DNA of 64,000 bases. Source: Thermoproteota archaeon. GTDB taxonomy: Archaea; Thermoproteota; EX4484-205; JAAOZP01. The translations under genes were made by a program, and so were the position numbers. Every line of letters begins with the position of its first letter. Positions within the stretch are counted from its first letter, which is position 1. Positions 1 through 64,000 of this stretch are shown here, one piece after another. The notes beneath the pieces are model-generated. The model saw only the letters and a program-made list of their open reading frames with translations. It was not told the DNA's origin and made no database searches. The stretch is from assembly GCA_038861395.1 (NCBI GenBank), contig JAWCDE010000003.1, positions 3,536-67,535 of the forward strand. Reading direction: 5' to 3'.

Positions 1-519
1 AATTTCTACATTGTTTAACCCCATTGAATGTATATTTTTCCTTAAGGTAGTAATCTTTGGAAGGGTTTCAGGCATAAATTCTTGAGCTCCAAAGCCAGGG
101 TTAACAGTCATGACTAACACTATGTCAACTAAGTTAAGCAAGCCGGTAACAGCCTCCACTCCAGTAGCAGGGTTAAGCGAGACCCCTGGTTTTAAATCTA
201 ATTCCCTTATTCTTTTAATCAGATTGAAAGGATGTCGCGTGGATTCTACGTGAATAGTTATTATGTCTGCCCCTGCTTTAGCCATCTCCTCAATAAACCA
301 CTCCGGCTTATCTACCATTAAGTGAGTTTCTAACGGCAGTTTCGTTTCCTTTCTAATGCACTTAACAACAGGAGGCCCTATCGTCATGTTAGGAACGAAG
401 TGGGCGTCCATTACATCAACATGTATAAGGTCAACTCCTGCAGACTCCACCTTCTTAATTTCATCCGCCAGCCTCGCGAAATCTGCAGATAAAATGGACG
501 GGGCGATTTTAATTTTCAT
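1..519 (-). CDS. rpe: ribulose-phosphate 3-epimerase, partial (C-terminus runs off window start)
   Basis: Minus-strand translation from ATG (complement of cat at 517-519) reads MKIKIAPSILSADFARLADEIKKVESAGVDLIHVDVMDAHFVPNMTIGPPVV..., the canonical Rpe N-terminus and metal-binding motif. The ORF is open to position 1. Confidence 0.85.
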   Translation of the reverse strand, partial: MKIKIAPSILSADFARLADEIKKVESAGVDLIHVDVMDAHFVPNMTIGPPVVKCIRKETKLPLETHLMVDKPEWFIEEMAKAGADIITIHVESTRHPFNLIKRIRELDLKPGVSLNPATGVEAVTGLLNLVDIVLVMTVNPGFGAQEFMPETLPKITTLRKNIHSMGLNNVEI

Positions 520-649
520 CCTCAACTCCCATTCCTTCGGGTCTTTAGATTAAAAACAGGCTAATATACTTATCCTATTAATTTCAGACTATTGAACAAC
601 AGTATTTAACCGTATTTTAAAAATACTTATACGGATGAAAGCACTAGGC

Positions 650-1831
650 TTAATTTAAAGCAACATCTGAAAGTTTTTCTGAAAGATATTCCTGAGGCTG
701 TTCTCCGACTTTTTCACGAAGAAATAAAATCTTATTAGCGAGTATTTTAAAAAGCTCTTCAAAACCCCTCCTCTTCTCTGCAGAAATCATACAATAATCT
801 AGGTCATGTATTAAAGAATGGAGTCTTCCAATCCTTGGTTCAGCATCGCCAAAATTCTCAATAAGGTCGCATTTGTTAAATACGACCATCATTCTTCTTC
901 TCTCAATACCTAGGGCATTAAGACAGTCTAAACATGTTTTTACTTTAAGAAACATCAACTCGGGAGGATCGCTGATGTCGACGGTAATAATCACGATGTC
1001 GGAGAATTTAATATCGTCTAAGGTTAAGCTAAAAGATTCGATTAGTCTCGGATCCAGATCCATTACAAAACCTATTGTATCAACAAGGAATATTTTGAGA
1101 TTTCCGTAAGGAAGTAAATAATACTTGCTTGTGAGTGTTGTGAATGGCCTCGGACCCACCGGCTTCCTAAGGTTTGTTAATGCATTGAATAGTGATGTCT
1201 TACCAGCATTGTAATAACCAGTTATGCAAACAGTCGGAATACCTGTTTTTCTTCTCCTTTCAAGCTGTATTAGTTTCTCCCTCCGCATCTTCCCTATTTC
1301 CTTTTCCAGTATCGATTTTCTTTTTAACAGGTTTGCAACAGTTTCGTGATAAGCGTATTCTCCGAGGCTTCGAGGACCAGGGTGCTCTCTACCAGTTTTA
1401 AACCTAATAGAAGCAAGAAGCTTCTGATACGGTATCTCTTTTAAAAGTCTTGCAAGCCTTATTTGGATTTTTGAAGCTTTGTCGGAAGAGGATATTTCAA
1501 ATATTTTAAGAGTCAAATCATATCTGTCAAACACTTCAATATTAAGAGCTCTTTCCAAGTTATACTTTTGCTTGCTCGTCAGCACATTGTAAAAAATAAG
1601 GGCGTCAACATTGTTCTCAGCAACATGTCGCCTGATCTCTTCAAGTTTACCCTTCCCTACTACGAACGAAACGTTCTCCTTCTTATTGACCTGTATTGTT
1701 AAACCCACAACACGATAACCGGCGGCTTGGCTCAATTCCTTAAGCTCCATTATTCTAATCTTGTATAAATGATGATCGTGGGGATTTGTTTTCACCATGC
1801 AGAGCCAAGCCTTTAACCCTTCAGGACCCAC
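650..1831 (-). CDS. hflX: GTPase HflX
   Basis: 393-aa ORF with G1 motif GYYNAGKTSLFNALT, G3 motif DTIGFV and NKCD, plus an HflX-type N-terminal domain. The true start may be an internal Met. Confidence 0.85.
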   Translation of the reverse strand: MGPEGLKAWLCMVKTNPHDHHLYKIRIMELKELSQAAGYRVVGLTIQVNKKENVSFVVGKGKLEEIRRHVAENNVDALIFYNVLTSKQKYNLERALNIEVFDRYDLTLKIFEISSSDKASKIQIRLARLLKEIPYQKLLASIRFKTGREHPGPRSLGEYAYHETVANLLKRKSILEKEIGKMRREKLIQLERRRKTGIPTVCITGYYNAGKTSLFNALTNLRKPVGPRPFTTLTSKYYLLPYGNLKIFLVDTIGFVMDLDPRLIESFSLTLDDIKFSDIVIITVDISDPPELMFLKVKTCLDCLNALGIERRRMMVVFNKCDLIENFGDAEPRIGRLHSLIHDLDYCMISAEKRRGFEELFKILANKILFLREKVGEQPQEYLSEKLSDVALN

Positions 1832-1917
1832 TACCCATTTTTCCTATATTCCCTACTTAATAAAGCTTGATCTTTAAAAGACGAGAACTAGGGAGTTTAA
1901 ATGCATACTGCTTTTTT

Positions 1918-2904
1918 CTATTCCACTTCTATCCTATCCGCCGGATGAGGTGTTGAATATTCCATTAGGGTGAGGTTTTCTAAAGCTGTTATGCTGTGTT
2001 TCTGTCCTGGCCGTATTCTTAAAACATCCCCTTCTTTAACCTGGATTTCTTTATCATCCAGTAGTATTCTTCCCTTGCCTGATACTACATGTATAGATTC
2101 ATCTTTCTCCCTGTGCACATATATGGGAGTGCTAAAGTCTCCCATTATGTATACCCTTCGAACCATGTATTTTTCAGTAAGTACTATCGTTTTCACGAAA
2201 CCCCATGGCATATCTTCCCTATTCAGGAATTCTGACCTAACTGTCTCTAAGTCCTTATGAGAATCTACAGAATACCAGAGGGCGTCTTTTTCAAAATAGT
2301 ATTTTAACAATCCTTCTTTAGCCAATAAGGGGAAAATTAGTTTTTCAGCATCGCCACTCTTAAATGCTAGAAATCTGTCTTTGAGCTTTTTGCTTATTAC
2401 ATATATTCCTGCATTTATGTAATACGGTAATTCTGGTTTCTCCTCGAAGCCGATTATCTTGCTCTCTGAAATATTAACAATGCCGTAAGGAGATTTAAGT
2501 CTTGTAACAGCCATGCTCACAGTATTTTCTTCAGCATTCTTCAACATTCTTAAAAGATTGATATCTGTGACAATATCTCCATTCATAACGAGATAGAAGT
2601 CTGATTCAATATTTCCAAGCAGATTGTTTATAGCATAAATAGTCCCTCCCGGTTCTTCTTCAACAAAATAGTGTATTCTTAACCCATTCCACTCCTCCCC
2701 ATATCTCTCCTTAATCTTTTCATAAAGGTAACCAGCTAAAAGATAAACATCTTTAATTCCTACGTTTTTTAACTGGTTTAACTGTCTGTCCATTATCGTA
2801 TACCCGTTGCTTATCTCTAGCAATACTTTAGGAAGAACGTTTGTTAAGGGCCATAGTCTCTTACTATATCCTCCACACAGTATTCCGCCAACAATACTGT
2901 TCAT
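1918..2904 (-). CDS. sugar-1-phosphate nucleotidyltransferase (mannose-1-P guanylyltransferase-like) with C-terminal cupin domain
   Basis: N-terminal GGYSKRLWPLT (GGxGxRLxPLT nucleotidyltransferase motif). The C-terminal beta-helix/cupin segment is IHVVSGKGRILLDDKEIQVKEGDVLRIRPGQKHSI. Confidence 0.75.
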   Translation of the reverse strand: MNSIVGGILCGGYSKRLWPLTNVLPKVLLEISNGYTIMDRQLNQLKNVGIKDVYLLAGYLYEKIKERYGEEWNGLRIHYFVEEEPGGTIYAINNLLGNIESDFYLVMNGDIVTDINLLRMLKNAEENTVSMAVTRLKSPYGIVNISESKIIGFEEKPELPYYINAGIYVISKKLKDRFLAFKSGDAEKLIFPLLAKEGLLKYYFEKDALWYSVDSHKDLETVRSEFLNREDMPWGFVKTIVLTEKYMVRRVYIMGDFSTPIYVHREKDESIHVVSGKGRILLDDKEIQVKEGDVLRIRPGQKHSITALENLTLMEYSTPHPADRIEVE

Positions 2905-2976
2905 AACACATTTCAGAATTTAACTTAGATGATAATAAATGTTTCTGAAAAGGTATAAAAAGATTTTAGGGAGCGC

Positions 2977-4008
<1,032 letters not shown>

Positions 4009-4055
4009 TCACAGAAAGGAATTTTAAAGGCATTTAAAAACTTTAGTTTTCCATT

Positions 4056-4949
4056 ATGGAAAAAGCTCGAAAAATTTTTATCCATAACATTCTCACTTCG
4101 ACAGGAATGGATGTTAAGAAGATAGTTGAAAAAAGGGTTATGGAAGAGATTAAAAAATACCCTCCTTTTAAGAGGGTTTTAATAGCTCTATCAGGCGGAA
4201 AGGATAGTGCAAGCCTTCTCCATATTATTAAGAACTTCGTGTCAGATAAGGATATTGTGTGTGCTCACTTAAACCTTGGAATAGATGGTTTTTCAGAGAA
4301 GTCTGAAAAGTTTGCCAGGATGCAGGCTGAGGAAAACGGTTTGGAACTCATAGTCTTCAACCTGAAGAAAGAACTCGGCTTCACTATTATGGATGCTAAA
4401 AAACTCTATCCAAAAATATGTAGCGTTTGTGGAGGTATTAAGAGGTATCTTTTGAACAAGATTGCATACGAATCTCGTATCGACATTATTCTGACAGCTC
4501 ACCATTTGGATGATTTTCTAGTAAGGATGCTGAAATCGACTTTGAACGCTAAAGTAGAAGAACTGGTAAGGTTCAAGCCTTATCTTCCTAGGAATGGTAA
4601 TCTAATTGCCAAAGGCAGGCCTTTTTGGAGGGTCTCGGAAAGCCTCATATCGAGATATGCTTCTTTTGAAAGCCTCTCATTCATTACTGAAAGATGCCCC
4701 ATTGGTGTGAAGAAGAATATTGAAAGGCTTAGAAAGGCAATTGATATTCTGGCAACGAATGAAAACCAGAAAAACATCTACTTACTTTCTCTAATGAGAA
4801 TCGCAGAAAGACTCGAGAAAACCGAGGTCAGTATGGGAAAGACGCAATTAAGGCCATGTTCTTCTTGTGGTTTCTTATCATCTAATGTTATATGCTCGTT
4901 CTGCACAAGGGTGAAAAAGATAAGAAGCTTTATTGAAGAAAGAAAATGA
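4056..4949 (+). CDS. PP-loop ATPase, TtuA/NcsA-family tRNA 2-thiolation protein
   Basis: PP-loop SGGKDS, a central CSVCGG zinc finger and a C-terminal CSSCGF...CSFC zinc ribbon. Confidence 0.7.
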   Translation: MEKARKIFIHNILTSTGMDVKKIVEKRVMEEIKKYPPFKRVLIALSGGKDSASLLHIIKNFVSDKDIVCAHLNLGIDGFSEKSEKFARMQAEENGLELIVFNLKKELGFTIMDAKKLYPKICSVCGGIKRYLLNKIAYESRIDIILTAHHLDDFLVRMLKSTLNAKVEELVRFKPYLPRNGNLIAKGRPFWRVSESLISRYASFESLSFITERCPIGVKKNIERLRKAIDILATNENQKNIYLLSLMRIAERLEKTEVSMGKTQLRPCSSCGFLSSNVICSFCTRVKKIRSFIEERK

Positions 4950-4956
4950 ATAAGGC

Positions 4957-6096
4957 TTACTTATTTAAAATCTCGTTATAAGTTTTCAAATATTCTTCGG
5001 CAACCCTGTCCCAGCTGTAATGGTTCTTCACGAATTCGTACGCTCTCTTCCTGATTCTTTCAGCATAGTTCTCATCTTCAAGAAGCTTGATTATAGCGCT
5101 GCTTAATTGCTCAACATTACCAGTTTCTACGAGGATCCCTGTTTCTCCATCCTTAACCACTTCAGAAGACCCTGGAATTTTAGAAGCAATTACGGGTAAA
5201 CCGCAAGCCATGGCCTCCAAAATTGTTAGAGGCATCCCTTCGGTCAGGGATGGACGTACGAAAATGTCACATTGACTCATCACTTCTGGAATGCTTGGAA
5301 CAATGCCTAGAAATTTGAAAGCATGCTCTACATTCAGCCTTTTAACCATATTTCTCAACTCCGCTTCCATTGGCCCTCTTCCAACAATTACAAATTCAAC
5401 ACGAGGATGTTTCGCTAGAACTATAGGTGCGGCTTTAACAAGATATTGAACACCTTTATTGGGAAACAAGCGACCAACGAAAATAATCTTCTCGACTCCA
5501 ATCCTCTTAAATTCTCTCCTTGGTTTAAACTCGTCTAGATCTACACCGTTAGGAATGACCTTTATCTTACTGCTGGCTGCACCTAAGCTGAAAGCGTGTT
5601 TCATTACTGAATTACTAACTGCTATTATCTTATCACTACTCTGAATAATCCACCTAGAAACTGTTTTCTCATATGTGTTGATTAAGAAGTCGAAGAATTT
5701 CCTATTCAGAAGCATCGGTCCTAAATGCAACGTGGTTACAAGCGGCTTACCCATTATTTTTTTCAACAAGGCACCGCAAATAGTCGTAGAAAAAAACCTA
5801 TTGTTAGCATGTATTACATCCGGCTTCTCTGATTTGCATATTTCTACTATTTTTAGCGGCAGGGAAAGTGAAACCGTTAATTGAACCCCAGTAGTCTCAG
5901 TTAAGCTTATTGGCTTATATCTATAAACCTTAATGCCCTCTAAAATCTCAAAACCTTTAGCCATAGCTGTGTTTAGCGTTGCAACTATTATGTCAACACC
6001 CATTCTTACAAGTCTCCTAGATACTTCGAAAACTACTTTTTCAACGCCTCCTCCTACATGCGGATGGAAATAATCTGTTAAAACTAGTATTTTCAA
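4957..6096 (-). CDS. glycosyltransferase family 4 (GT4, GT-B fold)
   Basis: 379-aa ORF starting MKILVLTDYFHPHVGGGVEKVV..., with the C-terminal EGMPLTILEAMACGLPVIAS motif typical of GT4 enzymes. Confidence 0.8.
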   Translation of the reverse strand: MKILVLTDYFHPHVGGGVEKVVFEVSRRLVRMGVDIIVATLNTAMAKGFEILEGIKVYRYKPISLTETTGVQLTVSLSLPLKIVEICKSEKPDVIHANNRFFSTTICGALLKKIMGKPLVTTLHLGPMLLNRKFFDFLINTYEKTVSRWIIQSSDKIIAVSNSVMKHAFSLGAASSKIKVIPNGVDLDEFKPRREFKRIGVEKIIFVGRLFPNKGVQYLVKAAPIVLAKHPRVEFVIVGRGPMEAELRNMVKRLNVEHAFKFLGIVPSIPEVMSQCDIFVRPSLTEGMPLTILEAMACGLPVIASKIPGSSEVVKDGETGILVETGNVEQLSSAIIKLLEDENYAERIRKRAYEFVKNHYSWDRVAEEYLKTYNEILNK

Positions 6097-6539
6097 CTTG
6101 AAATATTCCTAACCTGTTCTAACCCATAGCTCTCAAGTATCTTAGATAATGCTCTTTCATTAACATAAGGGGGGAGAGTACTGTGCAAGAGAATAAAACG
6201 AATAATGGATCCTATTCCCTTAGAAACTATCTTATTGAAAGCCCTCCAGGTTAATACGGATACTGCTAACATTCTTCTCTTATCCACCAGCAGTATCCTC
6301 CATTTTCGGCAAAACCTGGCGGCTTCTTTAATTACCTCGATCCTCTTGACGTGTGTTGCCTTAGCGTACATTCCTCTTCTAGATTTTATTCTTGCTCTTG
6401 AAAGAGCAACCACGAATATGAAATCCCTGTCTTCGGGATTGACCTTCCAGTATTTATCATGTTTGACAGCGTTAATCAGATCTTCCGCTTCCTTCCTCAT
6501 TAACGACCTGAATATGCTTCCTTTCAGACTGCTCGTCAT
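6093..6539 (-). CDS. hypothetical protein (co-transcribed with GT4)
   Basis: 148-aa basic ORF overlapping the GT4 start by 4 nt. I recognise no motif. Confidence 0.4.
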   Translation of the reverse strand: MTSSLKGSIFRSLMRKEAEDLINAVKHDKYWKVNPEDRDFIFVVALSRARIKSRRGMYAKATHVKRIEVIKEAARFCRKWRILLVDKRRMLAVSVLTWRAFNKIVSKGIGSIIRFILLHSTLPPYVNERALSKILESYGLEQVRNISS

Positions 6540-6558
6540 TTATCGAAACATAGAATAT

Positions 6559-7224
6559 TCATGGGCTTTCGATTTTGAATGTAAATATGCATACATCGTC
6601 GCCTTTAGCAACGCATCTTTCTTCCGACAAGGAGATCTTATTCGTCTTTAGAACTTTGCTGATAAAACCTTGGAAGATGCCTCTTACTAACATCTCTAAA
6701 ATTTCATGTAATTGATTATCCTTTGGAAAAGGAATGTTTTTAAACAATATTCTCCCGGAGGAAGTAGCGGGATCGAATTCAGTAAACACTTCTCCAAAAC
6801 CCCTCTCCTTCAAGGCTTTTCTAATAACTATAAAAGCCTCCTCTTTATTGGAAAGCGTTTTTTCATTGGCAATGCTTTGTCCAATTCCAATCCCGGCGTA
6901 GTTTAGAATTATTCCGGAACCAGTTCCAAAAACCCTATTAACCTCGCTTGCTAATCCAGCTATATCGCTTGCCTTAAAAACTATCTTCTTCTCAAACTCT
7001 TTCAAAGATTCTTTAGAGGGAAGCATACTTATGACATCCTCCCTAAGCTTTAATCCGTAATTTAGTATGACTCCCTCATCCATCATCCTTTTCACACGTC
7101 TTTCAACTTCTTCAATAGACACGTCGGCAACGTGAGCAATATCCTCATAAGACGCTTTGGGATTTAAGTTTAATGCTGCAAGTATTTTCAAATCTGTTTC
7201 ATCAAGCGTTGCCAAGGCTTTCAT
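6559..7224 (-). CDS. Lrp/AsnC-type HTH regulator fused to a V4R (4-vinyl reductase-like) ligand-binding domain
   Basis: N-terminal DLKILAALNLNPKASYEDIAHVADVSIEEVERRVKRMMDEGVI (AsnC-type HTH). The C-terminus ends CVAKGDDVCIFTFKI, matching the V4R Cys-x2-KGD-x2-C-x-F signature. Confidence 0.65.
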   Translation of the reverse strand: MKALATLDETDLKILAALNLNPKASYEDIAHVADVSIEEVERRVKRMMDEGVILNYGLKLREDVISMLPSKESLKEFEKKIVFKASDIAGLASEVNRVFGTGSGIILNYAGIGIGQSIANEKTLSNKEEAFIVIRKALKERGFGEVFTEFDPATSSGRILFKNIPFPKDNQLHEILEMLVRGIFQGFISKVLKTNKISLSEERCVAKGDDVCIFTFKIESP

Positions 7225-8444
7225 CCTCCGGTATGAGGCTGCAGCTCTACTACTCTGATTTTATAAAATTCGGCCAGTTCCCTTGCATCTCTTGTAAGCC
7301 TTGGCTTAACTATCAGCGTAGAATCCTTAATCATGTCTGCAACATCATTCCTTTTAGTGTAGAATCTTACTACTGGGGCGACTGTAATACTAGATATGTC
7401 GAAAATGATATCGCATACTATCGGCTTATCTTCACCAAAGACGCCTATGTCGAATTCGTGAGTTATCCCAGAGTTTCCCGTGATTTTAAAATTCTCTTCA
7501 ACCCTTAAACCTATCATTGAAAGGTTTTCTATAAATTGCTTTCTGAAGGCGATACGTTCTTCCTCGTTCTTCTTCATCTCCTGCTCTACAGAAAGAGGCT
7601 TGACAACAACCTCCTCCGGTTGAATCATCCCATTGAACAATTTTTTAAGGGATTGTACAAGCGCATTGCTATTTGTCCAAAGTGCAGTAGCCTCCTTTCT
7701 CTCCATCCTGCTGCTTCCAGGAGGTTTGGTAAACAAGAGGAGTTGCTTGTTGTCGACTATTACAAAATAGGGTGCCGAAAGCCCTGGTGCCGCTACCTCC
7801 ATTATTTCAGCATACTTCTTAAGGTAAGATATTATGCTTGAAGCCCTAGATATTCCGTGAGTGAGTATTTGCACACGAACGTTCTTCCTATTAAGATCTC
7901 TAACTTTGTATAATACTCCAGCATTGTATGCTCTTACGAGGTCTGCTCCAAAGGCTACGATATTAACCTCTTCCTTAGCTCCACTTAACATGTCTGAAAA
8001 CCTAGCATATATCTGCTCCATGCCTTTAAGAAGCTGAAGCTTCTCCCTCTCTTCTAATACTGAGGGTACTTGTACTGTTTTCCAAATTTCTAGTAATTCC
8101 TCCTTACTCTTTTCCATAGCCATAACTTTCCTCCTCTCCGCATCGATCAAAATATCCAGGGCTTTCTCGAAGCCTACCGCAGAAAACTTAGCAGGGCGAT
8201 CTAGACTCGCCTCTATAATACCCTTGTTCTGAAGACTAGTCAAAATATTGTAAACCTCTGTCCTGGAAATTCCCAGTGAACGCCCTATTTCGCTTGCAGT
8301 TATTGGTCCAAGCTTTAGAAGTTGTATGAAGACCTTGGCCTCATTGGGAGTTAAACCATATTCGCCCAGCTCTTCAAAAAGTTTTTCAAAACCTCTTAGA
8401 CTTTTATCAAAAAATGTTTCTCCCTTCTCCATACTGTCTGTCAT
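7221..8444 (-). CDS. TrmB-family transcriptional regulator
   Basis: Winged-helix domain LTPNEAKVFIQLLKLGPITASEIGRSLGISRTEVYNILTSLQNKGIIE followed by a long TrmB-like C-terminal domain. The ORF track extends to 8561; I chose an internal Met (complement of cat at 8442-8444) so it does not overlap the divergent gene. Confidence 0.7.
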   Translation of the reverse strand: MTDSMEKGETFFDKSLRGFEKLFEELGEYGLTPNEAKVFIQLLKLGPITASEIGRSLGISRTEVYNILTSLQNKGIIEASLDRPAKFSAVGFEKALDILIDAERRKVMAMEKSKEELLEIWKTVQVPSVLEEREKLQLLKGMEQIYARFSDMLSGAKEEVNIVAFGADLVRAYNAGVLYKVRDLNRKNVRVQILTHGISRASSIISYLKKYAEIMEVAAPGLSAPYFVIVDNKQLLLFTKPPGSSRMERKEATALWTNSNALVQSLKKLFNGMIQPEEVVVKPLSVEQEMKKNEEERIAFRKQFIENLSMIGLRVEENFKITGNSGITHEFDIGVFGEDKPIVCDIIFDISSITVAPVVRFYTKRNDVADMIKDSTLIVKPRLTRDARELAEFYKIRVVELQPHTGG

Positions 8445-8553
8445 TATTACAACATACTTGTCAGAGTTATTAATTAACTTTTTGGATACGCGTCTAATAT
8501 AGACACGTAGAGTATTTTGGAACTCCATTGAAAAAAGAGCACAAGCCTTAAGT

Positions 8554-9345
8554 ATGAACAATCCCCACCTAGTTAAAATGCTTGGCCTAATCTTGGCCGC
8601 TGGAAAGGGAACTAGGATGCGCCCCTATTCCAATGCAATAAACAAAGAAATGTCATTAATAGGAGAAAGCCCAGTTATAGAGTATAGTGTAAGGGCTCTT
8701 GCAAACGCGGGCGTGAAAAAGGTTTTCATAGTACTCGGGGAGGGGAAGTGGCAAGTACTGGAATATTTGAGGGATGGGAATAGGTTTAACATTTCTATTT
8801 CTTATCTTTATCAAGATATGGGTGAAAAAGGGGAGAACAAAGGCACTGCCAAAGCTATTCAAACAGCTGAAAACTGGATAGAAGAAGATTTTATAGCGAT
8901 CTACGGCGATTCGTTTTTCCATCCTTATGATTTCTTGAAGAGCGAAATCGAGTTCCACTTAAAGGAAGAGGCTGACGTAACCATGGGGGTTTACATGATG
9001 AGGGATCATAAGGATTACGGTGTTGTAGAAGTTAGTAACGATCGGGTTGTAAATATTCTTGAGAAAGCTGCTAAGGAAGATGTTGAGAAGGTTAGAGTAG
9101 ACGACATGTTCGCCGTCAACTCTGGTCCTATAATCTTTACAAAAGAAGTTTTCTACTATATAAAGAAGACGAAGGCTTCCCCTTCAGGAGAATACTGGAT
9201 AACGGATACAATAAAGCTCATGATTGAAGATGGAAAGAAGGTGGTTGCCTATAGGATACCTAAGGAAGTTTTCTGGAGGGACATTGGAAGAATGGAGCAT
9301 AGGATAGAAGCAGAAGCATATCTCTTAAAGAAAATTAACCTTTAA
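8554..9345 (+). CDS. sugar-1-phosphate nucleotidyltransferase (glucose-1-P thymidylyl/uridylyltransferase-like)
   Basis: LILAAGKGTRMRPYS (GxGTRxxP) nucleotidyltransferase signature. The start may be Met9 at 8578. Confidence 0.75.
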   Translation: MNNPHLVKMLGLILAAGKGTRMRPYSNAINKEMSLIGESPVIEYSVRALANAGVKKVFIVLGEGKWQVLEYLRDGNRFNISISYLYQDMGEKGENKGTAKAIQTAENWIEEDFIAIYGDSFFHPYDFLKSEIEFHLKEEADVTMGVYMMRDHKDYGVVEVSNDRVVNILEKAAKEDVEKVRVDDMFAVNSGPIIFTKEVFYYIKKTKASPSGEYWITDTIKLMIEDGKKVVAYRIPKEVFWRDIGRMEHRIEAEAYLLKKINL

Positions 9346-10310
9346 CTCTGGTTTGTCAATGATTTTTCGACAGCATCTTGAATAAGGCTTAAAGCATCTT
9401 TTAGACTAAGATCCGTCTTGAATTGAATACCGCCTATGTTCTCTCTTCCTCCTGCCTCAATTTCTTCTCTTTCTCTAAGCTTTTCGTAAACCTTGTTCAG
9501 ATTAAGGCTTGAACGCGTAGCTATTGTGGCTGACACTGGCTTTCCTTTTCTCAACCCTACGCAAAGGATTACCCCTCTCGTGCTTTCTTCAAGCCTCAGC
9601 ATCAAGACCCTTCTTGCTGCCGATTCTACTTGATCCGTAACATTATAAGTAAAATATGTGATATTGCCGGTAGTCTTTACGGATTCTTTCATCTTTTCAA
9701 TAGCGTCTTCCACAATGCTCCATTTGCTAAGCTCTTTATTAACCCAATTAAAGAGACTGTCCCAATCCATTCTGTATATGGTCAGAGTGAGTTCTTCTCT
9801 AACCTTCTCTTTCATACTGTTTAAGAGGAATGCTTTATTCAAACTATCTGCTATTTCAGATTCTATGTTTCCTGAATCTATTTGATCAATTGCATCTAAC
9901 AATCTTAACCCGTCTTCATCGATTTTAAAATCCTCTTCAAAAACATGATAGACCAGTCTGGAAACGCTCTTAAACCCGCTGTCGAATACTGCTTCATTTA
10001 TTTTTGTCGCACCATTATAAAGCACTATTGAAGGAGAAGACTCGTGATGGTCTATCAGAACGTTATTACCTACGTATGTTAATCCCTTTGTCATGGGAAG
10101 CTCTATTAGTATACTCTTCATTACCCTAAGCGAACTTATTTCGCTATGCTTAGGATACTGTATTCTTGAAATATCGGTTTTTAAAACCCTTGCCAAGATT
10201 GCAGCAGTAAAGATTCCGTCGAGATCAGGGTCGCTCAGTATAGTGTATTCTGGGTGATCTTCTACAAATTGGAAGAGTATTTTCTTTCCCTCTTCGCGTT
10301 CAAAGCTCAA
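9342..10310 (-). CDS. DHH/DHHA1 family phosphoesterase (NrnA-like)
   Basis: Motif I SDPDLDG, motif III LIDHHE (DHH), and a DHHA1-like GGRENIGG near the C-terminus. Confidence 0.7.
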   Translation of the reverse strand: MSFEREEGKKILFQFVEDHPEYTILSDPDLDGIFTAAILARVLKTDISRIQYPKHSEISSLRVMKSILIELPMTKGLTYVGNNVLIDHHESSPSIVLYNGATKINEAVFDSGFKSVSRLVYHVFEEDFKIDEDGLRLLDAIDQIDSGNIESEIADSLNKAFLLNSMKEKVREELTLTIYRMDWDSLFNWVNKELSKWSIVEDAIEKMKESVKTTGNITYFTYNVTDQVESAARRVLMLRLEESTRGVILCVGLRKGKPVSATIATRSSLNLNKVYEKLREREEIEAGGRENIGGIQFKTDLSLKDALSLIQDAVEKSLTNQS

Positions 10311-10447
10311 GCCATCGTCACTTTATATTCTAAAGGGTCTTTCCAGCAACTATATTTAAACTATTTTGTTAACCCCGTTAACTCTAAATTTATTGGGTTG
10401 GAAAAGAGTATTTGAGGAAGCTCCTATTAGCCACGGTTTTAAATCTT

Positions 10448-11299
10448 TCAAGATGATTTCAGAACTCCCAGAAGCAAAATTACTATTCCCATAGTTAGAC
10501 AATAGTATGCAAATCTGTAAAAACTTTGTCTGGCTACATACTTTTTCAAAAGCCTTAAAACCAGAATGCTCACTACAGCGGTAATTACAACGCCGAAAAG
10601 AATATCTAAAAATTCCTTTTCAAAGGAAGCATCGTTAATTTTAAAAATGCACCCTCCTGTAATGCTTAAAACGGACAATAAGAGGGAAAACCTATATGCT
10701 TCGTCATGTTCTAAACCTGAGATTAGGGCTGTTGAAACCGTTATTCCCATTCTGGAAACACCGGGTATAATCGCAAACGCCTGTGCGAACCCTATTAGCA
10801 GTGCATTGGACGCGTTTAACTTACTCCTATGCTTAGAATATTTTGTCAAGTATAGGATTATGCCACTGATTAGCATTGCCACACCTGTTGAAAAAAGATT
10901 CGTGAAAATGTTTTCAAGAAAATCCTTCAGCAATAAGCTTAGTATTACAATAGGAATAGTGCCGAGCACTAAGTATTTTAATATCTTCCCTTCACTACTG
11001 GAAAAGTTTAGTTTAAAAAGTGTTTTAAACAGGGAATGTAGATCCTTCCTAGTGAAGAAGACTACCCCTATAAGAGAGCCTGCGTGAAGCACAATATCAA
11101 ACGCAACTGAAACCTTAATGTTAAGCAACTCTTGGAAGAAAACTAAGTGCCCCGAGCTCGAGATGGGAAACCATTCTGTTAAACCTTGGACAATGCTTAG
11201 AAAAAATACTTCAAGAATATTGTGTTGGAAAACGCTACTAATCAATAGATTGGAAACAACGAAGCATGTAATGAGTAGTTGATATCCAATGTTAAGCAT
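10448..11299 (-). CDS. uppP: undecaprenyl/dolichyl-diphosphate phosphatase (UppP/BacA family)
   Basis: GLTEWFPISSSGHLV signature and 8 predicted TM helices. Confidence 0.85.
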   Translation of the reverse strand: MLNIGYQLLITCFVVSNLLISSVFQHNILEVFFLSIVQGLTEWFPISSSGHLVFFQELLNIKVSVAFDIVLHAGSLIGVVFFTRKDLHSLFKTLFKLNFSSSEGKILKYLVLGTIPIVILSLLLKDFLENIFTNLFSTGVAMLISGIILYLTKYSKHRSKLNASNALLIGFAQAFAIIPGVSRMGITVSTALISGLEHDEAYRFSLLLSVLSITGGCIFKINDASFEKEFLDILFGVVITAVVSILVLRLLKKYVARQSFYRFAYYCLTMGIVILLLGVLKSS

Positions 11300-11349
11300 T
11301 GCCCTTTAATCTTCAACCTATTCTTAAAAAGTTTTTATGGGACATGAAT

Positions 11350-11935
11350 TTATTCTATCTGAAACGCTCTCGCAGGATTGTTCTTAATAATCGTATTTAC
11401 GAGGTCTTGATTAAACCCCTGTTTTTGCATTAGTGGAAGGAAACTTTTTACAAGATACTCGTAGCCTCTAATAATTCCACCACGAGCCTGGCCTATAGAA
11501 TACCACCCAGAGTCTTGAGATAATAGCAATTGATTTTCAAAACCGTGTTCAACCATAGTTTTAATTAGCTTTAAAGTCTTATCGGCAGTTTCGCTGACCT
11601 ATACGATCATATTCTATCCATGCCCCTCTTCTAGCAGCATTTCAAACGGCATTTTAAATTTTCTTCAGAATCCACATGGACAAATATCAACCTACTACCC
11701 CTTCCCTTCTTCAAGAATATCAAGCACAAGCATTGCTGTCTTGCCGCTTTCCATGTGGCATGCTATGACAACCCCCGTGGAGAGGATGCGGCGAGCAGCA
11801 GCTTTTATTGTTTTCTCATAAACAGGTCTTATTTCTCCAGGCTCTACAGCAATTTTAACGTAACCTGCTTTAACCCATATAATCTAGCATCTACAACCTG
11901 CTGTATTTAAGGTGTTTATCATAATCATTTTAACA
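11350..11935 (-). pseudogene. decayed phosphotriesterase-like lactonase / PHP (PTE family) gene, N-terminal half missing, multiple frame breaks
   Basis: The C-terminal ORF reads ...LLLSQDSGWYSIGQARGGIIRGYEYLVKSFLPLMQKQGFNQDLVNTIIKNNPARAF (PTE C-terminal pattern). Upstream out-of-frame fragments read AGYVKIAVEPGEIRPVYEKTIKAAARRILSTGVVIACHMESGKTAMLVLDILEEGKG and LIFVHVD, matching the PTE central region. They are separated by stops and frame changes. Confidence 0.6.
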
Positions 11936-11936
11936 A

Positions 11937-14900
11937 CTAGAGGTTTTCCACGAATTTTCTTGCAGGAAACTCGTGTATATTGCCTTGAGGATCTATAGTC
12001 ACGATGTTCTTATCCAGTCGGATCGCGGCTAGCAGGAGTGCTGAGCTTAAGATTCCGTCATCAGAATCCAGGCAAACAGCATCAACAGACCTAATACTTT
12101 CACAAAGCTTATCGGCAAGTATACTTATATCTCCAAAGTCGAGTCTTCTAACTTCAATAGTCGGGGGCCATACCCCCTCAGACCTAAGTCTCCTACGAAG
12201 TACCTTTAACTTGTCTCCCAACTCCTTCCTTGAATACGCTACCAGAAGCTGGGGGCGATATTTTTTAATAATATTAAAAGCATTTTCCACGGATTCTCCG
12301 ATTGCCATAGCTAAACTAAACTTTAAGGCAGACCATTCCAAGACCAGTTTCCTAACGTGCGTCACAACTTCGTGAACATTTGTCTCAATCAAGGATGCGT
12401 ATACAGATTTTGGCGACGTATACACATACACTGCATAATCCTCAATATCTTTTCTTACTTCAATTGTAGTATGGGCGTTGAACGGCCTGTTCCCTCCCCT
12501 ACCATAATTGAAGCTTATAAGATATGATATGTTACCGTTTTCATCAATTTTCTCTTCACGTTTAACCTCTGATATCACAAGCTCTATTGCAGTACTGCTT
12601 TGGGGAAGTCTTTCGTAAAGATAATTGATGAACATTTCAACTTTCTCCAAAGGAATCCTAAGAGGAACTCGTACTTTCCAAGTTTCTCCGCGGACGGCTT
12701 TTTCTTCAATCTTCCATTTTCTTAAAAGAGATGGCGTTGTTATTCTTGCAGCCTTTAGAGCAGGAGGTACTGAAGCAAATATGGCGGTCAATGACGCGAT
12801 TGTTATTAGGGAAAGCATGTCGATAGGAGAAGTCTTTACGTTAACGGGGAGAACGATATTCAGAATATCCAGTAATCTGAACATGATCATGCTCAATATG
12901 TAGCCGATTCCGCCCCCTATGAAGCCTAATACGCCTGCTTCAACAATGAAAAGACTGGAGATGTGGGTAGGGTTCAAACCGACTGATGAGAACACGAATA
13001 TTTCGTTTCTCCTCTCGTAAATCAGAGTATAGAACATTATTGCGATGTTCAATACCGTTATTGTTATTGGAAAGACTATTAGGGTGCCAAAGATTTCTAC
13101 GTAGCCTCCTCTAAAGTAATATGTCAAGCTTTCGGAACTGGGCAGGGTTGCTACAAAGTAGCCTCCCAAGGACGCTAAGCGTTTAGAAGCCTCTCTTGCT
13201 TGCATATTATTGTTAAACAGACAGTAGACTGCAGAAATACTCCCACCAAGTTTTTTAGAAGTTTGCACGTTCGCAATCAGAAGGTTGTTTCCTGGAACTG
13301 GTTGAGCCCCCGATTGCGAGCCGGGGGGAACATAGAAAGGCGAGAACTCGCTGCCATCAGGTTCCTTTATTTCCCTAATCAAATCACCATCAAATATGCC
13401 TACTACTGCTAGTCTTAACCCTTTGAAATATATTACATTGCCAACTTCTATCCCCAGGCTTTTTGCTAAATGCTTGCTTACAAGCACAGTATTGCTACTG
13501 TTGAAAAGCCTATCCATCGAGTTCTCTGGGTATGTAATGCCTTTAATAAAATGAAAAGAGGGATCGCCCACCGATATGCTCCTAATACCGTATATAGGCA
13601 CTCCATCTACGTAGTCTATGGCACCATATGCTATTGGGCTCACCACCTTGTAATCTAGTGACAATATCTCTTTCTGCGACCCTATGAAAATTAAATCCTC
13701 AGAAGTGAGAAACTCTGACGGCCTACTTACAATAGACATGGGCGGTTTATCCGATGGACATGTTTTCGCAACCGTAAGCGTATTTGTCGCGAGAGATGCT
13801 CTCATTGAGGTTAATGTCGACATTGCAATAGCCATCGTTATTATGGAAATCAGTGTTAACAAGGTTCTAAGCCTTCTTCTCTTTAGATTTCCGATAGAGT
13901 ATGATATCGCAATTGTTAATGCAGGTATTAATGAAACGCCTTTCTCACTCTTTACTTCTCCAAGGAAATAGGGCACTAGGAAAACCGCGAGTATTATGAA
14001 CATCGCTAAATATACTCCAATCATGAGTTCTTGAATGGGGGTCTTCGAAAAACCTGGAAAAGTATGGTAGGATGTGGTCATAAGTATTAAGAAACTGATT
14101 ATTGTAAACGTTGCGTATTGCTCTTTTTTCTCAATAAATATTGCGCCAATTGCTAAGGATAAAGCTACGACTATTGTGAAAACGAGAATCGCATTAGTAT
14201 AGGCTTCTCTCAAAATCCTTTGAATACTTCTGGTTACTTCCTCTCCGGTTACAATAGCTTCTTGTTGATAAGACAATATCTTAAGAGGGTTTGAAGAATT
14301 CAGGGCTTCCGCTCCTAAGGTAATTATCTGATTCAGCCTATAGGCTTCTAAGCCTATGTAAAACCCTAGGCTTCTTGCTTCTTCCACCATCTTCATAGCC
14401 AATTCTATAGTCTTGTTAACAAAAGGCTGGTTTGATCTAGCTTGGGTAAGAGCTGGCTGATCCAGATTGGTTTCACTATTTCTATACAGTTTAACCGGTT
14501 GTTCAACACTACCTATCTCAACCACATTTCTCTTACCCTCTATAGACGTGGAAACCAATAGATGTAACGGGGTATCAGCTGGAACCACTACAATATTTCC
14601 AGTGATGTTTAAAAGATTAAGAAGCGATAGGTTTTCTGAAGAATATTCGAGTATTAACCGTTCCTGAGTTTTATTAAGCATAAGGATTCTTGTCTCTTGA
14701 AGAGGTATTTTCAACGTAGAAATAGAAGGAACGGCTGCTAGAACTCTTGCAACGGCACCGGGACATAGTGTAATCGTAATGTTTCTCTTCTCTCCTAAGG
14801 ATAGTCTTCCTACGGAAATCTTTTGAGGAACATACATTTCTCTCTTGTTTAAGGACGGGCCCACTATTGTTATTTCAGCATTAGACGGTACTCCTACGAT

Positions 14901-17294
14901 TGTTTCATCTAACGCTTTAATGAAAAAATAACTCTCGTTTACAAATATTAGGAAAAACTGAGGTTCCCTAGGCTTCGGATTTAACGATATTCTTAATATG
15001 GAGGCAGGTTTAACGATGAACTGCTTAGAATTATTATCTATCATCCTCCCATCAATAAAATCTAACCTTGTTGAAACCTCAAGCACATGCTCAGTATCCG
15101 TGTAATAAGGTGCTTCAAAAACATATTTTTCGACAAGAATAGCACCGGAGGATAGAGACGGTAATTTTAATTCTACTTTTCTTTCATATAAAATCTTATT
15201 GAAGGTTAAATCCTTTATAGTCCAGTTCAGAACAACACTCAAAGGATCTTCAAAAGCGTCGTTTACGACCCAAAGACTAACCCTTACCGTAGCCCCAGGG
15301 TTAAAACATAAAGATGTAAGATTACTGTAGTAGTCGCCATCTACAAATATTATAACATGCACAGGATTGAACGCATTCTTTATCTCATTATACGTATTCT
15401 TTCTGACCCCGTAGTAATCTATTATCGAGCCACTAGCCTGAGGAAAGTAGTCTGTGAGCGGGAAGATGCTCACTCCCATCGAATAATTATTCTTAAGCAT
15501 CCTAGCCCTATCTATCGAGTGTCTTAAAACAACCGATTGATATTTTTGACTGAGATCTACCAGGCTAAATAAGTCATCAGGCCCTGTTAAACTAGTTGGA
15601 ATAGCTCCGTTGAAACCCTTGTCCTTAAAAGTTTGAGCAACTTGCCAAAGATACGATATTGTCGCATTACTCCAGAAAGGCGAGTTTAAACTGGGGAGTC
15701 CAATTGGACTAATTATATTCGGGAAGGTGCTTCTATACGAGATATAGCCTGTCCAACTGCCAGTACCCCAGCCGTAGTCAAGATACTCATCATAATCTCC
15801 AGAATAGGGTAGGACTATGATGTTCCTATTCAGGTCTTTAGCCAGAGTGCTCAGCTCATAATCTAAGTAAAGGTTGACCCCGTAGCCATAATACGGCGAT
15901 TTCTCGTTAAGCCAACCGGGTAAAGTATGGGGGCAGATAATTACTATCGAAGGATAATTGTATGTTAGCAATATCATTTCAATAAGCTGCTTCTTGACAG
16001 AGTCGGAGTATTTTTTAAAGCGGTCTAGAGCAGGGTAAGACCCTATCAGTGGAAAATCCAATTGAACAAGTAAGCCTTCTACGGATGTCGATTCATAAAA
16101 CTCTTTGGGCTCAACATGTGCGAAAGACCTTAAGAAGTTGACATTCGCATCCTTTAGAAGTCTTACAGTTTCAAACGTTTTCCGAGTTTCTAGCATCGGG
16201 CCGATTCTGGAAAAATATGCTCCTCCTCTTAGAAAAATGCTAGCGCCGTTAACTTTAATATACGACTTTTCCCTTGAAAAACCTCCTTCTAAAAATCTTA
16301 TTCCAAAAATGGTTTTGATAGAACCGGCGTACTGGTTATTTTGATATAGGCTAATATTGGCAAGATAAACAGCAGGGTCTCCAACATCCCATGGGAACCA
16401 GTAGGCGGGATCAGGTATTGAGGCCTCTAGCGTCCTCCATCCTGTTTCCTTCGGAGAAAGCCTTATTCTAAAGGATTGTTCTATTTCCGGTATACTGCTT
16501 GAGTTCAACCTCTTTATCCTCAGCCTTATGTTCAGATTTTCTTCAAAATCTTCTTTATTTTGAACCAAGATTCTGAACTTAACTAAAGCTGGATTTGAAT
16601 ACTTTTCCACATCAACTAGAACAAGATTTACGACAGGGCCCGTGGTTCCAACAAGCACGATATCTCTCCACACTCCGGTGAAAGCATCACGCATGTTTGG
16701 AAACACTTCTGAGAAAGAGTATGCCCCCGCTGGATATATTCTGGATTCGAAGGAACCTTGAATGGGAGATTCTATATGCATTGTTAAAACATTGTTTCCC
16801 TCCCTGTTGATAGCGTCATCCACATCGAAGAAAAAGGGGGAGAAGTAACTTGCGTGCTCTCCCAAATATATCCCATTAAGCCATACTTTTACAATACCCC
16901 AAACCCCGGAGAAAACGATCCTCAGCTTTTGACTCTTCATTCCAATAGGCACTTTAAACGATGTTCTAATCCATATGGAATTGTTTAAACTCGTTGCTTT
17001 AAGTAAGAAAGGTACGTTAATTTTACTCCATGAACTATCGTTGAAAAGAGTGCTATAATAAATGTTAATGTTTCCATTTTTAAAGGAGTCAACCTTGTAT
17101 CTGAATTCTCCGACAAGCCTTTCTCTAGAAAAATAGAAGTAATCAAAAGGTGAAAAATGTTGAGCAACTTCGTTCAAAAAGTTTTCATAAGGTTCTTTAG
17201 AGAAGGTTCTTAAAGCAGGCATGACCAAGGCGGCCAGTAAAATCGATATTGAAACTAGGGTTAGTGGAATTTCAATGCTTCTCTTCAACACCAT
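11937..17294 (-). CDS. giant membrane protein: N-terminal signal anchor, GH2-like (beta-mannosidase/galactosidase-like) ectodomain, FtsX/MacB-type permease TM module, C-terminal cytoplasmic domain of unknown function
   Basis: WIRTSFKVP...LRIVFSGVWGIVKVWLNGIYLGEHASYFSPFFFDVDDAINREGNNVLTMHIE matches the GH2 N-terminal sugar-binding domain. VNFLRSFAHVEPKEFYESTSVEGLLVQLDFPL matches the start of the GH2 TIM barrel. Later, LRTLLTLISIITMAIAMSTLTSMRASL and NEIFVFSSVGLNPTHISSLFIVEAGVLGFIGGGIGYILSMIMFRLL are FtsX-domain signatures. The final ~400 aa have no Walker motifs. Confidence 0.65.
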   Translation of the reverse strand: MVLKRSIEIPLTLVSISILLAALVMPALRTFSKEPYENFLNEVAQHFSPFDYFYFSRERLVGEFRYKVDSFKNGNINIYYSTLFNDSSWSKINVPFLLKATSLNNSIWIRTSFKVPIGMKSQKLRIVFSGVWGIVKVWLNGIYLGEHASYFSPFFFDVDDAINREGNNVLTMHIESPIQGSFESRIYPAGAYSFSEVFPNMRDAFTGVWRDIVLVGTTGPVVNLVLVDVEKYSNPALVKFRILVQNKEDFEENLNIRLRIKRLNSSSIPEIEQSFRIRLSPKETGWRTLEASIPDPAYWFPWDVGDPAVYLANISLYQNNQYAGSIKTIFGIRFLEGGFSREKSYIKVNGASIFLRGGAYFSRIGPMLETRKTFETVRLLKDANVNFLRSFAHVEPKEFYESTSVEGLLVQLDFPLIGSYPALDRFKKYSDSVKKQLIEMILLTYNYPSIVIICPHTLPGWLNEKSPYYGYGVNLYLDYELSTLAKDLNRNIIVLPYSGDYDEYLDYGWGTGSWTGYISYRSTFPNIISPIGLPSLNSPFWSNATISYLWQVAQTFKDKGFNGAIPTSLTGPDDLFSLVDLSQKYQSVVLRHSIDRARMLKNNYSMGVSIFPLTDYFPQASGSIIDYYGVRKNTYNEIKNAFNPVHVIIFVDGDYYSNLTSLCFNPGATVRVSLWVVNDAFEDPLSVVLNWTIKDLTFNKILYERKVELKLPSLSSGAILVEKYVFEAPYYTDTEHVLEVSTRLDFIDGRMIDNNSKQFIVKPASILRISLNPKPREPQFFLIFVNESYFFIKALDETIVGVPSNAEITIVGPSLNKREMYVPQKISVGRLSLGEKRNITITLCPGAVARVLAAVPSISTLKIPLQETRILMLNKTQERLILEYSSENLSLLNLLNITGNIVVVPADTPLHLLVSTSIEGKRNVVEIGSVEQPVKLYRNSETNLDQPALTQARSNQPFVNKTIELAMKMVEEARSLGFYIGLEAYRLNQIITLGAEALNSSNPLKILSYQQEAIVTGEEVTRSIQRILREAYTNAILVFTIVVALSLAIGAIFIEKKEQYATFTIISFLILMTTSYHTFPGFSKTPIQELMIGVYLAMFIILAVFLVPYFLGEVKSEKGVSLIPALTIAISYSIGNLKRRRLRTLLTLISIITMAIAMSTLTSMRASLATNTLTVAKTCPSDKPPMSIVSRPSEFLTSEDLIFIGSQKEILSLDYKVVSPIAYGAIDYVDGVPIYGIRSISVGDPSFHFIKGITYPENSMDRLFNSSNTVLVSKHLAKSLGIEVGNVIYFKGLRLAVVGIFDGDLIREIKEPDGSEFSPFYVPPGSQSGAQPVPGNNLLIANVQTSKKLGGSISAVYCLFNNNMQAREASKRLASLGGYFVATLPSSESLTYYFRGGYVEIFGTLIVFPITITVLNIAIMFYTLIYERRNEIFVFSSVGLNPTHISSLFIVEAGVLGFIGGGIGYILSMIMFRLLDILNIVLPVNVKTSPIDMLSLITIASLTAIFASVPPALKAARITTPSLLRKWKIEEKAVRGETWKVRVPLRIPLEKVEMFINYLYERLPQSSTAIELVISEVKREEKIDENGNISYLISFNYGRGGNRPFNAHTTIEVRKDIEDYAVYVYTSPKSVYASLIETNVHEVVTHVRKLVLEWSALKFSLAMAIGESVENAFNIIKKYRPQLLVAYSRKELGDKLKVLRRRLRSEGVWPPTIEVRRLDFGDISILADKLCESIRSVDAVCLDSDDGILSSALLLAAIRLDKNIVTIDPQGNIHEFPARKFVENL

Positions 17295-17397
17295 GCTTTA
17301 ATCCGATTAGGGAATGTGCGCATATAAGTTTTGTTGAACTCCACTAACGATCAAAACAACATTTATAAAAAACAGCCATTCTCCCTAGAGAAGAAGA

Positions 17398-19746
17398 ATG
17401 GTTGAAAAGCTGCCTAGAATAATTGGAAAAGTAATGAAGGACAATTTTCATTTCCTCTCTTTGATAATTCTACTTATTTACACATTTTTATCTATAAAAA
17501 CCATATTCCTGGAAGGCATGATTCCTGGTGGCGATAATCCCGTACATTATGTTCATTCCTATCTTACAGCAGTATACATGCTTCCAAAACTAGATATTTT
17601 AGGTTGGGATCCGTTTAATCAATTCGGCTGGGTTTTCAACCAGTATTACAACCCCGGCATGAATATTTTCGTTTCCTTCGTATACTACTTGTTCTTAGGA
17701 TTATTAGATTTTCAGGCGGCATATAAAATTGCTTTTTTCCTCACCTATTTTCTGATGGCTCCTGCAGTCTTTATATTCGTATACGCTTTGACAAGTGACA
17801 AAATTGCTACCGTAATCGCTTCCCTCCTTTCCATCACTACATTTGTAGAAGAGAAAGAATGGCTTGATGCAGGATTGAAGCAGATGTATTACATAGGCAT
17901 GGTGCCAGAGAGGCTTGGTTTAATTTTTGCATTCTTCAGCATAGCTTTGCTGATTTACAATTTTAAGTCAAGGTCTTTAAGAGAAACACTGTTCCTAACA
18001 GGAGTTTGCTCTTTATTCTTTTCAATAACAGTATTAACTCATGTAATGATGGGGGTTTTCGCAGCATGTGTAGCAATTCTCATCTGTTTTTTCACTTCAA
18101 TCGAGCTAGTGTTAAGTACTTTCAAAGATTCCGGAAAACAAAGTCTTAAACCCATCCTAAAGAAGGGAGGGTTCCACTTCTTAAAACTTGCTTCAGTAGG
18201 CATGCTTTCCCTAGGGATGACTCTTTTCTGGATAATCCCGTTGTTTCAGACTTTAGATAAATATCACAGTTTCCCAGCGATTACATGGGCATGGGGACCA
18301 TCTGTTCTTCAAGAGATCTTTACTAGCATGCCTTGGTACTTATTAATATTCTACAGTATTGGTGCATTCTCGCCAGTTCTAGCAGAAGAAAAACCCTCCT
18401 TCTCATCCTTAGCCTCATGTAGTACCATACTCATATTACAATTCGTCAGCTTGGTTAATCTTTATGATGGCAATGTTGGGCTGAGACTCATCCTTGCCTT
18501 TATTACGTCGCTAGTGCTTTTCCTCTCGTCTAAAAACTATTCCATATCCTTTTTACTGGCTTCAATATCTATTTTCAGCTTTCTTGCAACAGGCCCAGAA
18601 ACTTATCTTGTATATTTCGGTCCAGTGAAATTAGACCTTCTCAGTATAATTCCCTTTGCTAGAAACTTCGGCTATTCCAAGTTCAGCGCCCCAAGTAGAA
18701 TGCTGATACTTTGTCTATCAGCAATTGGTTTCTCAAGCCTCTCTAGGAAACTATATTCATTATCCGGTAGAATGAAAAAGTTTTCAACGATTCCAATGGT
18801 GTTAGCAGGATTATTAGCTTTCCTAATAATAAACGCTTCCATAACTGCTCAAGCGCAGACTACTGACTTCTACTACCCTTGGTCTAGAGAAAAGGTGTTT
18901 AAGCTGACTTCAGACCACGCGGGCTTCAGCAAGATAAATGCACTTATCAGCTGGGTTAAGAATAACGTACCAGAAAATACTTACACACTGCTTCAAGACA
19001 CGTTGGATTTTGATAAGAATGGGATCCTAGAGAACTCCCACTATGTTTATACGGCATCCCTAATGCTTAAGCCTGTTGTAGGAGGGTGTTTCGGAACCAA
19101 TTATATAACTAATCCATACGCTAATTCTGAAGGCGACTACCTTTTGGGTTTTAAGAAAGATGAATTGTTAAAGGATAGAAGCATCATTCCAAGGCTTATG
19201 GATGAGCTTGGAATAGGGTATATTGCACTACACGACCCCTTATTAATTAACGCTTTAAACTCTTCCAGTGATTTTAGACTTGAATACTACGATGGATTAT
19301 ATGCAGTTTTCAGTAAAAACCCGCTTTCAAAAATAGTTTCTATCGAAGGCGAGGGTACAGTAGAATCTGTTAATTTCACAATAAGCAGGATCGAAGTAAT
19401 CGTATCCGGTGTCTCTGGCAACGAATCCAGCCTGATAATCAGACAAGTAAACTTTCCGGGTTTCACAGCGATTGTTAATAATGAAACTATTCAATTAGAC
19501 ACGTATTACCCTAATATACCTAGTGTGATAGTCAGTTGGCAGGATTATGTTCCAACAGTATACAATTTGAGAATCCCATTCATTAAAATTAGGCTTCCAC
19601 CAGGCTCTAATAAAGTGATACTGGTCTTTAAAATCCAAACTATAGGAAGCACTGTCTCTCAAGTTGCTTGGCTAATATTCTTACTATTAATAATTCTAGG
19701 CACAGTTATGGAAATTATACAGCGGTTTAAGAAGAAATGGAATTAA
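17398..19746 (+). CDS. polytopic membrane protein (>=13 TM) with C-terminal extracytoplasmic domain; GT-C-fold glycosyltransferase-like architecture
   Basis: 782 aa with many hydrophobic helices, then a ~280-aa soluble domain and a final TM (VAWLIFLLLIILGTVMEII). Its stop overlaps the start of the UbiA-family gene. Function is inferred from architecture only. Confidence 0.45.
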   Translation: MVEKLPRIIGKVMKDNFHFLSLIILLIYTFLSIKTIFLEGMIPGGDNPVHYVHSYLTAVYMLPKLDILGWDPFNQFGWVFNQYYNPGMNIFVSFVYYLFLGLLDFQAAYKIAFFLTYFLMAPAVFIFVYALTSDKIATVIASLLSITTFVEEKEWLDAGLKQMYYIGMVPERLGLIFAFFSIALLIYNFKSRSLRETLFLTGVCSLFFSITVLTHVMMGVFAACVAILICFFTSIELVLSTFKDSGKQSLKPILKKGGFHFLKLASVGMLSLGMTLFWIIPLFQTLDKYHSFPAITWAWGPSVLQEIFTSMPWYLLIFYSIGAFSPVLAEEKPSFSSLASCSTILILQFVSLVNLYDGNVGLRLILAFITSLVLFLSSKNYSISFLLASISIFSFLATGPETYLVYFGPVKLDLLSIIPFARNFGYSKFSAPSRMLILCLSAIGFSSLSRKLYSLSGRMKKFSTIPMVLAGLLAFLIINASITAQAQTTDFYYPWSREKVFKLTSDHAGFSKINALISWVKNNVPENTYTLLQDTLDFDKNGILENSHYVYTASLMLKPVVGGCFGTNYITNPYANSEGDYLLGFKKDELLKDRSIIPRLMDELGIGYIALHDPLLINALNSSSDFRLEYYDGLYAVFSKNPLSKIVSIEGEGTVESVNFTISRIEVIVSGVSGNESSLIIRQVNFPGFTAIVNNETIQLDTYYPNIPSVIVSWQDYVPTVYNLRIPFIKIRLPPGSNKVILVFKIQTIGSTVSQVAWLIFLLLIILGTVMEIIQRFKKKWN

Positions 19747-20603
19747 AATATTACTTAATAGAGCTTAGAGTTCAAGAATCATATAAAAACCTGCTAATAC
19801 TTTTAGCACCATTCTTCAGTAAGAAGCTTCTAGATCTTAATTACTATCAAAACCTCCTGCTGGGTTTTGCAGCACTCTTCTTAAACTCCAGCGCCTGTTA
19901 CATATTTAACGATATTAAAGATGCAGGCTTTGATGCCTTCCATCCTCGAAAGAAGAATCGGCCTATTGCAAGCGGCAAGATAAGGAAGTCTTCAGCATTA
20001 TTATTCTCTGTAATGCTTTTAGTATTTTCGTTATTAATCTCCTACTGGATAGGGACCAGTTTCTTGTTACTCTGCCTACTGTTATTTCTGAACTCGGCTG
20101 CATATTCTTTTCTCTTGAGAAACATAGTCTGGCTTGACCTTATCAGCATATCTTTAAACTATGTTTTCAGAACTTTAGCAGGATGCTATTTGGTCGATGT
20201 AGTTCTCTCACCTTGGTTATTAATGGGAGTTTTCTATATTTCTATGCTTCTTGCATTAGTTAAGAGAAGAGAGGAAATAATTATTCTAGACAGACCTGAG
20301 CTTCATCGGAAAACTCTTAAACACTACTCTATAAGCATCATAGATCAAGCTATCACAATACTCTCGACGCTCATATTAATATCCTACTCACTTTATACTC
20401 TTCACTCCCCATACTCTAATAATCTTTTACCATTCACGATTCCACTCGTAACTTTAATAATCCTAAAGTTTATATTTGTTTTGAAGAGCAGTAGAGGAAA
20501 TAATATGATTATAAGGAAGGTATTAACTGACAACATCATAGCAATAAGCTTATTTACATGGCTTGTTGTAACGACTTATTTAATATACTTCAACCAATGT
20601 TAA
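19737..20603 (+). CDS. UbiA-family prenyl-phosphate phosphoribosyltransferase-like protein (decaprenyl-phosphate phosphoribosyltransferase / DPPR synthase subgroup)
   Basis: YIFNDIKDAGFDAFHPRKKNRPIASGKI contains the ND-x2-D-x3-D plus HP-x-K-x2-RPIAsG pattern of DPPR synthases. The protein is 288 aa with about 8 TM helices and a KRREE segment after TM5, as in Rv3806c-type enzymes. Confidence 0.6.
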   Translation: MELKYYLIELRVQESYKNLLILLAPFFSKKLLDLNYYQNLLLGFAALFLNSSACYIFNDIKDAGFDAFHPRKKNRPIASGKIRKSSALLFSVMLLVFSLLISYWIGTSFLLLCLLLFLNSAAYSFLLRNIVWLDLISISLNYVFRTLAGCYLVDVVLSPWLLMGVFYISMLLALVKRREEIIILDRPELHRKTLKHYSISIIDQAITILSTLILISYSLYTLHSPYSNNLLPFTIPLVTLIILKFIFVLKSSRGNNMIIRKVLTDNIIAISLFTWLVVTTYLIYFNQC

Positions 20604-20688
20604 GAAAGTATCCGGTACAGATCCTTATTTTTATATTCTAGAATAAATCAATTAAAGAATAAAAGAATAAAAAAATAGAAAAAGGGTG

Positions 20689-22899
20689 CTACTTCTTGCG
20701 TCTCAGAAGTATTGCTACTACAATCACTATGATAATTATTACTACTACTATTGCGATGATCATTTCTGTTGAGATTCCGGGTGTTGGGGTTGGTGTTGGT
20801 GTTGGAGTTGGCGTAGGTGTTGGTGTGGGTGTTGGTGTTGGAGTTGGTGTTGGAGTTGGTGCAACGCCTGCAGGCTTTAATCTTCTTACGTATTCACGTA
20901 CGTGAGCCTGTGTACTTCCACAGTATGGGCCTGCTGGCAGTAGCGGCTTGTCCTCGTTGGGCCATCCCTCCCAGTATTTCGTGCTGTAGATGTACCAGTT
21001 GGGGTGTCCTCCCTCAGGTATTATCGGAAGCTCTTCGAGGATGATCTCCTGTATGCGCTGAGCAATTCTCCGTCTTTCTGCACCTGTCGCAGTATCAAGG
21101 CTTTCGATGAGCTCTATGAGTTCTGGGTTGACGTAGCTGCCGTAGTGGTTCCAGCAGCCGGAGTATGTTCCGACGAACATCTGCGTGTAGCGCTCATACA
21201 TGTCGTTGTTTATGCCGGCGTGCATGCAGTAGTCTGCGAAGTCGTAGGTGTTGGCATCCATCGCACCAGTGTAACCACCCCAGTCCTTGAAGTCAATGGT
21301 CATAGGTATGCCGAGGTTCCTGCTGACGGACTCTGCCACGGCAAGGTCTATGGCGTTAACGTCAGTCCATCCTACGATATCCATAATGGCCCAAGTGCCA
21401 ATGTCAGATTCGCCGAGCTTCACGTTCACACCAGGCTGGTCGGGAAGCTGGTCCGCGATTGTGAAGCCGTTGGCAAGCCACCATGAAGCCTTCTTCTTAA
21501 CCTTACCGACTACAAGGTCGATATCACCATAGTAGTCCATCATCCTCCTTACCCAATCCATGCTCGGACCATCCTTAGTATACCAGGAATCGCCGACCTT
21601 AATGCAGTGCTCGCTTAATATTGCTATTGCCTGAGCCGCATACTGATACATGTTCTTGCCACTGTAAGTCCCGTACTTCAAGATGTATTCTCTCTCAAGA
21701 GTTGAGTTCACAAGCTCCCTTGCTGCAGCATCCGTCCACGGTAACAGCAATGGGCTAGGATCGAACAGGTACCCCGCGGAAGCGAGGTTAACCTTCTCAT
21801 AGTCTATAACCATGGTTATAGCCTTGCGCAGCCATGGTTCGCATAATGGATACTTTCTATGGTTCGGAACTAGCAGGAGTGTGCTGCTCTCAGGGAAGTA
21901 CGGCGGGTTCTTGAAGTAGGTGTGTAGGAATCCTGGTTTCTGCCACACGTCCGGGGGCACGTAGTTGCCGTCCCAGTCTATCATGCCGGCTTGGAGGTCG
22001 GCGTAAATGGCTTCGTTGCTACCGTAGTAGTTTCCACCCCTGTATCCGAAGAAGTCTGGAGCTGGTTCTCCAAGGACGTTCTTGCCCCACCAGAGCGGGT
22101 TCTTCTTCATGATCGTGTAGGCTTTCCTAACAGGGTCGTGGTACCATGGGAGGTACATTCCTGAGGCTACTCTCCACTCCGCTGGGAAGTCTGGCTTAGC
22201 CCAGTCGTTCGTGAAAGCATTGATGTTATCCCATGAGCCGGCGTAAACTTCCTCCCAAACGTCCTTGGGCAGTATGGGGTAGGCGCGAGTCAGGGTGCGC
22301 CATACTACCGAGCTGTACCTGTACTCATCCTTCAGATGGACTATGAAAGTCCTCTCGTCGACTATCTCGAACTCCCTCATCCTGGTCTTAAGGCCACCCA
22401 TGTAGTATGCTGAAGGAGGAGAGTCTGGGAACGCCCCGTATAGGAAGAAGCTGTACTTAACGTCCTCGGTGGTTATCGGCCTGTACTGCTCTATACCAGC
22501 GGTGCTCACCTCAGTGGTGCCACTCCAAGCACTCCAATCAGTTATCTTAACCCAGTATATGCCGCTTCTCAAAGTAACCTTTACCCCAAGCCCATCGTTT
22601 ATCCACTCAATGCTCTCGCCAAGCTCCTTTATCAACTGGCCGCTTGCAGCATCAACACCGAACATAGGCTCGTACATCAGCACGACATCCCAGCCGCAAG
22701 CACCCTCAAGCTGAGTAACAGGGTTGAAGTTTGACTCGTCAGGCCAATAGCCGCAGCCCCAGACGATCTTGTTCCTTGGGATTTCTCGCTGAGCGCTTGT
22801 CAGCGGAACACCTGCGGGAAGGACTATTGCCAGAAGAAGAACGACAGCAACAGGCAGCGTTTTTATAAAGGAATGTTCTTCCTTACCCATCTTTATCAC
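20689..22899 (-). CDS. ABC transporter substrate-binding protein, family 5 (oligopeptide/dipeptide type), C-terminally anchored by a (TP)15 linker and TM helix
   Basis: Family 5 substrate-binding fold, N-terminal signal peptide, and a C-terminus of PAGVAPTPTPTPTPTPTPTPTPTPTPTPTPTPGISTEMIIAIVVVIIIIVIVVAILLRRKK. This is the last gene of the Opp-like operon. Confidence 0.85.
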   Translation of the reverse strand: MIKMGKEEHSFIKTLPVAVVLLLAIVLPAGVPLTSAQREIPRNKIVWGCGYWPDESNFNPVTQLEGACGWDVVLMYEPMFGVDAASGQLIKELGESIEWINDGLGVKVTLRSGIYWVKITDWSAWSGTTEVSTAGIEQYRPITTEDVKYSFFLYGAFPDSPPSAYYMGGLKTRMREFEIVDERTFIVHLKDEYRYSSVVWRTLTRAYPILPKDVWEEVYAGSWDNINAFTNDWAKPDFPAEWRVASGMYLPWYHDPVRKAYTIMKKNPLWWGKNVLGEPAPDFFGYRGGNYYGSNEAIYADLQAGMIDWDGNYVPPDVWQKPGFLHTYFKNPPYFPESSTLLLVPNHRKYPLCEPWLRKAITMVIDYEKVNLASAGYLFDPSPLLLPWTDAAARELVNSTLEREYILKYGTYSGKNMYQYAAQAIAILSEHCIKVGDSWYTKDGPSMDWVRRMMDYYGDIDLVVGKVKKKASWWLANGFTIADQLPDQPGVNVKLGESDIGTWAIMDIVGWTDVNAIDLAVAESVSRNLGIPMTIDFKDWGGYTGAMDANTYDFADYCMHAGINNDMYERYTQMFVGTYSGCWNHYGSYVNPELIELIESLDTATGAERRRIAQRIQEIILEELPIIPEGGHPNWYIYSTKYWEGWPNEDKPLLPAGPYCGSTQAHVREYVRRLKPAGVAPTPTPTPTPTPTPTPTPTPTPTPTPTPGISTEMIIAIVVVIIIIVIVVAILLRRKK
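20776..20866. repeat. hexanucleotide microsatellite (GGTGTT/GGAGTT)n, about 15 units, encoding the Thr-Pro linker of the substrate-binding protein
   Basis: The plus strand reads gtgttggggttggtgttggtgttggagttggcgtaggtgttggtgtgggtgttggtgttggagttggtgttggagttggt, and the minus strand encodes (TP)n. Confidence 0.9.
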
Positions 22900-22920
22900 C
22901 TTTTACAGTCTTAAATGAAT

Positions 22921-23015
22921 TATAGGTATTTAAAAAGTTTTCTGAATACCAATATAAAAACAGTAATTTCTTCCGAATACTGATACAAAAACATTAATTT
23001 CGGTACCTAAAAGGT
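22921..23015 (-). promoter_or_regulatory. promoter region of the substrate-binding protein gene, with TATA-like box and two tandem 31-bp direct repeats (candidate activator sites)
   Basis: The complement of 22925-22935 gives TTTTTAAATA (TATA-like), about 25-35 bp upstream of the ATG at 22899. Units TTCTGAATACCAATATAAAAACAGTAATTTC (22940-22970) and TTCCGAATACTGATACAAAAACATTAATTTC (22971-23001) are directly abutting, flanked by AGGTATTT on both sides. Confidence 0.5.
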
Positions 23016-23059
23016 ATTTTGCCAGAAATTCAGATGTTTAACAGAAAATGAGTCTATTT

Positions 23060-23863
23060 TTATAACTCTTCAGGCGTCCACTCCCATTTTTCATAGAGTC
23101 TCGGAGCGCTTGCGAGCAGCGTCTTAGTATACGGGTGTTTTGGGTGGGAGAATATTTCGTCAGTCGAACCTTCCTCAACAACCTCGCCCTTGTTCATAAC
23201 AAGTATTCTGTCAGACAGGTATTGGGCTTGCCCAATGTCATGAGTTATGAACAATATTGATAACCCTCTTTCCTCTTTCAAATCCAATAAGAGGTTTAAT
23301 ATTCCTGCACGCGTGGAAGCATCTATCATACTAGTCGGCTCATCGGCTAACAGTAGTTCAGAGCCTACTAATAGAGCCCTTGCCACTAAGATGCGTTGCA
23401 TTTGTCCCCCGCTCAACTGATGGGGGAATCTTCCTAATACTTCGTCAGGGTTTAGCATAACTGTCTTTAGAGTAGACCTTATCAAATCGTTTTTCTCGGT
23501 GGATGAAAGACTATCGCTAACGATGCTGAGTGCCTTATCCAGAATACGGTCGATTCTGTAGAACGGGTTGCAGGCAGAATACGGGTCTTGGAAAACCCCC
23601 TGTACCCGCTTGTAATAATCACGAATATCGTATGAGAATATGCTTTCACCATCCAAGAGAATATCGCCTGACGTCGGTTCGATCAGCCTTAGTATCATTC
23701 TTGCAACCGTTGTCTTACCGCTACCGCTCTCACCGACCAACCCTACTATCTCGCCCCTTCTTATGCGAAAGCTAACGTTTTTCGCACCAACTATCGTCTT
23801 CTTCCTTATAAGGCCGGAGGTGTATATTTTAGTCAGACCCTGACATTCTAATGCTTCCATCAC
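23060..23863 (-). CDS. peptide ABC transporter ATP-binding protein (OppF-like)
   Basis: Walker [10 protein letters not shown], signature LSGGQMQR, Walker [10 protein letters not shown]. Confidence 0.9.
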
Positions 23864-24858
23864 CTACCACCCTTACTATAAAGCCAGCAAGAAACCTCCC
23901 TTTTACCCTTTTCGGAAAATATTACCGGGGGTGCCTCGGTCTTGCATACCTCCATAGCATATGGGCATCTTGGGTGAAACCTGCAGCCAGGCGGCGGGTT
24001 TCTTAAATCCGGATGCTCGCCAGGTATGCTCTTTATGTAACGTCCTCTTCTCCTCCTTCCAGGCTCATAAGATACTATAGAGGAAATCAGCCCCTGTGTG
24101 TAGGGATGGAGCGGGGAACCTATTATGTCCTCCATGCTCCCGGTTTCAACAATCTTGCCAGCATACATAACTACGCATCTGTCGCAAATCTGTCTCAAGG
24201 TGGATATATCGTGAGATATGAATAATATGCTTTGAATAATGCCTTCCTCTTTAAGATCCATAAGCGCTTTCACCATGCGTTTTTGCGAAACCACGTCCAG
24301 CGCTGAAGTAGGCTCGTCTACTATAAGGAGTTTGGGATTCCACAAGGTTGAAATCCCTATTACTACTCTCTGTTTCATGCCGCCGCTTAACTCAAATGGA
24401 TAACGGTCTAGCACCGATGGTTCCAGCCCTAGTTTTTTAAAGTGCTCTGCTGCCATCTTGACGATTTCTTCCTCCTTGGGCTTCTCTCCAGTACGTTCAT
24501 ACATGACATCTAGCAAAAACTTCCTTATTTTCTTCACCGGATTCAGAGACTCCATAGATGCCTGGGGCACATAGGACATCCGTTTACATTTGACCTCTTT
24601 CCTCAAAATTTCAGGATCAATCTTGTATATTTCAAAGCCGTCGACAATAATTCTACCGCCTTCATAATATAAATTTCGCGGTGGGGAACCAGAAACTAAT
24701 TCCGCAAGCGTCGATTTCCCACATCCCGATTCTCCAGCAAGACCAACTACTTCACCGCTTTCTAGCGAAAGCGTAACACCGTCGACGCCATGAACTACGC
24801 CGAAAGCACCCCTGTAGTACCCCTTTAAGTCTTCAACTTCAAGTAGAGCTCCAGCCAT
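23860..24858 (-). CDS. peptide ABC transporter ATP-binding protein (OppD-like) with C-terminal oligopeptide/dipeptide extension
   Basis: Walker A GESGCGKST, LSGGMKQR, and a C-terminal Cys-rich segment CRFHPRCPYAMEVC typical of OppD/DppD. Confidence 0.9.
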   Translation of the reverse strand: MAGALLEVEDLKGYYRGAFGVVHGVDGVTLSLESGEVVGLAGESGCGKSTLAELVSGSPPRNLYYEGGRIIVDGFEIYKIDPEILRKEVKCKRMSYVPQASMESLNPVKKIRKFLLDVMYERTGEKPKEEEIVKMAAEHFKKLGLEPSVLDRYPFELSGGMKQRVVIGISTLWNPKLLIVDEPTSALDVVSQKRMVKALMDLKEEGIIQSILFISHDISTLRQICDRCVVMYAGKIVETGSMEDIIGSPLHPYTQGLISSIVSYEPGRRRRGRYIKSIPGEHPDLRNPPPGCRFHPRCPYAMEVCKTEAPPVIFSEKGKREVSCWLYSKGGR

Positions 24859-24864
24859 TTTCCA

Positions 24865-25761
24865 TCACACCTTGCGTAATCTGGGATTGAACACTTCATC
24901 CATACCAGCATGCATTATGAAGATTGCTGACAAGAGTAGAGTCAATACGACTCCAGGCGGGATGTACCACCACCAAATGTCTCGCCAAGACCTCACCGGA
25001 TTAGTCATACAGTTATAAAGCATGCTTCCCAGCGTAATATGAAGCTGAGGTACTGGACCTACGCCAAGGAGGCTGATTCCTGTTTCAGCCAACATGGCTC
25101 CACCCATGAGTAGTACGAATACCATCGTAACATAAGCCATCATATTTGGCAAAACCTCCTTCAACACTATATCTCTACTTCGCATTCCAGACAATTTTGC
25201 AAGGTTTACAAATTCCCTCTCCTTTAAGCTAAGCACTTGAGACCTTATTGTCCTCGCTGCCCAAGGCCACGAGGTTAATGCTATTAATGAAGCTACGAGT
25301 AAGATTGATCTTCCTTCTTTTTCAACAACTGCTGAGAGAATTAATAATGCCGGGTACACTGGGAAAACCATAATAACATTTGTGATAAAATTAGCAATGT
25401 CGTCAGCTAAACCTCCTTTGTAAGGGCCTAGAGCCCCCACCAAGACAGCGATCAGGGTTCCTAAGCCTCCGCCAACGATCCCGACGAATAGCGAGTTACG
25501 GATCCCGGTGCATAATTGTGCAAATAAATCCTGCCCCCAGGGATCAGTTGTACCAAGCAGATGTCCAGGTGTCAACGGAGGCAATCCTCTTTCTTCATAA
25601 TTGTATTTCAACGGATCTGGGGTTAGGAATGGCCCTACTATTCCCAGCAAGGCTATTGCCATCACAATCGAGAAGCCGATTTTGAATTTTCGATTAAGGA
25701 TTAAGAGTGACCATACTCCTGCAACTCGTTCTAAAAACTGTCCAGAAATCTTCTTCATCAT
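24865..25761 (-). CDS. peptide ABC transporter permease (OppC-like)
   Basis: 6-TM BPD_transp_1 permease with an N-terminal OppC-type extension. It is co-oriented and abutting the other operon genes. Confidence 0.85.
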   Translation of the reverse strand: MMKKISGQFLERVAGVWSLLILNRKFKIGFSIVMAIALLGIVGPFLTPDPLKYNYEERGLPPLTPGHLLGTTDPWGQDLFAQLCTGIRNSLFVGIVGGGLGTLIAVLVGALGPYKGGLADDIANFITNVIMVFPVYPALLILSAVVEKEGRSILLVASLIALTSWPWAARTIRSQVLSLKEREFVNLAKLSGMRSRDIVLKEVLPNMMAYVTMVFVLLMGGAMLAETGISLLGVGPVPQLHITLGSMLYNCMTNPVRSWRDIWWWYIPPGVVLTLLLSAIFIMHAGMDEVFNPRLRKV

Positions 25762-26813
25762 GCTCGACCTCCTATTCGAATCCTCGGGTCCACAAGCCCA
25801 TATAGAACGTCTATTATAAAGTTGCCGACGACTACTACAACCATAACGACTAGAAATGAACCGAAGATCATTGAGTAATCTGGACCACTAACTACTGATT
25901 GATACATCAATCTTCCTACTCCTGGCCATCCGAAAACCATTTCTATTACTGTTGTCTCTCCAATTAAGGCGTTCAAATATAGGTTTAGGCCAGTGAATTG
26001 TGGAAGTATCGCGTTTCTTTGAGCGTAAGACTGCACCTTGTTTTTCCTGAAACCCAATGCTTCAGCATACCTTATATAGCCGGAATCCAGTTCGTGGATA
26101 ACCATAGACCTCATTCCAGTAGCCCATCCTCCTAAGTAGACTATGAATAATGAAAGGAACGGTAGGCAGAAGTAGCGAAGCTTATCTAAGAAGGCTGCGA
26201 GGCTCCAAGTTTTAATGTCCCACCAGAGCATAGGCAGGATTTCTGGAGTACCGTAACCGTAGGGAGGGAATATCTGAAGCCTTATGGCTAAAAGGTATAT
26301 GAGAACCATTCCAAACCAGAAACTCGGTAGCCTGTTTGAGAAGACTGAGAAGAAATATACGAATTCGCTTAATTTGCCTCCTATGTACGCAGCCTTAGCA
26401 CCAATCCAGTTCCCTAACAGAAAACTTATGACAAGCACAGGAATAACCAGTTCGAGGGTATAAGGTATCCTGCTTCCAACAATCTCGGCAACCGAGTTCC
26501 CAGGATAAAGAGTTACTGATATACCCAAGTTTCCTCTTAAAAGATTGTTCCAGAAGAGTATGTATTGTTCCAACGGAGGTTTATCAAAACCGTAGTATTT
26601 CATCAGATCCTCCCTTATTTTTTGCACATCTACTCCGGGAATGTATGTTCCTGGAGGGATTAAACGATCGACTGGATTTCCAGGAATAAGGCGAGGTATG
26701 AAGAATACAAGGGTCACGGCGACGAACATTACAATAGCATAGAAGATTATTTTCTTGATGAGAAACATCACGAATGGGTGTGCAAACGGGTTTTTCAATT
26801 TCAATATTAACAC
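25758..26813 (-). CDS. peptide ABC transporter permease (OppB-like)
   Basis: OppB/DppB-like 6-TM permease, first gene of the operon. The true start may be an internal Met (about 26768). Confidence 0.85.
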   Translation of the reverse strand: MLILKLKNPFAHPFVMFLIKKIIFYAIVMFVAVTLVFFIPRLIPGNPVDRLIPPGTYIPGVDVQKIREDLMKYYGFDKPPLEQYILFWNNLLRGNLGISVTLYPGNSVAEIVGSRIPYTLELVIPVLVISFLLGNWIGAKAAYIGGKLSEFVYFFSVFSNRLPSFWFGMVLIYLLAIRLQIFPPYGYGTPEILPMLWWDIKTWSLAAFLDKLRYFCLPFLSLFIVYLGGWATGMRSMVIHELDSGYIRYAEALGFRKNKVQSYAQRNAILPQFTGLNLYLNALIGETTVIEMVFGWPGVGRLMYQSVVSGPDYSMIFGSFLVVMVVVVVGNFIIDVLYGLVDPRIRIGGRA

Positions 26814-26971
26814 CCGTGTCGGTAGAAAGGACTAGGCTATATAAACTTTATGATTAATATGTTAGAAACTTGTTTGCAACTACCAGATGACTCCTTAAAC
26901 ATGATTCGGAACATTTGCGCCATATTATCAGCGACAAGATTAACTCGTTTCTGGAAATTCACATGTGATTT

Positions 26972-27619
26972 CTATTGCTTCAGCACATTGATTTCAGTTA
27001 CTGCCAAAATTATTTCTTCTGCAAAAAGGTTTATGGCTTCAGGCCCGTTGGCAGTAATAATGTTCCCATCCCTTACTACGCTTCTATGAGTATCCACTAT
27101 GGCTCCATGAGCTTTTAAGTCATTTATCATCCTCTGGTCAGGCCAGCAAGTAATGCTAACCCCATTAACCAAGTCGGCCGCTGCAAGAACCCAGGGACCA
27201 TGGCACATTGCTGCAATAATCTTCCTTTTAGAAAAGCCCTCAGTCAGTATTTTGAAGACTGTCTGATTCTGTTCATGGCGAATCATATTATATGGACCAT
27301 CTCCTCCTGGAATGAAAATAACATGATAATGGGAAACGTTAACCTCGTTGAATGTAATCTCGGGCATACAGCTACCGCCATGGCCTTCAACAATCTCAAC
27401 TTTGAAACTCACAGTGTTTACTTCCGCACCCTCTTTCCTAAGATGGTCAATAACCCCTGTGTATTCAGTGTAATCGAAGCCCTCAGCCACTATAGCCAAG
27501 ACCTTAACTCCCTCTAACCTATGTTTACTTGTTTTTCCGATCCATGAGTAAAGATAGGAACCGATGGCAAAACCTAAAGCAATAGTCAACGCGAATGTTA
27601 AAACATATGCTCTTCTCAT
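26972..27619 (-). CDS. DJ-1/PfpI family protein (class I glutamine amidotransferase-like) with N-terminal membrane anchor
   Basis: AAMCHGPWVLAAADL (nucleophile-elbow Cys), IFIPGGDGP, and an N-terminal TM helix MRRAYVLTFALTIALGFAIGSYLY. The ORF-track start at 27706 would overlap the decayed gene upstream, so I chose Met30. Confidence 0.75.
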   Translation of the reverse strand: MRRAYVLTFALTIALGFAIGSYLYSWIGKTSKHRLEGVKVLAIVAEGFDYTEYTGVIDHLRKEGAEVNTVSFKVEIVEGHGGSCMPEITFNEVNVSHYHVIFIPGGDGPYNMIRHEQNQTVFKILTEGFSKRKIIAAMCHGPWVLAAADLVNGVSITCWPDQRMINDLKAHGAIVDTHRSVVRDGNIITANGPEAINLFAEEIILAVTEINVLKQ

Positions 27620-27714
27620 AGTTAATTCTTCCTTTTTAAACATTTTAAATCTTTTTACAGAAATGTTGGAACCTGTTGAATAAAATCGTTCATTACATCT
27701 GTGCAATTTTTGAG

Positions 27715-27997
27715 TTAAAATCTTGGAAACTTAAGCCTACCAATGTATTCCAATATCCACTTGACAAGCCCATCATAAGCCTCCTCGCCTTTCAGAGTCA
27801 AGTAAACAACGTCTTCAGTATCTATTTCTACGAAACCCTCTCACTCATCTAATCCAAGTTTTCACAAGCCTGTTATAAGCCAAGTCGCATGCAGCGGCTA
27901 AAGCTGTTCTCTTCATACCGTTATTCTCCTTGAGTGTCTTGATGATCCTAGCAGCTACGTAAAGGTCAGGCTTCGAGTCTCGCTCCCTTGAGCTCAT
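27715..27997 (-). pseudogene. small winged-helix transcription regulator disrupted by a frameshift
   Basis: The first frame reads MSSRERDSKPDLYVAARIIKTLKENNGMKRTALAAACDLAYNRLVKTWIR then a stop. Five nucleotides later, in another frame, it reads EGFVEIDTEDVVYLTLKGEEAYDGLVKWILEYIGRLKFPRF then a stop. Together they form one ~92-aa wHTH domain. Confidence 0.5.
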
Positions 27998-28131
27998 TGT
28001 ACAACCATCTCAAATCAATTATAAGGAGGTCAATGGATTCAACATTACGATAAAACTCTCTAACGTTATTCTTATTGATCAACAAAATTATTGGCATAGC
28101 TAAAATAAGCGTAGTTAAGCCAGTTACATTT

Positions 28132-28434
28132 CTATTCGCCCAGAATAAGGGGAAGGGTAGAAAAATGAATAAGAATTGAAAAAATCGGCAGAATTATGAT
28201 AAAGCCGAGAAATAACCAATTAAGCATCTTAATTGCCAGCCACCATTTTATCATCATGATTCCACTAAACAGGGAGTCCCAATCAGTCTCCATAAGAAGC
28301 TTGATTGCAGCAGGAGCTCCCTCTTTAAGAATAGAAGCCCACTCTCTCGTCTTGATCTTTTTTACCTTCATCTCGATGAGGAGTAGGCCAATTAATACTG
28401 TCCATAGAGAAGGCAGTAGGAATAGGAGTTTCAA
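28132..28434 (-). CDS. hypothetical small membrane protein
   Basis: 100-aa ORF with 2-3 hydrophobic helices and no recognisable motif. It lies in a low-density region. Confidence 0.3.
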   Translation of the reverse strand: MKLLFLLPSLWTVLIGLLLIEMKVKKIKTREWASILKEGAPAAIKLLMETDWDSLFSGIMMIKWWLAIKMLNWLFLGFIIILPIFSILIHFSTLPLILGE

Positions 28435-28448
28435 GAAATACTTCTATT

Positions 28449-28838
28449 CTACTGGTTTATCCGTAGAGACGTAGTGTTCACCGTAATAAGCATATAGAGA
28501 GAATTCTCTGGGAAGGACAGTAGTGAAAACATATTCCTCTTCACCCGAGAGGTTAATAATTCCTTTTTCGGTAGTGATAATGTTACTTTACTATCTATAG
28601 TTGGGTGAATACAGACTTCAACTCTTACAAAGAAGCATTCATGCTTAAGCACGATTAGAGTTGCAGGGCTTTCATATATGGGAATGGAACTATGAATTTG
28701 AGATCCTGGTTCGGGCTGATAGATGATGAAATCGAAATCCATATCGTAAAAAAGGTAAAGAAACAAAAACTCGATTACCATAACTGTAAATAACACTGTA
28801 GCAAATAAAGGCTTCACTACGCTTATTTTACTTTTCAC
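28449..28838 (-). CDS. hypothetical protein with N-terminal signal anchor
   Basis: 129-aa ORF, MKSKISVVKPLFATVLFTVMVIEFLFLYLF..., with no recognisable motif. Confidence 0.3.
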   Translation of the reverse strand: MKSKISVVKPLFATVLFTVMVIEFLFLYLFYDMDFDFIIYQPEPGSQIHSSIPIYESPATLIVLKHECFFVRVEVCIHPTIDSKVTLSLPKKELLTSRVKRNMFSLLSFPENSLYMLITVNTTSLRINQ

Positions 28839-28929
28839 ATACTAAGATGGTAATGCTTAGAATATAAAATAAACTCACTCAGAGATAGTATACTTTAAAA
28901 AACAGGATGAAGACAATACTTCGCAGGAA

Positions 28930-29556
28930 TTGATTATTAAAAGTTTCATTGCAGGTCTCTTGGAAACAAACTGCTACCTTGTTGCTTGTCAGGAAACTCT
29001 GAGTGCTATACTAATTGATGCGGGCTTCGATGAAGAAGCTGAAGCAATAACGGTCATTAGAGAAATAGAGAAAAGGAATCTAAAAGTTAAATATGTTTTG
29101 AATACTCACTGGCATCCTGACCACACTGCGGGCAACGAATACTTTAGAGAGAAACTTGGAGCATTGGTTATCATACATAAAGACGATGCGCCTATGCTCA
29201 ATGCTGGAGCTTCCCTATTAGGTTTAAAAGTAAAGCCGCATAGGCCTGACAAGACTGTAACGAATGGGGATTTAATTGAAATAGGGAAAACATGTCTTAA
29301 GATTATTCACACACCTGGTCATACGAGGGGGAGTATATGCGTGTTAGGAAAGGGGGTCGTCTTTACTGGTGATACGCTTTTCGCAGGGTCTATCGGGAGA
29401 ACTGATTTTCCAGGAGGATCCTTTGAGGAGATAATGAGATCCATAAAAGATAAGCTAATGACGCTTTCTGAGGAGACTTTAGTTTATCCAGGTCACGGAC
29501 CTTTTTCAAGCATCGGTAAGGAGAAGAGGACAAACCCGTTTCTAAAAGATATTTAG
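28930..29556 (+). CDS. MBL-fold metallo-hydrolase (hydroxyacylglutathione hydrolase-like)
   Basis: HWHPDHTAGN (HxHxDH), later HTPGHTRGS and GDTLF. TTG start. Confidence 0.85.
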   Translation: MIIKSFIAGLLETNCYLVACQETLSAILIDAGFDEEAEAITVIREIEKRNLKVKYVLNTHWHPDHTAGNEYFREKLGALVIIHKDDAPMLNAGASLLGLKVKPHRPDKTVTNGDLIEIGKTCLKIIHTPGHTRGSICVLGKGVVFTGDTLFAGSIGRTDFPGGSFEEIMRSIKDKLMTLSEETLVYPGHGPFSSIGKEKRTNPFLKDI

Positions 29557-30189
29557 TCAAGTACCGACTTTTGTATTATTTCTGATTTCAAGACAACATT
29601 GTAATTCCTTTAAAACTCTTTTCCATCCCTTGATTTTCCTCGTTTTCATAATTCTAACATAATCCATTATTTTTTGCTTATCGACAATCTCTAATAATTT
29701 CGGCACCATATCTTCTTTTAACGGATAATTGAGATGAATAGTATCTATCAGCGTTTTTTCTGGATCAGAAATTCTTATCCATTCGTCTATTTCTTCCATA
29801 TACTTTAGTTCATACCCGAAGAACATTTTTTCGGAAATTCTTCTTAAGACTATTTTAAAGCCGGAGATCTCCCTTTCTCCAAGCCTGGCTTTTAACGAAG
29901 CATGAGGCGAAAGAACAATTACTCTCGGTACTTGTTCCCAAGCTCCATGGAGAAAGGCGGCGCTCCCCAAGCCGATGTAAGACCTTGGAATTGCTTTGGT
30001 AATCATGTAAGGAGATTTTTTGAAAGTGTAAATTCCTTTAATCAACTCCACAATTTCACCTCTCTTCCTCAAGTTATGTATAAGAATTTTTGCATAACCT
30101 TCTCCAACCCTATTCTCAACAGTCCTGAAAGTAAATAGGCTCGCCTCCCTCAGTTCTTTAAGGAGAGCATCATACTTAACTAATGGCAT
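29557..30189 (-). CDS. AbiEi-like transcriptional regulator / putative type IV antitoxin (wHTH, COG5340-like)
   Basis: N-terminal YDALLKELREASLFTFRTVENRVGEGYAKILIHNLRKRGEIVELIKGIYTF resembles the AbiEi_4 winged helix. It overlaps the upstream nucleotidyltransferase gene by 14 nt. Confidence 0.5.
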   Translation of the reverse strand: MPLVKYDALLKELREASLFTFRTVENRVGEGYAKILIHNLRKRGEIVELIKGIYTFKKSPYMITKAIPRSYIGLGSAAFLHGAWEQVPRVIVLSPHASLKARLGEREISGFKIVLRRISEKMFFGYELKYMEEIDEWIRISDPEKTLIDTIHLNYPLKEDMVPKLLEIVDKQKIMDYVRIMKTRKIKGWKRVLKELQCCLEIRNNTKVGT

Positions 30190-30817
30190 CTTTTTTAATC
30201 CTCCTTACAATAGTTTCGAAACTCGGAGACTTGCCCACTAGAATTAGATCCTGCAACCCCTGAAAATCTTTCGGTTCAGAATTTAAGAAAGAAGATAGCT
30301 TGTCTAAATCTTCACCTACCTTATTCTTGTCGCATAAATCTATTAAATAGAAGATATCATAGAGGTCTTTAGCAGACCTACGGTTTATGAAAGCTTTCAC
30401 TTTCTCTCTCAAGAGGCTTTCAGGCGTAAGCGTAACCACAACCATACTGCTCCCATCCACAAGCCAGAAATTCGCTTCAGTAGTTTCAATATCCTTGGGA
30501 GCGGGCGAAGCCTCTAGCTCGATAATGGCATCGTTACCTATTTTTAAGTAAAGGACTTTAGACGAAGTTATTTTTGATTTAAGTACCTTGAAAATCTTTG
30601 CCGAATAGAAATAATCAGCTAAATCCTCAGGATTATTATGATAAACATCTATATCATAAGAGAATCTTTTCCCGCCGTAAACTCTCCATACCGCCGTACC
30701 ACCGTGAAGGATAAAATCGAAGCTTTTGGAAAGCTCCATCAAGAGTAAATCCTGAAGCTCACCAATACTAAGAAGCTTTCCTTTCAGTATTTTGAATAGC
30801 GGAATCCTATGAAACAT
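30176..30817 (-). CDS. nucleotidyltransferase, AbiEii/DUF1814 family (putative type IV toxin)
   Basis: ILHGGTAVWRVYGGKRFSYDIDVY matches the AbiEii N-terminal GGTAL...RfSeDiDf nucleotidyltransferase motif. Confidence 0.55.
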   Translation of the reverse strand: MFHRIPLFKILKGKLLSIGELQDLLLMELSKSFDFILHGGTAVWRVYGGKRFSYDIDVYHNNPEDLADYFYSAKIFKVLKSKITSSKVLYLKIGNDAIIELEASPAPKDIETTEANFWLVDGSSMVVVTLTPESLLREKVKAFINRRSAKDLYDIFYLIDLCDKNKVGEDLDKLSSFLNSEPKDFQGLQDLILVGKSPSFETIVRRIKKDAIS

Positions 30818-30859
30818 ATATTATTTGTTTACCAAGGTTATATATAAGTATAACCCTGG

Positions 30860-31900
30860 TCAACGTATTAGTGGTATTTTGAAACCACATTTTGGACATG
30901 TGTTGTCAACAGTTATTACATTGCTTACGACTATGAATCCAAAGCGTTTTATTAAAAGTTCTCCACATTGGGGACACCAAGTATTCTCATACCTATGCCC
31001 AGGGACATTACCGATATAGGGGAACAATACTCCCAAAGATCGAGCTAACTCCCTTGCCTTTTCTAAAGTTTTAACAGGTGTAGGGGGTGCATTAAACTTA
31101 TACTCCGGATGATAACGCGTAAAGTGAATCGGCACATCTGGTCCAAGTTCTTTAAGATGCTTTTCTATTAACTGCCTCAGACATTCGTCGTCATCGTTTA
31201 CTCCGGGAATTACGAGATTAACTATTTCTACATGGAGGCCGAGTTCCCTAGCCCTATGAGCATTCCTCCAGACTATTTCAGCCTTAACTCCTCCACAATA
31301 TTTTTCGTAAGCTTCTTCATCACCCTTAACATCGAATTTTATAGCATCTAGGCCAGCTTTTGCAAGAGCCTCCAATGCTTGAACTGTCATATACCCGTTT
31401 GAAACATAAGTATTGTAAAGACCCCGGCTCTTAGCTATTGGAAAAAGATCCAAGCTGTACTCAAGCAAAAGGGTGGGTTCATTAAAAGATATGGAGGTAC
31501 CGCTACAGCCATTACTCCAAGCAATACTCAAAAATTCCTCAGGGCTAACGTAATTAGCCTTCCCAGGGTCTGGTTGGACTTTAGAAATCTCATAATTTTG
31601 ACACCAAGGGCAGGCGAAGTTGCAACTCCATGTACCTACAGTAAGGGCAAAGGTACCGGGATGAAAATGGAAGAAGGGTTTTTTCTCGATAGGGTTTGCT
31701 GAGATAGAAGAGATGTCTCCGTAGACAATCGTGTATAGTTTTCCCTCAACATTCACCCTGGTGCCGCAGAATCCCTGAGAACCTTCTTTAATCCTGCATC
31801 GGCGCTCGCAGGTTAAGCATACTGTCTCGTTTTCACCAATCTCCTCATAGAACCTCGCTTCCTTAACCGTCGAGTACCGCGTAAGCTCAGTCCACTTCAA
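30860..31900 (-). CDS. radical SAM enzyme, AmmeMemoRadiSam-system / PflA-like activase family
   Basis: CNFACPWC (Cx3Cx2C), an N-terminal Cys cluster CLTCERRCRIKEGSQGFCGTR and a C-terminal zinc ribbon CPQCG...CPKCG. Confidence 0.7.
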   Translation of the reverse strand: MKWTELTRYSTVKEARFYEEIGENETVCLTCERRCRIKEGSQGFCGTRVNVEGKLYTIVYGDISSISANPIEKKPFFHFHPGTFALTVGTWSCNFACPWCQNYEISKVQPDPGKANYVSPEEFLSIAWSNGCSGTSISFNEPTLLLEYSLDLFPIAKSRGLYNTYVSNGYMTVQALEALAKAGLDAIKFDVKGDEEAYEKYCGGVKAEIVWRNAHRARELGLHVEIVNLVIPGVNDDDECLRQLIEKHLKELGPDVPIHFTRYHPEYKFNAPPTPVKTLEKARELARSLGVLFPYIGNVPGHRYENTWCPQCGELLIKRFGFIVVSNVITVDNTCPKCGFKIPLIR

Positions 31901-32203
31901 CGTTTTTTAAAAAGCTTCTAGAAGTAAAAGTCTTTCTCTAATGAAACTACTTTTTGGGTAAAAAAGATTGGTTTCTTATAAAGCTTCCTTAATTATAGGA
32001 TACTTAGTTAACTCTGCATCCAGCTTTAAACCCGTCTAATGAAAACCTATATAATGCATCCTTAAAGCTTTTTAAAATAATTATATTATTATGAGAATCT
32101 CTCTGCCTTTTAAGATTCTTTATACAAATATTAACTTTGGAATTTGGAATACCGAAGACTTAAATAGTTGTGTTAATTCTCTTTCTCCTAATTTAGGAAT
32201 AGA

Positions 32204-32665
32204 ATGACGGGAAAACAGATTATTGCTTGCATACTATCTTTGGCAGGAGCAGTTCTAATCCTTTTCAGCGGAATACTTCTGGGAATAATAGCCATTTTAC
32301 TGGGGGTAATTATATCATTTACCAGATGGATACCTATAATTGGGTTACTTTTTGAATTTTTTGGAGAAGAGCTAACATCTTTGGGAATATGGTTGATTAT
32401 AGTGACGAGTATAATCGGGGTATTAATAATTATTGGTGCTGTTATGATCCTCTCAAAAAGTAAGAGCAGAGTTATAAAAGGCTCAATATTAGTCATTGCC
32501 CTTTCTATAATTGCTGTCTTCTTTATTGGGGGATGCTTCTCACCTATGGGCATTGCCTCACTAGAAACTTTATTCTACGTAGGCATCTTACTAGAGATGA
32601 TCGGCGGCACACTCGGTCTTCTCTGGAGGCCTTCAGACCCGTCGCCTCCACCACCCCCTCCTTAA
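32204..32665 (+). CDS. small polytopic membrane protein with C-terminal polyproline tail
   Basis: Four hydrophobic helices and the ending RPSDPSPPPPPP. The antisense ORF 32188-32553 is judged a shadow. Confidence 0.45.
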   Translation: MTGKQIIACILSLAGAVLILFSGILLGIIAILLGVIISFTRWIPIIGLLFEFFGEELTSLGIWLIIVTSIIGVLIIIGAVMILSKSKSRVIKGSILVIALSIIAVFFIGGCFSPMGIASLETLFYVGILLEMIGGTLGLLWRPSDPSPPPPPP

Positions 32666-32746
32666 CAGAATCGTTTCGACTTTTCTATTCTTGGAATTGA
32701 AAATAACCAAAGGCTTGAAAATTTCAAAACGGTTACCGTAAGAAGT

Positions 32747-33253
32747 TTACAAACCCATTAAACACTCTACTTTTTTCTTAAGAGGCTTAAGCTCAGCGCT
32801 TTCGAGCATGCTGAACACCTGTTTTCTAGTTTCCTCTTCTATCCTGGCAAGTTTATGGCCTATCATCATATATCTCCTAGCCTGAATATCTGTAGACAGG
32901 AGATCACATAGTTTTGCTACTTTAGCCTCCTTAGTTTCACCTTTCAGAAATTCTAATATAAGATTCACGATATTGTCTGACTCTATCTCCATTGCAGCCT
33001 CAGTATCGTTCCTAGTTATTCTTGAAGACGTCCACTTCGGAATATCGCCCATCACTGCCTCAGGGAGATCGTGAACGAGAGCCAGTGTAGCAGCCTTCTC
33101 TGGATTTGCACCCACAATCGGGGCTAGCTCTATAGCTAATATCGCAGCCTCGAAAGAATGCCCAGCCACGGTCTCAGCATCAGTCACACCAAGCTGCATC
33201 CAACCGGTTCTCTTAAGGCATTTGACAGCGTTTATCACATCCAATATATTCAT
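32747..33253 (-). CDS. HD-domain phosphohydrolase (YfbR-like 5'-deoxynucleotidase family)
   Basis: HSFEAAILA...LVHDLPEAVMGDIP contains the H...HD...D metal ligands. Confidence 0.75.
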   Translation of the reverse strand: MNILDVINAVKCLKRTGWMQLGVTDAETVAGHSFEAAILAIELAPIVGANPEKAATLALVHDLPEAVMGDIPKWTSSRITRNDTEAAMEIESDNIVNLILEFLKGETKEAKVAKLCDLLSTDIQARRYMMIGHKLARIEEETRKQVFSMLESAELKPLKKKVECLMGL

Positions 33254-33289
33254 AGCCTATGTCTATAATACCCTATAGAAAAACTTTCT

Positions 33290-34945
33290 TTACATTATTC
33301 CCGCATCTATACGGCCAGCCGCACCCCAGAATCTCTCAACTATCTTCTCTAAACCATTTGGTTTTCTTTCCGACAACCAGAGCTTACAATACTTATTAGC
33401 TAGAGAGATGAAGTCTGATGGCTTAACAGCATTATTCAGCCTTTTTAAACATACTTCAATACAACTTCTTATGAATTCAAGATCCTCTGGAAGGGATACT
33501 CTCCTAAATCTTTCTAGAAGATTTTTCCAAGATTCTTTTAAGGATTCTTTTACATCATCTGACATTCTGTAATACCAGAAGTCTGCAAAAAGTACGTGTT
33601 TCAAGATGTCTGAAACTTTGGGTTCTCCAAATGATTTCCTGGCTTCAATTATTTCAAAGGGTTCACCAGTTAATACGCTCCACTTCTCCTCCCACCTCCC
33701 GTCTCCTTCAGCATACTCCATGCATGCAAGTATAAGGGGGTCGAGGAAAGAGAATAAACATTCTTCACCATCATCCCCCCACGCTGTAACCATGAATCCC
33801 TTCAGACCCTCCTCCCTAGCTGCTGTAAGAAAACCCTTCATGTTCTCCAGAGCAGTTCTAAAATTAGGATAATACCTATTCCAGTTTGAAAAACCGGGGC
33901 ATACTACTTGACGCATCTTTTTCTCCCCAAACATGTTTATCTTACTCTCAAAATATTTCTCATCACCCGGATTATAATCCCAGTTAGCAATCACAACGTC
34001 TCCCCATATTGGGCTCTCAACAACCCTTTCCCATTTTGACTTTTCCTCCTCCCTCAAGTACATTCCTGTCAGCATGTCTCCCCACATCACCGGTATCTTC
34101 CCTCTCTCCTTAACTATCTCAACCATCTTCCTATGGTGCTCCTCGTAAAGCCGGGGTCCTTCGAAGCTTCCAGTCTTGTCCAAGCTCCTCCCCCTGCCCA
34201 TTGCCCAAGTTTCATCTCCACCTATGTGTATGTATTTTGAGGGTGAAGCATCTATTGCTTCATTCAGTAATTCGTATGCAAACTTCCTTGCTTCCTCGTT
34301 GCTAACGTCTAAACACCCCTCTCTAGGGTTATGCCACTCACTGAAAACCCAGTACTCGGGTAATGAGAGTATGTGCTCCATGTGACCAGCTAATTCTAGT
34401 GATGGAAAGACCTCTATCCCCAGTTCTCTTCCGTAGTTAACAATCTCCAAATACTCTTGTTTAGAAAGCCTCCCCCTATGGGCACCAATATTCGGATGCT
34501 TCTGCCAGGGAAAGAGGTCCTCGAAATATATTGCGAAATAATTATACTTTAAGAGGAAAAGCCATCTTAAAATTCTTTTAAAAGTTTCAACTTTAGGAAC
34601 TCCTCCACGTGCAATGTCAAGATGGAAGCCTCTAAATGAGAATCTAAACTCCTCTATCACTTTAATTTCTGGAATGTAACCAGGGTTCTGCTTCAGAAGC
34701 TGGATAATCGTCGCATAGCAAACCTTCTCATCGCCCCATATGGCTACTTTTTTATCCTCTCCTCTTACATGTACGCCATTCCCATTTCCTGTGGTTTTTA
34801 TTATCCTCCATGAGCCTTGAGGAATAGCGAACTCCTTGCTGAAAAATTCAGGAAGATCTATCCCATCGAATTCAAACCATTTTCCAGAAAACTCCTGTCC
34901 CCTAGGCTCTGGAACTATTTTCACGCTTTTTCCAGGATGATTCAT
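33290..34945 (-). CDS. glycoside hydrolase family 20 beta-N-acetylhexosaminidase-like
   Basis: FRGFHLDIARGG resembles the GH20 RGxMLDxSR motif, and YIHIGGDETW contains the GH20 catalytic HxGGDE motif. Confidence 0.7.
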   Translation of the reverse strand: MNHPGKSVKIVPEPRGQEFSGKWFEFDGIDLPEFFSKEFAIPQGSWRIIKTTGNGNGVHVRGEDKKVAIWGDEKVCYATIIQLLKQNPGYIPEIKVIEEFRFSFRGFHLDIARGGVPKVETFKRILRWLFLLKYNYFAIYFEDLFPWQKHPNIGAHRGRLSKQEYLEIVNYGRELGIEVFPSLELAGHMEHILSLPEYWVFSEWHNPREGCLDVSNEEARKFAYELLNEAIDASPSKYIHIGGDETWAMGRGRSLDKTGSFEGPRLYEEHHRKMVEIVKERGKIPVMWGDMLTGMYLREEEKSKWERVVESPIWGDVVIANWDYNPGDEKYFESKINMFGEKKMRQVVCPGFSNWNRYYPNFRTALENMKGFLTAAREEGLKGFMVTAWGDDGEECLFSFLDPLILACMEYAEGDGRWEEKWSVLTGEPFEIIEARKSFGEPKVSDILKHVLFADFWYYRMSDDVKESLKESWKNLLERFRRVSLPEDLEFIRSCIEVCLKRLNNAVKPSDFISLANKYCKLWLSERKPNGLEKIVERFWGAAGRIDAGIM

Positions 34946-35123
34946 GATTTAATGACTTTGAATTAGAATATAAAGTTTGTTTTGCGATTTAATTCAACGA
35001 TGTTTTAGACAAGTAATAAACCACGTCTTTTTAATACTGGCTGGCACTATTTTCTCTTGAATGCTTTTTGTTGTATAAAATTCGAATGATGTTTATATAA
35101 CCCAACTATAGAATCATTCGGAA

Positions 35124-36335
35124 TTGAGTTCTCTGGAGAACGTTAGGGAACTTCTCAAATATCATGGAGAAGTAAAAAGAGAAGTTTACTTAGATTTTGA
35201 AAACTCTGCGCCAGTCCCAAACGAGGTCCTTGAGGAAATGCTGCCCTATTTCAATTCTAAGGCTTACGGCAACCCTACGCTCACCCATAAGCAGGGCTGG
35301 GAGGCCTATGAGACTATTATGGAGGCTGCAAGCAGTATCGCCGAATCCATAGGAGCTTCTCCAGAAGAATTGTGTTTCACAAGTGGTGAAACAGAAGCCA
35401 ATAATACTGCAATCCTAGGCTCAGTATCGAACAAAAAGGGGAAGGTCATCGCCTCCGCAATAGACCCGTTGACAATCCTATTACCTCTTGAGATGCTTGA
35501 GAAAAGAGGGTTTACCGTAGTTAAAATTCCTGTAGATTCAGAAGGTTTCGTGAACCTTGAAGAGTTTTCAAAGGCCATTGACAAGGATACCGTGTTGGTA
35601 AGCATGGGCATTGTTAACAACGAGATCGGTACAATACAACCTTTTAAAGAACTAGTGGAGATTGCTAAGGATAAGAATCCCGAAGTAATAGTCCACATGG
35701 ATGCTTCGGATGCTTATGGAAGAATAATGTTTAACGTTAAAGAGCTGGATGTCGATTTACTTACTTTAAGCAGCTATAAGATAATGGGTCCCAGGGGTGT
35801 TGCCGCCTTATACGTTAGAGAAGGAGTGAAGGTTGAGAGGATTATTGAAGGGCCTGTGGGAACTCAAAGCCTCTGGCCAGGTATTGAAAATACTCCTCTA
35901 ATAGTAGGTTTCAAAAAGGCGTCTCAAATCGCTTTCGAAAAATTTGAGGAAAGCGTTAACCATATGAGGAAGTTGAGAGACACGTTAATAAATGGGCTTC
36001 TAAGTATTGAAGACACTCTTATAAATGGACCGCTAGGAGAGAAGAGAGCACCCGACAATGTTAACATAAGCTTCTTACATTGTGAAGGGGAATCGCTAAC
36101 CATAGAGTTGAGTTTGAGAGGGGTATATGTTTCAAGCGGAAGCGCTTGCACCAGGAGGATACTCCAGCCCAGCCATGTGCTGATAGCGATAGGAAGAGAG
36201 TATGAGGTAGCTCACGGAAGCATCCTTATGAAGATCTCCAGGTACCATAGTGTGGATGATGTGGAGTACGTCATAGAGTCTTTTAAACCGGCTGTTGAAA
36301 GAATAAGGTCGATGAGCCCCACGAGGAGGATGTGA
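35124..36335 (+). CDS. iscS: cysteine desulfurase (IscS/NifS family)
   Basis: Class V aminotransferase fold with SSGSACT active-site loop. Confidence 0.9.
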   Translation: MSSLENVRELLKYHGEVKREVYLDFENSAPVPNEVLEEMLPYFNSKAYGNPTLTHKQGWEAYETIMEAASSIAESIGASPEELCFTSGETEANNTAILGSVSNKKGKVIASAIDPLTILLPLEMLEKRGFTVVKIPVDSEGFVNLEEFSKAIDKDTVLVSMGIVNNEIGTIQPFKELVEIAKDKNPEVIVHMDASDAYGRIMFNVKELDVDLLTLSSYKIMGPRGVAALYVREGVKVERIIEGPVGTQSLWPGIENTPLIVGFKKASQIAFEKFEESVNHMRKLRDTLINGLLSIEDTLINGPLGEKRAPDNVNISFLHCEGESLTIELSLRGVYVSSGSACTRRILQPSHVLIAIGREYEVAHGSILMKISRYHSVDDVEYVIESFKPAVERIRSMSPTRRM

Positions 36336-36338
36336 GAA

Positions 36339-36839
36339 ATGTCTAGGTCGCCGTTACCATATAGCCAGAAGATTCTCGAACTATTTAGAAATCCGAAGAA
36401 TCTCGGCAGGATGGAGGATGCTACTGTCTCAGCCAGCGCTGGCAACCCAGCCTGCGGAGACATTATATCCTTCTACCTCAAAATAGATGAGAACATGGTT
36501 ATAACTAAAGCGAGCTTTGAGAGCTATGGTTGTGCTGCCAATATTGCTACGGCAAGCATGCTCACTGAGATAGTGAAGGGCAAGACTTTGGAAGAGGCTT
36601 GGAGAATAAGCTGGAAGGATGTGGCAGATGAGGTCGGAGGATTGCCGTCAGTCAAATTTCATTGCGGGATATTGGCAGTCGGAGCCTTGAGAAGGGCGAT
36701 AAGAGAATTCTTTAAAAAGAAGGGGTTTAAACCTGATTGGATGCCTGAGAAAGAAACTTTTGAAGAAAAACAGGCATTGGAAGAGGAGGAATTAGCAAAG
36801 ATCATCTCCCGAAGATTCATACCAGGTGAGGGAAAGTGA
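36339..36839 (+). CDS. iscU: Fe-S cluster assembly scaffold IscU/NifU-like
   Basis: NPACGDIISFYLKI, SYGCAANIATASMLTE and LPSVKFHCGILAVGAL carry the three conserved Cys. Confidence 0.85.
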   Translation: MSRSPLPYSQKILELFRNPKNLGRMEDATVSASAGNPACGDIISFYLKIDENMVITKASFESYGCAANIATASMLTEIVKGKTLEEAWRISWKDVADEVGGLPSVKFHCGILAVGALRRAIREFFKKKGFKPDWMPEKETFEEKQALEEEELAKIISRRFIPGEGK

Positions 36840-37105
36840 TTGAGGATTACGTGAGCAGGATAGAAGAGGCTTGCGGAGTCGCTAAGACGAAGGATTACGT
36901 AGTGATTCTAAAGCATGAAAAGAGGGGGGAAGCTCTAAAGAAAGTCCTTGATAAGAGCACAATTATCACAGAAATTCGAGGAGTTGCTGTAAAAGCAAAT
37001 TTTAAGGATAGAGAATTCACGCTTTTCATGAACGGGAGGCTGATGTTCAAGTCTCTCAGAGACAAAGAGGAGTTGAACACACTCCTTATGGAACTGCTCG
37101 GATAA
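36836..37105 (+). CDS. hypothetical small protein co-transcribed with iscSU
   Basis: 89-aa ORF overlapping the iscU stop by 4 nt, with no recognisable motif. Confidence 0.45.
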   Translation: MIEDYVSRIEEACGVAKTKDYVVILKHEKRGEALKKVLDKSTIITEIRGVAVKANFKDREFTLFMNGRLMFKSLRDKEELNTLLMELLG

Positions 37106-37168
37106 CCGGTAACTTTTCTACCAGGATTTTCTAAAAACTTTTAAACTCTTTTTAAAAAAGCAGGAGTA

Positions 37169-38028
37169 TTGCCCAATAGAAAGTCAGAATTACTAGGATA
37201 CTTCTATATTTCGGTTGCATCATTAATCTGGGGCTCTAATGGGGTCATCGTAAACAGGGTTCCGTTAGATGCTTTCACGATTGCTTTTCTAAGAGTTCTT
37301 TTCGCAAGCCTCGCCCTTTTCCCCTTTCTTCTCCTGATTAAAAGACGCGAGGTTTTTGAGGCGGCTAAGGCTTGGAAAAGCATTATCGCGTTAGGAATAT
37401 GCTTAAGCCTAGGCTGGGCCCTCTTGTTCCAATCCATGAAGTTGATCAGCATCGCTAGCGCAGTCCTATTGAACTACATCGCTCCAGTTTTCGTAGCGTT
37501 CTTCTCACCGTTTTTCTTGAAAGAGAAAATAGAGGGAATAACTATAATCGCATTATCATTATGCATGATAGGGATGACCGTTATTTCCTACGAGCAGGGC
37601 TTAGGAAGCTTAAATATGCTTGGCGTCGTCCTCGGGCTGCTCGCAGGCCTCTCATACGCCGGTTTCATAATAATATCTAAAGCCACGGTAGCCAACTACT
37701 CCGGTCTGCCGTAGCATTCTACTCATACCTCGCGTGCACACTATTCCTCTCGCCGCTTCTCTTCACTGGCATGAGCCTGCCTGAAGATCCAGAATCATGG
37801 ATACTCATAGTCTTACTCGGATTTTTCAACACTGCATTCGCCGTCACCCTCTACCTGAAGGGGCTTAGCATCGTTAAGGCCCAGAAAGCAATCGTATTCA
37901 CCTACTTAGAGCCTGCTGGCGCAGTCGTATTCGGATACTTTTTCCTAATGCAAAAGCCCACCTTTCTAACGATTACAGGAGGGTTACTCATACTATTCGC
38001 AAGTTATCTTGTAGCCTCTAAACACTAA
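37169..38028 (+). pseudogene. EamA/DMT-family transporter interrupted by a frameshift near 37705-37715
   Basis: The first ORF (to 37714) carries one EamA domain and ends SKATVANYSGLP followed by a stop. A shifted frame continues VAFYSYLACTLFLSPLLFTGMSLPEDP into the second EamA half (37771-38028). This could be a true pseudogene or a sequencing error. Confidence 0.5.
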
Positions 38029-38055
38029 TTGAAAAAAGATGAAAAATATAAGAAA

Positions 38056-39198
38056 CTACATTGAGGAAGCTCTTCCAGAGAATGCCATTAGATAGAGCTT
38101 CTTCATGTCCTCGGGTGTTGGGGGGAAGGGGTGTCTGTTCAAATTCCTCCAGTAGGAGAGCGCGTCTGCAACCATAGCGTCCAATTCAGATTCGCTTACT
38201 CCCAGCTCTCTAAGACTCTTTGGAATCCCAATCTTGTCTGCGATGTACTCGATCTTCTTAACAAGCTCCATCCCATTCTCTAGACCTAGTTTTGAAGCAG
38301 CGTCATCCAGCTTTCCAAAACCCTTCTGAATCTCCAGCTTCATAGCATGGGGAAGCATCATTCCGTTGGCAAGCCCATGGTGCACCTCATGATAATTAGT
38401 AAGATAATAACCCATGGCGTGAACTATTTCAGTGCCAGCGCAGTTAATCGCCACACCAGCAAGCATACTCGCGTAAAGCATGTTCTCCCTGGCTTCCGGA
38501 GAGCCTTCAAAAGCTCCAATAATGTTTCCGAATATTATTTGGAGAGCCTCCAGTGCGAGAAGGTCTGAAAAAGGCGTGGAATCGTTGGAAGTGTATGCTT
38601 CTAGAGCATGGGAGAGGGCGTCGAAACCAGTGTATGCAACAAGCTTCTCAGAGAGGCTGTTTAAAACATCTGCGTCAAGGATTGCAACCCGAGGAACAAT
38701 CGCATCACCCAACAAGACTTCTTTTCTTTTTCTTGAAACATTAGTTAGGACAGCGTACTTAGTGACCTCGCTACCTGTTCCACATGTTGAGGGAATAGCG
38801 ATCACTGGCACGGCTTCCTCAACCTCCTTGGGTGCGAGATTATCCTCAAGCCTCGCATTGCTCTTCAATAGAAAGGCCATGCCCTTTGCAGCATCCATCG
38901 CACTACCGCCCCCAAATGCTACAACGAGATTACAATTGTTTTTCAAACCCTCCTCAGCACCTTTGTAAACAGTCTCTATAGAAGGATTTGGCTCAACCTT
39001 GTCGAAAACCGTTATCTTCAAACCCGGCTCTTCAAGGATTTTAACGAGGGTGTTTAGGTACCCGCTTCTCTTAGCGAAGCTTCTTCCAGTGACTAGTAGA
39101 CACCTGTCTCCAAGCCTGGCTGCTTCATCACCAACTCTGATTAAACCTCCCCTTCCGAAAACGATTTTAGTCCGCAAGCTGAATGTGAACGGCTTCAT
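38056..39198 (-). CDS. iron-containing alcohol dehydrogenase (Fe-ADH family)
   Basis: GGGSAMDAAKGMAFLL NAD/metal-binding motif, with His-rich metal ligands HAMGYYL...HHG. Confidence 0.85.
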   Translation of the reverse strand: MKPFTFSLRTKIVFGRGGLIRVGDEAARLGDRCLLVTGRSFAKRSGYLNTLVKILEEPGLKITVFDKVEPNPSIETVYKGAEEGLKNNCNLVVAFGGGSAMDAAKGMAFLLKSNARLEDNLAPKEVEEAVPVIAIPSTCGTGSEVTKYAVLTNVSRKRKEVLLGDAIVPRVAILDADVLNSLSEKLVAYTGFDALSHALEAYTSNDSTPFSDLLALEALQIIFGNIIGAFEGSPEARENMLYASMLAGVAINCAGTEIVHAMGYYLTNYHEVHHGLANGMMLPHAMKLEIQKGFGKLDDAASKLGLENGMELVKKIEYIADKIGIPKSLRELGVSESELDAMVADALSYWRNLNRHPFPPTPEDMKKLYLMAFSGRASSM

Positions 39199-39283
39199 AA
39201 GTGATCCTTGACTTACAGTCCTGAATACTTATTCTTTTCCCTATGGGTGCCGTATGCTGAACATGCCTGTTTTTGTATTCCTA

Positions 39284-39580
39284 GATTATGATAGACTCTT
39301 GCTTAGCCTCGCAAGGTAAAAGAGTCAGCCTATAGTCTTCCGGAAGAGAATTCATCACACGAGATACAGAGTAGACCCAAACCTCGAAATTAAGCTTCTG
39401 GTAAAGAGCCTTAACTGCTTCCTCAGCAGCCTGGTGGGTAGCAAAACAGGCCTACTCATAATCACCTAAATCAATCGAGCTCCTAGCATGCTCCAAATCC
39501 TTCGAAGCCTGCTTTAGCCACTCTCTGGCGCGGGAAAACACATAAACCACTTGAGAAATATATTTTTGGGAGGCGGAATA
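39284..39580 (-). pseudogene. decayed HEPN-domain gene (in-frame TAG, no start codon)
   Basis: Minus-strand frame reads ...REWLKQASKDLEHARSSIDLGDYE, stop, then ACFATHQAAEEAVKALYQKLNFEVWVYSVSRVMNSLPEDYRLTLLPCEAKQESIII, stop. It has a HEPN-like helical pattern with an internal amber at 39452-39454 and no ATG after the upstream stop. Confidence 0.45.
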
Positions 39581-39794
39581 TTAAACTATCGCAGACTCAT
39601 AAAGACCATTTCAAATACAGCATATTGCCTCCAATCAACTTACTGACGAATACTAAGCTTTCTCGCAGATCTTGTACGCATTAGCATCCGACCTCACATA
39701 CAGCTCCTCCGAAAAGATCTTTCAATACTTGACTCATTAGATTCCCACAAATAGTTCCAAAGAAAAAAAGGGAAAAAAGTATAGGTTACAGGTT

Positions 39795-41081
39795 TTATGA
39801 AGCCTGTTCTCTTCCGCGAAGCTTCCGCCCTAATACTGTTCCCATAGCCAAGCCCGCCGCCAGAGAAACAGGAATCCCTATCATTGCTAACATCCTGTAT
39901 TGACTTGCTTCGCTCCCATATCTCTCAGCTTCATCCTTGTAACGCGATGCAGCTTCTTCAAGCCCTCTCAAATCCTCCAGGGCCTCATTAAACCTATTCA
40001 ATAGACTGCTCATGTTAGATTCCAATTGCGTAATATTGGCTCTCAATTGCCTATTCTCCTCCTCAAGCCGCCTTAGTTCGTTAATCATCTCCTCTAGTTG
40101 TTCATTAAGCTGCTCTTCCTCTTCGCCCACCAGCCTGAAAGCCAACGGCCTAGTGCTCTCAGCCCTAGCTAGTCTCGCAGTACCCGTGAAAACCGCTTTA
40201 AACAATAGCTCGCCACTAATGCTCATTCTTAAGTCGATCGTGAAACGACCCTCGCTGTCTGTAGTAGTGTTAGAAAGATGCAGCCAGGAAGAACCACTGT
40301 CCAAGCTGACGAATATCATTATCGTTGCTCTAATCTCAGGCGCAGGTCTAACACTACCACCCAACCTAACCTGCCTCGGCCCTGACGCCAGCGCGTAAAG
40401 GTCAACTGTAGGCCTCGTCTTAACGTAGAACTCAACCGTATTGCTTGTCGAAGACTTATACTCATTATTCCCAGCGAACTGAGCGTACGCCCTGTACAAC
40501 CCTAAAACATCAGTCGTGAACTCGTAGCGGAACCTCCCTTGAGAATCAGTATTAACCCTAGCTTGGAGAGTCGAGTCGTCAGGCTTTGTCACAACTATCG
40601 TGATTTCAACACTCATAGCCGGAGATATCGATCCCGTTAGGACCACCGGTTCGTTAACATACTCCTCTTTAGAAGCCTCTATCCTTAGACTCGTGGACCT
40701 CTTCTCCGGAGGCGGTGGAGAAGGCGTAGGCGTTGGCGGGGGCGCTGCCTTTAGATGCACATCTATCCTCATCGTTCCCTCTCCAGTTTTAGAAGCACTT
40801 CCGGAGTAACTGCCTTTAGACGCCTTCACGGTTATAGTTACAGGGATTGATGAAACGGTTAGAGTCACTGGACCATACTTACCGTCGTTCCCCGTGGAAG
40901 TGGAGGCAGAGGCTCCTCCACCAGAGATCGAAACGGAAGCACCTGCTGCAGGACTACCGTCAGGCATGTAGACATACCCCCATACAGCCACTGGAACCTG
41001 TGCTTTAACAATATTCGTGAGCGCAGGTGCAAGCATCCATAGGAGAATAACGCAAGCCAAAAGAATGGAGAGCTTCCTCAT
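39795..41081 (-). CDS. cell-surface protein: signal peptide, carboxypeptidase-regulatory-like beta-sandwich domains, Pro/Thr linker, C-terminal coiled coil and TM anchor
   Basis: VWGYVYMPDGSPAAGASVSISG (CarboxypepD_reg-like), APPPTPTPSPPPPEK, and a heptad-rich EEEEQLNEQLEEMINELRRLEEENRQLRANITQLESN followed by AMIGIPVSLAAGLAMGTVLG. The start overlaps the stop of the upstream C25 gene. Confidence 0.65.
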   Translation of the reverse strand: MRKLSILLACVILLWMLAPALTNIVKAQVPVAVWGYVYMPDGSPAAGASVSISGGGASASTSTGNDGKYGPVTLTVSSIPVTITVKASKGSYSGSASKTGEGTMRIDVHLKAAPPPTPTPSPPPPEKRSTSLRIEASKEEYVNEPVVLTGSISPAMSVEITIVVTKPDDSTLQARVNTDSQGRFRYEFTTDVLGLYRAYAQFAGNNEYKSSTSNTVEFYVKTRPTVDLYALASGPRQVRLGGSVRPAPEIRATIMIFVSLDSGSSWLHLSNTTTDSEGRFTIDLRMSISGELLFKAVFTGTARLARAESTRPLAFRLVGEEEEQLNEQLEEMINELRRLEEENRQLRANITQLESNMSSLLNRFNEALEDLRGLEEAASRYKDEAERYGSEASQYRMLAMIGIPVSLAAGLAMGTVLGRKLRGREQAS

Positions 41082-41084
41082 GTG

Positions 41085-44000
41085 TCACCACCCGGGAAAC
41101 TCCACGAGCCTGCGTGGGGAAGTCAGGTATACGAAGTATCCGAAACCCATCTCCATTGGAAAGTCGTCTGAAGGCGGGCTGACACCCGGAACATATCCCT
41201 TAAACTTTTGAGCAGTAGTATCCCAGCTAGCGATAAGAGTAGCCTCAGGCCCTATTGCCCTCGCAAGGCTACTGGCGGAGTATCCTGGCTCAGGATAGTA
41301 GATAAGAGAAATGAGGTTATACCTCCTCGAGAGCTCCCTGATCTCGAAGGGCCGCCCAAGCCACCATGATTCGAAGCCGCCTTCAGCAAAAGCCCTAACA
41401 TCGAGAAAATGCCAACCTAGCGAATGAGAGTATCCGTCTATTTCAATATGAACCGTCTCAACATCCTCGTCGTAAGCCCCATCAATGGGTGCAGGAATAT
41501 CAACCCAGTCTGAACCATCGATACGATACTGGACCATGACTATGTTTAGGCCTGCGTCGTTAGACACGGTGATGTTAACGCTTATAATGCCTTGGACAAT
41601 ATCCCTGTCCTCCACAAAGAGGCTGAAACCTGGTGCTGCCACAACCCTGAAAGTCGCATTCCTGTAAATGGGGACGTAGCCAGGTATGTCGGCCTCCGCC
41701 TCAATCTGGTAGTAGCCAACGGGATACGTGTCAAGTATATCGTAGAGCAAAGTGTAGTTACCATCACCAGCCACATCGTCCCCATGGGTCCCATCATCAT
41801 ACATCGTTAAGCCTGAGACCACTGTGCCATCAGGATAGTAGATGCTCGCCGTCACAGTAATCCCGGGGAGAGGATTGGTACCGTCGAAAAGGCTTGCAAC
41901 AGCCTTAACCGTATAGCCTGGGAGGTAGACTCCCCTGTCGGTGCTCACCTTGAGAACATAGGACGTAGTCAACCATTCGACAGCATTCTCAACCAGAGTG
42001 TTTCTATCGTTCTCGTAAAGATAGTGGAGCGGAAAAGCCACGTACACCACCCTGCCCCCGAAGCCCCAGTAGAGACCGTCGTAAACCACTACCGCAGAAT
42101 ATGGAGTACCCTGGTAGCGGGCGACCTCTTCACCGTTGTTCACAGGCTCAACACCGTCGGGGTAAGGAGGCATTGTTTCAAAGGAGAAAGTTGGAAGACT
42201 GTACACCACGGGGTGCTTGGCTATCGCCACTATCGTATTTTCATCAGCATCATCTACAAGCTGGTAAGCGTGGGCGACCCTCCGCATAAACTCATCTCTA
42301 TCATGATCCCACCCTATGTCCTCACCCTCCAACAGTAGTCTTCCACCGCTTTCGACGAATTGTATGAGGGTTTGCGCATCAACAGGGTCTACAGCCCACC
42401 TAAGGTATGTGCCTGTGTGCCATATAACCGCTTCTACATTCTCGTGTTGAAGAATCTCGAGAGGAGGACGACCATTCTCACTCTCTCTCCAAACAAACAC
42501 GTTGAAACCCATTGAGGTTAGAACGCTCTCAATCTCGCTAGGCCAAACTCCTTCATCCAAATAATAAGAACCATCGTCATCAACTACTAGGAGAATCGTG
42601 TTGGGCGAAAATTCCTGTAGAACCACGTTTTTCTCCATAACGACATGAGGATAGTAGAAAGCTACTCCGCCATAGAAGTCATCCTTAGAAGCTTCGATCA
42701 TGTAGGTTCCGTAAGGCAGGCCAACGAACTCATAGCACCCGTCGGTCTCAACCCCCTCATAGAGAAGCACCCCAGACGTGTAGTTGTAGAGTCTGATCAA
42801 AACGTCGGTAACAGCATGCCCATTTTCGTCTAAAGCGTAGCCGTAAAGCCTTGGAGTAGGCGGGGGAGGCGGAGGGCTTCCGGTACCTGTCAACGGTAGC
42901 ATCGGGTCTCCCAGGAGCGTACCATACTCAACCACGGTGTACCAGTCTAAGACCCATGACCTGCCGAATACACTCAAATAAACAATGATGGTATACGCAT
43001 GCATAAGACCTGGAGTGGGGACATAACCCTCGTCCTCCAGAGCCTTAAATAATGCTAGGAAGACCCAGTCTATCGCGCCGGCGAGACCCTCGGTTACATA
43101 GTACCCTCTATAACCATAGGCTACTTCAGCAGCCCCCAAGTAAGCTATTGCACCACCATCAGGGTGTATCATGAAGGCCTCGCTTATCGCAACATCCGTG
43201 TCTGCGAAGTCGTTGGTTAAACACGCCATCGTAGCCACAATAGGCGTGTTAAAGCCGTTTGTAAGCTGGTAGACGTCTGAATTAAGGAACCAACCTCCCT
43301 CCCCGAAATCCCATAGTCTTGTGTTACCGTGGCCTGCGAAGTTGACTATTCCGTAGCCATTATTAATCTCGTCTTTAACGTTAGTGGGGTTAAGGTTGCC
43401 AAGACCCTCGTACAGCTTCGTCCAAGAGAAGCTCGTTGGGAGCCAGTTTGCTTCCCAGTAGTCCTTCAGTATCTCGCCCTCTGGCCTTAGTCTATTTCCC
43501 AAAGTGACTGTACCCAGCAGGAGGATCCTTCTAAACCATGAGTTATCAGGATTATAGTTCATAAGCTTGTTAACTATCGCATTCGCCTCGCTTAATGTGC
43601 TTGCCGGCAGCCTACCGACTAGAATATCAGGATACCCGTCAACAACATCTTGCATCTCGCCGTAGACATGGTCGTTATCAGTGTCCCATGTGCCGTCTAA
43701 GTCAGCGTAGTAGAGGTCGCTCTCAATCCAAGGATTCTCCGCTAGGTCTTCAAACTCTGATGAATATACTCTCCTCGCAGGAACTTGGTCATCGTCGCCC
43801 AATATTATAACATACCAGGCACCGTAATTGTCTGCAGCGTCTTTCAGGAAGTTCCTTATTTTCTCAGGAGTATCGTAGCCATCGTAGTTTAAACTGATCC
43901 AGTCAACGGTACGTACCCACACGGTATACCCTTGCGAAGACTTCCAGCTTGCTAGAGTTTGAGCAGCTGTTTGGAGGGTTGTGGAGGTTATTATCACCAG

Positions 44001-44654
44001 AAAATCCTGTTGCAACGGTTCAACCTGATTGCTGAGATCCCTGTAATCCACCTTAATCTCCACCTTGGACGCGTAGGTCAAAGACCCTTTCTTCGGAACG
44101 TACTGGACTGGGAAGACCCTTACTATCACGTAGGTTACTCTTTCCCGAGTGGGAGGGTCTATGCCTTTCTTAACCTCGTATTCAAACATTTTCTCCGGAT
44201 ACGGTTTGTCAGACTCGTAGATGCTCGGATCCTCTTCGAACATTTCTACCTTAGGGCGTTCAGGCTTGGATGAGTCTAGTTTCACAGGCTTAGGGCCTGG
44301 GAGTAGCTTGTACTGTCCTTTGAGAGGCCTTGTTTCAATTTCGACTTTAACATTCCTCACCTCGCAGTTGTAGGGTAGTTTGAAAGTGTATACTTTGACT
44401 GGCACTATTGGTGCACCCGGTACTAGGTATAGTCTGGTGTCTGGCATTGAAACGGTGTAGTAATCCTTCACCATGCTTTTGCTTACTTTAGGCTGGTCGA
44501 ATTTTAAGACCGTGCCTTTGGTTAAGACTTCTTCGTCAGCGGGTTTGATGGAAATATACTCCCAAGGCGGGAGCGTATTCGATAATACGAGAACTACCAT
44601 AAGGGAGATGGTGAGCTGTTGCAAAATGTTTTCCAGAAGGGTCTTTTTTCCCAT
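41085..44654 (-). CDS. large secreted cysteine peptidase, family C25 (gingipain-like), with propeptide and multiple Ig/CarboxypepD_reg-like domains
   Basis: DFLVIITSTTLQTAAQTLASWKSSQGYTVWV...YVIILGDDDQVPARRVY...ILVGRLP...GIVNFAGHGNTRLW...IVATMACLTNDFA shows the C25 catalytic His (GHG) and Cys (ACL) in the expected order. RLYGYALDENGHAVTDVLIRLYNYTSG is CarboxypepD_reg-like. N-terminal signal anchor. Confidence 0.75.
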   Translation of the reverse strand: MGKKTLLENILQQLTISLMVVLVLSNTLPPWEYISIKPADEEVLTKGTVLKFDQPKVSKSMVKDYYTVSMPDTRLYLVPGAPIVPVKVYTFKLPYNCEVRNVKVEIETRPLKGQYKLLPGPKPVKLDSSKPERPKVEMFEEDPSIYESDKPYPEKMFEYEVKKGIDPPTRERVTYVIVRVFPVQYVPKKGSLTYASKVEIKVDYRDLSNQVEPLQQDFLVIITSTTLQTAAQTLASWKSSQGYTVWVRTVDWISLNYDGYDTPEKIRNFLKDAADNYGAWYVIILGDDDQVPARRVYSSEFEDLAENPWIESDLYYADLDGTWDTDNDHVYGEMQDVVDGYPDILVGRLPASTLSEANAIVNKLMNYNPDNSWFRRILLLGTVTLGNRLRPEGEILKDYWEANWLPTSFSWTKLYEGLGNLNPTNVKDEINNGYGIVNFAGHGNTRLWDFGEGGWFLNSDVYQLTNGFNTPIVATMACLTNDFADTDVAISEAFMIHPDGGAIAYLGAAEVAYGYRGYYVTEGLAGAIDWVFLALFKALEDEGYVPTPGLMHAYTIIVYLSVFGRSWVLDWYTVVEYGTLLGDPMLPLTGTGSPPPPPPTPRLYGYALDENGHAVTDVLIRLYNYTSGVLLYEGVETDGCYEFVGLPYGTYMIEASKDDFYGGVAFYYPHVVMEKNVVLQEFSPNTILLVVDDDGSYYLDEGVWPSEIESVLTSMGFNVFVWRESENGRPPLEILQHENVEAVIWHTGTYLRWAVDPVDAQTLIQFVESGGRLLLEGEDIGWDHDRDEFMRRVAHAYQLVDDADENTIVAIAKHPVVYSLPTFSFETMPPYPDGVEPVNNGEEVARYQGTPYSAVVVYDGLYWGFGGRVVYVAFPLHYLYENDRNTLVENAVEWLTTSYVLKVSTDRGVYLPGYTVKAVASLFDGTNPLPGITVTASIYYPDGTVVSGLTMYDDGTHGDDVAGDGNYTLLYDILDTYPVGYYQIEAEADIPGYVPIYRNATFRVVAAPGFSLFVEDRDIVQGIISVNITVSNDAGLNIVMVQYRIDGSDWVDIPAPIDGAYDEDVETVHIEIDGYSHSLGWHFLDVRAFAEGGFESWWLGRPFEIRELSRRYNLISLIYYPEPGYSASSLARAIGPEATLIASWDTTAQKFKGYVPGVSPPSDDFPMEMGFGYFVYLTSPRRLVEFPGW

Positions 44655-44917
44655 TTTTACTCGAGAATGGAGCGTTTTACCAGAATATATAGTTTATTTT
44701 TCTTTAAAAAAAAAGGAAATTCGACATTCAACGAATTTTTACTTCTTTTAAATAGGAAAAATACGACGTTTGACTATATAAGTCGAAGAGACGAAGATTT
44801 AAAAAAACTTATTTAAATAAATATTTAACTTATAATTCTCGTTTTTACTTTTTGCCATTATAAAAAATTATATAAGATGGGGCTTATCCTCTTATTTTTA
44901 AAGCTTTTTTAATTGCT
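44655..44917. promoter_or_regulatory. AT-rich divergent intergenic region with TATA/BRE-like elements
   Basis: 263 bp at >75% AT, containing several TTTAAA/TATATAAG boxes between divergent gene starts at 44654 and 44918. Confidence 0.4.
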
Positions 44918-45427
44918 TTAATTCTCTTCTGGGATGGATTCGACTATTAGTCTTGACTTCCCTGCGGTTATCTTTTTACTTTGGAAGAATCCTAGCGGGG
45001 CTTCGATAGCGTACTTGAAGCTTTCATTCGGCGCGTAGAGCCTGTTTGGATCCGGGTCCATCCTCATTATCTCTATTATTCTCCCATCAGCCTTGATGAA
45101 CGCTATGTCTAGGCTTGCCTCAACATTACGCATGTGGAAAAACACGTATCCTTCCTCTGGAAATATGAAGAGAATAAGAGTTTTCTCTACTACGCTTCTA
45201 CTTATGTTTTGGAAGCCTGCTGCACGCTCATCAGGCTCGTCTGCAATCCTTACCTCAAGCTCCAGAATCTTATCCTCATCGTTAACAATTTTTATTTTAG
45301 CCGTCTCCATCTTTCGGAACTCCCTGGTAACCCGCTGGTTAAGTGTTGAGGATATTTGGACTAGAACCAGCACTATGGCGGAGATTAGAAATAAGATTAG
45401 TATAGCCATCTGGCGTTTAACGTTCAT
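44918..45427 (-). CDS. DUF192 (COG1430) domain protein with N-terminal signal anchor
   Basis: KIVNDEDKILELEVRIADEPDERAAGFQN...LILFIFPEEGYVFFHMRNVEASLDIAFIKADGRIIEI matches the DUF192 pattern. Confidence 0.6.
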   Translation of the reverse strand: MNVKRQMAILILFLISAIVLVLVQISSTLNQRVTREFRKMETAKIKIVNDEDKILELEVRIADEPDERAAGFQNISRSVVEKTLILFIFPEEGYVFFHMRNVEASLDIAFIKADGRIIEIMRMDPDPNRLYAPNESFKYAIEAPLGFFQSKKITAGKSRLIVESIPEEN

Positions 45428-45614
45428 AGTAGAAGACGAAAAAACTTTGAATAAAAAGATTTTAGGATTAAAACTAACATCCGAAAAAGGTTTATACTGA
45501 TGTTGAGCAGGAACTTATTGTCTCTCCTAGTCTTGATGCGAATAATTGTTAAAAAGATTGTTAGCCTGCTCCTGAAAGCAGAAGTTTTATATTTTTAAAA
45601 CAAGAAGAAGCAGC

Positions 45615-46616
45615 ATGGAAAAGACGGTTTCAATCATGCTCATATTCTGCGTGATCGTAAACCTGACTCCTATTCTAAAATCAGTTTCATCACCCGGTGA
45701 AACAATACACCTATATTATGATTTTGAAAAACGCGAAGGCCCAACCTACGGATGGGTAGATGTTGACAGCGACGGCGACTACGATTATCGCATAGATATT
45801 TGTAATTGGAACATTAATAGTGCTGAAGGTGGCAGAATCGACATGATGCATAATAAAAGCACGAATACGCTTACGATAGAAACTAATCTCTGGGGGGCTC
45901 AGCCTCAGACTTATGTCAACGGTTATCCAGAAATATACGTTGGGAGAAAACCATGGGATAGACAGTATGCTAATGGTCTTGGGCTTAACTTCCCGTATAA
46001 AGTGTCTGACTTAACGTCTGGCACCGTATCCTTAACAGTGTCTTTTTCAATCGATCTTAAAGATCTCGATCCGAATATGAATTTCAACATAGCTGCAGAC
46101 GCGTGGTTGGTGGATGAAAGACGCGCATTCAACCCTGGCTCAGGGTTGTCGACACCCTATGTTGAAATCATGGTCTGGGTTTTTAGTCACAACCTAGGGC
46201 CCGCAGGGAGCAGGGTGGGCAGAGAGAATATGTGCGAAAGGGCTTGGGAGGTCTGGAGAAGCATTGGAAGAGACAACTCTACATACATCGCTATCATACC
46301 TGACGGTTGGAGCCTTTCAAAGGGTTCTATAAGCTATGATATAGCTGAAGTCATTAAAGTGGTTGAGAAATACGCTCCTTTTAACATATCCAACTACTAT
46401 CTGGTCGGCTGGGAATTGGGGACAGAATGGGGGACAAAGAACTCTAACGGTGTTGCACAATTCCAATGCACCATATCAAACTACACAGTGGCTGCAACCC
46501 CGGCAACCACTTCCACACCATCTTTAGAAGAACCCACGCCATATATTGTACTAGTAGTCATGCCAGCTGTTGCAGCCTTAATAATACTAATCTTCTCGAA
46601 AAGGAAAAGATCATAG
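45615..46616 (+). CDS. glycoside hydrolase family 12 endo-beta-1,4-glucanase-like, C-terminally membrane-anchored
   Basis: YVEIMVWVF matches the GH12 nucleophile motif YE[IL]MIW, and LVGWELGTEWG the GH12 acid/base region. The C-terminus has a Thr/Pro linker then TPYIVLVVMPAVAALIILIFSKRKRS. Confidence 0.75.
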   Translation: MEKTVSIMLIFCVIVNLTPILKSVSSPGETIHLYYDFEKREGPTYGWVDVDSDGDYDYRIDICNWNINSAEGGRIDMMHNKSTNTLTIETNLWGAQPQTYVNGYPEIYVGRKPWDRQYANGLGLNFPYKVSDLTSGTVSLTVSFSIDLKDLDPNMNFNIAADAWLVDERRAFNPGSGLSTPYVEIMVWVFSHNLGPAGSRVGRENMCERAWEVWRSIGRDNSTYIAIIPDGWSLSKGSISYDIAEVIKVVEKYAPFNISNYYLVGWELGTEWGTKNSNGVAQFQCTISNYTVAATPATTSTPSLEEPTPYIVLVVMPAVAALIILIFSKRKRS

Positions 46617-46643
46617 CTGGAGGCTATTATTTTTAGTTAAATT

Positions 46644-47906
46644 CTAGCATAGAGGGTTAACGATTCTTCCCATGAACAAGATGCTCCCTGTCTCCTTTTC
46701 CTGAATTATGAAGAAGAAGGGGCGGTCTGCTCTAAATACCTTAGTTTCTGGTACTGCGGTTATCCCTATTATTACTGCAGTTGCGGCTGCCGCCTCTGTC
46801 CCCTTCTCGTCAACCTTAACGTATGCCTGATGAATAACTTCGCTGATAAACAGGTCTCTTCTGCCAGTCATCCCTGAGAAGTCTGCTGCTCCGCTGAACG
46901 CGGTAGGCATTCCAAGACTGCTTAAAGTTTTCTGCATAGAGTATTTGGTTTCAAGCTCGAATTTAGGCAGGCAGATCTCATCCAGCTTCTCCTCCCTCAT
47001 TTCAGCCTTATACTCGTCCAGCCTCTCCAGCGTTAGTGAGGATTCGAATGCTTCAAGATCCTTCGGCAATATTATTATCATCGACACGTTCTCCCCCTTG
47101 TAGGGCAACTCTATGATCTGCGCATCTCCCGTATCAGCGTAGTTGAATCTTATTGTTTCATTAGGATGCATGCGCATCATCTGAACCTTTACAGTCCTGT
47201 CAGGCTCTATCCAGAAATCCTCCTCGCTTGTGAGAGATTCGTCGAAAGCTATTTTCCAGTCTCCTTTGAAGTATATCGCGTTGGTTAAAACAAGCCTCGT
47301 GTACTCGTCTAGAGCCCCAGGAGGAATCAGATCTTTAATCTTGTGATTAGTCTGCTCCTCTATGAATGTGTTAATCGTTTGCCGCGCTTCCTCAGCCTTA
47401 TGGATAAAGTCTAAAAGTGCTGCCTTTCCACCGTAATACTCCTCAACAGTTTTCAAATAGTCTTCTAGAAATGGATAATCTTTCTGAACCCAAAGAGCAT
47501 TCCCAGTCCTCAACTCGTAATCCTTAGAGGCTTCATTAATACGGTTATATATTGCAGCGAAGTTCGGCCTCAGAATATGGCTCTCAGGGAAGCCGAATAC
47601 TGTTTTCATCTCATCCGCGGTTTCCCCCCTCGCACCCTCATAGGTCATTGCAAGAGCAGAGAAGAGGCTGTAGGGCGAATAGAAAACATTGCCAGTTTCA
47701 GTCTTAACAAGCTCAGAGTAAAGCTTGAAGGCGAATTGATTATTAGCCCTCGCAACCTCCTGAATACCCTGTGGCGTCCAACCTGTTTCATTTGCCTTCG
47801 GAGGTTGAGTAGGCGGATAGGGAAAGAGGAAGAACGCGGCTATAGCTGGCACAAGGGTAATCATGATAAGCGCTATTCCAATCATCCATAATCTCTTCTT
47901 ACTCAT
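46644..47906 (-). CDS. serpin (serine protease inhibitor) with N-terminal membrane anchor
   Basis: Hinge GTEAAAATAVIIGITA, RCL, then FRADRPFFFIIQEKETGSILFMGRIVNP (serpin C-terminal signature). I chose the start at MSKKRLWMIGIALIMITLVPAIAAFF rather than the longer ORF-track extension to 48026. Confidence 0.85.
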   Translation of the reverse strand: MSKKRLWMIGIALIMITLVPAIAAFFLFPYPPTQPPKANETGWTPQGIQEVARANNQFAFKLYSELVKTETGNVFYSPYSLFSALAMTYEGARGETADEMKTVFGFPESHILRPNFAAIYNRINEASKDYELRTGNALWVQKDYPFLEDYLKTVEEYYGGKAALLDFIHKAEEARQTINTFIEEQTNHKIKDLIPPGALDEYTRLVLTNAIYFKGDWKIAFDESLTSEEDFWIEPDRTVKVQMMRMHPNETIRFNYADTGDAQIIELPYKGENVSMIIILPKDLEAFESSLTLERLDEYKAEMREEKLDEICLPKFELETKYSMQKTLSSLGMPTAFSGAADFSGMTGRRDLFISEVIHQAYVKVDEKGTEAAAATAVIIGITAVPETKVFRADRPFFFIIQEKETGSILFMGRIVNPLC

Positions 47907-48249
47907 AGTGATTAAAAACCTACGGCAGATGCTAATTAAAGGTTGTGCTGTTCGACTTATTTTAAAGAAAATATTTTGATTAGAGAACGTGCTGTACAAT
48001 TTTTCGAACAGGAATGAAATAAGCAAAAAGACCCTAAGAATGAGATATTCTTTTACAAGCTTTATTCCTCCAAAACCTTCTTAAGCGATTCTACGTCTAA
48101 CCTTATCTTCTTAAGCCTATTAACAAACCTCTTTTTAGCTTCATCTAGGCTGATCAATTCATACTAATTCTCGAAAATCGCTAAAAGAACCTGTAGGCTA
48201 TCGGTAAATCAAGAAAGCTTCAAACTCCTAAATTTAGGTTTTTAGGATC

Positions 48250-48540
48250 TTAGGTCTCTTTTAAAACTTCTACTTCGAGGTTTTCATAAACGCTTTTTAT
48301 TTTTTCATAATCCTCATCTAAAGTTAGGAGTTTCTCCTTATTATTGGCACAAACAGAAGCGATCAATATGTCAGCATCGCTTACTACTTTTCCAGCTTCC
48401 TTCAACCTAGCCCAGATATAGGAGGCTATTTTAGCATCCTCCAAAGTAAACGGAATTACGTTTAGCTCTGATATCAATGAAAGTATTACGTTAAACTCTC
48501 TATCCCTGCGGCTAGTAATATTAATGTATACATCAACCAT
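48250..48540 (-). CDS. PIN-domain protein (VapC-like), short, no adjacent antitoxin gene
   Basis: DADILIASVCANNKEKLLTLDEDYEKI matches the PIN C-terminal acidic motif. It is only 96 aa, with 52 bp to the upstream gene. Confidence 0.5.
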   Translation of the reverse strand: MVDVYINITSRRDREFNVILSLISELNVIPFTLEDAKIASYIWARLKEAGKVVSDADILIASVCANNKEKLLTLDEDYEKIKSVYENLEVEVLKET

Positions 48541-48592
48541 GTATATAGGCTTTTCTGCACCGCTTCCCTGAAAAAGAAGTAAAAAAATAGAT

Positions 48593-49759
48593 TTAGAATT
48601 CTAGAGTAACTTTTCTCCCGTTTTCGGCAGACTGTAGTATGGCATCCATTATCATGTTGTTCCTGTAGCCGTCTTCGAATGTTGCCCCCAAGGGAGAAAC
48701 ATCCTCGTCTTGAACCACTGTCTTGAGAAAATGATAGATTTCATTTATGAAAGTATGCTCCCAGCCTATGATGTGGCCTGATGGCCAGTACTTGTCGATA
48801 TAAGGATGCGTCTTCTCGGTCACCAAGATGGTGTTCCAACCGCCTATCGAGCCCTTTTCCCAGTCTCTTAAGTATACTCTTAATTCGTTAAGCCTTTCTA
48901 AGTTGAATTCTATCGAGCCCTTTTCTCCGTTTATCTCGAAATTGTTATAGTTCTTCCTGCCGGTTGCGAACCTAGATGCTTCTAAGGTGCCTATTGCTCC
49001 GTTCTCAAGCTCTACGACGGCCTCGAAGGCATCATCGACCGTTACTTTACCCTTCCTACTAGGATCTTCGGGCAATGGCCTTTCCTCGATGAACGTCTTA
49101 ACTATACCGATTACTGATTTGAATTCCCCTACGATGAACCTCCCGAGGTCTATTATGTGGCTTCCAAGGTCTCCTAGGGGTCCGCTTCCAGCCTCCTCCT
49201 TTCTAAGCCTCCAGACTAGCGGGGCATTAGGGTCAACAAGCCAGTCCTGAAGGTATCTTGCTCTGAAATGGTATATTCTTCCAAGCATGCCTGACTGAAC
49301 TATGTTTCTAGCAAGCTGGACAGCTGGCACAAACCTGTAGTTGAAGGCAACCATCGTCTTGACTTTAGCTTTTCTAGCAGCGTCTCTAAGGATTCTAGCT
49401 TCCTCACTGTTTCTAGCAAGAGGTTTCTCGCATAAAACATGCTTGCCTTTTTCGATTGCTTCTAATGTTGGTTCCAAATGCATGCTGTTAGGTAGACAGT
49501 TGTCAACAATTTCAACCCCGGGGTCGTTAACCGCTTCCTTCCAATCAGTAACGTATTTCTTGAAACCGTAGTTCGCAGCGGCCTCTCTGACCTTCTCCTC
49601 AGTCCTGCCATAGACGACAACCAGTTCAGGTATTGCTGGAGGAGGATGGAAGAAGTGCGGCATGCTTTTAAAGGCGTGTGAATGAGCCTTACACATGAAG
49701 GCATAGCCAAGTATCGCGACGCCGACTCTACGCGGGCTGCTCATTTTTCTCACCACCAA
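48593..49759 (-). CDS. Gfo/Idh/MocA-family NAD(P)-dependent oxidoreductase
   Basis: Rossmann N-terminus RVGVAILGYAFMCKAHSHA and the LCEKP motif. Confidence 0.85.
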   Translation of the reverse strand: MVVRKMSSPRRVGVAILGYAFMCKAHSHAFKSMPHFFHPPPAIPELVVVYGRTEEKVREAAANYGFKKYVTDWKEAVNDPGVEIVDNCLPNSMHLEPTLEAIEKGKHVLCEKPLARNSEEARILRDAARKAKVKTMVAFNYRFVPAVQLARNIVQSGMLGRIYHFRARYLQDWLVDPNAPLVWRLRKEEAGSGPLGDLGSHIIDLGRFIVGEFKSVIGIVKTFIEERPLPEDPSRKGKVTVDDAFEAVVELENGAIGTLEASRFATGRKNYNNFEINGEKGSIEFNLERLNELRVYLRDWEKGSIGGWNTILVTEKTHPYIDKYWPSGHIIGWEHTFINEIYHFLKTVVQDEDVSPLGATFEDGYRNNMIMDAILQSAENGRKVTLEF

Positions 49760-50715
49760 GGCTTAACCTCCGGAGGTTCAACCCTTATCAATGGTTTGAG
49801 GAAGAACAATGCTTGCTCAACTCCCGAATCCCTGCTGAAACAAGGGTCTTCATGCTCGACGCTCAAAACATAATTGTAACCTGTCTCGAGCAATGCAGTT
49901 ATCACCCTGCGCCAAGGTACTTGCCCCCATCCTACTGTTCTGAATCTCACAGCTCTAGCAACCTTATTCCAGGGACCTGAGACAAGGACCCCAGTCTTGC
50001 TCGCGGAATGAGGAACTATTTCTACGTCTTTCGCATGAACATGAAATATTCGGTCGTATAATTCGTATATGAAAAGCACAGGGTCCATCTGCTGCCAAAC
50101 GAGGTGCGAAGGATCGTAGTTAAAGCCAAGCGCCCTGTGACCTTCAGCAACATCCACGAGTTTCCTAGCAGTCTCCAGGTTATAGTTTAGCTCCATCGGA
50201 TGTGTTTCAAAAGCGATCTTGACCCCGTGATCCTTGGCGTAATCTAAGATCGGTAGCCACCTCTCCCCGAATATTTTAAAGTTGCTTTCCCAAATCTCCT
50301 CGTTAGTCGGCGGGAAATTATACCATTTCCCCCATTCAGGGACCCCTGTGAAGCCGCATACCACAGAGACGTTTAATGCTTGTGCAGCATCTATGGTTTT
50401 CTTCATCCTGTTTACGCCATACTCAATCTTTTCCTTTGGGGACCCTTTAAACCAGATGTCTGTGGACTCGTCGTGTGGACCAAGTATGAGCTGGCTTTCA
50501 AGATGGTTGCTTAAAGCGGATATTTGAACCCCATACCTGTTTAAAAGACTCCTAAGCTCCCCAGCCTTTCCCGAGGCAACATCATCAATGTTAATATGGT
50601 TTGAACCCTTCCAGCATGCCAGCTCAACAGCCTCATATCCTAGGGCGGAGAGGTATTCCAGTGTCTTGTCCAGCGGTTGGTCGTTATAAAGAACGGTGAA
50701 GATTCCCACTTTCAT
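49750..50715 (-). CDS. sugar phosphate isomerase/epimerase (xylose isomerase-like TIM barrel)
   Basis: MKVGIFTVLYNDQPLDKTLEYLSALGYEAVELA... is a TIM-barrel AP-endonuclease-2/XylA-like fold. It overlaps the oxidoreductase gene by 10 nt. Confidence 0.7.
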   Translation of the reverse strand: MKVGIFTVLYNDQPLDKTLEYLSALGYEAVELACWKGSNHINIDDVASGKAGELRSLLNRYGVQISALSNHLESQLILGPHDESTDIWFKGSPKEKIEYGVNRMKKTIDAAQALNVSVVCGFTGVPEWGKWYNFPPTNEEIWESNFKIFGERWLPILDYAKDHGVKIAFETHPMELNYNLETARKLVDVAEGHRALGFNYDPSHLVWQQMDPVLFIYELYDRIFHVHAKDVEIVPHSASKTGVLVSGPWNKVARAVRFRTVGWGQVPWRRVITALLETGYNYVLSVEHEDPCFSRDSGVEQALFFLKPLIRVEPPEVKPWW

Positions 50716-50911
50716 TTTTTAAACACCGAGTCTTAAATAGTTAATCCATGAATATAAACATACTATTCGGACGGGGATCGTTTTAAGAGAAGGTGAAAAA
50801 TCATAAAATCTTTGGTCAAATTTAAATAAGCTGTTAAATTCTTTTGTCAAAAATAATTTCCGAGTTTAAGGTTAAATAAAGTATTCCAGCAGTATAAACA
50901 GTCTATTACCA

Positions 50912-51472
50912 TTGGAAAGAAAAGTAGAGAACTCGGTGAAAGTATTGTTAATTCCTATTGGAAACATTAACCTTAATGAATTAATATTCCTCCCCGAGGA
51001 ACTTTCCAAAGTATTCAGGATCATACGCTTTACGATAAGTATGGACATTCTTAAACTACCGTTACACACTTATGATAGGGCTAGAAAACAGTATAATTCA
51101 ACACTCCTCTTGGAATACCTTGCCGCAGCCAAGCCTAAAGGCTACGACAAATATTTGGGAATAGCGGATGCAGATCTCTACGCAAGAGGATTAAACTTCG
51201 TATTCGGAGAAGCAATTCTAAACGGTGGGGAAGCTTTAATTTCACTTTACAGGTTAAGGCCAGAGTTTTACGGGGACCATCCTAACGAAAAACTATTCAA
51301 GGAAAGGATATTAAAGGAGGCTGTTCACGAACTGGGGCATACCTTCGGCCTAACGCACTGTGGAAATCCTGAGTGTGTAATGCATTTCAGTAACTCTATA
51401 ATGGATACCGATTATAAGAGCGCCCAACCCTGCTTAGCCTGCCAAACCAAGCTTTTTGGCAGGCTGCTTTAA
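50912..51472 (+). CDS. amzA: archaemetzincin (peptidase M54)
   Basis: HELGHTFGLTHCGNPECVMHFSNSIMDTDYKSAQPCLACQ carries HExxHxxGxxH plus the four-Cys second zinc site. Confidence 0.85.
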   Translation: MERKVENSVKVLLIPIGNINLNELIFLPEELSKVFRIIRFTISMDILKLPLHTYDRARKQYNSTLLLEYLAAAKPKGYDKYLGIADADLYARGLNFVFGEAILNGGEALISLYRLRPEFYGDHPNEKLFKERILKEAVHELGHTFGLTHCGNPECVMHFSNSIMDTDYKSAQPCLACQTKLFGRLL

Positions 51473-51635
51473 GACTTCTAAAAGTTCCTTATAATTCATC
51501 CGAACAACTTCTGGGTTTTAATTCGTGAGCAAAATAATATTTCACAAGTATTTGCAAAATAGGGCAAAGGATTGAGCAGTACGATTAAAGGTAAATTCTT
51601 ATTAAGGATTAACCATCTAGGGAAACGGGTTATTA

Positions 51636-51965
51636 ATGACCGAGATGCGTATACCGGTTAAGGTGAAGTATGCAGAAGACTTCGTGAGAATCTATGCGAC
51701 GGGCGCGATCGGGGGCTTTAACGGCTATGATTTCAGAATAGCATTCTTCAACGATATTGTGAACCATCCGGAAGGACCATCCCAGCCTCCGACTGTTACG
51801 AGGGAGATCAAGGTTGAGATAATTCTCTCGCCAGTAGCTTTAAAACAGCTCACAAGATGGTTAAACCAGCACCTGACTGAGCTTGAGAAAATAATAGGGG
51901 AGATCAAAGACCAGTATCCGCAGCAACCGGGTCGAAAGGAAACCCTATCAGGATACTATGTTTGA
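51636..51965 (+). CDS. hypothetical protein
   Basis: 109-aa ORF overlapping the next gene by 4 nt, with no secure motif. Confidence 0.4.
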   Translation: MTEMRIPVKVKYAEDFVRIYATGAIGGFNGYDFRIAFFNDIVNHPEGPSQPPTVTREIKVEIILSPVALKQLTRWLNQHLTELEKIIGEIKDQYPQQPGRKETLSGYYV

Positions 51966-53317
51966 CAATCAAAAAGTGTCGAATCTTGAAAGCAGTAAGC
52001 CGAGACGCTCCTAAGGTCGGCATCCTAGGCGGGGGACTCTCCGGTATAGCTTACGCTTACTTCTCCTCTAGAATGGGTTACGATGTGACTGTTCTTGAAA
52101 AGGAAAATGTTTTAGGAGGCTTGATGAGAAGCATCAATGAAGACGGCTTTACATTCGACATTGGAGGATCGCATGTTATCTTCTCTAAGGATGCTGAAGT
52201 CCTTGACTTAATGCTGAAGCTCTTAGGTGAGAACAAGGTTAGAAACAGGAGAAATACCGCGATATTATACAAGGGGCGGCTTGTCAAATATCCTTTTGAA
52301 AACGGCTTATCCGATCTTCCTTTAACAGAGAATGTTTCCTGCCTAATCCATTTTTTACTCGCAAGAATTAAGAAAGGGAAAAAGCATGGAAATCTTAAAG
52401 AGTTCTTCTATAACTCCTTTGGAAAAGCTATCTCTGAAAAATACCTGATACCTTATAATGAGAAAATCTGGAAAATGAAAGTGGAGGATATTTCTCTAGA
52501 TTTTGTTGGAAGACTTCCTAACCCTAAGATCATCGATGTTATCAAGGCTTCTCTCGGAATCGGCTCTGAGGGATATGTGCACCAGCTTTACTTCTACTAC
52601 CCGAGGAAAGGCGGCATACAGTATCTTGTAGAATCGTTAAGAGAGAAAACCATAGGAAAAATAGTGACCGGTTTTGAAGTTAAAAATGCAAAAAACGAGT
52701 CTGGGAAATGGATTGTTTCAAACGGTTCTAAAGAAATGTTTTTTGACCATGTTGTTTCAACCATACCTTTACACGATGCCGTGAAGATTTTCGATACGCC
52801 TCGAGAAATCAGTAGCAATATTAATCACTTAAAGTATAATTCTCTTATTACTGTCGCAATAGGCTTGAGCAAGCTGGAAAGCAAGAATTTGAGTTGGCTT
52901 TATATTCCGGATAGGGATGTGCATCCTCATAGAATCAGTTTCCCGTCTAACTTCAGCCCTGAAAACGCTCCTGAGGGAAAAGCCTCAATACTCGCCGAGA
53001 TAACCGTTAAACCTGATGACCCGCTTTTCAACAAGAATGGTGAGGAAATTGTCGACATTGTGGTTGAAGAATTGGATAAGCTTAAGATATTCTCTAGAGA
53101 AAATGTTGTTTATAGCCGCGTTTTTAAAATAAAGTATGCTTACCCGTTGCTGGATTCCTATTATCGGGAAAACATCGGTAGGATTAAATCATTCTTCAAC
53201 GGGATTGGCGTTAAACTAGTCGGCAGGTTTGCCGAGTTCAAATATATCAACATGGATGATGCAATTAGAAACGCTGCAACACATTTAAACATATTAAACT
53301 TAAGAGGATATGAATAG
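51962..53317 (+). CDS. FAD-dependent oxidoreductase, UDP-galactopyranose mutase (Glf)-like
   Basis: FAD-binding VGILGGGLSGIAYAYF...VLEKENVLGG, FDIGGSHVIF, and the C-terminal KLVGRFAEFKYINMDDAI resembling the UDP-galactopyranose mutase GRLA.YKY.NMD tail. Confidence 0.55.
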   Translation: MTIKKCRILKAVSRDAPKVGILGGGLSGIAYAYFSSRMGYDVTVLEKENVLGGLMRSINEDGFTFDIGGSHVIFSKDAEVLDLMLKLLGENKVRNRRNTAILYKGRLVKYPFENGLSDLPLTENVSCLIHFLLARIKKGKKHGNLKEFFYNSFGKAISEKYLIPYNEKIWKMKVEDISLDFVGRLPNPKIIDVIKASLGIGSEGYVHQLYFYYPRKGGIQYLVESLREKTIGKIVTGFEVKNAKNESGKWIVSNGSKEMFFDHVVSTIPLHDAVKIFDTPREISSNINHLKYNSLITVAIGLSKLESKNLSWLYIPDRDVHPHRISFPSNFSPENAPEGKASILAEITVKPDDPLFNKNGEEIVDIVVEELDKLKIFSRENVVYSRVFKIKYAYPLLDSYYRENIGRIKSFFNGIGVKLVGRFAEFKYINMDDAIRNAATHLNILNLRGYE

Positions 53318-53373
53318 AAATGGATTGCTAACAAAAGGATATTAGGTAGTTCATCTTTTTATTAACCGCGAAA

Positions 53374-54207
53374 ATGGATAAAAACAGATTTGTTCCAAGA
53401 TTAGATTTAAAGCCCTTAGACCTCTCTCGTATGATAATGGACCCGAATTCTAACACGTATTTTATTTCCGTAACACTAGTTAATAAAAGCGGCGTATTAG
53501 CTTCTTTTCTCGACGTGCTTAAGAATTATAATTTCAACATAATTGGAATCATAGGTGAAGCCGTTACAAGAAAAGAAGAAATGGAGGTCTCTATTTTCTT
53601 AGAAACCCCTGTAAAAATGGATCGGACGGAGCTTGAAATAATTATTAAAAAGGAGACGAATAGAATGAAAGTAGTGAAGGATGTAAGAATCTTCGACCAT
53701 TTTCTAGAAGGGTTTGATGCAGATGTTTACCATTTCCCCCTCACTGTAGAAAAGGCGAGGGTGGCGATTTTTCCATTAACCGTCCTAGAGGGCTTTATAA
53801 AGACGGTGAGAAATGCTTTCGACAAGCCGATTTCTCAGACAATCCTGTGGTATCAAGGTAGAGAAGTTGGAAGAACAATATTCGAATCTTATGAAAGGGT
53901 TTTTGGATTGAAAGGAGCCCGCGCCCTCGAATTCTTAAGAGTAAGGGCTCTGCTTTTCGGATGGGCATACATGGAAACATCTAAATTCGAAGAGTTGAAG
54001 AAGACTGCGACAATAAGGCTTTTCGACAACTGGGAATGCGAGTTGTTTAAGGGCAGTAAAGAACCTCAGAATCACTTTATGAGGGGCATTTTAGTTGGGT
54101 TCCTCACTGGTCTCTTTGGAGTTGAGACGGAGGCTGTTGAAACCAAATGTATAGCAAAAGGAGATGCTTTTTGTGAATTTGTAGTAAGGGAGAAGGTGAG
54201 GCACTAA
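53374..54207 (+). CDS. V4R-domain protein with N-terminal ACT-like domain
   Basis: C-terminus CIAKGDAFCEFVVREK has the V4R signature. It is a paralog of the C-terminal domain of the 6559-7224 product. Confidence 0.55.
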   Translation: MDKNRFVPRLDLKPLDLSRMIMDPNSNTYFISVTLVNKSGVLASFLDVLKNYNFNIIGIIGEAVTRKEEMEVSIFLETPVKMDRTELEIIIKKETNRMKVVKDVRIFDHFLEGFDADVYHFPLTVEKARVAIFPLTVLEGFIKTVRNAFDKPISQTILWYQGREVGRTIFESYERVFGLKGARALEFLRVRALLFGWAYMETSKFEELKKTATIRLFDNWECELFKGSKEPQNHFMRGILVGFLTGLFGVETEAVETKCIAKGDAFCEFVVREKVRH

Positions 54208-54764
54208 AAGATGTCGATGTTGCTGAATCATGTTGTCAAATACTTTATGTTACGAGTTTAACAATGTTGCAGAAAGGCTTCTAATACTTCAACATAAGCT
54301 TTGAACAAGAACTATGAGGAAAGAAAATGCAACAGTAATTATTGCAGAATACGGGATTCTGAAAACAGCTTCGACAAGCATTGGTTTACTATCATTTCTC
54401 TAGCAATAGTCATTGGATAAGATGTTGAGAAAAACTAGATTACAAGCCTAAGGGCTAATGGCATCGTTTTAGGATTACAGTAAAGTATGAGAAGGAAAGG
54501 CATTATAACAGTATCAATTCCACATTCCATGATTAAGCGAAACTGAGATTTTGTAAGCTTTAAGCTTTTCACAATTAATAGTAACGGTCTAACAACGGAT
54601 GTTTGATTCAAAATATTTTTAATTATCTATCAAATATAGTAATTTTTAAGGAGTGTTAAAATACTATTTAAAGTCCAAAAGTCGAGAATTATATTTTATA
54701 AACATTAAAAAATCTTTTTATAGTGATAAATAACTACTATAATGCGGTGAAACGGTGACACGAG

Positions 54765-56084
54765 ATGGCGGTAAAAATTAAACCGATTTATGCTGTTATC
54801 ATCGCCGTAGTTATCACTGCAGTGGTCGTAGGGGCAGCGGTGTATTTTCTAATACCCAGGGCGCCTCCGAAAGCAAACATAGTTGAGGTTTACCACTGGT
54901 GGACTTCGGGAGGAGAAAGGGCTGCCATAGACGCTCTTGTCAGAGTGTTTGAAAGCAGGTATCCTGATGTAGCTGTGATTCAAAGCCCCGTGGCTGGTGG
55001 AGCAGGCTATGTCATGAAAGCAGCTATGAAATCCATGGTTGCAGCAGGAGAGGCCCCTGACGCATTCCAGCTGCATGCAGGTTACGAGATGAAGCCCTAT
55101 TTGGATGGCGGGTACTTAGAGCCTATCGATGACCTTTGGAGAGAAGAGAGATGGGAAGAAGTATTCCCAGCTGTCGTGAGAGACATGGTGAACTGGGGAG
55201 GACATTACTATGCTGTGCCAGTTAACATTCATAGAGCTAATGTACTATGGTATAATAAAAAGATACTTGATGCGCATGATATTGATCCTGGGACGCTCAA
55301 GACTTGGGACGGTTTCTTCGCAGCATGCCAGAAACTGAGGGCTGAAGGCGTTAGCAATCCTATAGCGATGGGTGGTAAGGGCAAGTGGGAAATTGCACAT
55401 GCCTTAGAGCAGATATTCGCAAGCGTTGGAATAGACTTCTATGAAGACCTTGTAAATGGAAGGGTAAATGACCCCAACAATCCGAAGCTCGTACAGGCTT
55501 TCCAGATTTTCAGCAGATACCTAGAATACGTTAACCCTGATTACGCAACCCTAACGTGGGACGAGGCTGTTGCAAAGGTGATAAGGGGCGAGGCGGCATT
55601 CAACATAATGGGCGATTGGGCTAATGGGGAATTCTTCGTAGCAGGCAAGGAGTTTGGCGTTGACTATGGTGCTATGCCCGTACCTGGAACAGAAGGCGTT
55701 TACGGCTTAGTTATCGACTGCTTTGAGCATCCTAAGGGTGTTGAACATCCTGAGAACTCCATAAAATGGCTGAGGGTTGTCGGGTCTAGAGAAGGACAGG
55801 ACGCGTTTAACCCGATAAAAGGCTCGATTGCAGCACGTATAGATGCTGATATAAACAAGTACGGGCCGTACCAAAGAGCAGCTATCGCAGACTTTAAGGC
55901 AGCTACGCACATGTTTCCAAGCATCGTCCATGGAAGTGGTGCACCGGAAAAGTTTGCTAGCGCTCTCAACGACATTGCTTCTAACTTCGCAGTAAACAAA
56001 GATGTTTCAGCAGCATGCAGAGCTATTGTTGACGCCATAGCTTCGGCAAGTGCGGACTACGTTAAAACGTGGTCGCTCCGCTAA
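54765..56084 (+). CDS. sugar ABC transporter substrate-binding protein (family 1, MalE-like) with N-terminal TM anchor
   Basis: N-terminal anchor IYAVIIAVVITAVVVGAAVYFLI, then VEVYHWWTSGGERAAIDALV and the family 1 fold. Confidence 0.85.
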   Translation: MAVKIKPIYAVIIAVVITAVVVGAAVYFLIPRAPPKANIVEVYHWWTSGGERAAIDALVRVFESRYPDVAVIQSPVAGGAGYVMKAAMKSMVAAGEAPDAFQLHAGYEMKPYLDGGYLEPIDDLWREERWEEVFPAVVRDMVNWGGHYYAVPVNIHRANVLWYNKKILDAHDIDPGTLKTWDGFFAACQKLRAEGVSNPIAMGGKGKWEIAHALEQIFASVGIDFYEDLVNGRVNDPNNPKLVQAFQIFSRYLEYVNPDYATLTWDEAVAKVIRGEAAFNIMGDWANGEFFVAGKEFGVDYGAMPVPGTEGVYGLVIDCFEHPKGVEHPENSIKWLRVVGSREGQDAFNPIKGSIAARIDADINKYGPYQRAAIADFKAATHMFPSIVHGSGAPEKFASALNDIASNFAVNKDVSAACRAIVDAIASASADYVKTWSLR

Positions 56085-56118
56085 ACGTAAATACCCCCTT
56101 TCTTTTTCTATATTCATT

Positions 56119-57012
56119 ATGGTGAAATCGGTGAGGATTCCAAGAGAACAAATCATCACCTTCCTCATATTCTTACCATCCGTCATACTTGTCGGCTACT
56201 TTGTCCACGGTTTAATAGCATGGAACATATTTGTATCATTTACTGACTGGAGAGGATTAGCGCCGCAGTACAATATTATCGGATTCAAGCAGTATGAAAG
56301 AATGTATTCTGATAATGTTTTCTCAGTATCCTTAACCAATAACATTCTTCTGATAGTTTTATTCATACCTGGTAGCATGGCTCTCGGCCTTTTTCTAGCA
56401 ATACTCCTCGATATAATTGGAGGCAGGGCTGAGGGCATTTTTAGAGCGATATACTTGCTCCCGTTCTCTCTTTCCTTCGTCGTTACGGCGGCGATGTGGG
56501 CATGGATGTACAATTTCTCACATGGTGTTGTAAACAGTTTATTCAGCATGCTTGGATTGAATTTCCTTAGGCTAAACTGGATAGGCGACCCTAATATAGC
56601 GATGTATTGCATAATCGTAGCTTTAATATGGCAATTCTCTGGTTACACGATGCTGATTTTCCTCGCCGGAATAAAATCAGTGCCTGAAAGCCACATAATG
56701 GCTGCTAAGATAGACGGGGCATCCTACTTTAAGCTGTATACTCACATAGTTATTCCACAGTTGAAGTACTGGGCTTTCGCAGCCTTCGTAGTCCTTACAG
56801 TTTTTGCACTGAAGGCATTCGATTTCGTCTATGTCTTGACTAACGGTGGGCCAGGCATTTCAACCTACGTCCTCGGACTGATGATGTTTAGAAGAGCCTT
56901 CTTCGAGACGGATTTCTCGTATGGAGCATCTATAGCGACAGTTCTATTTACACTCACGATGCTTGTGGTAGTTCCATACCTAATTGTTTCTCTGAGGGCG
57001 AGGTCTAAATGA
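56119..57012 (+). CDS. sugar ABC transporter permease (MalF-like)
   Basis: EAA-loop AAKIDGASYFKLYTHIVIPQLK and 6 TM helices. The start is taken at ATG 56119 to avoid overlap with the substrate-binding protein gene. Confidence 0.85.
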   Translation: MVKSVRIPREQIITFLIFLPSVILVGYFVHGLIAWNIFVSFTDWRGLAPQYNIIGFKQYERMYSDNVFSVSLTNNILLIVLFIPGSMALGLFLAILLDIIGGRAEGIFRAIYLLPFSLSFVVTAAMWAWMYNFSHGVVNSLFSMLGLNFLRLNWIGDPNIAMYCIIVALIWQFSGYTMLIFLAGIKSVPESHIMAAKIDGASYFKLYTHIVIPQLKYWAFAAFVVLTVFALKAFDFVYVLTNGGPGISTYVLGLMMFRRAFFETDFSYGASIATVLFTLTMLVVVPYLIVSLRARSK

Positions 57013-57830
57013 TCACAACAAGGATAACATACGTTGCGATCTGCATCATTCTTGCATTTTTCGCATTCGTATATCTCCTCCCATTCTGGACTGTTCTAAC
57101 CACAGCCCTGAAGGATGATGTGTCTGTGATTCTCACAAACCCGATAGAGCCCCCGCCTTCGCCAACCTTAGAGCCTTTTGTTAAAGCCTTCAACGAGATA
57201 AAACGGGCACTTTACAACAGTCTCATGTTTACAACTTTCGCCACAATATTCTCAAGCATAATAGGATCGTTAAACGGATACATACTTTCTAAAATCAGGT
57301 TTAAACACTCCGATATATTTTTCTTACTCTTTTCAATCGGAATATTTATTCCGTATCAGGCTGTAGTCATACCTCTAATCGTAACTATGAGCAGATTGGG
57401 AATTTACAATACTATTCCAGGGATGATACTTACGCATACTGCATACGGAATCCCTATTTGCACACTTTTCTTCAGAAACTTTTACGACGACCTGCCTGAA
57501 AGCCTTACAATGGCTGCTAAGATAGATGGAGCAGGAGCTTGGAGAATCTACAGAAATATCGTGCTCCCACTTTCCTGGCCTGCATTCGTAGTTACGGCAG
57601 TTTTTCAGTTTACAAGCATATGGAACGATTTTCTTTTTGGCGTCGTTCTTACAGCTGGCTTAGGGCAACCTGCTTCAGTTGTTCTCGCTAATCTTCTTGG
57701 TACAACGACTGCAACTTGGAACATACAGATGGCAGGGACATTCATTTATGCGTTGCCGGTTGTGGCAGTCTACTTAATAATGGGAAAGTATTTGATAAAA
57801 GGATATTTGTCAGGAGCAATAAAGGGGTAG
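57009..57830 (+). CDS. sugar ABC transporter permease (MalG-like)
   Basis: EAA-loop AAKIDGAGAWRIYRNIVLPLS, with 4-nt overlap with the previous gene. Confidence 0.85.
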   Translation: MITTRITYVAICIILAFFAFVYLLPFWTVLTTALKDDVSVILTNPIEPPPSPTLEPFVKAFNEIKRALYNSLMFTTFATIFSSIIGSLNGYILSKIRFKHSDIFFLLFSIGIFIPYQAVVIPLIVTMSRLGIYNTIPGMILTHTAYGIPICTLFFRNFYDDLPESLTMAAKIDGAGAWRIYRNIVLPLSWPAFVVTAVFQFTSIWNDFLFGVVLTAGLGQPASVVLANLLGTTTATWNIQMAGTFIYALPVVAVYLIMGKYLIKGYLSGAIKG

Positions 57831-57838
57831 TGGAAAAA

Positions 57839-58942
57839 ATGGTCAGCGTAAGAATTAGGAATCTAACCAAAGTCTACGGCAAGATTGCAGCAGTAAAGGA
57901 TGTAAACTTAGATGTCAATGATAAGGAGTTCTTCATTCTACTCGGTCCATCCGGTTGCGGAAAGACTACTCTACTACTCTGTATCGCGGGCCTGTTGAAG
58001 CCCGAAAAAGGAGAAATCTGGCTCGGTGATAAACTGGTGACTTCTGGCGACCGCAATATATTCCTACCACCCCAAGAAAGGAAGCTTGCCATGGTTTTTC
58101 AGGATTATGCTTTATACCCACATATGACTGTTTTCAAAAACATAGCCTTTCCCCTTGAAGTCGGAGGCATCAGTAAGGATAGTATTCGTGAGAGAGTCTT
58201 AAAAGTAGCGAGGTTCCTAGGTATAGAACACCTTTTAGATAGGAAGCCTAAGCAGTTGAGCGGTGGAGAGAAGCAGAGGGTTGCGCTGGGGAGAGCTATC
58301 GTTAAGGAGCCTGCGCTACTACTTATGGACGAGCCTCTTGCCAATTTAGATGCTAAGCTGAGAGTCTTAATGAGGGTTGAGTTGAAGAGACTACAGAGAG
58401 AACTTGGGACAACCATAATATACGTGACTCACGACCAGGTTGAGGCGATGTCCATGGCTGATAGAGTGGGAGTTATGTCAGCCGGAGTATTGCAGCAAGT
58501 AGGTGAACCGTTGGAGATATACGATAAGCCTAGGAACACTTTTGTAGCAGGATTTATTGGAAGCCCGCCGATGAACATGTTTGAAGGAAGCGTTATAGAT
58601 GTTAATGGCCGGCTTGCAATAGACCTAGGATTTTCCGTTATCTACCTCGCCAGCTGGATGGAGGAGCTCTTAAGAAAGAATAATGTTGAGGAAGTTGTTC
58701 TTGGAGTTAGGCCGGAAAACGTGTTATTTGCAAAAGAAGGAGAGGTCAATGCGTTTAAAGCTAAAGTAAGCTACGTTGAACTACTTGGGAAAGAACTTAA
58801 CATACACCTTGCAGCAGGAGACAAGAGGCTCGTGATGACGGCAGAACCCACATTAAAACCTGAAGGAGAACTATGGATCAGATTTAATGAAAACAAGATT
58901 TACCTATTTGATAGAAAAACTGGAAACAGTTTGATACTTTAA
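57839..58942 (+). CDS. sugar ABC transporter ATP-binding protein (MalK-like) with C-terminal TOBE-like domain
   Basis: Walker A GPSGCGKTT, LSGGEKQRVALGRA, Walker B LLLMDEPLANLD. The start is taken at MVSVRIRNLTKVYG (57839), not the upstream extension. Confidence 0.9.
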   Translation: MVSVRIRNLTKVYGKIAAVKDVNLDVNDKEFFILLGPSGCGKTTLLLCIAGLLKPEKGEIWLGDKLVTSGDRNIFLPPQERKLAMVFQDYALYPHMTVFKNIAFPLEVGGISKDSIRERVLKVARFLGIEHLLDRKPKQLSGGEKQRVALGRAIVKEPALLLMDEPLANLDAKLRVLMRVELKRLQRELGTTIIYVTHDQVEAMSMADRVGVMSAGVLQQVGEPLEIYDKPRNTFVAGFIGSPPMNMFEGSVIDVNGRLAIDLGFSVIYLASWMEELLRKNNVEEVVLGVRPENVLFAKEGEVNAFKAKVSYVELLGKELNIHLAAGDKRLVMTAEPTLKPEGELWIRFNENKIYLFDRKTGNSLIL

Positions 58943-59193
58943 TTCTATCTTCTTTAGGTATAAAAGAAACAATTCTTTGCTTCTTATCATGTTAGAAATA
59001 ATGGAGAGAAAATAACCACCGTCAATATCATGCTCACCTTAGTTTAAAAGGTTTTGCAATCGCCTAATTGATAGGATATACGGGATTGCAGATATAAGAC
59101 ATGTGGTGAAAAAGAACAGTTTGTAAATAAATTTGCGACGGCTATGATGAGATTATTCTTAAATATTACTTATTTTATTTAAGGCAAATTAGG

Positions 59194-59913
59194 TTGGATG
59201 CTAAAAAAATATCTGTAGTCATCCCAACATTCAATGAAGAAAAGTATGTGGAAAGACTACTCGTCTCACTCTGCCAGCAGACAATACCTAGAGAAGATTA
59301 CGAAATAATAATTGTAGACGGGGGGAGTATTGATGGAACTGTTGAAATATGCAGAAAATATGCTGATAAGATAGTCATGCAAGAAACACCGACTGTGGGC
59401 GGTGCTAGGAATGATGGTGTTAAACACGCTGATGCGGAGCTTATTTTCACAACGGATGCTGACTGTATAGTTGCACCAAACATCCTTGAAAGGATTATTA
59501 GAATCTTCGATTCTCATCCCGAAGTCGTTATGGTTTACGGGATTGTAACACCATTGGAGAAAAGATTCAGATATGCATTTCTACTAGAGCTCAACAATGC
59601 TTTCGTCAAGATTCTCTACAGATTAAGGATATACTTGAGTGTGGGCTCGAGCATAGCATTTAGGAGGAAACATTTCAAATGGGTTAGGGGCTTTCCAACG
59701 GTTGGAGCAGGCGACGATTATGGCTTCTCTTTCCGTATGAGGAGGGTAGGCGAAGTAATGCTGGACGAAGGCTTAAGAGTATACTTCTCTATGAGGAGGT
59801 ATGAAAAATACGGTTTTGCAAGAAGCTTCTACGAGTGGTTATACAACGTGTTCAGCGAGTTGTTGAAGAGAAGAATACCGGCCGAAAAAATATATCATAG
59901 AAAGACGTATTAA
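59194..59913 (+). CDS. glycosyltransferase family 2 (dolichyl-phosphate sugar transferase-like)
   Basis: ISVVIPTFNEE, IIIVDGGSIDGT and TTDADCIV (DxD). TTG start. Confidence 0.8.
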   Translation: MDAKKISVVIPTFNEEKYVERLLVSLCQQTIPREDYEIIIVDGGSIDGTVEICRKYADKIVMQETPTVGGARNDGVKHADAELIFTTDADCIVAPNILERIIRIFDSHPEVVMVYGIVTPLEKRFRYAFLLELNNAFVKILYRLRIYLSVGSSIAFRRKHFKWVRGFPTVGAGDDYGFSFRMRRVGEVMLDEGLRVYFSMRRYEKYGFARSFYEWLYNVFSELLKRRIPAEKIYHRKTY

Positions 59914-60013
59914 AACGACGGGTTCTTGATTATAAAGTTGATGTCACAGCCATGTTTAAACAATTATAGTAATTTAGAAAGGTTTTTAACTCTCCGCATA
60001 TGAGGAAAACTGC

Positions 60014-60361
60014 ATGCTGCCAGTAGAGGTCCCGGAGGCTTTCCTTGGTACAACTCAGTTAGTAGCAGTATTCTGGTTTTACGATAAGGCTACACGGATA
60101 GTTCTTGAAAAGATTAGGAGTAGAGGATTCAAATACTCTGTAAAAGGCCTTAGAATACACCACTGGTTTGTTGGGATTATGATTACTTTCATCGGTCTTC
60201 TAATGCTTCCGTTTCAAAACATTATGGTCCTTCTCTACGATGCTGGACCCATAGGTCTTCCAATGAAGCTGAGCTCTGGGGCAATAACGATGGGTTTCAG
60301 AATTTTCATAGATGATTTGAAAGATCTAAAGAGACAGCTTAAAAGCCTGTTTAAAAGATAA
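60014..60361 (+). CDS. hypothetical small membrane protein
   Basis: 115 aa with two hydrophobic helices and no motif. Confidence 0.35.
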   Translation: MLPVEVPEAFLGTTQLVAVFWFYDKATRIVLEKIRSRGFKYSVKGLRIHHWFVGIMITFIGLLMLPFQNIMVLLYDAGPIGLPMKLSSGAITMGFRIFIDDLKDLKRQLKSLFKR

Positions 60362-60383
60362 GTTTAAAGCCTTTTTTTAGGGT

Positions 60384-61364
60384 TTGAAAAACGGGTTGAG
60401 CGTAATCCTTGGAATAGACATTGGAGCGACGAATACTAGGGTTGCAGTTGCAGATTTAAATGGAAGCATTCTCTTGAAGCATAGCGAGAAAACTGTTAGA
60501 GAATCCGGAATAGGAGTAGTGAATCAGGTGATCAGGATAAGCGATGCTATTCTAAGCTCACTCAGGCTCCGGAGGGAGGATGTTAAAAGTATTGGTGTAG
60601 GCTCGATAGGGCCGCTTGATTTGAAAAAAGGGATGATAGTTAATCCTCCTAATCTTAAAGTAGGTATAATACCAATAGTCGAAGAGATTGGAAAATATTT
60701 CAACGTTCCCGTTAGGCTGTTGAACGATTGCGTTGCAGCAGTCCTAGGTGAAAAAAGATTTGGAGCCGGGAGGAATTTGGAGAACATAGTCTACATCACT
60801 ATAAGTACAGGGATAGGATGTGGAGCGATTGTAGACGGGCACCTCCTCCTAGGTAAGGATGGTAATGCGCACGAGATAGGACATACAGTAGTTGATAAAG
60901 ACGGTTTGCTTACATGCGGTTGCGGAAAGCGAGGACATTGGGAAGCATATTGCAGTGGAAGAGGTATTGTAAACTATTCTAAGGTTCTCCTAGGAGAATG
61001 GGGCATAAAGTTCGATAATTGTTCCCTAAGAAAATACTCTCAGAGCGATGTTTCTAAATTAACCTCTGAAATGCTTTTTAAAGCAGCTAAGGAAGGAGAC
61101 GAGATTGCATTAAAAATCATAGATAAAGTTGGGTTGCTCAATGCAATTGGTTTCGCCAATGCTATAGAGGTTTATGATCCGGAGCTCATAACAGTTGGAG
61201 GGTCAGTGGCTTTTTACAATAGCGAGCTCATACTTAAACCGGTTAGAGAAAAAGTTTCAGAATACGCTATGAATAGACTACCCGAGATAGTTATAACGCC
61301 TCTAGGAGAAGACGTAGTACTCTACGGTGCATTGGCTGCCGCAATAGAAGCCTTTTCCAACTAG
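60384..61364 (+). CDS. ROK-family sugar kinase (glucokinase-like)
   Basis: LGIDIGATNTRVAV (ATP-binding), GIGCGAIVDG, and the zinc motif HTVVDKDGLLTCGCGKRGHWEAYCSG. It has no N-terminal HTH, so it is a kinase rather than a repressor. Confidence 0.85.
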   Translation: MKNGLSVILGIDIGATNTRVAVADLNGSILLKHSEKTVRESGIGVVNQVIRISDAILSSLRLRREDVKSIGVGSIGPLDLKKGMIVNPPNLKVGIIPIVEEIGKYFNVPVRLLNDCVAAVLGEKRFGAGRNLENIVYITISTGIGCGAIVDGHLLLGKDGNAHEIGHTVVDKDGLLTCGCGKRGHWEAYCSGRGIVNYSKVLLGEWGIKFDNCSLRKYSQSDVSKLTSEMLFKAAKEGDEIALKIIDKVGLLNAIGFANAIEVYDPELITVGGSVAFYNSELILKPVREKVSEYAMNRLPEIVITPLGEDVVLYGALAAAIEAFSN

Positions 61365-62857
61365 CGTTTCATAATTCTAAGAGATTTTAAAGTAGATTTT
61401 AAAAATCCTCTAAACTTGTTGTCGATAGCAAGCAGCACAGTAAAATAAACAATGATGCCAAGCAGGATTACTGGCATCAGCGAAACCATAACAATAAATA
61501 TCTGCCCACTTTTAGCTGATTCAGGATATAGAATACAGAGCGTAATAGACATCACTATTCCAGATATTAAAAATCTGAAGATTCTAGAAACATTGAAATG
61601 AAACTTGATGAGCTTTTTAGATGCTTTGAGATAATATGATGTAATAACAATATTTATTAATAAGAAGCAAACCATTGATACCAGAGATATTAGAACGTGC
61701 GAGCTGCCGATATCATGGAGAATTTTAACAGTTAAAGACAGTAATATAATGTAAAAAAGAGAACCCGCAACCTCGATAAGAGGTATCTTCATGAGATATG
61801 ATTCGGCAATCTTTCTCAGAGCGATTTCTTCGTCAGCGTCAACTTTTTCAATGCCTTGGATAACTGCAGAAAAAATTCTTTTAAACACAATAATTGCATA
61901 ACATAGTGAAGCCGCTCTAAGAACATCGTATAATTGTCCGTATTCTCTCCTTAATAAGTATAACATAGGCTCGGCAAGAACAAGCTGTCCAAGCACCATG
62001 GGTATAAGGAACATCAAAACAAGCTCTACAGAATCCTCAATGTCTTTACCTGTTCCACCTGAGAGAAGTTTCGGATAAAGACCTATTGCTAATGCTTCAG
62101 AGAAGCATATCACCATGGCAAAAGTATTTGCTGCTTTGACGTAAGCTACTGGCAGGATAGATCCGGTTATAAATGTTAAAACTAGGACGTCCAACATTTT
62201 TATAAATCCCGGTGCTCTTGAAATTAACGGTACCAAACTCATTTTAAACCATCTGCGTAAATCCTCTAATGAAAAACTCCCCTTTAAGTATTCGGAGAGA
62301 TTAAGAGAATAGTATAGCAATTGTATAAGCAACGCCAAGTCTACCGAAAGAACTGCGCCAAGAAGCAGAACTCTCATATAGCCCATTAATATCGCTCCAA
62401 TAATTACCTTAGAGAATTCGAAAACAAGGATTCCGTAACCAATTACCTGCGGCTTCATCCCTTGGAAAACAGATTCGAGGCTTGAGGTATGGTACATGAT
62501 AACGATCCAAAGCATGAGTGAAAATATCACAGGAATGTCAATGAACACTTGTGAAGAGAAAAGCGGAGAAAGGATTAGAAATAACAATGTTGAAATGATG
62601 GACATAGTGCTATTGAAGAATACTCCAGATTTTACAACCTGTCTTCCTCTTCTCAAATCCCTTACAAGCCAGTAATTTACTATGCACGAAGGAATTAAGA
62701 AATAGGAAATAAGATCGGAGTAGAACTGCCAAGTTCCGAAAGCTTCCTCGCTGAGCCTCCTAGTAACTATTATTGTGAATAATAATCCTGTTACAACTGA
62801 CAATATTTTGGATGCAAAGTTAACCAGCCCCGAGTATCTAAGCCGGATATCTTTCAA
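61361..62857 (-). CDS. oligosaccharide flippase, MOP/Wzx-like polysaccharide biosynthesis protein
   Basis: 498 aa with about 14 TM helices, an N-terminal Wzx-type basic loop, and 4-nt overlap with the ROK kinase stop. Confidence 0.6.
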   Translation of the reverse strand: MKDIRLRYSGLVNFASKILSVVTGLLFTIIVTRRLSEEAFGTWQFYSDLISYFLIPSCIVNYWLVRDLRRGRQVVKSGVFFNSTMSIISTLLFLILSPLFSSQVFIDIPVIFSLMLWIVIMYHTSSLESVFQGMKPQVIGYGILVFEFSKVIIGAILMGYMRVLLLGAVLSVDLALLIQLLYYSLNLSEYLKGSFSLEDLRRWFKMSLVPLISRAPGFIKMLDVLVLTFITGSILPVAYVKAANTFAMVICFSEALAIGLYPKLLSGGTGKDIEDSVELVLMFLIPMVLGQLVLAEPMLYLLRREYGQLYDVLRAASLCYAIIVFKRIFSAVIQGIEKVDADEEIALRKIAESYLMKIPLIEVAGSLFYIILLSLTVKILHDIGSSHVLISLVSMVCFLLINIVITSYYLKASKKLIKFHFNVSRIFRFLISGIVMSITLCILYPESAKSGQIFIVMVSLMPVILLGIIVYFTVLLAIDNKFRGFLKSTLKSLRIMKR

Positions 62858-62923
62858 GACACCTAGGATGGAATAAACCTATTTAAAAACTTATTTTGTT
62901 TTTTTCGCGTTTGCGATAATCAT

Positions 62924-63727
62924 TCAATAACAAAAAACCGTTTCAAGACCCATTTCTTTAGCTGTTTTCAAGACGTTTCTCTTGACTTCATCGTAATATG
63001 GGGATTTTGAAAAAAGTATTCTTTTCCACTCTTCGTAGAGATCAGGATACTTCTGTAATATGACTTTAGAAACCATGCTCCAAACCATTGGCCTAAGGTT
63101 TAGCCTATCCACGTAAACATAGTCCACCCTGGCTTCTTTAAATTTCAAAAACAAGTCTTCAACATTACTATCTGAAAGGAGTGGAAGAACCGGGCCGAAG
63201 AAAACATATGTTCTTAACCCGTTACTTTTCGCAACCCTAATTGCCTCAATCCTTTCCTCAGGCTTTGATGAAAAAGGTTCAAAATCCCTACTTATCTTCT
63301 CATCCATAGTTACTATCGTAACCCCAACTTCATTAGACTTATTCTTACTCAAGAGGTCTAAATCCCTCGTAACCAAGTTTGATTTAGTCTGAATTATTAG
63401 TGGAAAGCTATTTTGAACAAGCATTTCGACTATTCTCCTAGTTAATTCATATTTCTTTTCCATTGGTTGATAGGGGTCTGTCAGAGAGCTCAAATAGACT
63501 CTTCCTATCCTCTTGTTCTTCACCTCTTTGGAGAGGATGCTTACGGCATTAATTTTAACATCTAAGAATTCTCCCCACTCTTCTTTTCTCCCCCTAAGCC
63601 TAAAAGTAATTCCTGCAGCGTAACAATAACGACATCCATGCTGACAGCCAACGTAAGGATTAATGCAATAGTCAGCTATCGCGCTCTTATTGAGAAGCGA
63701 CTTGCACTCTACTTCTCTAACTATCAC
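62924..63727 (-). CDS. radical SAM protein, SplB/COG1533 (spore-photoproduct-lyase-like DNA repair) family
   Basis: GCQHGCRYCYA (Cx3Cx2C) near the N-terminus, and the size and layout of COG1533 proteins. Confidence 0.6.
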   Translation of the reverse strand: MIVREVECKSLLNKSAIADYCINPYVGCQHGCRYCYAAGITFRLRGRKEEWGEFLDVKINAVSILSKEVKNKRIGRVYLSSLTDPYQPMEKKYELTRRIVEMLVQNSFPLIIQTKSNLVTRDLDLLSKNKSNEVGVTIVTMDEKISRDFEPFSSKPEERIEAIRVAKSNGLRTYVFFGPVLPLLSDSNVEDLFLKFKEARVDYVYVDRLNLRPMVWSMVSKVILQKYPDLYEEWKRILFSKSPYYDEVKRNVLKTAKEMGLETVFCY

Positions 63728-63778
63728 TATTATGCAGAAGGCTTTAAATCTTATAAGCTTTCCACGGTCTTTTCTTTC

Positions 63779-64000
63779 TCATAAAAAATCCGGGTCTAGA
63801 ACTTTTCCAGCTAAGAGGTTGAGGCCCGTAGTCTTGATGAGCGTGAGGAAAAACGGTTTCCTCCTAATCAGGTTAAAAAATCCTCTCATCCAGAGCCCTT
63901 TTCTCAATGCTCTTCCAATAGTCTTCTTCCATTTGGAATCGTAAACCTCAGCAAGAAAACCCTCTTCAAAAAAGCCTTCTTCAAGAGCTTTTACGCATGC
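63779..64000 (-). CDS. hypothetical protein, partial (N-terminus beyond window end)
   Basis: The minus-strand frame is open from the window edge and reads ...LEEGFFEEGFLAEVYDSKWKKTIGRALRKGLWMRGFFNLIRRKPFFLTLIKTTGLNLLAGKVLDPDFL before a stop. I prefer it to the antisense 84-aa plus-strand ORF. Confidence 0.35.
   Translation of the reverse strand, partial: ACVKALEEGFFEEGFLAEVYDSKWKKTIGRALRKGLWMRGFFNLIRRKPFFLTLIKTTGLNLLAGKVLDPDFL

Follow-up and report, generated by a model that had tools for sequence, protein, structure and literature searches.

The locus raises the question of whether a membrane-anchored serpin and a large secreted cysteine peptidase, encoded near each other in the window (the whole 64,000-nucleotide stretch of Thermoproteota DNA that was analysed), form a protease/inhibitor unit. 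An earlier note on this DNA had proposed that the serpin stands beside the peptidase for cross-class inhibition. All five open reading frames of the region are present at the positions listed below, and the families assigned to them in that note (C25 peptidase, coiled-coil/TM partner, DUF192, GH12 and serpin) were all upheld by Pfam and sequence checks.

39795..41081, minus strand: membrane-anchored stalk protein, 428 aa (the anchor)
41085..44654, minus strand: C25 (gingipain-family, clan CD) cysteine peptidase, 1189 aa, secreted or N-terminally anchored (the cargo)
44918..45427, minus strand: DUF192 protein, 169 aa, N-terminally anchored (Pfam 1e-17; PDB 3pjy 4e-4)
45615..46616, plus strand: GH12 protein, 333 aa, with signal peptide, Thr/Pro linker and C-terminal TM anchor (Pfam 2e-17; TM segments)
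46644..47906, minus strand: serpin, 420 aa, inhibitory-type by prediction, with N-terminal membrane anchor; true start at M41 of a 460-aa open reading frame

The C25 and anchor genes are separated by a 3-nt spacer, as read from the sequence (TGA at 41087-41085, CAC, ATG at 41081-41079). The stop/start overlap described earlier at 41081-41085 is thus replaced by a short spacer, while the tight coupling itself is supported more strongly than was first claimed. The DUF192 gene had been placed across a divergent promoter from the C25 gene; it lies on the same (minus) strand, 263 nt upstream of C25, and the divergent region is that between DUF192 and GH12 (45428-45614). GH12 is the sole gene on the opposite strand, situated between DUF192 and the serpin, and is convergent with the serpin gene across a 27-nt gap. 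Two non-coding features were read from the sequence.

44655..44917, no strand assigned: AT-rich spacer between DUF192 and C25, 263 nt
39763..39778, minus strand: oligo-T tract (T6 and T7) just 3' of the anchor stop codon

The spacer is likely the site of the DUF192 terminator and of the C25 promoter, and the oligo-T tract is, to judge from its letters, likely an archaeal terminator of the C25-anchor operon. No tRNA or Rfam match was found in the whole window, and scans of all six frames of the window for S8 and S1 active-site motifs found no serine protease gene nearby. On balance, the region is probably not a single protease/inhibitor unit; its core would be a two-gene C25-anchor operon on the minus strand, an instance of a modular system of uncultivated Thermoproteota, with DUF192, GH12 and the serpin as separately transcribed neighbours.

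The peptidase begins with a TM/signal segment (residues 6-28), followed by a gingipain-like prodomain (44-206), the catalytic domain (218-590) and a Pro linker. Beyond the linker are CarboxypepD_reg (602-668), GATase1/ThuA-like (686-895), MG2/Ig (899-1004) and Ig (1010-1108) domains and a terminal small domain (1112-1185). The Pfam model Peptidase_C25 (PF01364) matches residues 220-588 at 6e-62 (210.4 bits against a cutoff of 23, profile positions 2-374); Propeptide_C25, CarboxypepD_reg and MG2 match weakly. The caspase-like α/β catalytic fold and the N-terminal prodomain that mark family C25 are both present. The catalytic residues are encoded as follows.

43329..43331, minus strand: codon of catalytic His442 (NFAGHGN), aligned with RgpB His211
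43221..43223, minus strand: codon of catalytic Cys478 (TMACLT), aligned with RgpB Cys244

Both residues are invariant in 10 orthologues and are found in 35 of 36 homologues, and the order of His before Cys (MACL) given in the earlier note is confirmed. Glu394 (motif PEGEI) aligns with the S1 acidic residue of RgpB, Asp163, and is kept in 27 of the 36 homologues, as judged by sequence alignment only. A second catalytic activity in the middle domain was considered and rejected, as the fold search returned a GATase1/ThuA-like domain without a conserved Cys; at relaxed Pfam thresholds, the only matches to the middle and C-terminal parts were weak ones to DUF4350 and DUF7428. Exact look-up of the protein found one 6.7-kb contig only. 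Orthologues also occur in Thermofilales (Infirmifilum). The N-terminal hydrophobic helix, if uncleaved, could anchor the protein without a partner.

The peptidase resembles the gingipains RgpB and Kgp of Porphyromonas gingivalis (MEROPS C25) in the succession of prodomain, catalytic domain and Ig-like domain and in the order and alignment of the His/Cys dyad; both are extracellular and surface-associated. It differs in its sequence (16-20% identity), in having neither a T9SS C-terminal domain nor A-LPS anchoring, in its extra GATase1-like and MG/Ig domains and in its S1 acidic residue (Glu, not Asp, by alignment only), and its anchoring apparently proceeds via a separate stalk protein. Secreted C25 peptidases have been predicted for sediment archaea (Thermoprofundales/MBG-D and Bathyarchaeia), where they are thought to feed protein fermentation and are highly expressed in metatranscriptomes (PMC6461988). 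Neither a coupled anchor gene nor a common C-terminal module was described in these reports, and most such loci found here are without both.

The partner protein starts with a signal peptide (residues 4-22), a conserved CarboxypepD_reg/MG-like domain (29-110), a Pro/Thr linker and two Ig-like domains, and ends with a heptad coiled coil (315-396), a TM segment (398-416) and a basic tail.

40752..40997, minus strand: N-terminal domain of the anchor, residues 29-110, more conserved than its other parts by alignment, a putative receptor of the cargo module
39894..40139, minus strand: heptad coiled-coil stalk, residues 315-396, from heptad register and coiled-coil matches in the PDB

Pfam matches are CarboxypepD_reg (9e-11) and Big_1/Big_3_5. 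The coiled coil comprises 11 heptads in one unbroken register with 15 of 23 a/d positions hydrophobic; 2000 shuffles gave a mean of 7.9 and a maximum of 13, and none reached 15. The partner had been described earlier as carrying CarboxypepD_reg-like domains, a Pro/Thr linker, a heptad coiled coil and a TM segment, which agrees with Pfam, the heptad count and residues 398-416. Long anchor forms have more β-sandwich domains in place of the coiled coil, according to the alignment. The anchor-like protein of one locus (L171, 327 aa) has no obvious C-terminal TM segment.

In architecture the anchor is similar to SlaB of the Sulfolobales, which has a signal peptide, two or three β-sandwich domains, a coiled coil and a C-terminal TM segment, and whose gene directly follows that of the large protein it holds, in a bicistronic layout (PMC5744192). 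The order of a large protein followed by a β-sandwich/coiled-coil/C-terminal TM stalk mirrors slaA-slaB, and the pair could accordingly be an S-layer of this type, the large protein forming the lattice and its C25 domain being vestigial. However, no sequence similarity between the anchor and SlaB was detected: searches of the anchor against all PDB chains (phmmer and profile search) returned only filamin Ig, C3 MG and coiled-coil matches, with no SlaB among them. The catalytic dyad and its surrounding motifs are strictly conserved, and the cargo type differs among loci (C25, S8, other), the upstream gene encoding an enzyme and not a lattice-forming SlaA. Thermofilales, which carry orthologues (Infirmifilum), have moreover been assigned a different, PySLP-like S-layer protein (10.64898/2026.08.21.746120). 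An S-layer role is very improbable. A parallel for an enzyme held on a stalk is that of tetrabrachion and STABLE of Staphylothermus marinus, in which a protease sits on a membrane-anchored coiled-coil stalk on the archaeal surface (PMC5744192). STABLE, however, is a subtilase, and it is the S-layer stalk itself to which it binds; the two have no known common docking module and no dedicated gene pair, and the coiled coil of tetrabrachion is built of right-handed undecad repeats, whereas that of the window anchor is built of heptads.

The link between peptidase and anchor was followed through the last part of the peptidase.

41088..41657, minus strand: C25 C-terminal module, ~190 aa, Ig-like plus 'RYNLIAL...GYFVYL..VE' domain, a putative docking module

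Across the 172 loci fetched, this cargo module and the anchor N-terminal domain accompany each other in 24 of 24 cases, as neighbours on the same strand, 71-120 nt apart. Metagenomic C25 loci with the C-terminal module have the anchor directly downstream in 15 of 15 cases; C25 loci without it, each with at least 1.5 kb of downstream sequence, have it in 0 of 42. The C25 and anchor genes are separated by 2-5 nt or overlap by 4-8 nt in loci L002 and L007-L010. The module is 42-47% identical between the window C25 and a C25 of a different type (L010), two S8 subtilases and a 1909-aa protein, and residues 1000-1189 of the window C25 match the C-termini of a 1536-aa S8, a 1637-aa S8 and the 1909-aa protein at E 1e-35 to 1e-46. 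The anchors 3' of these S8 and 1909-aa cargos have only the N-terminal domain in common with the window anchor (54-71% identity). At least the terminal domain of the module is carried by 387 representative clusters, and the carriers of the full module (n=20) include 5 C25, 3 S8 and 1 lyase-like (PcRGLX-like) protein. The catalytic part upstream varies among loci and comprises two C25 types, S8 subtilases and a non-peptidase protein.

This variety also bears on a second reading of the C25 protein, as a PorU-like sortase/transpeptidase that cleaves a sorting signal and attaches surface proteins, for example to the stalk, and is not degradative. T9SS sortase PorU models are its top NCBIfam matches (4e-20), and the tight coupling of its gene to a surface anchor gene would fit. 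The scores nevertheless fall far below the cutoffs (NF033707, 71 bits against 420; NF052324, 51 against 450), no CTD is present, the prodomain is of gingipain type, and T9SS and CTD signals are not known from archaea. The occurrence of S8 subtilases and a non-peptidase protein in the same cargo slot implies that the catalytic domain is interchangeable and is not anchoring machinery. We regard a sortase as very improbable. The conserved unit is the C25 peptidase with its partner, not the association with the serpin. We read the pair as a modular cargo/anchor surface-display system, in which physical docking is suggested by co-occurrence only. It looks like one case of an undescribed archaeal way of tethering large secreted enzymes to the surface.

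In the cohesin-dockerin pairs of cellulosomes, diverse catalytic domains likewise carry one small common terminal module, and the matching domain sits on a cell-anchored scaffold. The folds are unrelated, and the system of the window differs in being one-to-one, each cargo having its own adjacent anchor gene, and in that binding is here putative.

The 460-aa serpin frame is over-extended. Its start is placed at M41, because a length of 420 aa and a start at MSKKRLW (47906) are common to almost all close homologues (30 of the 34 closest clusters), and the TATA-like TTTAATTA lies ~20 nt upstream of this start. The protein matches PF00079 at 1e-124 (417 bits, profile positions 2-370) and SERPINB3/B4, B1 and conserpin at ~1e-80, and is 100% identical to a 'Thermoproteota archaeon' MAG protein. 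It is a member of a large, highly conserved family of membrane-anchored prokaryotic serpins with more than 8000 homologues, many of them archaeal, and 63-68% identity across DPANN, Asgard and CPR lineages; the statement that archaeal serpins are rare no longer holds in metagenomic data. The hinge reported earlier was found, within EKGTEAAAATA, as was the N-terminal anchor, as a hydrophobic segment.

46743..46808, minus strand: reactive-centre loop, P17 (E367) to P5', EKGTEAAAATAVIIGIT/AVPET, counted from the hinge and by family statistics

Residues P17-P9 (EKGTEAAAA) fit the hinge motif ExGTEAAAA as defined in PMC8233489; E (P17), G, T, E, the next A-A and P8 T are invariant in alignment A2, and P8 T is found in all 116 relatives analysed. 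The serpin is, by prediction from these residues, of the inhibitory type. P1 is Thr383 and P1' is Ala384 (420-aa numbering), with IIGIT/A as P5-P1'. The reactive-loop analysis, a check set out beforehand, found neither Arg nor Lys at any position from P8 to P5'. In the family, P4 is Met in 75%, P2 Leu in 49%, P1 Thr in 71% and P1' Ala/Ser in 88%, P3 is variable (K/R/E/N/M/G), and the conserved loop positions are hydrophobic or small.

Of the two other genes, DUF192 matches PF02643 and GH12 matches Glyco_hydro_12, each with 64.3 bits against a cutoff of 27; the GH12 match covers profile positions 3-204 of 207. Hydrophobic segments were found at both termini of GH12 and at the N-terminus of DUF192. 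Searches of the literature and the PDB gave no functional lead for DUF192.

No peptidase recurs beside the serpin homologues of 72 other species-level loci, and C25 is absent from these; conversely, serpin, DUF192 and GH12 are all missing from 83 other C25 loci, among them 8 full-length orthologues with 10 kb of upstream sequence. The order serpin-DUF192-C25-anchor is found only in the window and its close relatives L002 and L010, where it persists at just 27% identity in the catalytic part of C25; the four genes of L010 share one direction and lie close together. Function, and not shared descent alone, could account for this order. Locus L005 keeps the serpin and DUF192, without C25 and anchor. 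In L005 and L010 DUF192 adjoins the serpin; in the window and in L002 the two are separated by a single gene, GH12, which is 77% identical at the same place in L002 and absent from L005 and L010. The adjacency of DUF192, GH12 and serpin to the C25-anchor pair is confined to the lineage of the window. The cross-class proposal has thus lost most of its ground (72 and 83 loci without the pairing); conservation, for which the earlier note had suggested a check, was found for the C25/coiled-coil pair (15 of 15 metagenomic C25 loci with the module) and not for a serpin near proteases.

A cognate inhibitor would trap stray or prematurely activated C25 enzyme at the organism's own surface by the suicide-substrate mechanism. 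Consistent with this, hydrophobic segments place both proteins on the outer membrane face, the gene order of the window persists in L002 and L010 although the C25 peptidases have diverged strongly, and a related S8/anchor operon (L172) has a BsuPI inhibitor gene 1 nt downstream, which shows that loci of this kind may include inhibitors. A C25 peptidase, Kgp, is covalently inhibited by the bacterial serpin miropin, which is likewise anchored at the surface and likewise has Thr as its canonical P1; miropin requires Lys368 of its loop, however, and its Lys-to-Ala variant is inactive on gingipains (10.1101/2025.09.05.674453), whereas positions P8 to P5' of the window serpin contain neither Arg nor Lys, a comparison which assumes that the C25 here prefers basic residues. 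The peptidase does keep an acidic residue at the RgpB S1 position by alignment, and the sole basic loop residue in relatives (P3) varies freely and is also found in L005, which has no C25. A tie between basic P3 and the presence of C25 was examined and rejected: among the loci with C25, P3 is K in L002 and L010 but G in the window, and L005, which lacks C25, has R. The serpin is, besides, a separate and convergent transcription unit, and serpin and C25 are not paired in the 83 and 72 other loci. Miropin of Tannerella forsythia is also a lipoprotein of a diderm bacterium that acts on another species' gingipain, whereas the window serpin is fixed in the membrane by an N-terminal TM helix. The serpin is therefore unlikely to serve the C25 peptidase as a dedicated inhibitor and is probably just a neighbour. 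Gene adjacency is insufficient to propose a serpin target; the family is widespread, usually without an adjoining protease.

Serine proteases such as subtilases are likelier targets than C25. The two archaeal serpins that have been characterised, Tk-serpin and Pnserpin, act on enzymes of the subtilisin and chymotrypsin kinds (PMC8233489). The window serpin resembles both, which are of the archaeal conserved 'hub' type with the ExGTEAAAA hinge, for which intracellular housekeeping roles have been suggested (PMC8233489); the window family is instead N-terminally anchored and should face outward. The serpin would most likely shield the cell surface from subtilisin- or chymotrypsin-like serine proteases of its own or neighbouring cells.

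For the pair itself, the following course is proposed. A zymogen-type C25 peptidase, with gingipain-like prodomain, His442/Cys478 catalytic domain and accessory β-sandwich and GATase1-like domains, would be secreted; the gene 3 nt downstream encodes the stalk protein (signal peptide, three β-sandwich domains, ~80-residue coiled coil, TM segment and basic tail). The last ~190 residues of the peptidase would dock with the conserved N-terminal domain of the stalk protein, at the end farthest from the membrane, and the active protease would so be kept on the cell surface, where it would probably digest external protein for nutrition or process envelope proteins. The same module on other C25 types, S8 subtilases and non-peptidase proteins, each preceding an anchor gene that encodes the same N-terminal domain, would act alike. 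Tentatively, at somewhat less than even chances, we extend this to uncultivated Thermoproteota as an undescribed modular surface display: large secreted hydrolases (two C25 types, S8 subtilases, lyase-like and others) would end in a common ~190-aa module, each translationally coupled to its own stalk protein that binds the module via its N-terminal domain, and in some loci a further product, a protease inhibitor anchored in the membrane (BsuPI in L172 and perhaps the serpin of the window), would protect the cell from its own tethered protease.

To our knowledge, surface retention of degradative enzymes in archaea without sortase- or T9SS-type systems is known in very few cases, the classic example being STABLE on tetrabrachion. 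A cargo module and an anchor domain that can be recognised would provide a defined domain pair for binding work and would supply thermostable parts for enzyme display. They would also allow surface-tethered hydrolases to be predicted from sequence in the archaea that recycle protein and polysaccharide in hot springs and sediments.

All five open reading frames proposed in the earlier note are present in the window, and the five family calls are borne out by profile matches:

39795-41081, minus strand: 428-aa anchor, a membrane stalk protein with its N-domain at residues 29-110 (CarboxypepD_reg and Ig-like domains matched)
41085-44654, minus strand: C25, a 1189-aa secreted gingipain-family cysteine peptidase (Peptidase_C25, 6e-62)
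44918-45427, minus strand: DUF192 protein (1e-17)
45615-46616, plus strand: GH12 protein (2e-17)
46644-47906, minus strand: serpin of 420 aa (1e-124)

The junction between C25 and the anchor, previously read as a stop/start overlap, is TGA-CAC-ATG and thus a 3-nt spacer. DUF192, formerly placed across the promoter, shares the strand of C25, and the sole divergent region lies between DUF192 and GH12. The serpin converges on GH12, and its start was set at M41: a length of 420 aa is shared by nearly all of its close homologues, and a TATA-like element lies ~20 nt upstream. Just upstream of the serpin is a 96-aa PIN-domain ORF (48250-48540, minus strand), probably truncated at the N-terminus since its match spans profile positions 53-118 only; a VapB-type antitoxin gene occupies this position in relatives. 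An archaemetzincin without signal peptide (50912-51472, plus strand; Peptidase_M54, 1e-28) keeps its position relative to the serpin in L002 and L004, two comparison loci, and is probably unrelated. The remaining genes are sugar-related (GH2-like/FtsX fusion, GH20, SBP_bac_5, TrmB, GFO/IDH/MocA oxidoreductases). Among them, a 1785-aa ORF (11937-17294, minus strand) has N-terminal GH2-like sugar-binding and Ig domains and C-terminal MacB periplasmic-core and FtsX permease domains, and is predicted to be an unusual glycosidase-like/ABC-permease fusion.

Genomes and metatranscriptomes have already revealed extracellular C25 peptidases in archaea (PMC6461988). Two motifs earlier taken as catalytic, NFAGHGN and MACL, do align with His211 and Cys244 of gingipain RgpB, and both residues are invariant in 10 of 10 full-length orthologues. 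Opposite Asp163, the S1 specificity residue of RgpB, the alignment places Glu394, part of the conserved motif PEGEI; this may point to a preference for basic P1 residues. The protein does not qualify as PorU (71 bits, cutoff 420). The anchor opens with a signal peptide and a conserved N-terminal β-sandwich domain; a Pro/Thr linker then leads to two Ig-like domains and a coiled coil, and a TM helix with a basic tail closes the protein. The proposed heptad coiled coil and TM anchor were confirmed: 11 heptads are unbroken, with 15 of 23 a/d positions hydrophobic, a value reached in 0 of 2000 shuffles. SlaB has been described as built in the same way (PMC5744192), but sequence and profile searches of the PDB found no sequence similarity to it. 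The anchor family is small (30 clusters, every one annotated hypothetical).

Conservation of the pair, which the earlier note had asked to be checked, was found. In C25 orthologues of 47-55% identity, one of them in Infirmifilum sp., the anchor always follows 2-5 nt downstream, and the other neighbours are unrelated. What the anchor accompanies is the last ~190 aa of C25 (~residues 1000-1189), here termed the cargo module. In a metagenome scan the anchor was present at 15 of 15 C25 loci bearing this module, and at 0 of 42 loci without it, each with at least 1.5 kb of downstream sequence. Anchors with nothing but the N-terminal domain in common come after other large proteins, namely two S8 subtilases (1536 and 1637 aa) and a DUF4350-containing protein of 1909 aa, and the C-termini of all three match C25 residues 1000-1189 (42-46% identity, E 1e-35 to 1e-46). 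Among 172 loci fetched, cargo module and anchor N-domain co-occurred 24 times out of 24, on a single strand and 71-120 nt apart. Full-module carriers (n=20) include five C25, three S8 and one lyase-like protein. The catalytic domain and the stalk both vary between loci, yet the two end modules are kept as a pair; for this reason cargo module and N-domain are proposed as a docking pair, which would bind each other.

The terminal ~75-aa domain of the module (RYNLIAL...GYFVYL; 41088-41330, C25 residues ~1110-1189) has no Pfam family. An HMMER scan covering all 1.84 billion representatives found 387 clusters that carry at least this domain. Its several hundred representative clusters differ greatly in length, often with two matched stretches; the domain probably represents a family not yet described, whose distribution extends beyond the cargo/anchor system. 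Three loci show variants. At L090:144-3971, with a C25 89% identical, the match to C25 breaks off at residue 1022, and only 31 nt further on the one to the anchor sets in at residue 165, which may reflect joint deletion of docking module and N-domain, or an assembly artefact. The 327-aa anchor-like protein after an S8 cargo at L171:7001-7984 has a conserved N-domain and no evident C-terminal TM helix, and may be a soluble variant or a truncated gene call. At L172:1465-8199 three genes are tightly packed: the 1536-aa S8 subtilase with the cargo module is followed after 5 nt by a 505-aa anchor and after 1 nt more by a 199-aa BsuPI-family protease inhibitor (PF12690, 8e-24), which makes this a protease/anchor/inhibitor operon.

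The C25-anchor operon (40001-44000) has ~50% G+C, versus ~41% for the window. The gene pair resembles Thermofilales-type orthologues (~55% identity). At this position the close relatives L002 and L010 have another C25 type (27% identity) together with a long anchor that lacks the coiled coil. These differences suggest that a cassette was replaced or transferred at a fixed locus.

The serpin hinge is canonical, as claimed, and the protein is predicted to be of inhibitory type. With P17 as the starting point, a count of 17 residues puts Thr at P1 and Ala at P1' (P5-P1', I-I-G-I-T|A).

Table. Loop positions in 116 serpin relatives
P4: Met, 75%
P3: K/G/E/R/N/Q, variable
P2: Leu, 49%
P1: Thr, 71%
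P1': Ala or Ser, 88%

Hydrophobic or small residues occupy the conserved positions and would fit subtilisin- or chymotrypsin-like targets; both characterised archaeal serpins target such proteases (PMC8233489). Archaeal serpins, formerly called rare, are not so in present metagenomic data. A 'Thermoproteota archaeon' MAG encodes a protein identical to the window serpin, whose closest labelled relatives are from Ca. Brockarchaeota and Bathyarchaeia. The family is large, and its members in Thermoproteota, Woesearchaeota, Nanoarchaeota, Asgard and Patescibacteria are 63-68% identical. For the N-terminally anchored serpins of 420 aa (46644-47906, L011-L036), identity between Thermoproteota, DPANN archaea, Asgard archaea and Patescibacteria/Saccharibacteria is 60-68%, far above what is usual between those phyla. 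Such conservation suggests either that the gene spread horizontally in recent times or that constraint on it is very strong.

Cross-class inhibition of the neighbouring C25 by the serpin, suggested from their proximity, is improbable. The order serpin-DUF192-C25-anchor does persist in L002 and L010 although the C25 catalytic part is just 27% identical, all four genes are co-directional in L010, and the S8/anchor operon of L172 carries a BsuPI inhibitor gene 1 nt downstream. However, serpin, DUF192 or GH12 occurred at 0 of 83 other C25 loci, 72 species-level serpin loci showed no recurring peptidase as immediate neighbour, and L005 has neither C25 nor anchor yet retains serpin and DUF192. The window serpin forms a transcription unit of its own, in convergent orientation. 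The sole serpin with demonstrated activity against a C25 enzyme, miropin, needs a Lys in its loop (the Ala variant is inactive), whereas the window serpin loop has no basic residue, and basic P3 residues among relatives do not follow C25 presence. The earlier observation was partly confirmed, and of its interpretation the family calls and the coupling stand and the serpin-C25 inhibition does not.

Inhibitory prokaryotic serpins, DUF192 and GH12 proteins are ordinary. No description of the coupled anchor or of the shared cargo module was found in the literature searched; the nearest analogues, SlaA/SlaB, STABLE on tetrabrachion and cohesin-dockerin, are functional, not homologous. The interest of the locus comes from the cargo/anchor system, not from the serpin.

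Follow-up and report, generated by a model that had tools for sequence, protein, structure and literature searches.

A eukaryotic-class UDP-galactopyranose mutase homolog in Brockarchaeota and its association with a small GT2 glycosyltransferase across archaea

The eukaryotic class of UDP-galactopyranose mutase, or UGM, serves as a target for drugs in fungi, kinetoplastids, and nematodes. Chemical evidence also places galactofuranose in certain archaeal lipids and glycoproteins, including the galactofuranose lipids of Methanospirillum, and no archaeal enzyme assigned to it was found in the searchable literature. Searches for archaeal UGMs, PRK07208, galactofuranose in Thermococcus or Methanospirillum, and the Q107A/N207A substitutions returned no relevant characterized homolog. 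The closest described systems are the eukaryotic-type enzymes TcUGM (Trypanosoma cruzi, PDB 4dsg) and AfUGM (Aspergillus fumigatus, PDB 3ute/3ukh), to which the protein described here is ~23% identical (23% over the full-length alignment with TcUGM). It differs from them in being archaeal, linked to a small GT2 glycosyltransferase, and known from sequence alone; at 443 aa it is also shorter than eukaryotic UGMs (480–510 aa) and lacks their long insertions. Bacterial-type UGMs (E. coli K-12 Glf and the enzymes of K. pneumoniae and D. radiodurans, PDB 3hdq, along with C. jejuni UNGM, PDB 4mo2) are ~21% identical, with sequence matches confined to the N-terminal ~175 residues. Compared with these, the archaeal protein is ~75 residues longer and has eukaryote-type domain elaborations.

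The gene lies in a 64,000-nucleotide stretch of DNA, here called the window, and its host belongs to the Brockarchaeota. An initial annotation made from the letters alone placed a Glf-like UGM homolog in an open reading frame that is present exactly as described (Table 1). The true coding sequence probably starts at a TTG further in, giving 51986-53317, because the protein in the metagenome-assembled genome (P0001) has 443 aa and is 100% identical to the product of the frame, the closest relative (locus L008) has its start at the position matching TTG 51986, and this start leaves a 20-nt gap behind the stop of the upstream gene. Residue numbers follow the 451-aa frame; Tyr165, for example, is Tyr157 in the 443-aa numbering. 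Rfam and tRNA scans across the window gave no matches.

Table 1. Features of the flavoprotein locus, in window positions (aa numbers follow the 451-aa frame)
Feature	Positions	Strand	Basis or remark
NTP_transferase genes (two)	1918-2904; 8554-9345		42-50 kb from flavoprotein gene
UbiA, DPPR-synthase-like	19737-20603		real homolog; 32 kb from flavoprotein gene
DUF3467 gene, immediately upstream of flavoprotein gene, co-directional	51636-51965	+	PF11950 4.7e-12
UGM-like flavoprotein frame	51962-53317	+	maximal ORF, 451 aa, TTG start, TAG stop
GxGxxG dinucleotide-binding motif, FAD Rossmann fold (GGGLSG, aa 23-28)	52028-52045	+	Pfam NAD_binding_8 6.8e-14
Histidine loop GGSHVIF (aa 68-74)	52163-52183	+	alignment; residue roles PMC4192007, PMC3322874
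YPFENG (aa 110-115)	52289-52306	+	Tyr110 aligned to AfUGM Tyr104; Glu113 at AfUGM Gln107 position
PYNEKIW (aa 164-170) and mobile loop I with Arg184	52451-52525	+	alignment to AfUGM/TcUGM
Loop II motif EGYVHQ (aa 203-208)	52568-52585	+	alignment and family residue counts
WLYIPDRDVHPHR (aa 312-324)	52895-52933	+	alignment to AfUGM
C-terminal active-site elements: Tyr394 and GRFAEFKYINMDDAI tail (aa 421-435)	53135-53266	+	alignment; Glf tail comparison
Small soluble GT2, 239 aa	59194-59913	+	Pfam Glycos_transf_2 8.9e-32; no TM segment
Block directly after GT2, same order in L008	60014-62857		53-69% identity to L008
Single-TM protein, 115 aa	60014-60361	+	part of L008-conserved block
ROK glucokinase-like kinase	60384-61364	+	part of L008-conserved block
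Polytopic membrane protein, 498 aa, ~14 TM-like segments	61361-62857	-	part of L008-conserved block

Assignment of the predicted product as a UGM homolog of the eukaryotic (TcUGM/AfUGM) structural class is supported: significant full-length similarity and the three-domain UGM fold are present, and the best solved relatives are UGMs. The description as Glf-like holds for UGM homology but not for the bacterial type, since the product scores below cutoff with the bacterial models Pfam GLF PF03275 (15.2 bits versus 26.3) and NCBIfam TIGR00031 (59.3 bits versus 303.75). This failure was rejected as an argument against a UGM, because authentic TcUGM and AfUGM give no GLF match and also fail the bacterial-type curated models; it excludes the bacterial subclass only. 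The top-scoring curated models for both the archaeal protein (237.3 bits) and TcUGM (123–128 bits) are the NCBIfam "hypothetical protein" models PRK07208. Protein and models belong to a common superfamily of uncharacterized Amino_oxidase-fold proteins, the models describing prokaryotic homologs of eukaryotic-type UGM, and every PRK07208 sub-model cutoff is missed (best PRK07208.1-4, 237.3 bits versus 389). The PRK07208 models bear no functional name, so membership would say nothing about function.

All three motifs on which the initial annotation drew, GxGxxG, GGSHVIF, and GRFAEFKYINMDDAI, are present. The last does resemble bacterial UGM, with E. coli K-12 Glf carrying GRLAEYKYYDMHQVI in the matching position, but it does not end the protein, which runs on for 16 residues. 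Within the histidine loop, His71 aligns to TcUGM His62 and AfUGM His63 and is kept in 80 of 81 family members, while the V/I-I-F behind it is also conserved and Phe74 aligns to AfUGM Phe66. Further along, Tyr165 (invariant across a 25-member alignment), Asn166, and Trp170 align to AfUGM Tyr162, Asn163, and Trp167, and Trp312, Tyr314, and Arg324 align to AfUGM Trp315, Tyr317, and the essential Arg327. Arg184 on mobile loop I corresponds to TcUGM Arg176 and AfUGM Arg182; the two catalytic arginine counterparts, Arg184 and Arg324, each occur in 79/81 members. Tyr394 aligns to TcUGM Tyr395 (AfUGM Tyr419), and Arg422, Tyr428, and Asn430 align to TcUGM Arg423, Tyr429, and Asn433 (AfUGM Arg447, Tyr453, and Asn457). 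The predicted diphosphate- and sugar-pocket set (Tyr314, Tyr394, Arg422, Tyr428, and Asn430) is found, residue by residue, in 80/81 members.

Differences from TcUGM and AfUGM are also conserved. The histidine loop, which in UGMs lies over flavin N5, reads GGSH rather than GGH, with one inserted residue (Ser70); Gln107 is replaced by Glu, Pro206-Asn207 by His-Gln, and His68 by Lys or Arg. In AfUGM, Tyr104 stacks on the uracil and Gln107 hydrogen-bonds to it, and on UGM loop II Asn201/207 touches the galactose C3/C4 hydroxyls, AfUGM Asn207 contacting the C4-OH (PMC3322874). Here the counterpart of Tyr104 is conserved, Glu113 replaces Gln107 in 80/81 members, and Gln208 takes the TcUGM Asn201/AfUGM Asn207 position in 79/81, preceded by His207 rather than Pro206. 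The Asn-to-Gln exchange is a conservative amide-to-amide swap, one methylene longer. Glu113 and His207 co-vary, and the Glu/His-Gln signature is specific to the clade; in the distant prokaryotic relatives P0235, P0247, and P0253 these positions show the eukaryotic Gln/x-Asn signature.

In many archaeal lineages the homologous flavoprotein gene has a small GT2 gene directly downstream. Strict orthologs of this GT2 occur at 28 of 84 loci, always co-directional with the flavoprotein gene and in 26 cases at position +1 or +2; gene linkage and fusions are both observed. The GT2 in the window, 5.9 kb downstream, is 47.5% identical over 240 aa to the GT2 that directly follows the flavoprotein homolog of locus L046. 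It is the ortholog of the conserved partner and a candidate furanosyltransferase, which bears out the link between the two genes that had been proposed. Alignments and gene order indicate that the family has the complete catalytic machinery of eukaryotic-type UGMs and that a specific small GT2 is inherited along with it.

Other neighbors named in the initial annotation (the ROK kinase, two NTP_transferase genes, and UbiA) exist as well, but the roles suggested for several neighbors lack support. UbiA is unlinked to the flavoprotein gene at the distance given in Table 1 and a functional connection with it is unsupported, as is the relevance of the still more remote nucleotidyltransferases, and the presumed Wzx-like flippase is a polytopic membrane protein only, with no Pfam, NCBIfam, or PDB match. 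The block conserved with L008 could possibly be functionally associated with the mutase. Apart from the GT2, the two nucleotidyltransferases, and a distant GT4 (4957-6096), nothing in the window matched partner-cluster members by BLAST, and at E<1e-5 there was no GalE-type epimerase, Polysacc_synt flippase, or LPG_synthase_TM/PAP2 partner. No canonical Glf or WbbI-like galactofuranosyltransferase was found in the window or in 87 loci.

The product is probably an FAD-dependent mutase of the eukaryotic UGM class that interconverts the pyranose and furanose forms of a nucleotide sugar, acting with a co-inherited GT2 that uses its product. The chemistry, substrate, acceptor, and GT2 role that we infer would be as follows. 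By analogy with TcUGM and AfUGM, N5 of the reduced flavin would attack the anomeric carbon and expel the nucleoside diphosphate, which Arg324, Tyr314, Tyr394, and Tyr428 would hold while Arg184 and Arg422 positioned the sugar and loop I. In the resulting flavin-iminium adduct the sugar ring would be open; it would reclose as a five-membered furanose and be rejoined to the nucleotide. The likeliest conversion is UDP-galactopyranose to UDP-galactofuranose, a tentative choice that we rate a little below even. The ~240-aa GT2 would then transfer the furanose onto a lipid- or dolichol-linked cell-surface glycan.

The initial annotation had taken the substrate to be UDP-galactose, and the alignments do not require this, given that the uracil-reading and galactose-C4-contacting positions are both substituted family-wide (80/81 and 79/81 members). 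The same ring contraction could act on another substrate, with a different base (a GDP-, CDP-, or dTDP-sugar) and/or another hexose or pentose (GalNAc, fucose, arabinose, or a 6-deoxyhexose), a possibility that we hold less likely and that would yield a furanose so far undescribed from archaea. It overlaps in mechanism with the preferred reading, the substrate being the only difference. Clade-specific Glu/His-Gln alongside relatives that keep Gln/x-Asn is what paralogous specificities would be expected to produce, and the absence of a detectable GalE-type epimerase from the window and the dTDP-sugar (Rml-type) genes within the T. celer and Marinimicrobia clusters point the same way. However, UDP-galactose is also the substrate of bacterial UGMs, in which Phe stands where AfUGM has Asn207 (PMC3322874), so the choice of sugar is not set by this residue, and a Glu in place of the Gln could also accept N3-H of the uracil. 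The Glu and His positions lie on helix eta3 and loop II, which pack together upon closure (PMC3322874); with the co-variation, this suggests that the two residues may compensate for each other structurally instead of switching specificity. A nucleotidyltransferase and an NAD-dependent epimerase adjoin the flavoprotein gene at 12–14 loci, which fits a route from Glc-1-P through UDP-Glc and UDP-Gal to UDP-Galf.

Readings outside mutase chemistry fare worse. A true redox flavin oxidoreductase of glycan or glycolipid synthesis, retaining a UGM-like nucleotide-sugar pocket after loss of the mutase reaction, is improbable. Such an enzyme might oxidize a lipid-linked intermediate, or else a sugar or nucleotide sugar. 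The GGSH insertion falls in the loop that governs flavin N5 geometry in UGMs, the family is only ~23% identical to characterized UGMs and its members are so far sequences only, and a glycan cluster would suit a tailoring oxidoreductase equally well. Against this, the full catalytic constellation of the nonredox mutase is kept, both essential arginines and the His included, and so are the residues linked in AfUGM to NAD(P)H binding for flavin reduction (Arg91, Ser93 as Thr, Tyr104, Tyr317, Phe66, and Ile65); we know of no sugar oxidase on a UGM-like scaffold. Protoporphyrinogen/coproporphyrinogen oxidase (HemY-type; TIGR00562; PDB 3i6d, 2ivd) shares the FAD/Amino_oxidase fold class, and its name is the one that databases most often give to family members, with JGI, NCBI, and UniRef applying it to many; the Brockarchaeota gene is likewise labeled a heme-pathway oxidase. 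We regard this assignment as very unlikely to be correct. TIGR00562 scores 72 bits against a cutoff of 97.85, with its best-scoring stretch covering only aa 18-157, and the profile match to its structures (E 4e-13) is >30 orders of magnitude worse than that to UGMs (1e-46). The residues that the family conserves are those binding diphosphate and sugar in UGMs, a set without counterpart requirement in protoporphyrinogen oxidase, and the neighbors across homologous loci are glycosyltransferases, without heme genes. Use of the protoporphyrin-dependent heme pathway is not known from many host lineages, among them Methanomicrobiales and Thermococcales. The assignment to UGM was made from profile E-values together with tables of signature residues; on the profile scores, the active-site residues, and the gene context we reject protoporphyrinogen oxidase and phytoene desaturase, in agreement with the initial annotation.

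The family comprises >1,000 clusters at 50% identity, mostly archaeal, and is near-universal in the Methanomicrobiales, with members also in Thermococcus, ANME-1, Bathyarchaeia, DPANN, and Asgard lineages. In a check for the family in Methanospirillum, the best 120 matches listed (down to ~62% identity) came from other Methanomicrobiales only. If the mutase function is confirmed, the widespread annotations "protoporphyrinogen oxidase" and "FAD-dependent oxidoreductase" would need correction, because proteins under these labels carry the UGM catalytic residues and an inherited GT2. A mutase and a furanosyltransferase would form a testable two-gene module for archaeal furanosides, in groups that include the cultivable Thermococcus and methanogens, and prokaryotic relatives would be at hand for tracing the origin of the "eukaryotic" UGM class. 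It is conceivable, though rather doubtful, that the clade marked by Glu113, His207-Gln208, and GGSH is a distinct, mostly archaeal mutase class with a substrate other than UDP-galactose, which with its dedicated GT2 would attach a furanose, or draw on a nucleotide carrier, new to archaeal surface glycans or glycolipids. On that proposal the clade, Asgard members included, would be a close prokaryotic relative of the eukaryotic UGMs and bear on their origin. The pairing of the flavoprotein gene with the DUF3467 gene is conserved among Brockarchaeota loci only and is possibly just lineage synteny.

The flavoprotein gene at issue probably encodes a flavin-dependent nucleotide-sugar pyranose/furanose mutase of the eukaryotic UDP-galactopyranose mutase (UGM) class. 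Its 451-aa ORF, which gives the residue numbering used here, is present as the initial annotation described it, with a TTG start and a TAG stop. A Thermoproteota/Brockarchaeota MAG protein 100% identical to it is annotated at 443 aa, and the closest relative, at homologue locus L008 (82% identity), begins at the position matching the second TTG, 51986, which lies 20 nt past the stop codon of the gene upstream. The true coding sequence is thus probably 51986-53317. The motifs first noticed were all found, namely GGGLSG (aa 23-28), GGSHVIF (aa 68-74) and the GRFAEFKYINMDDAI tail (aa 421-435), but the protein does not end at the tail as claimed, and 16 further residues follow. The likeness of the tail to UGMs is genuine, since E. 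coli K-12 Glf, taken from the annotated genome, carries GRLAEYKYYDMHQVI in the equivalent place.

Domain models leave the protein unnamed. Pfam recognizes only generic Amino_oxidase and NAD_binding_8 domains, with the bacterial UGM domain GLF at 15 bits, under its 26.3-bit cutoff. Both the UGM model TIGR00031 (59 vs a cutoff of 304) and the protoporphyrinogen oxidase (PPO) model TIGR00562 (72 vs 98) are failed, and the top NCBIfam models are unnamed PRK07208 "hypothetical protein" equivalogs (237 bits, cutoff 389). Failure of the curated UGM models was discarded as an argument against the eukaryotic-type class, because the authentic Trypanosoma cruzi (TcUGM) and Aspergillus fumigatus (AfUGM) enzymes lack a GLF match too. 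When these controls were rebuilt from printed alignments (TcUGM residues 11-439, AfUGM 13-457) and scanned, both matched Amino_oxidase and NAD_binding_8, neither matched Pfam GLF, and the top NCBIfam models of TcUGM were the same PRK07208 sub-models. The curated "UGM" models thus cover the bacterial subclass only.

Comparison with solved structures points clearly to the eukaryotic enzymes. A single-sequence search matched TcUGM at 2.9e-32 and AfUGM at 2.4e-21, with PPOs at 7e-9 or worse and bacterial UGMs at 1.7e-8 or worse. With a 25-member family profile the two eukaryotic UGMs reached 8.5e-47 and 8.4e-45, respectively, over essentially the whole length, and the top PPO only 4.3e-13. An AlphaFold model from the 25-member alignment was of good quality (pLDDT 84.4, pTM 0.86), and in Foldseek eukaryotic UGMs ranked first (TM 0.81-0.83). 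PPOs were near, at 0.78, so the fold by itself discriminates only weakly between UGM and PPO, and the sequence profile is decisive.

For the active site, TcUGM and AfUGM were aligned with 81 family members drawn from 85 loci. The TcUGM active-site set comprises Gly61, His62, Val63, Arg176, Asn201, Tyr317, Arg327, Tyr395, Arg423, Tyr429 and Asn433 (PMC4192007). In AfUGM, the uracil is stacked by Tyr104 and hydrogen bonded by Gln107, the ribose is bound by Asn163 and the diphosphate by Tyr162, Tyr317, Tyr419 and Tyr453; the critical arginines are Arg182 and Arg327, Asn207 approaches the C4-OH of galactose to 3.5 A, and Asn457 touches the C3 and C4 hydroxyls (PMC3322874). Within the family, Trp170 is kept in 81/81 members, His71, Tyr314, Tyr394, Arg422, Tyr428 and Asn430 in 80/81, and Arg184 and Arg324 in 79/81; Val/Ile72, Phe74, Arg97, Tyr110 and Asn166 are also conserved. 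The core His/Arg/Tyr/Arg/Tyr set is invariant even in more distant representatives from the exhaustive search described below.

Other positions set the family apart. The histidine loop reads GGSH family-wide where eukaryotic UGMs have GGH, Gln107 of AfUGM is replaced by Glu113 in 80/81 members, and Pro206-Asn207 becomes His207-Gln208 family-wide (Gln in 79/81). The Glu/His-Gln signature holds down to about 33% identity. Below that, some prokaryotic proteins (P0235, P0247 and P0253) instead resemble the eukaryotic enzymes, with GGH, Gln and x-Asn; because the substitutions are swapped jointly, Glu and His-Gln co-vary and mark a clade. Specificity for the nucleotide, the sugar or both may be altered in this clade. 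However, bacterial UGMs with Phe at the Asn207 position still use UDP-Gal (PMC3322874), so the substitutions alone do not exclude this substrate. Alternatively, the changes may be structural, with Glu and His compensating for each other through a contact between helix eta3 and loop II, two elements that pack against each other on closure of the UGM active site (PMC3322874). Within the mutase assignment, UDP-galactopyranose is the single most likely substrate, if a tentative one, and some other NDP-sugar, a less likely choice, is a live alternative. The protein appears UGM-like on every catalytic criterion examined. It should not be filed as a verified UGM, because two substrate-contact features and the histidine loop differ from the eukaryotic class and its function is a prediction.

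The family is large. A scan of species-representative genomes gave at least 555 loci. Archaea make up most of the best 80 (Brockarchaeota, Bathyarchaeia, Methanomicrobia, ANME-1, Methanoperedens, Aenigm- and Micrarchaeota, Thermoplasmata, Hadarchaeota and Asgard), with a few bacteria among them. Exhaustive HMMER over 1.84 billion cluster representatives found 1,017 proteins at E<=1e-30 and 3,826 at E<=1e-10, and the family is near-universal in Methanomicrobiales. Databases name its members only "FAD-dependent oxidoreductase," "NAD(P)/FAD-dependent oxidoreductase," "protoporphyrinogen oxidase," "Amine oxidase domain-containing protein" or "hypothetical protein," and a literature search found no paper on them. 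The protein is best regarded as a widely misannotated, clade-level variation on a known kind of enzyme, new at that level and not categorically so. It makes archaeal furanoside biosynthesis directly testable.

Features of the window, with coordinates where available
Feature	Coordinates	Strand	Remarks
Nucleotidyltransferase	1918-2904		
GT4	4957-6096		
Nucleotidyltransferase	8554-9345		
Glycoside hydrolase/permease fusion	11937-17294	-	1,785 aa
Membrane protein	17398-19746	+	782 aa; about 12 TM-like segments
DPPR-synthase-like UbiA	19737-20603		
Peptidase_C25-related ORF	41085-44654	-	1,189 aa
DUF192	44918-45427	-	
Serpin	46644-48026	-	
GFO/IDH/MocA oxidoreductase			upstream of mutase-like gene
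Xylose-isomerase-like TIM-barrel protein			upstream of mutase-like gene
M54 archaemetzincin			upstream of mutase-like gene
DUF3467	51636-51965	+	109 aa; abuts mutase-like gene, co-directional, 20 nt from likely start
Mutase-like ORF	51962-53317	+	451 aa
ACT+V4R protein	53374-54207	+	directly downstream; 82% identity in L008
Sugar ABC importer			four genes, downstream
Small GT2	59194-59913		5,876 bp downstream
Single-TM protein			115 aa; after GT2
ROK glucokinase-like kinase			after GT2
Polytopic membrane protein			498 aa; after GT2

In the window, the mutase-like gene lies outside any glycan operon. The small GT2, 47.5% identical to the GT2 directly adjoining the homologue in L046, is the sole such ORF present. 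L008 has the same order (M54, DUF3467, FAD gene, ACT/V4R, then GT2, small membrane protein, ROK and polytopic protein) around a different pair of transporter genes, so the linkage of mutase-like gene and GT2 is kept in this sublineage and the spacer alone varies. Brockarchaeota further removed (about 70% identity) retain DUF3467 and GFO/IDH/MocA, with DUF6259 and DUF362 genes downstream and no GT2 found near the mutase-like gene. The DUF3467 pairing (L004, L008, L009, L011-L013 and L016; 82-92% identical) is absent from lineages other than Brockarchaeota. The ACT+V4R protein weakly resembles the C-terminal part of the redox regulator MsvR and may act as a regulator that senses a small molecule.

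Glycan genes are common neighbors elsewhere. ORFs were called up to 6 kb either side of the homologue at 85 loci, clustered and identified by Pfam. The commonest neighbor, at 50/83 loci, is a small GT2 (about 240 aa; adjacent in 26, co-directional in 43), followed by GT4 of about 374 aa (38 loci), NAD-dependent epimerase (14), sugar-1-phosphate nucleotidyltransferase (12) and Polysacc_synt flippase (11). Strict orthologues of the window GT2 (at least 35% identity, at least 200 aa aligned, length 200-290 aa) occur at 28 loci, all co-directional and 26 of them one or two genes downstream, with a median identity of about 45%, on par with the divergence of the flavoprotein. The mutase-like enzyme would supply this co-inherited GT2. 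Fusions of NTP_transferase to the FAD domain (P0132) and of the FAD domain to GT2 (P0152) support the glycan-gene link, each being a single metagenomic representative in which a gene-calling artefact is possible. Another metagenomic representative, P0241 (1,551 aa), appears to join a UGM-like domain to a second NAD_binding_8 region and DUF707.

In Thermococcus celer, a Polysacc_synt flippase and an RmlABCD-like set precede the mutase-like gene, which sits between a WsaF_C-type GT4 and further GT2/GT4/DUF2206 genes, a layout reminiscent of the E. coli O16 cluster rfbBDAC-rfbX-glf-wbbH-wbbI. The Methanothermococcus order is flippase, GT2, GT4, FAD gene, nucleotidyltransferase, NAD-epimerase, GT2 and DUF2206, and glycosyltransferase-rich surroundings also occur in a Halobacteriota MAG, a Marinimicrobia MAG and a 416-kb JGI contig. 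A bacterial-type Glf or WbbI-like gene was found neither in the window nor at any homologue locus. In ANME-1 and some Methanomicrobia, the module also takes in genes for LPG_synthase_TM (flippase-like), a PAP2 phosphatase and a small export protein, an arrangement that suggests a unit for making and flipping a membrane glycolipid. Loci L029, L035, L044, L046 and L054 of these lineages share the FAD gene, the small GT2 and in most cases GT4; the LPG_synthase_TM, PAP2 and Sm_multidrug_ex genes come next on the opposite strand.

The wider picture proposed initially, in which the window holds both furanose-donor routes of arabinogalactan, holds as a homology statement and not as a joint system, since the UbiA gene is 32 kb from the mutase-like gene with nothing connecting them. 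UbiA itself is a real homologue of decaprenyl-phosphate phosphoribosyltransferase: NCBIfam PRK12324.1-2 scores 192 bits (cutoff 234), and the top PDB match is the M. tuberculosis enzyme (8j8j, 3.8e-23, vs 2e-4 for DGGGP synthase). Its start overlaps by 10 nt the 782-aa ORF, also on the + strand, for which Pfam, NCBIfam and PDB gave no match. Together the two genes resemble a polyprenyl-phosphate-pentose donor synthase and a possible GT-C-type transferase, a combination that would be unusual for an archaeon. The two nucleotidyltransferases are likewise real, as is the GT4, and all lie 42-50 kb from the mutase-like gene. The suggested Wzx-like flippase is without sequence support, and a search of the window for a GalE-type epimerase came up empty.

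No rRNA or tRNA was found across the window. The serpin and DUF192 genes are syntenic with the mutase-like locus across Brockarchaeota (L010-L013 and L015); in L004 and L013 the serpin seems to be broken into three short ORFs, which may reflect a pseudogene or an assembly error. GC rises to about 0.50 at 40001-44000 (about 0.40 elsewhere), over the 1,189-aa ORF, a relative of a Peptidase_C25-domain protein in L004 and L013. The 1,785-aa ORF is an unusual fusion, with an N-terminal glycoside-hydrolase-family-2/beta-galactosidase sugar-binding region and a C-terminal MacB-like periplasmic core and FtsX permease.
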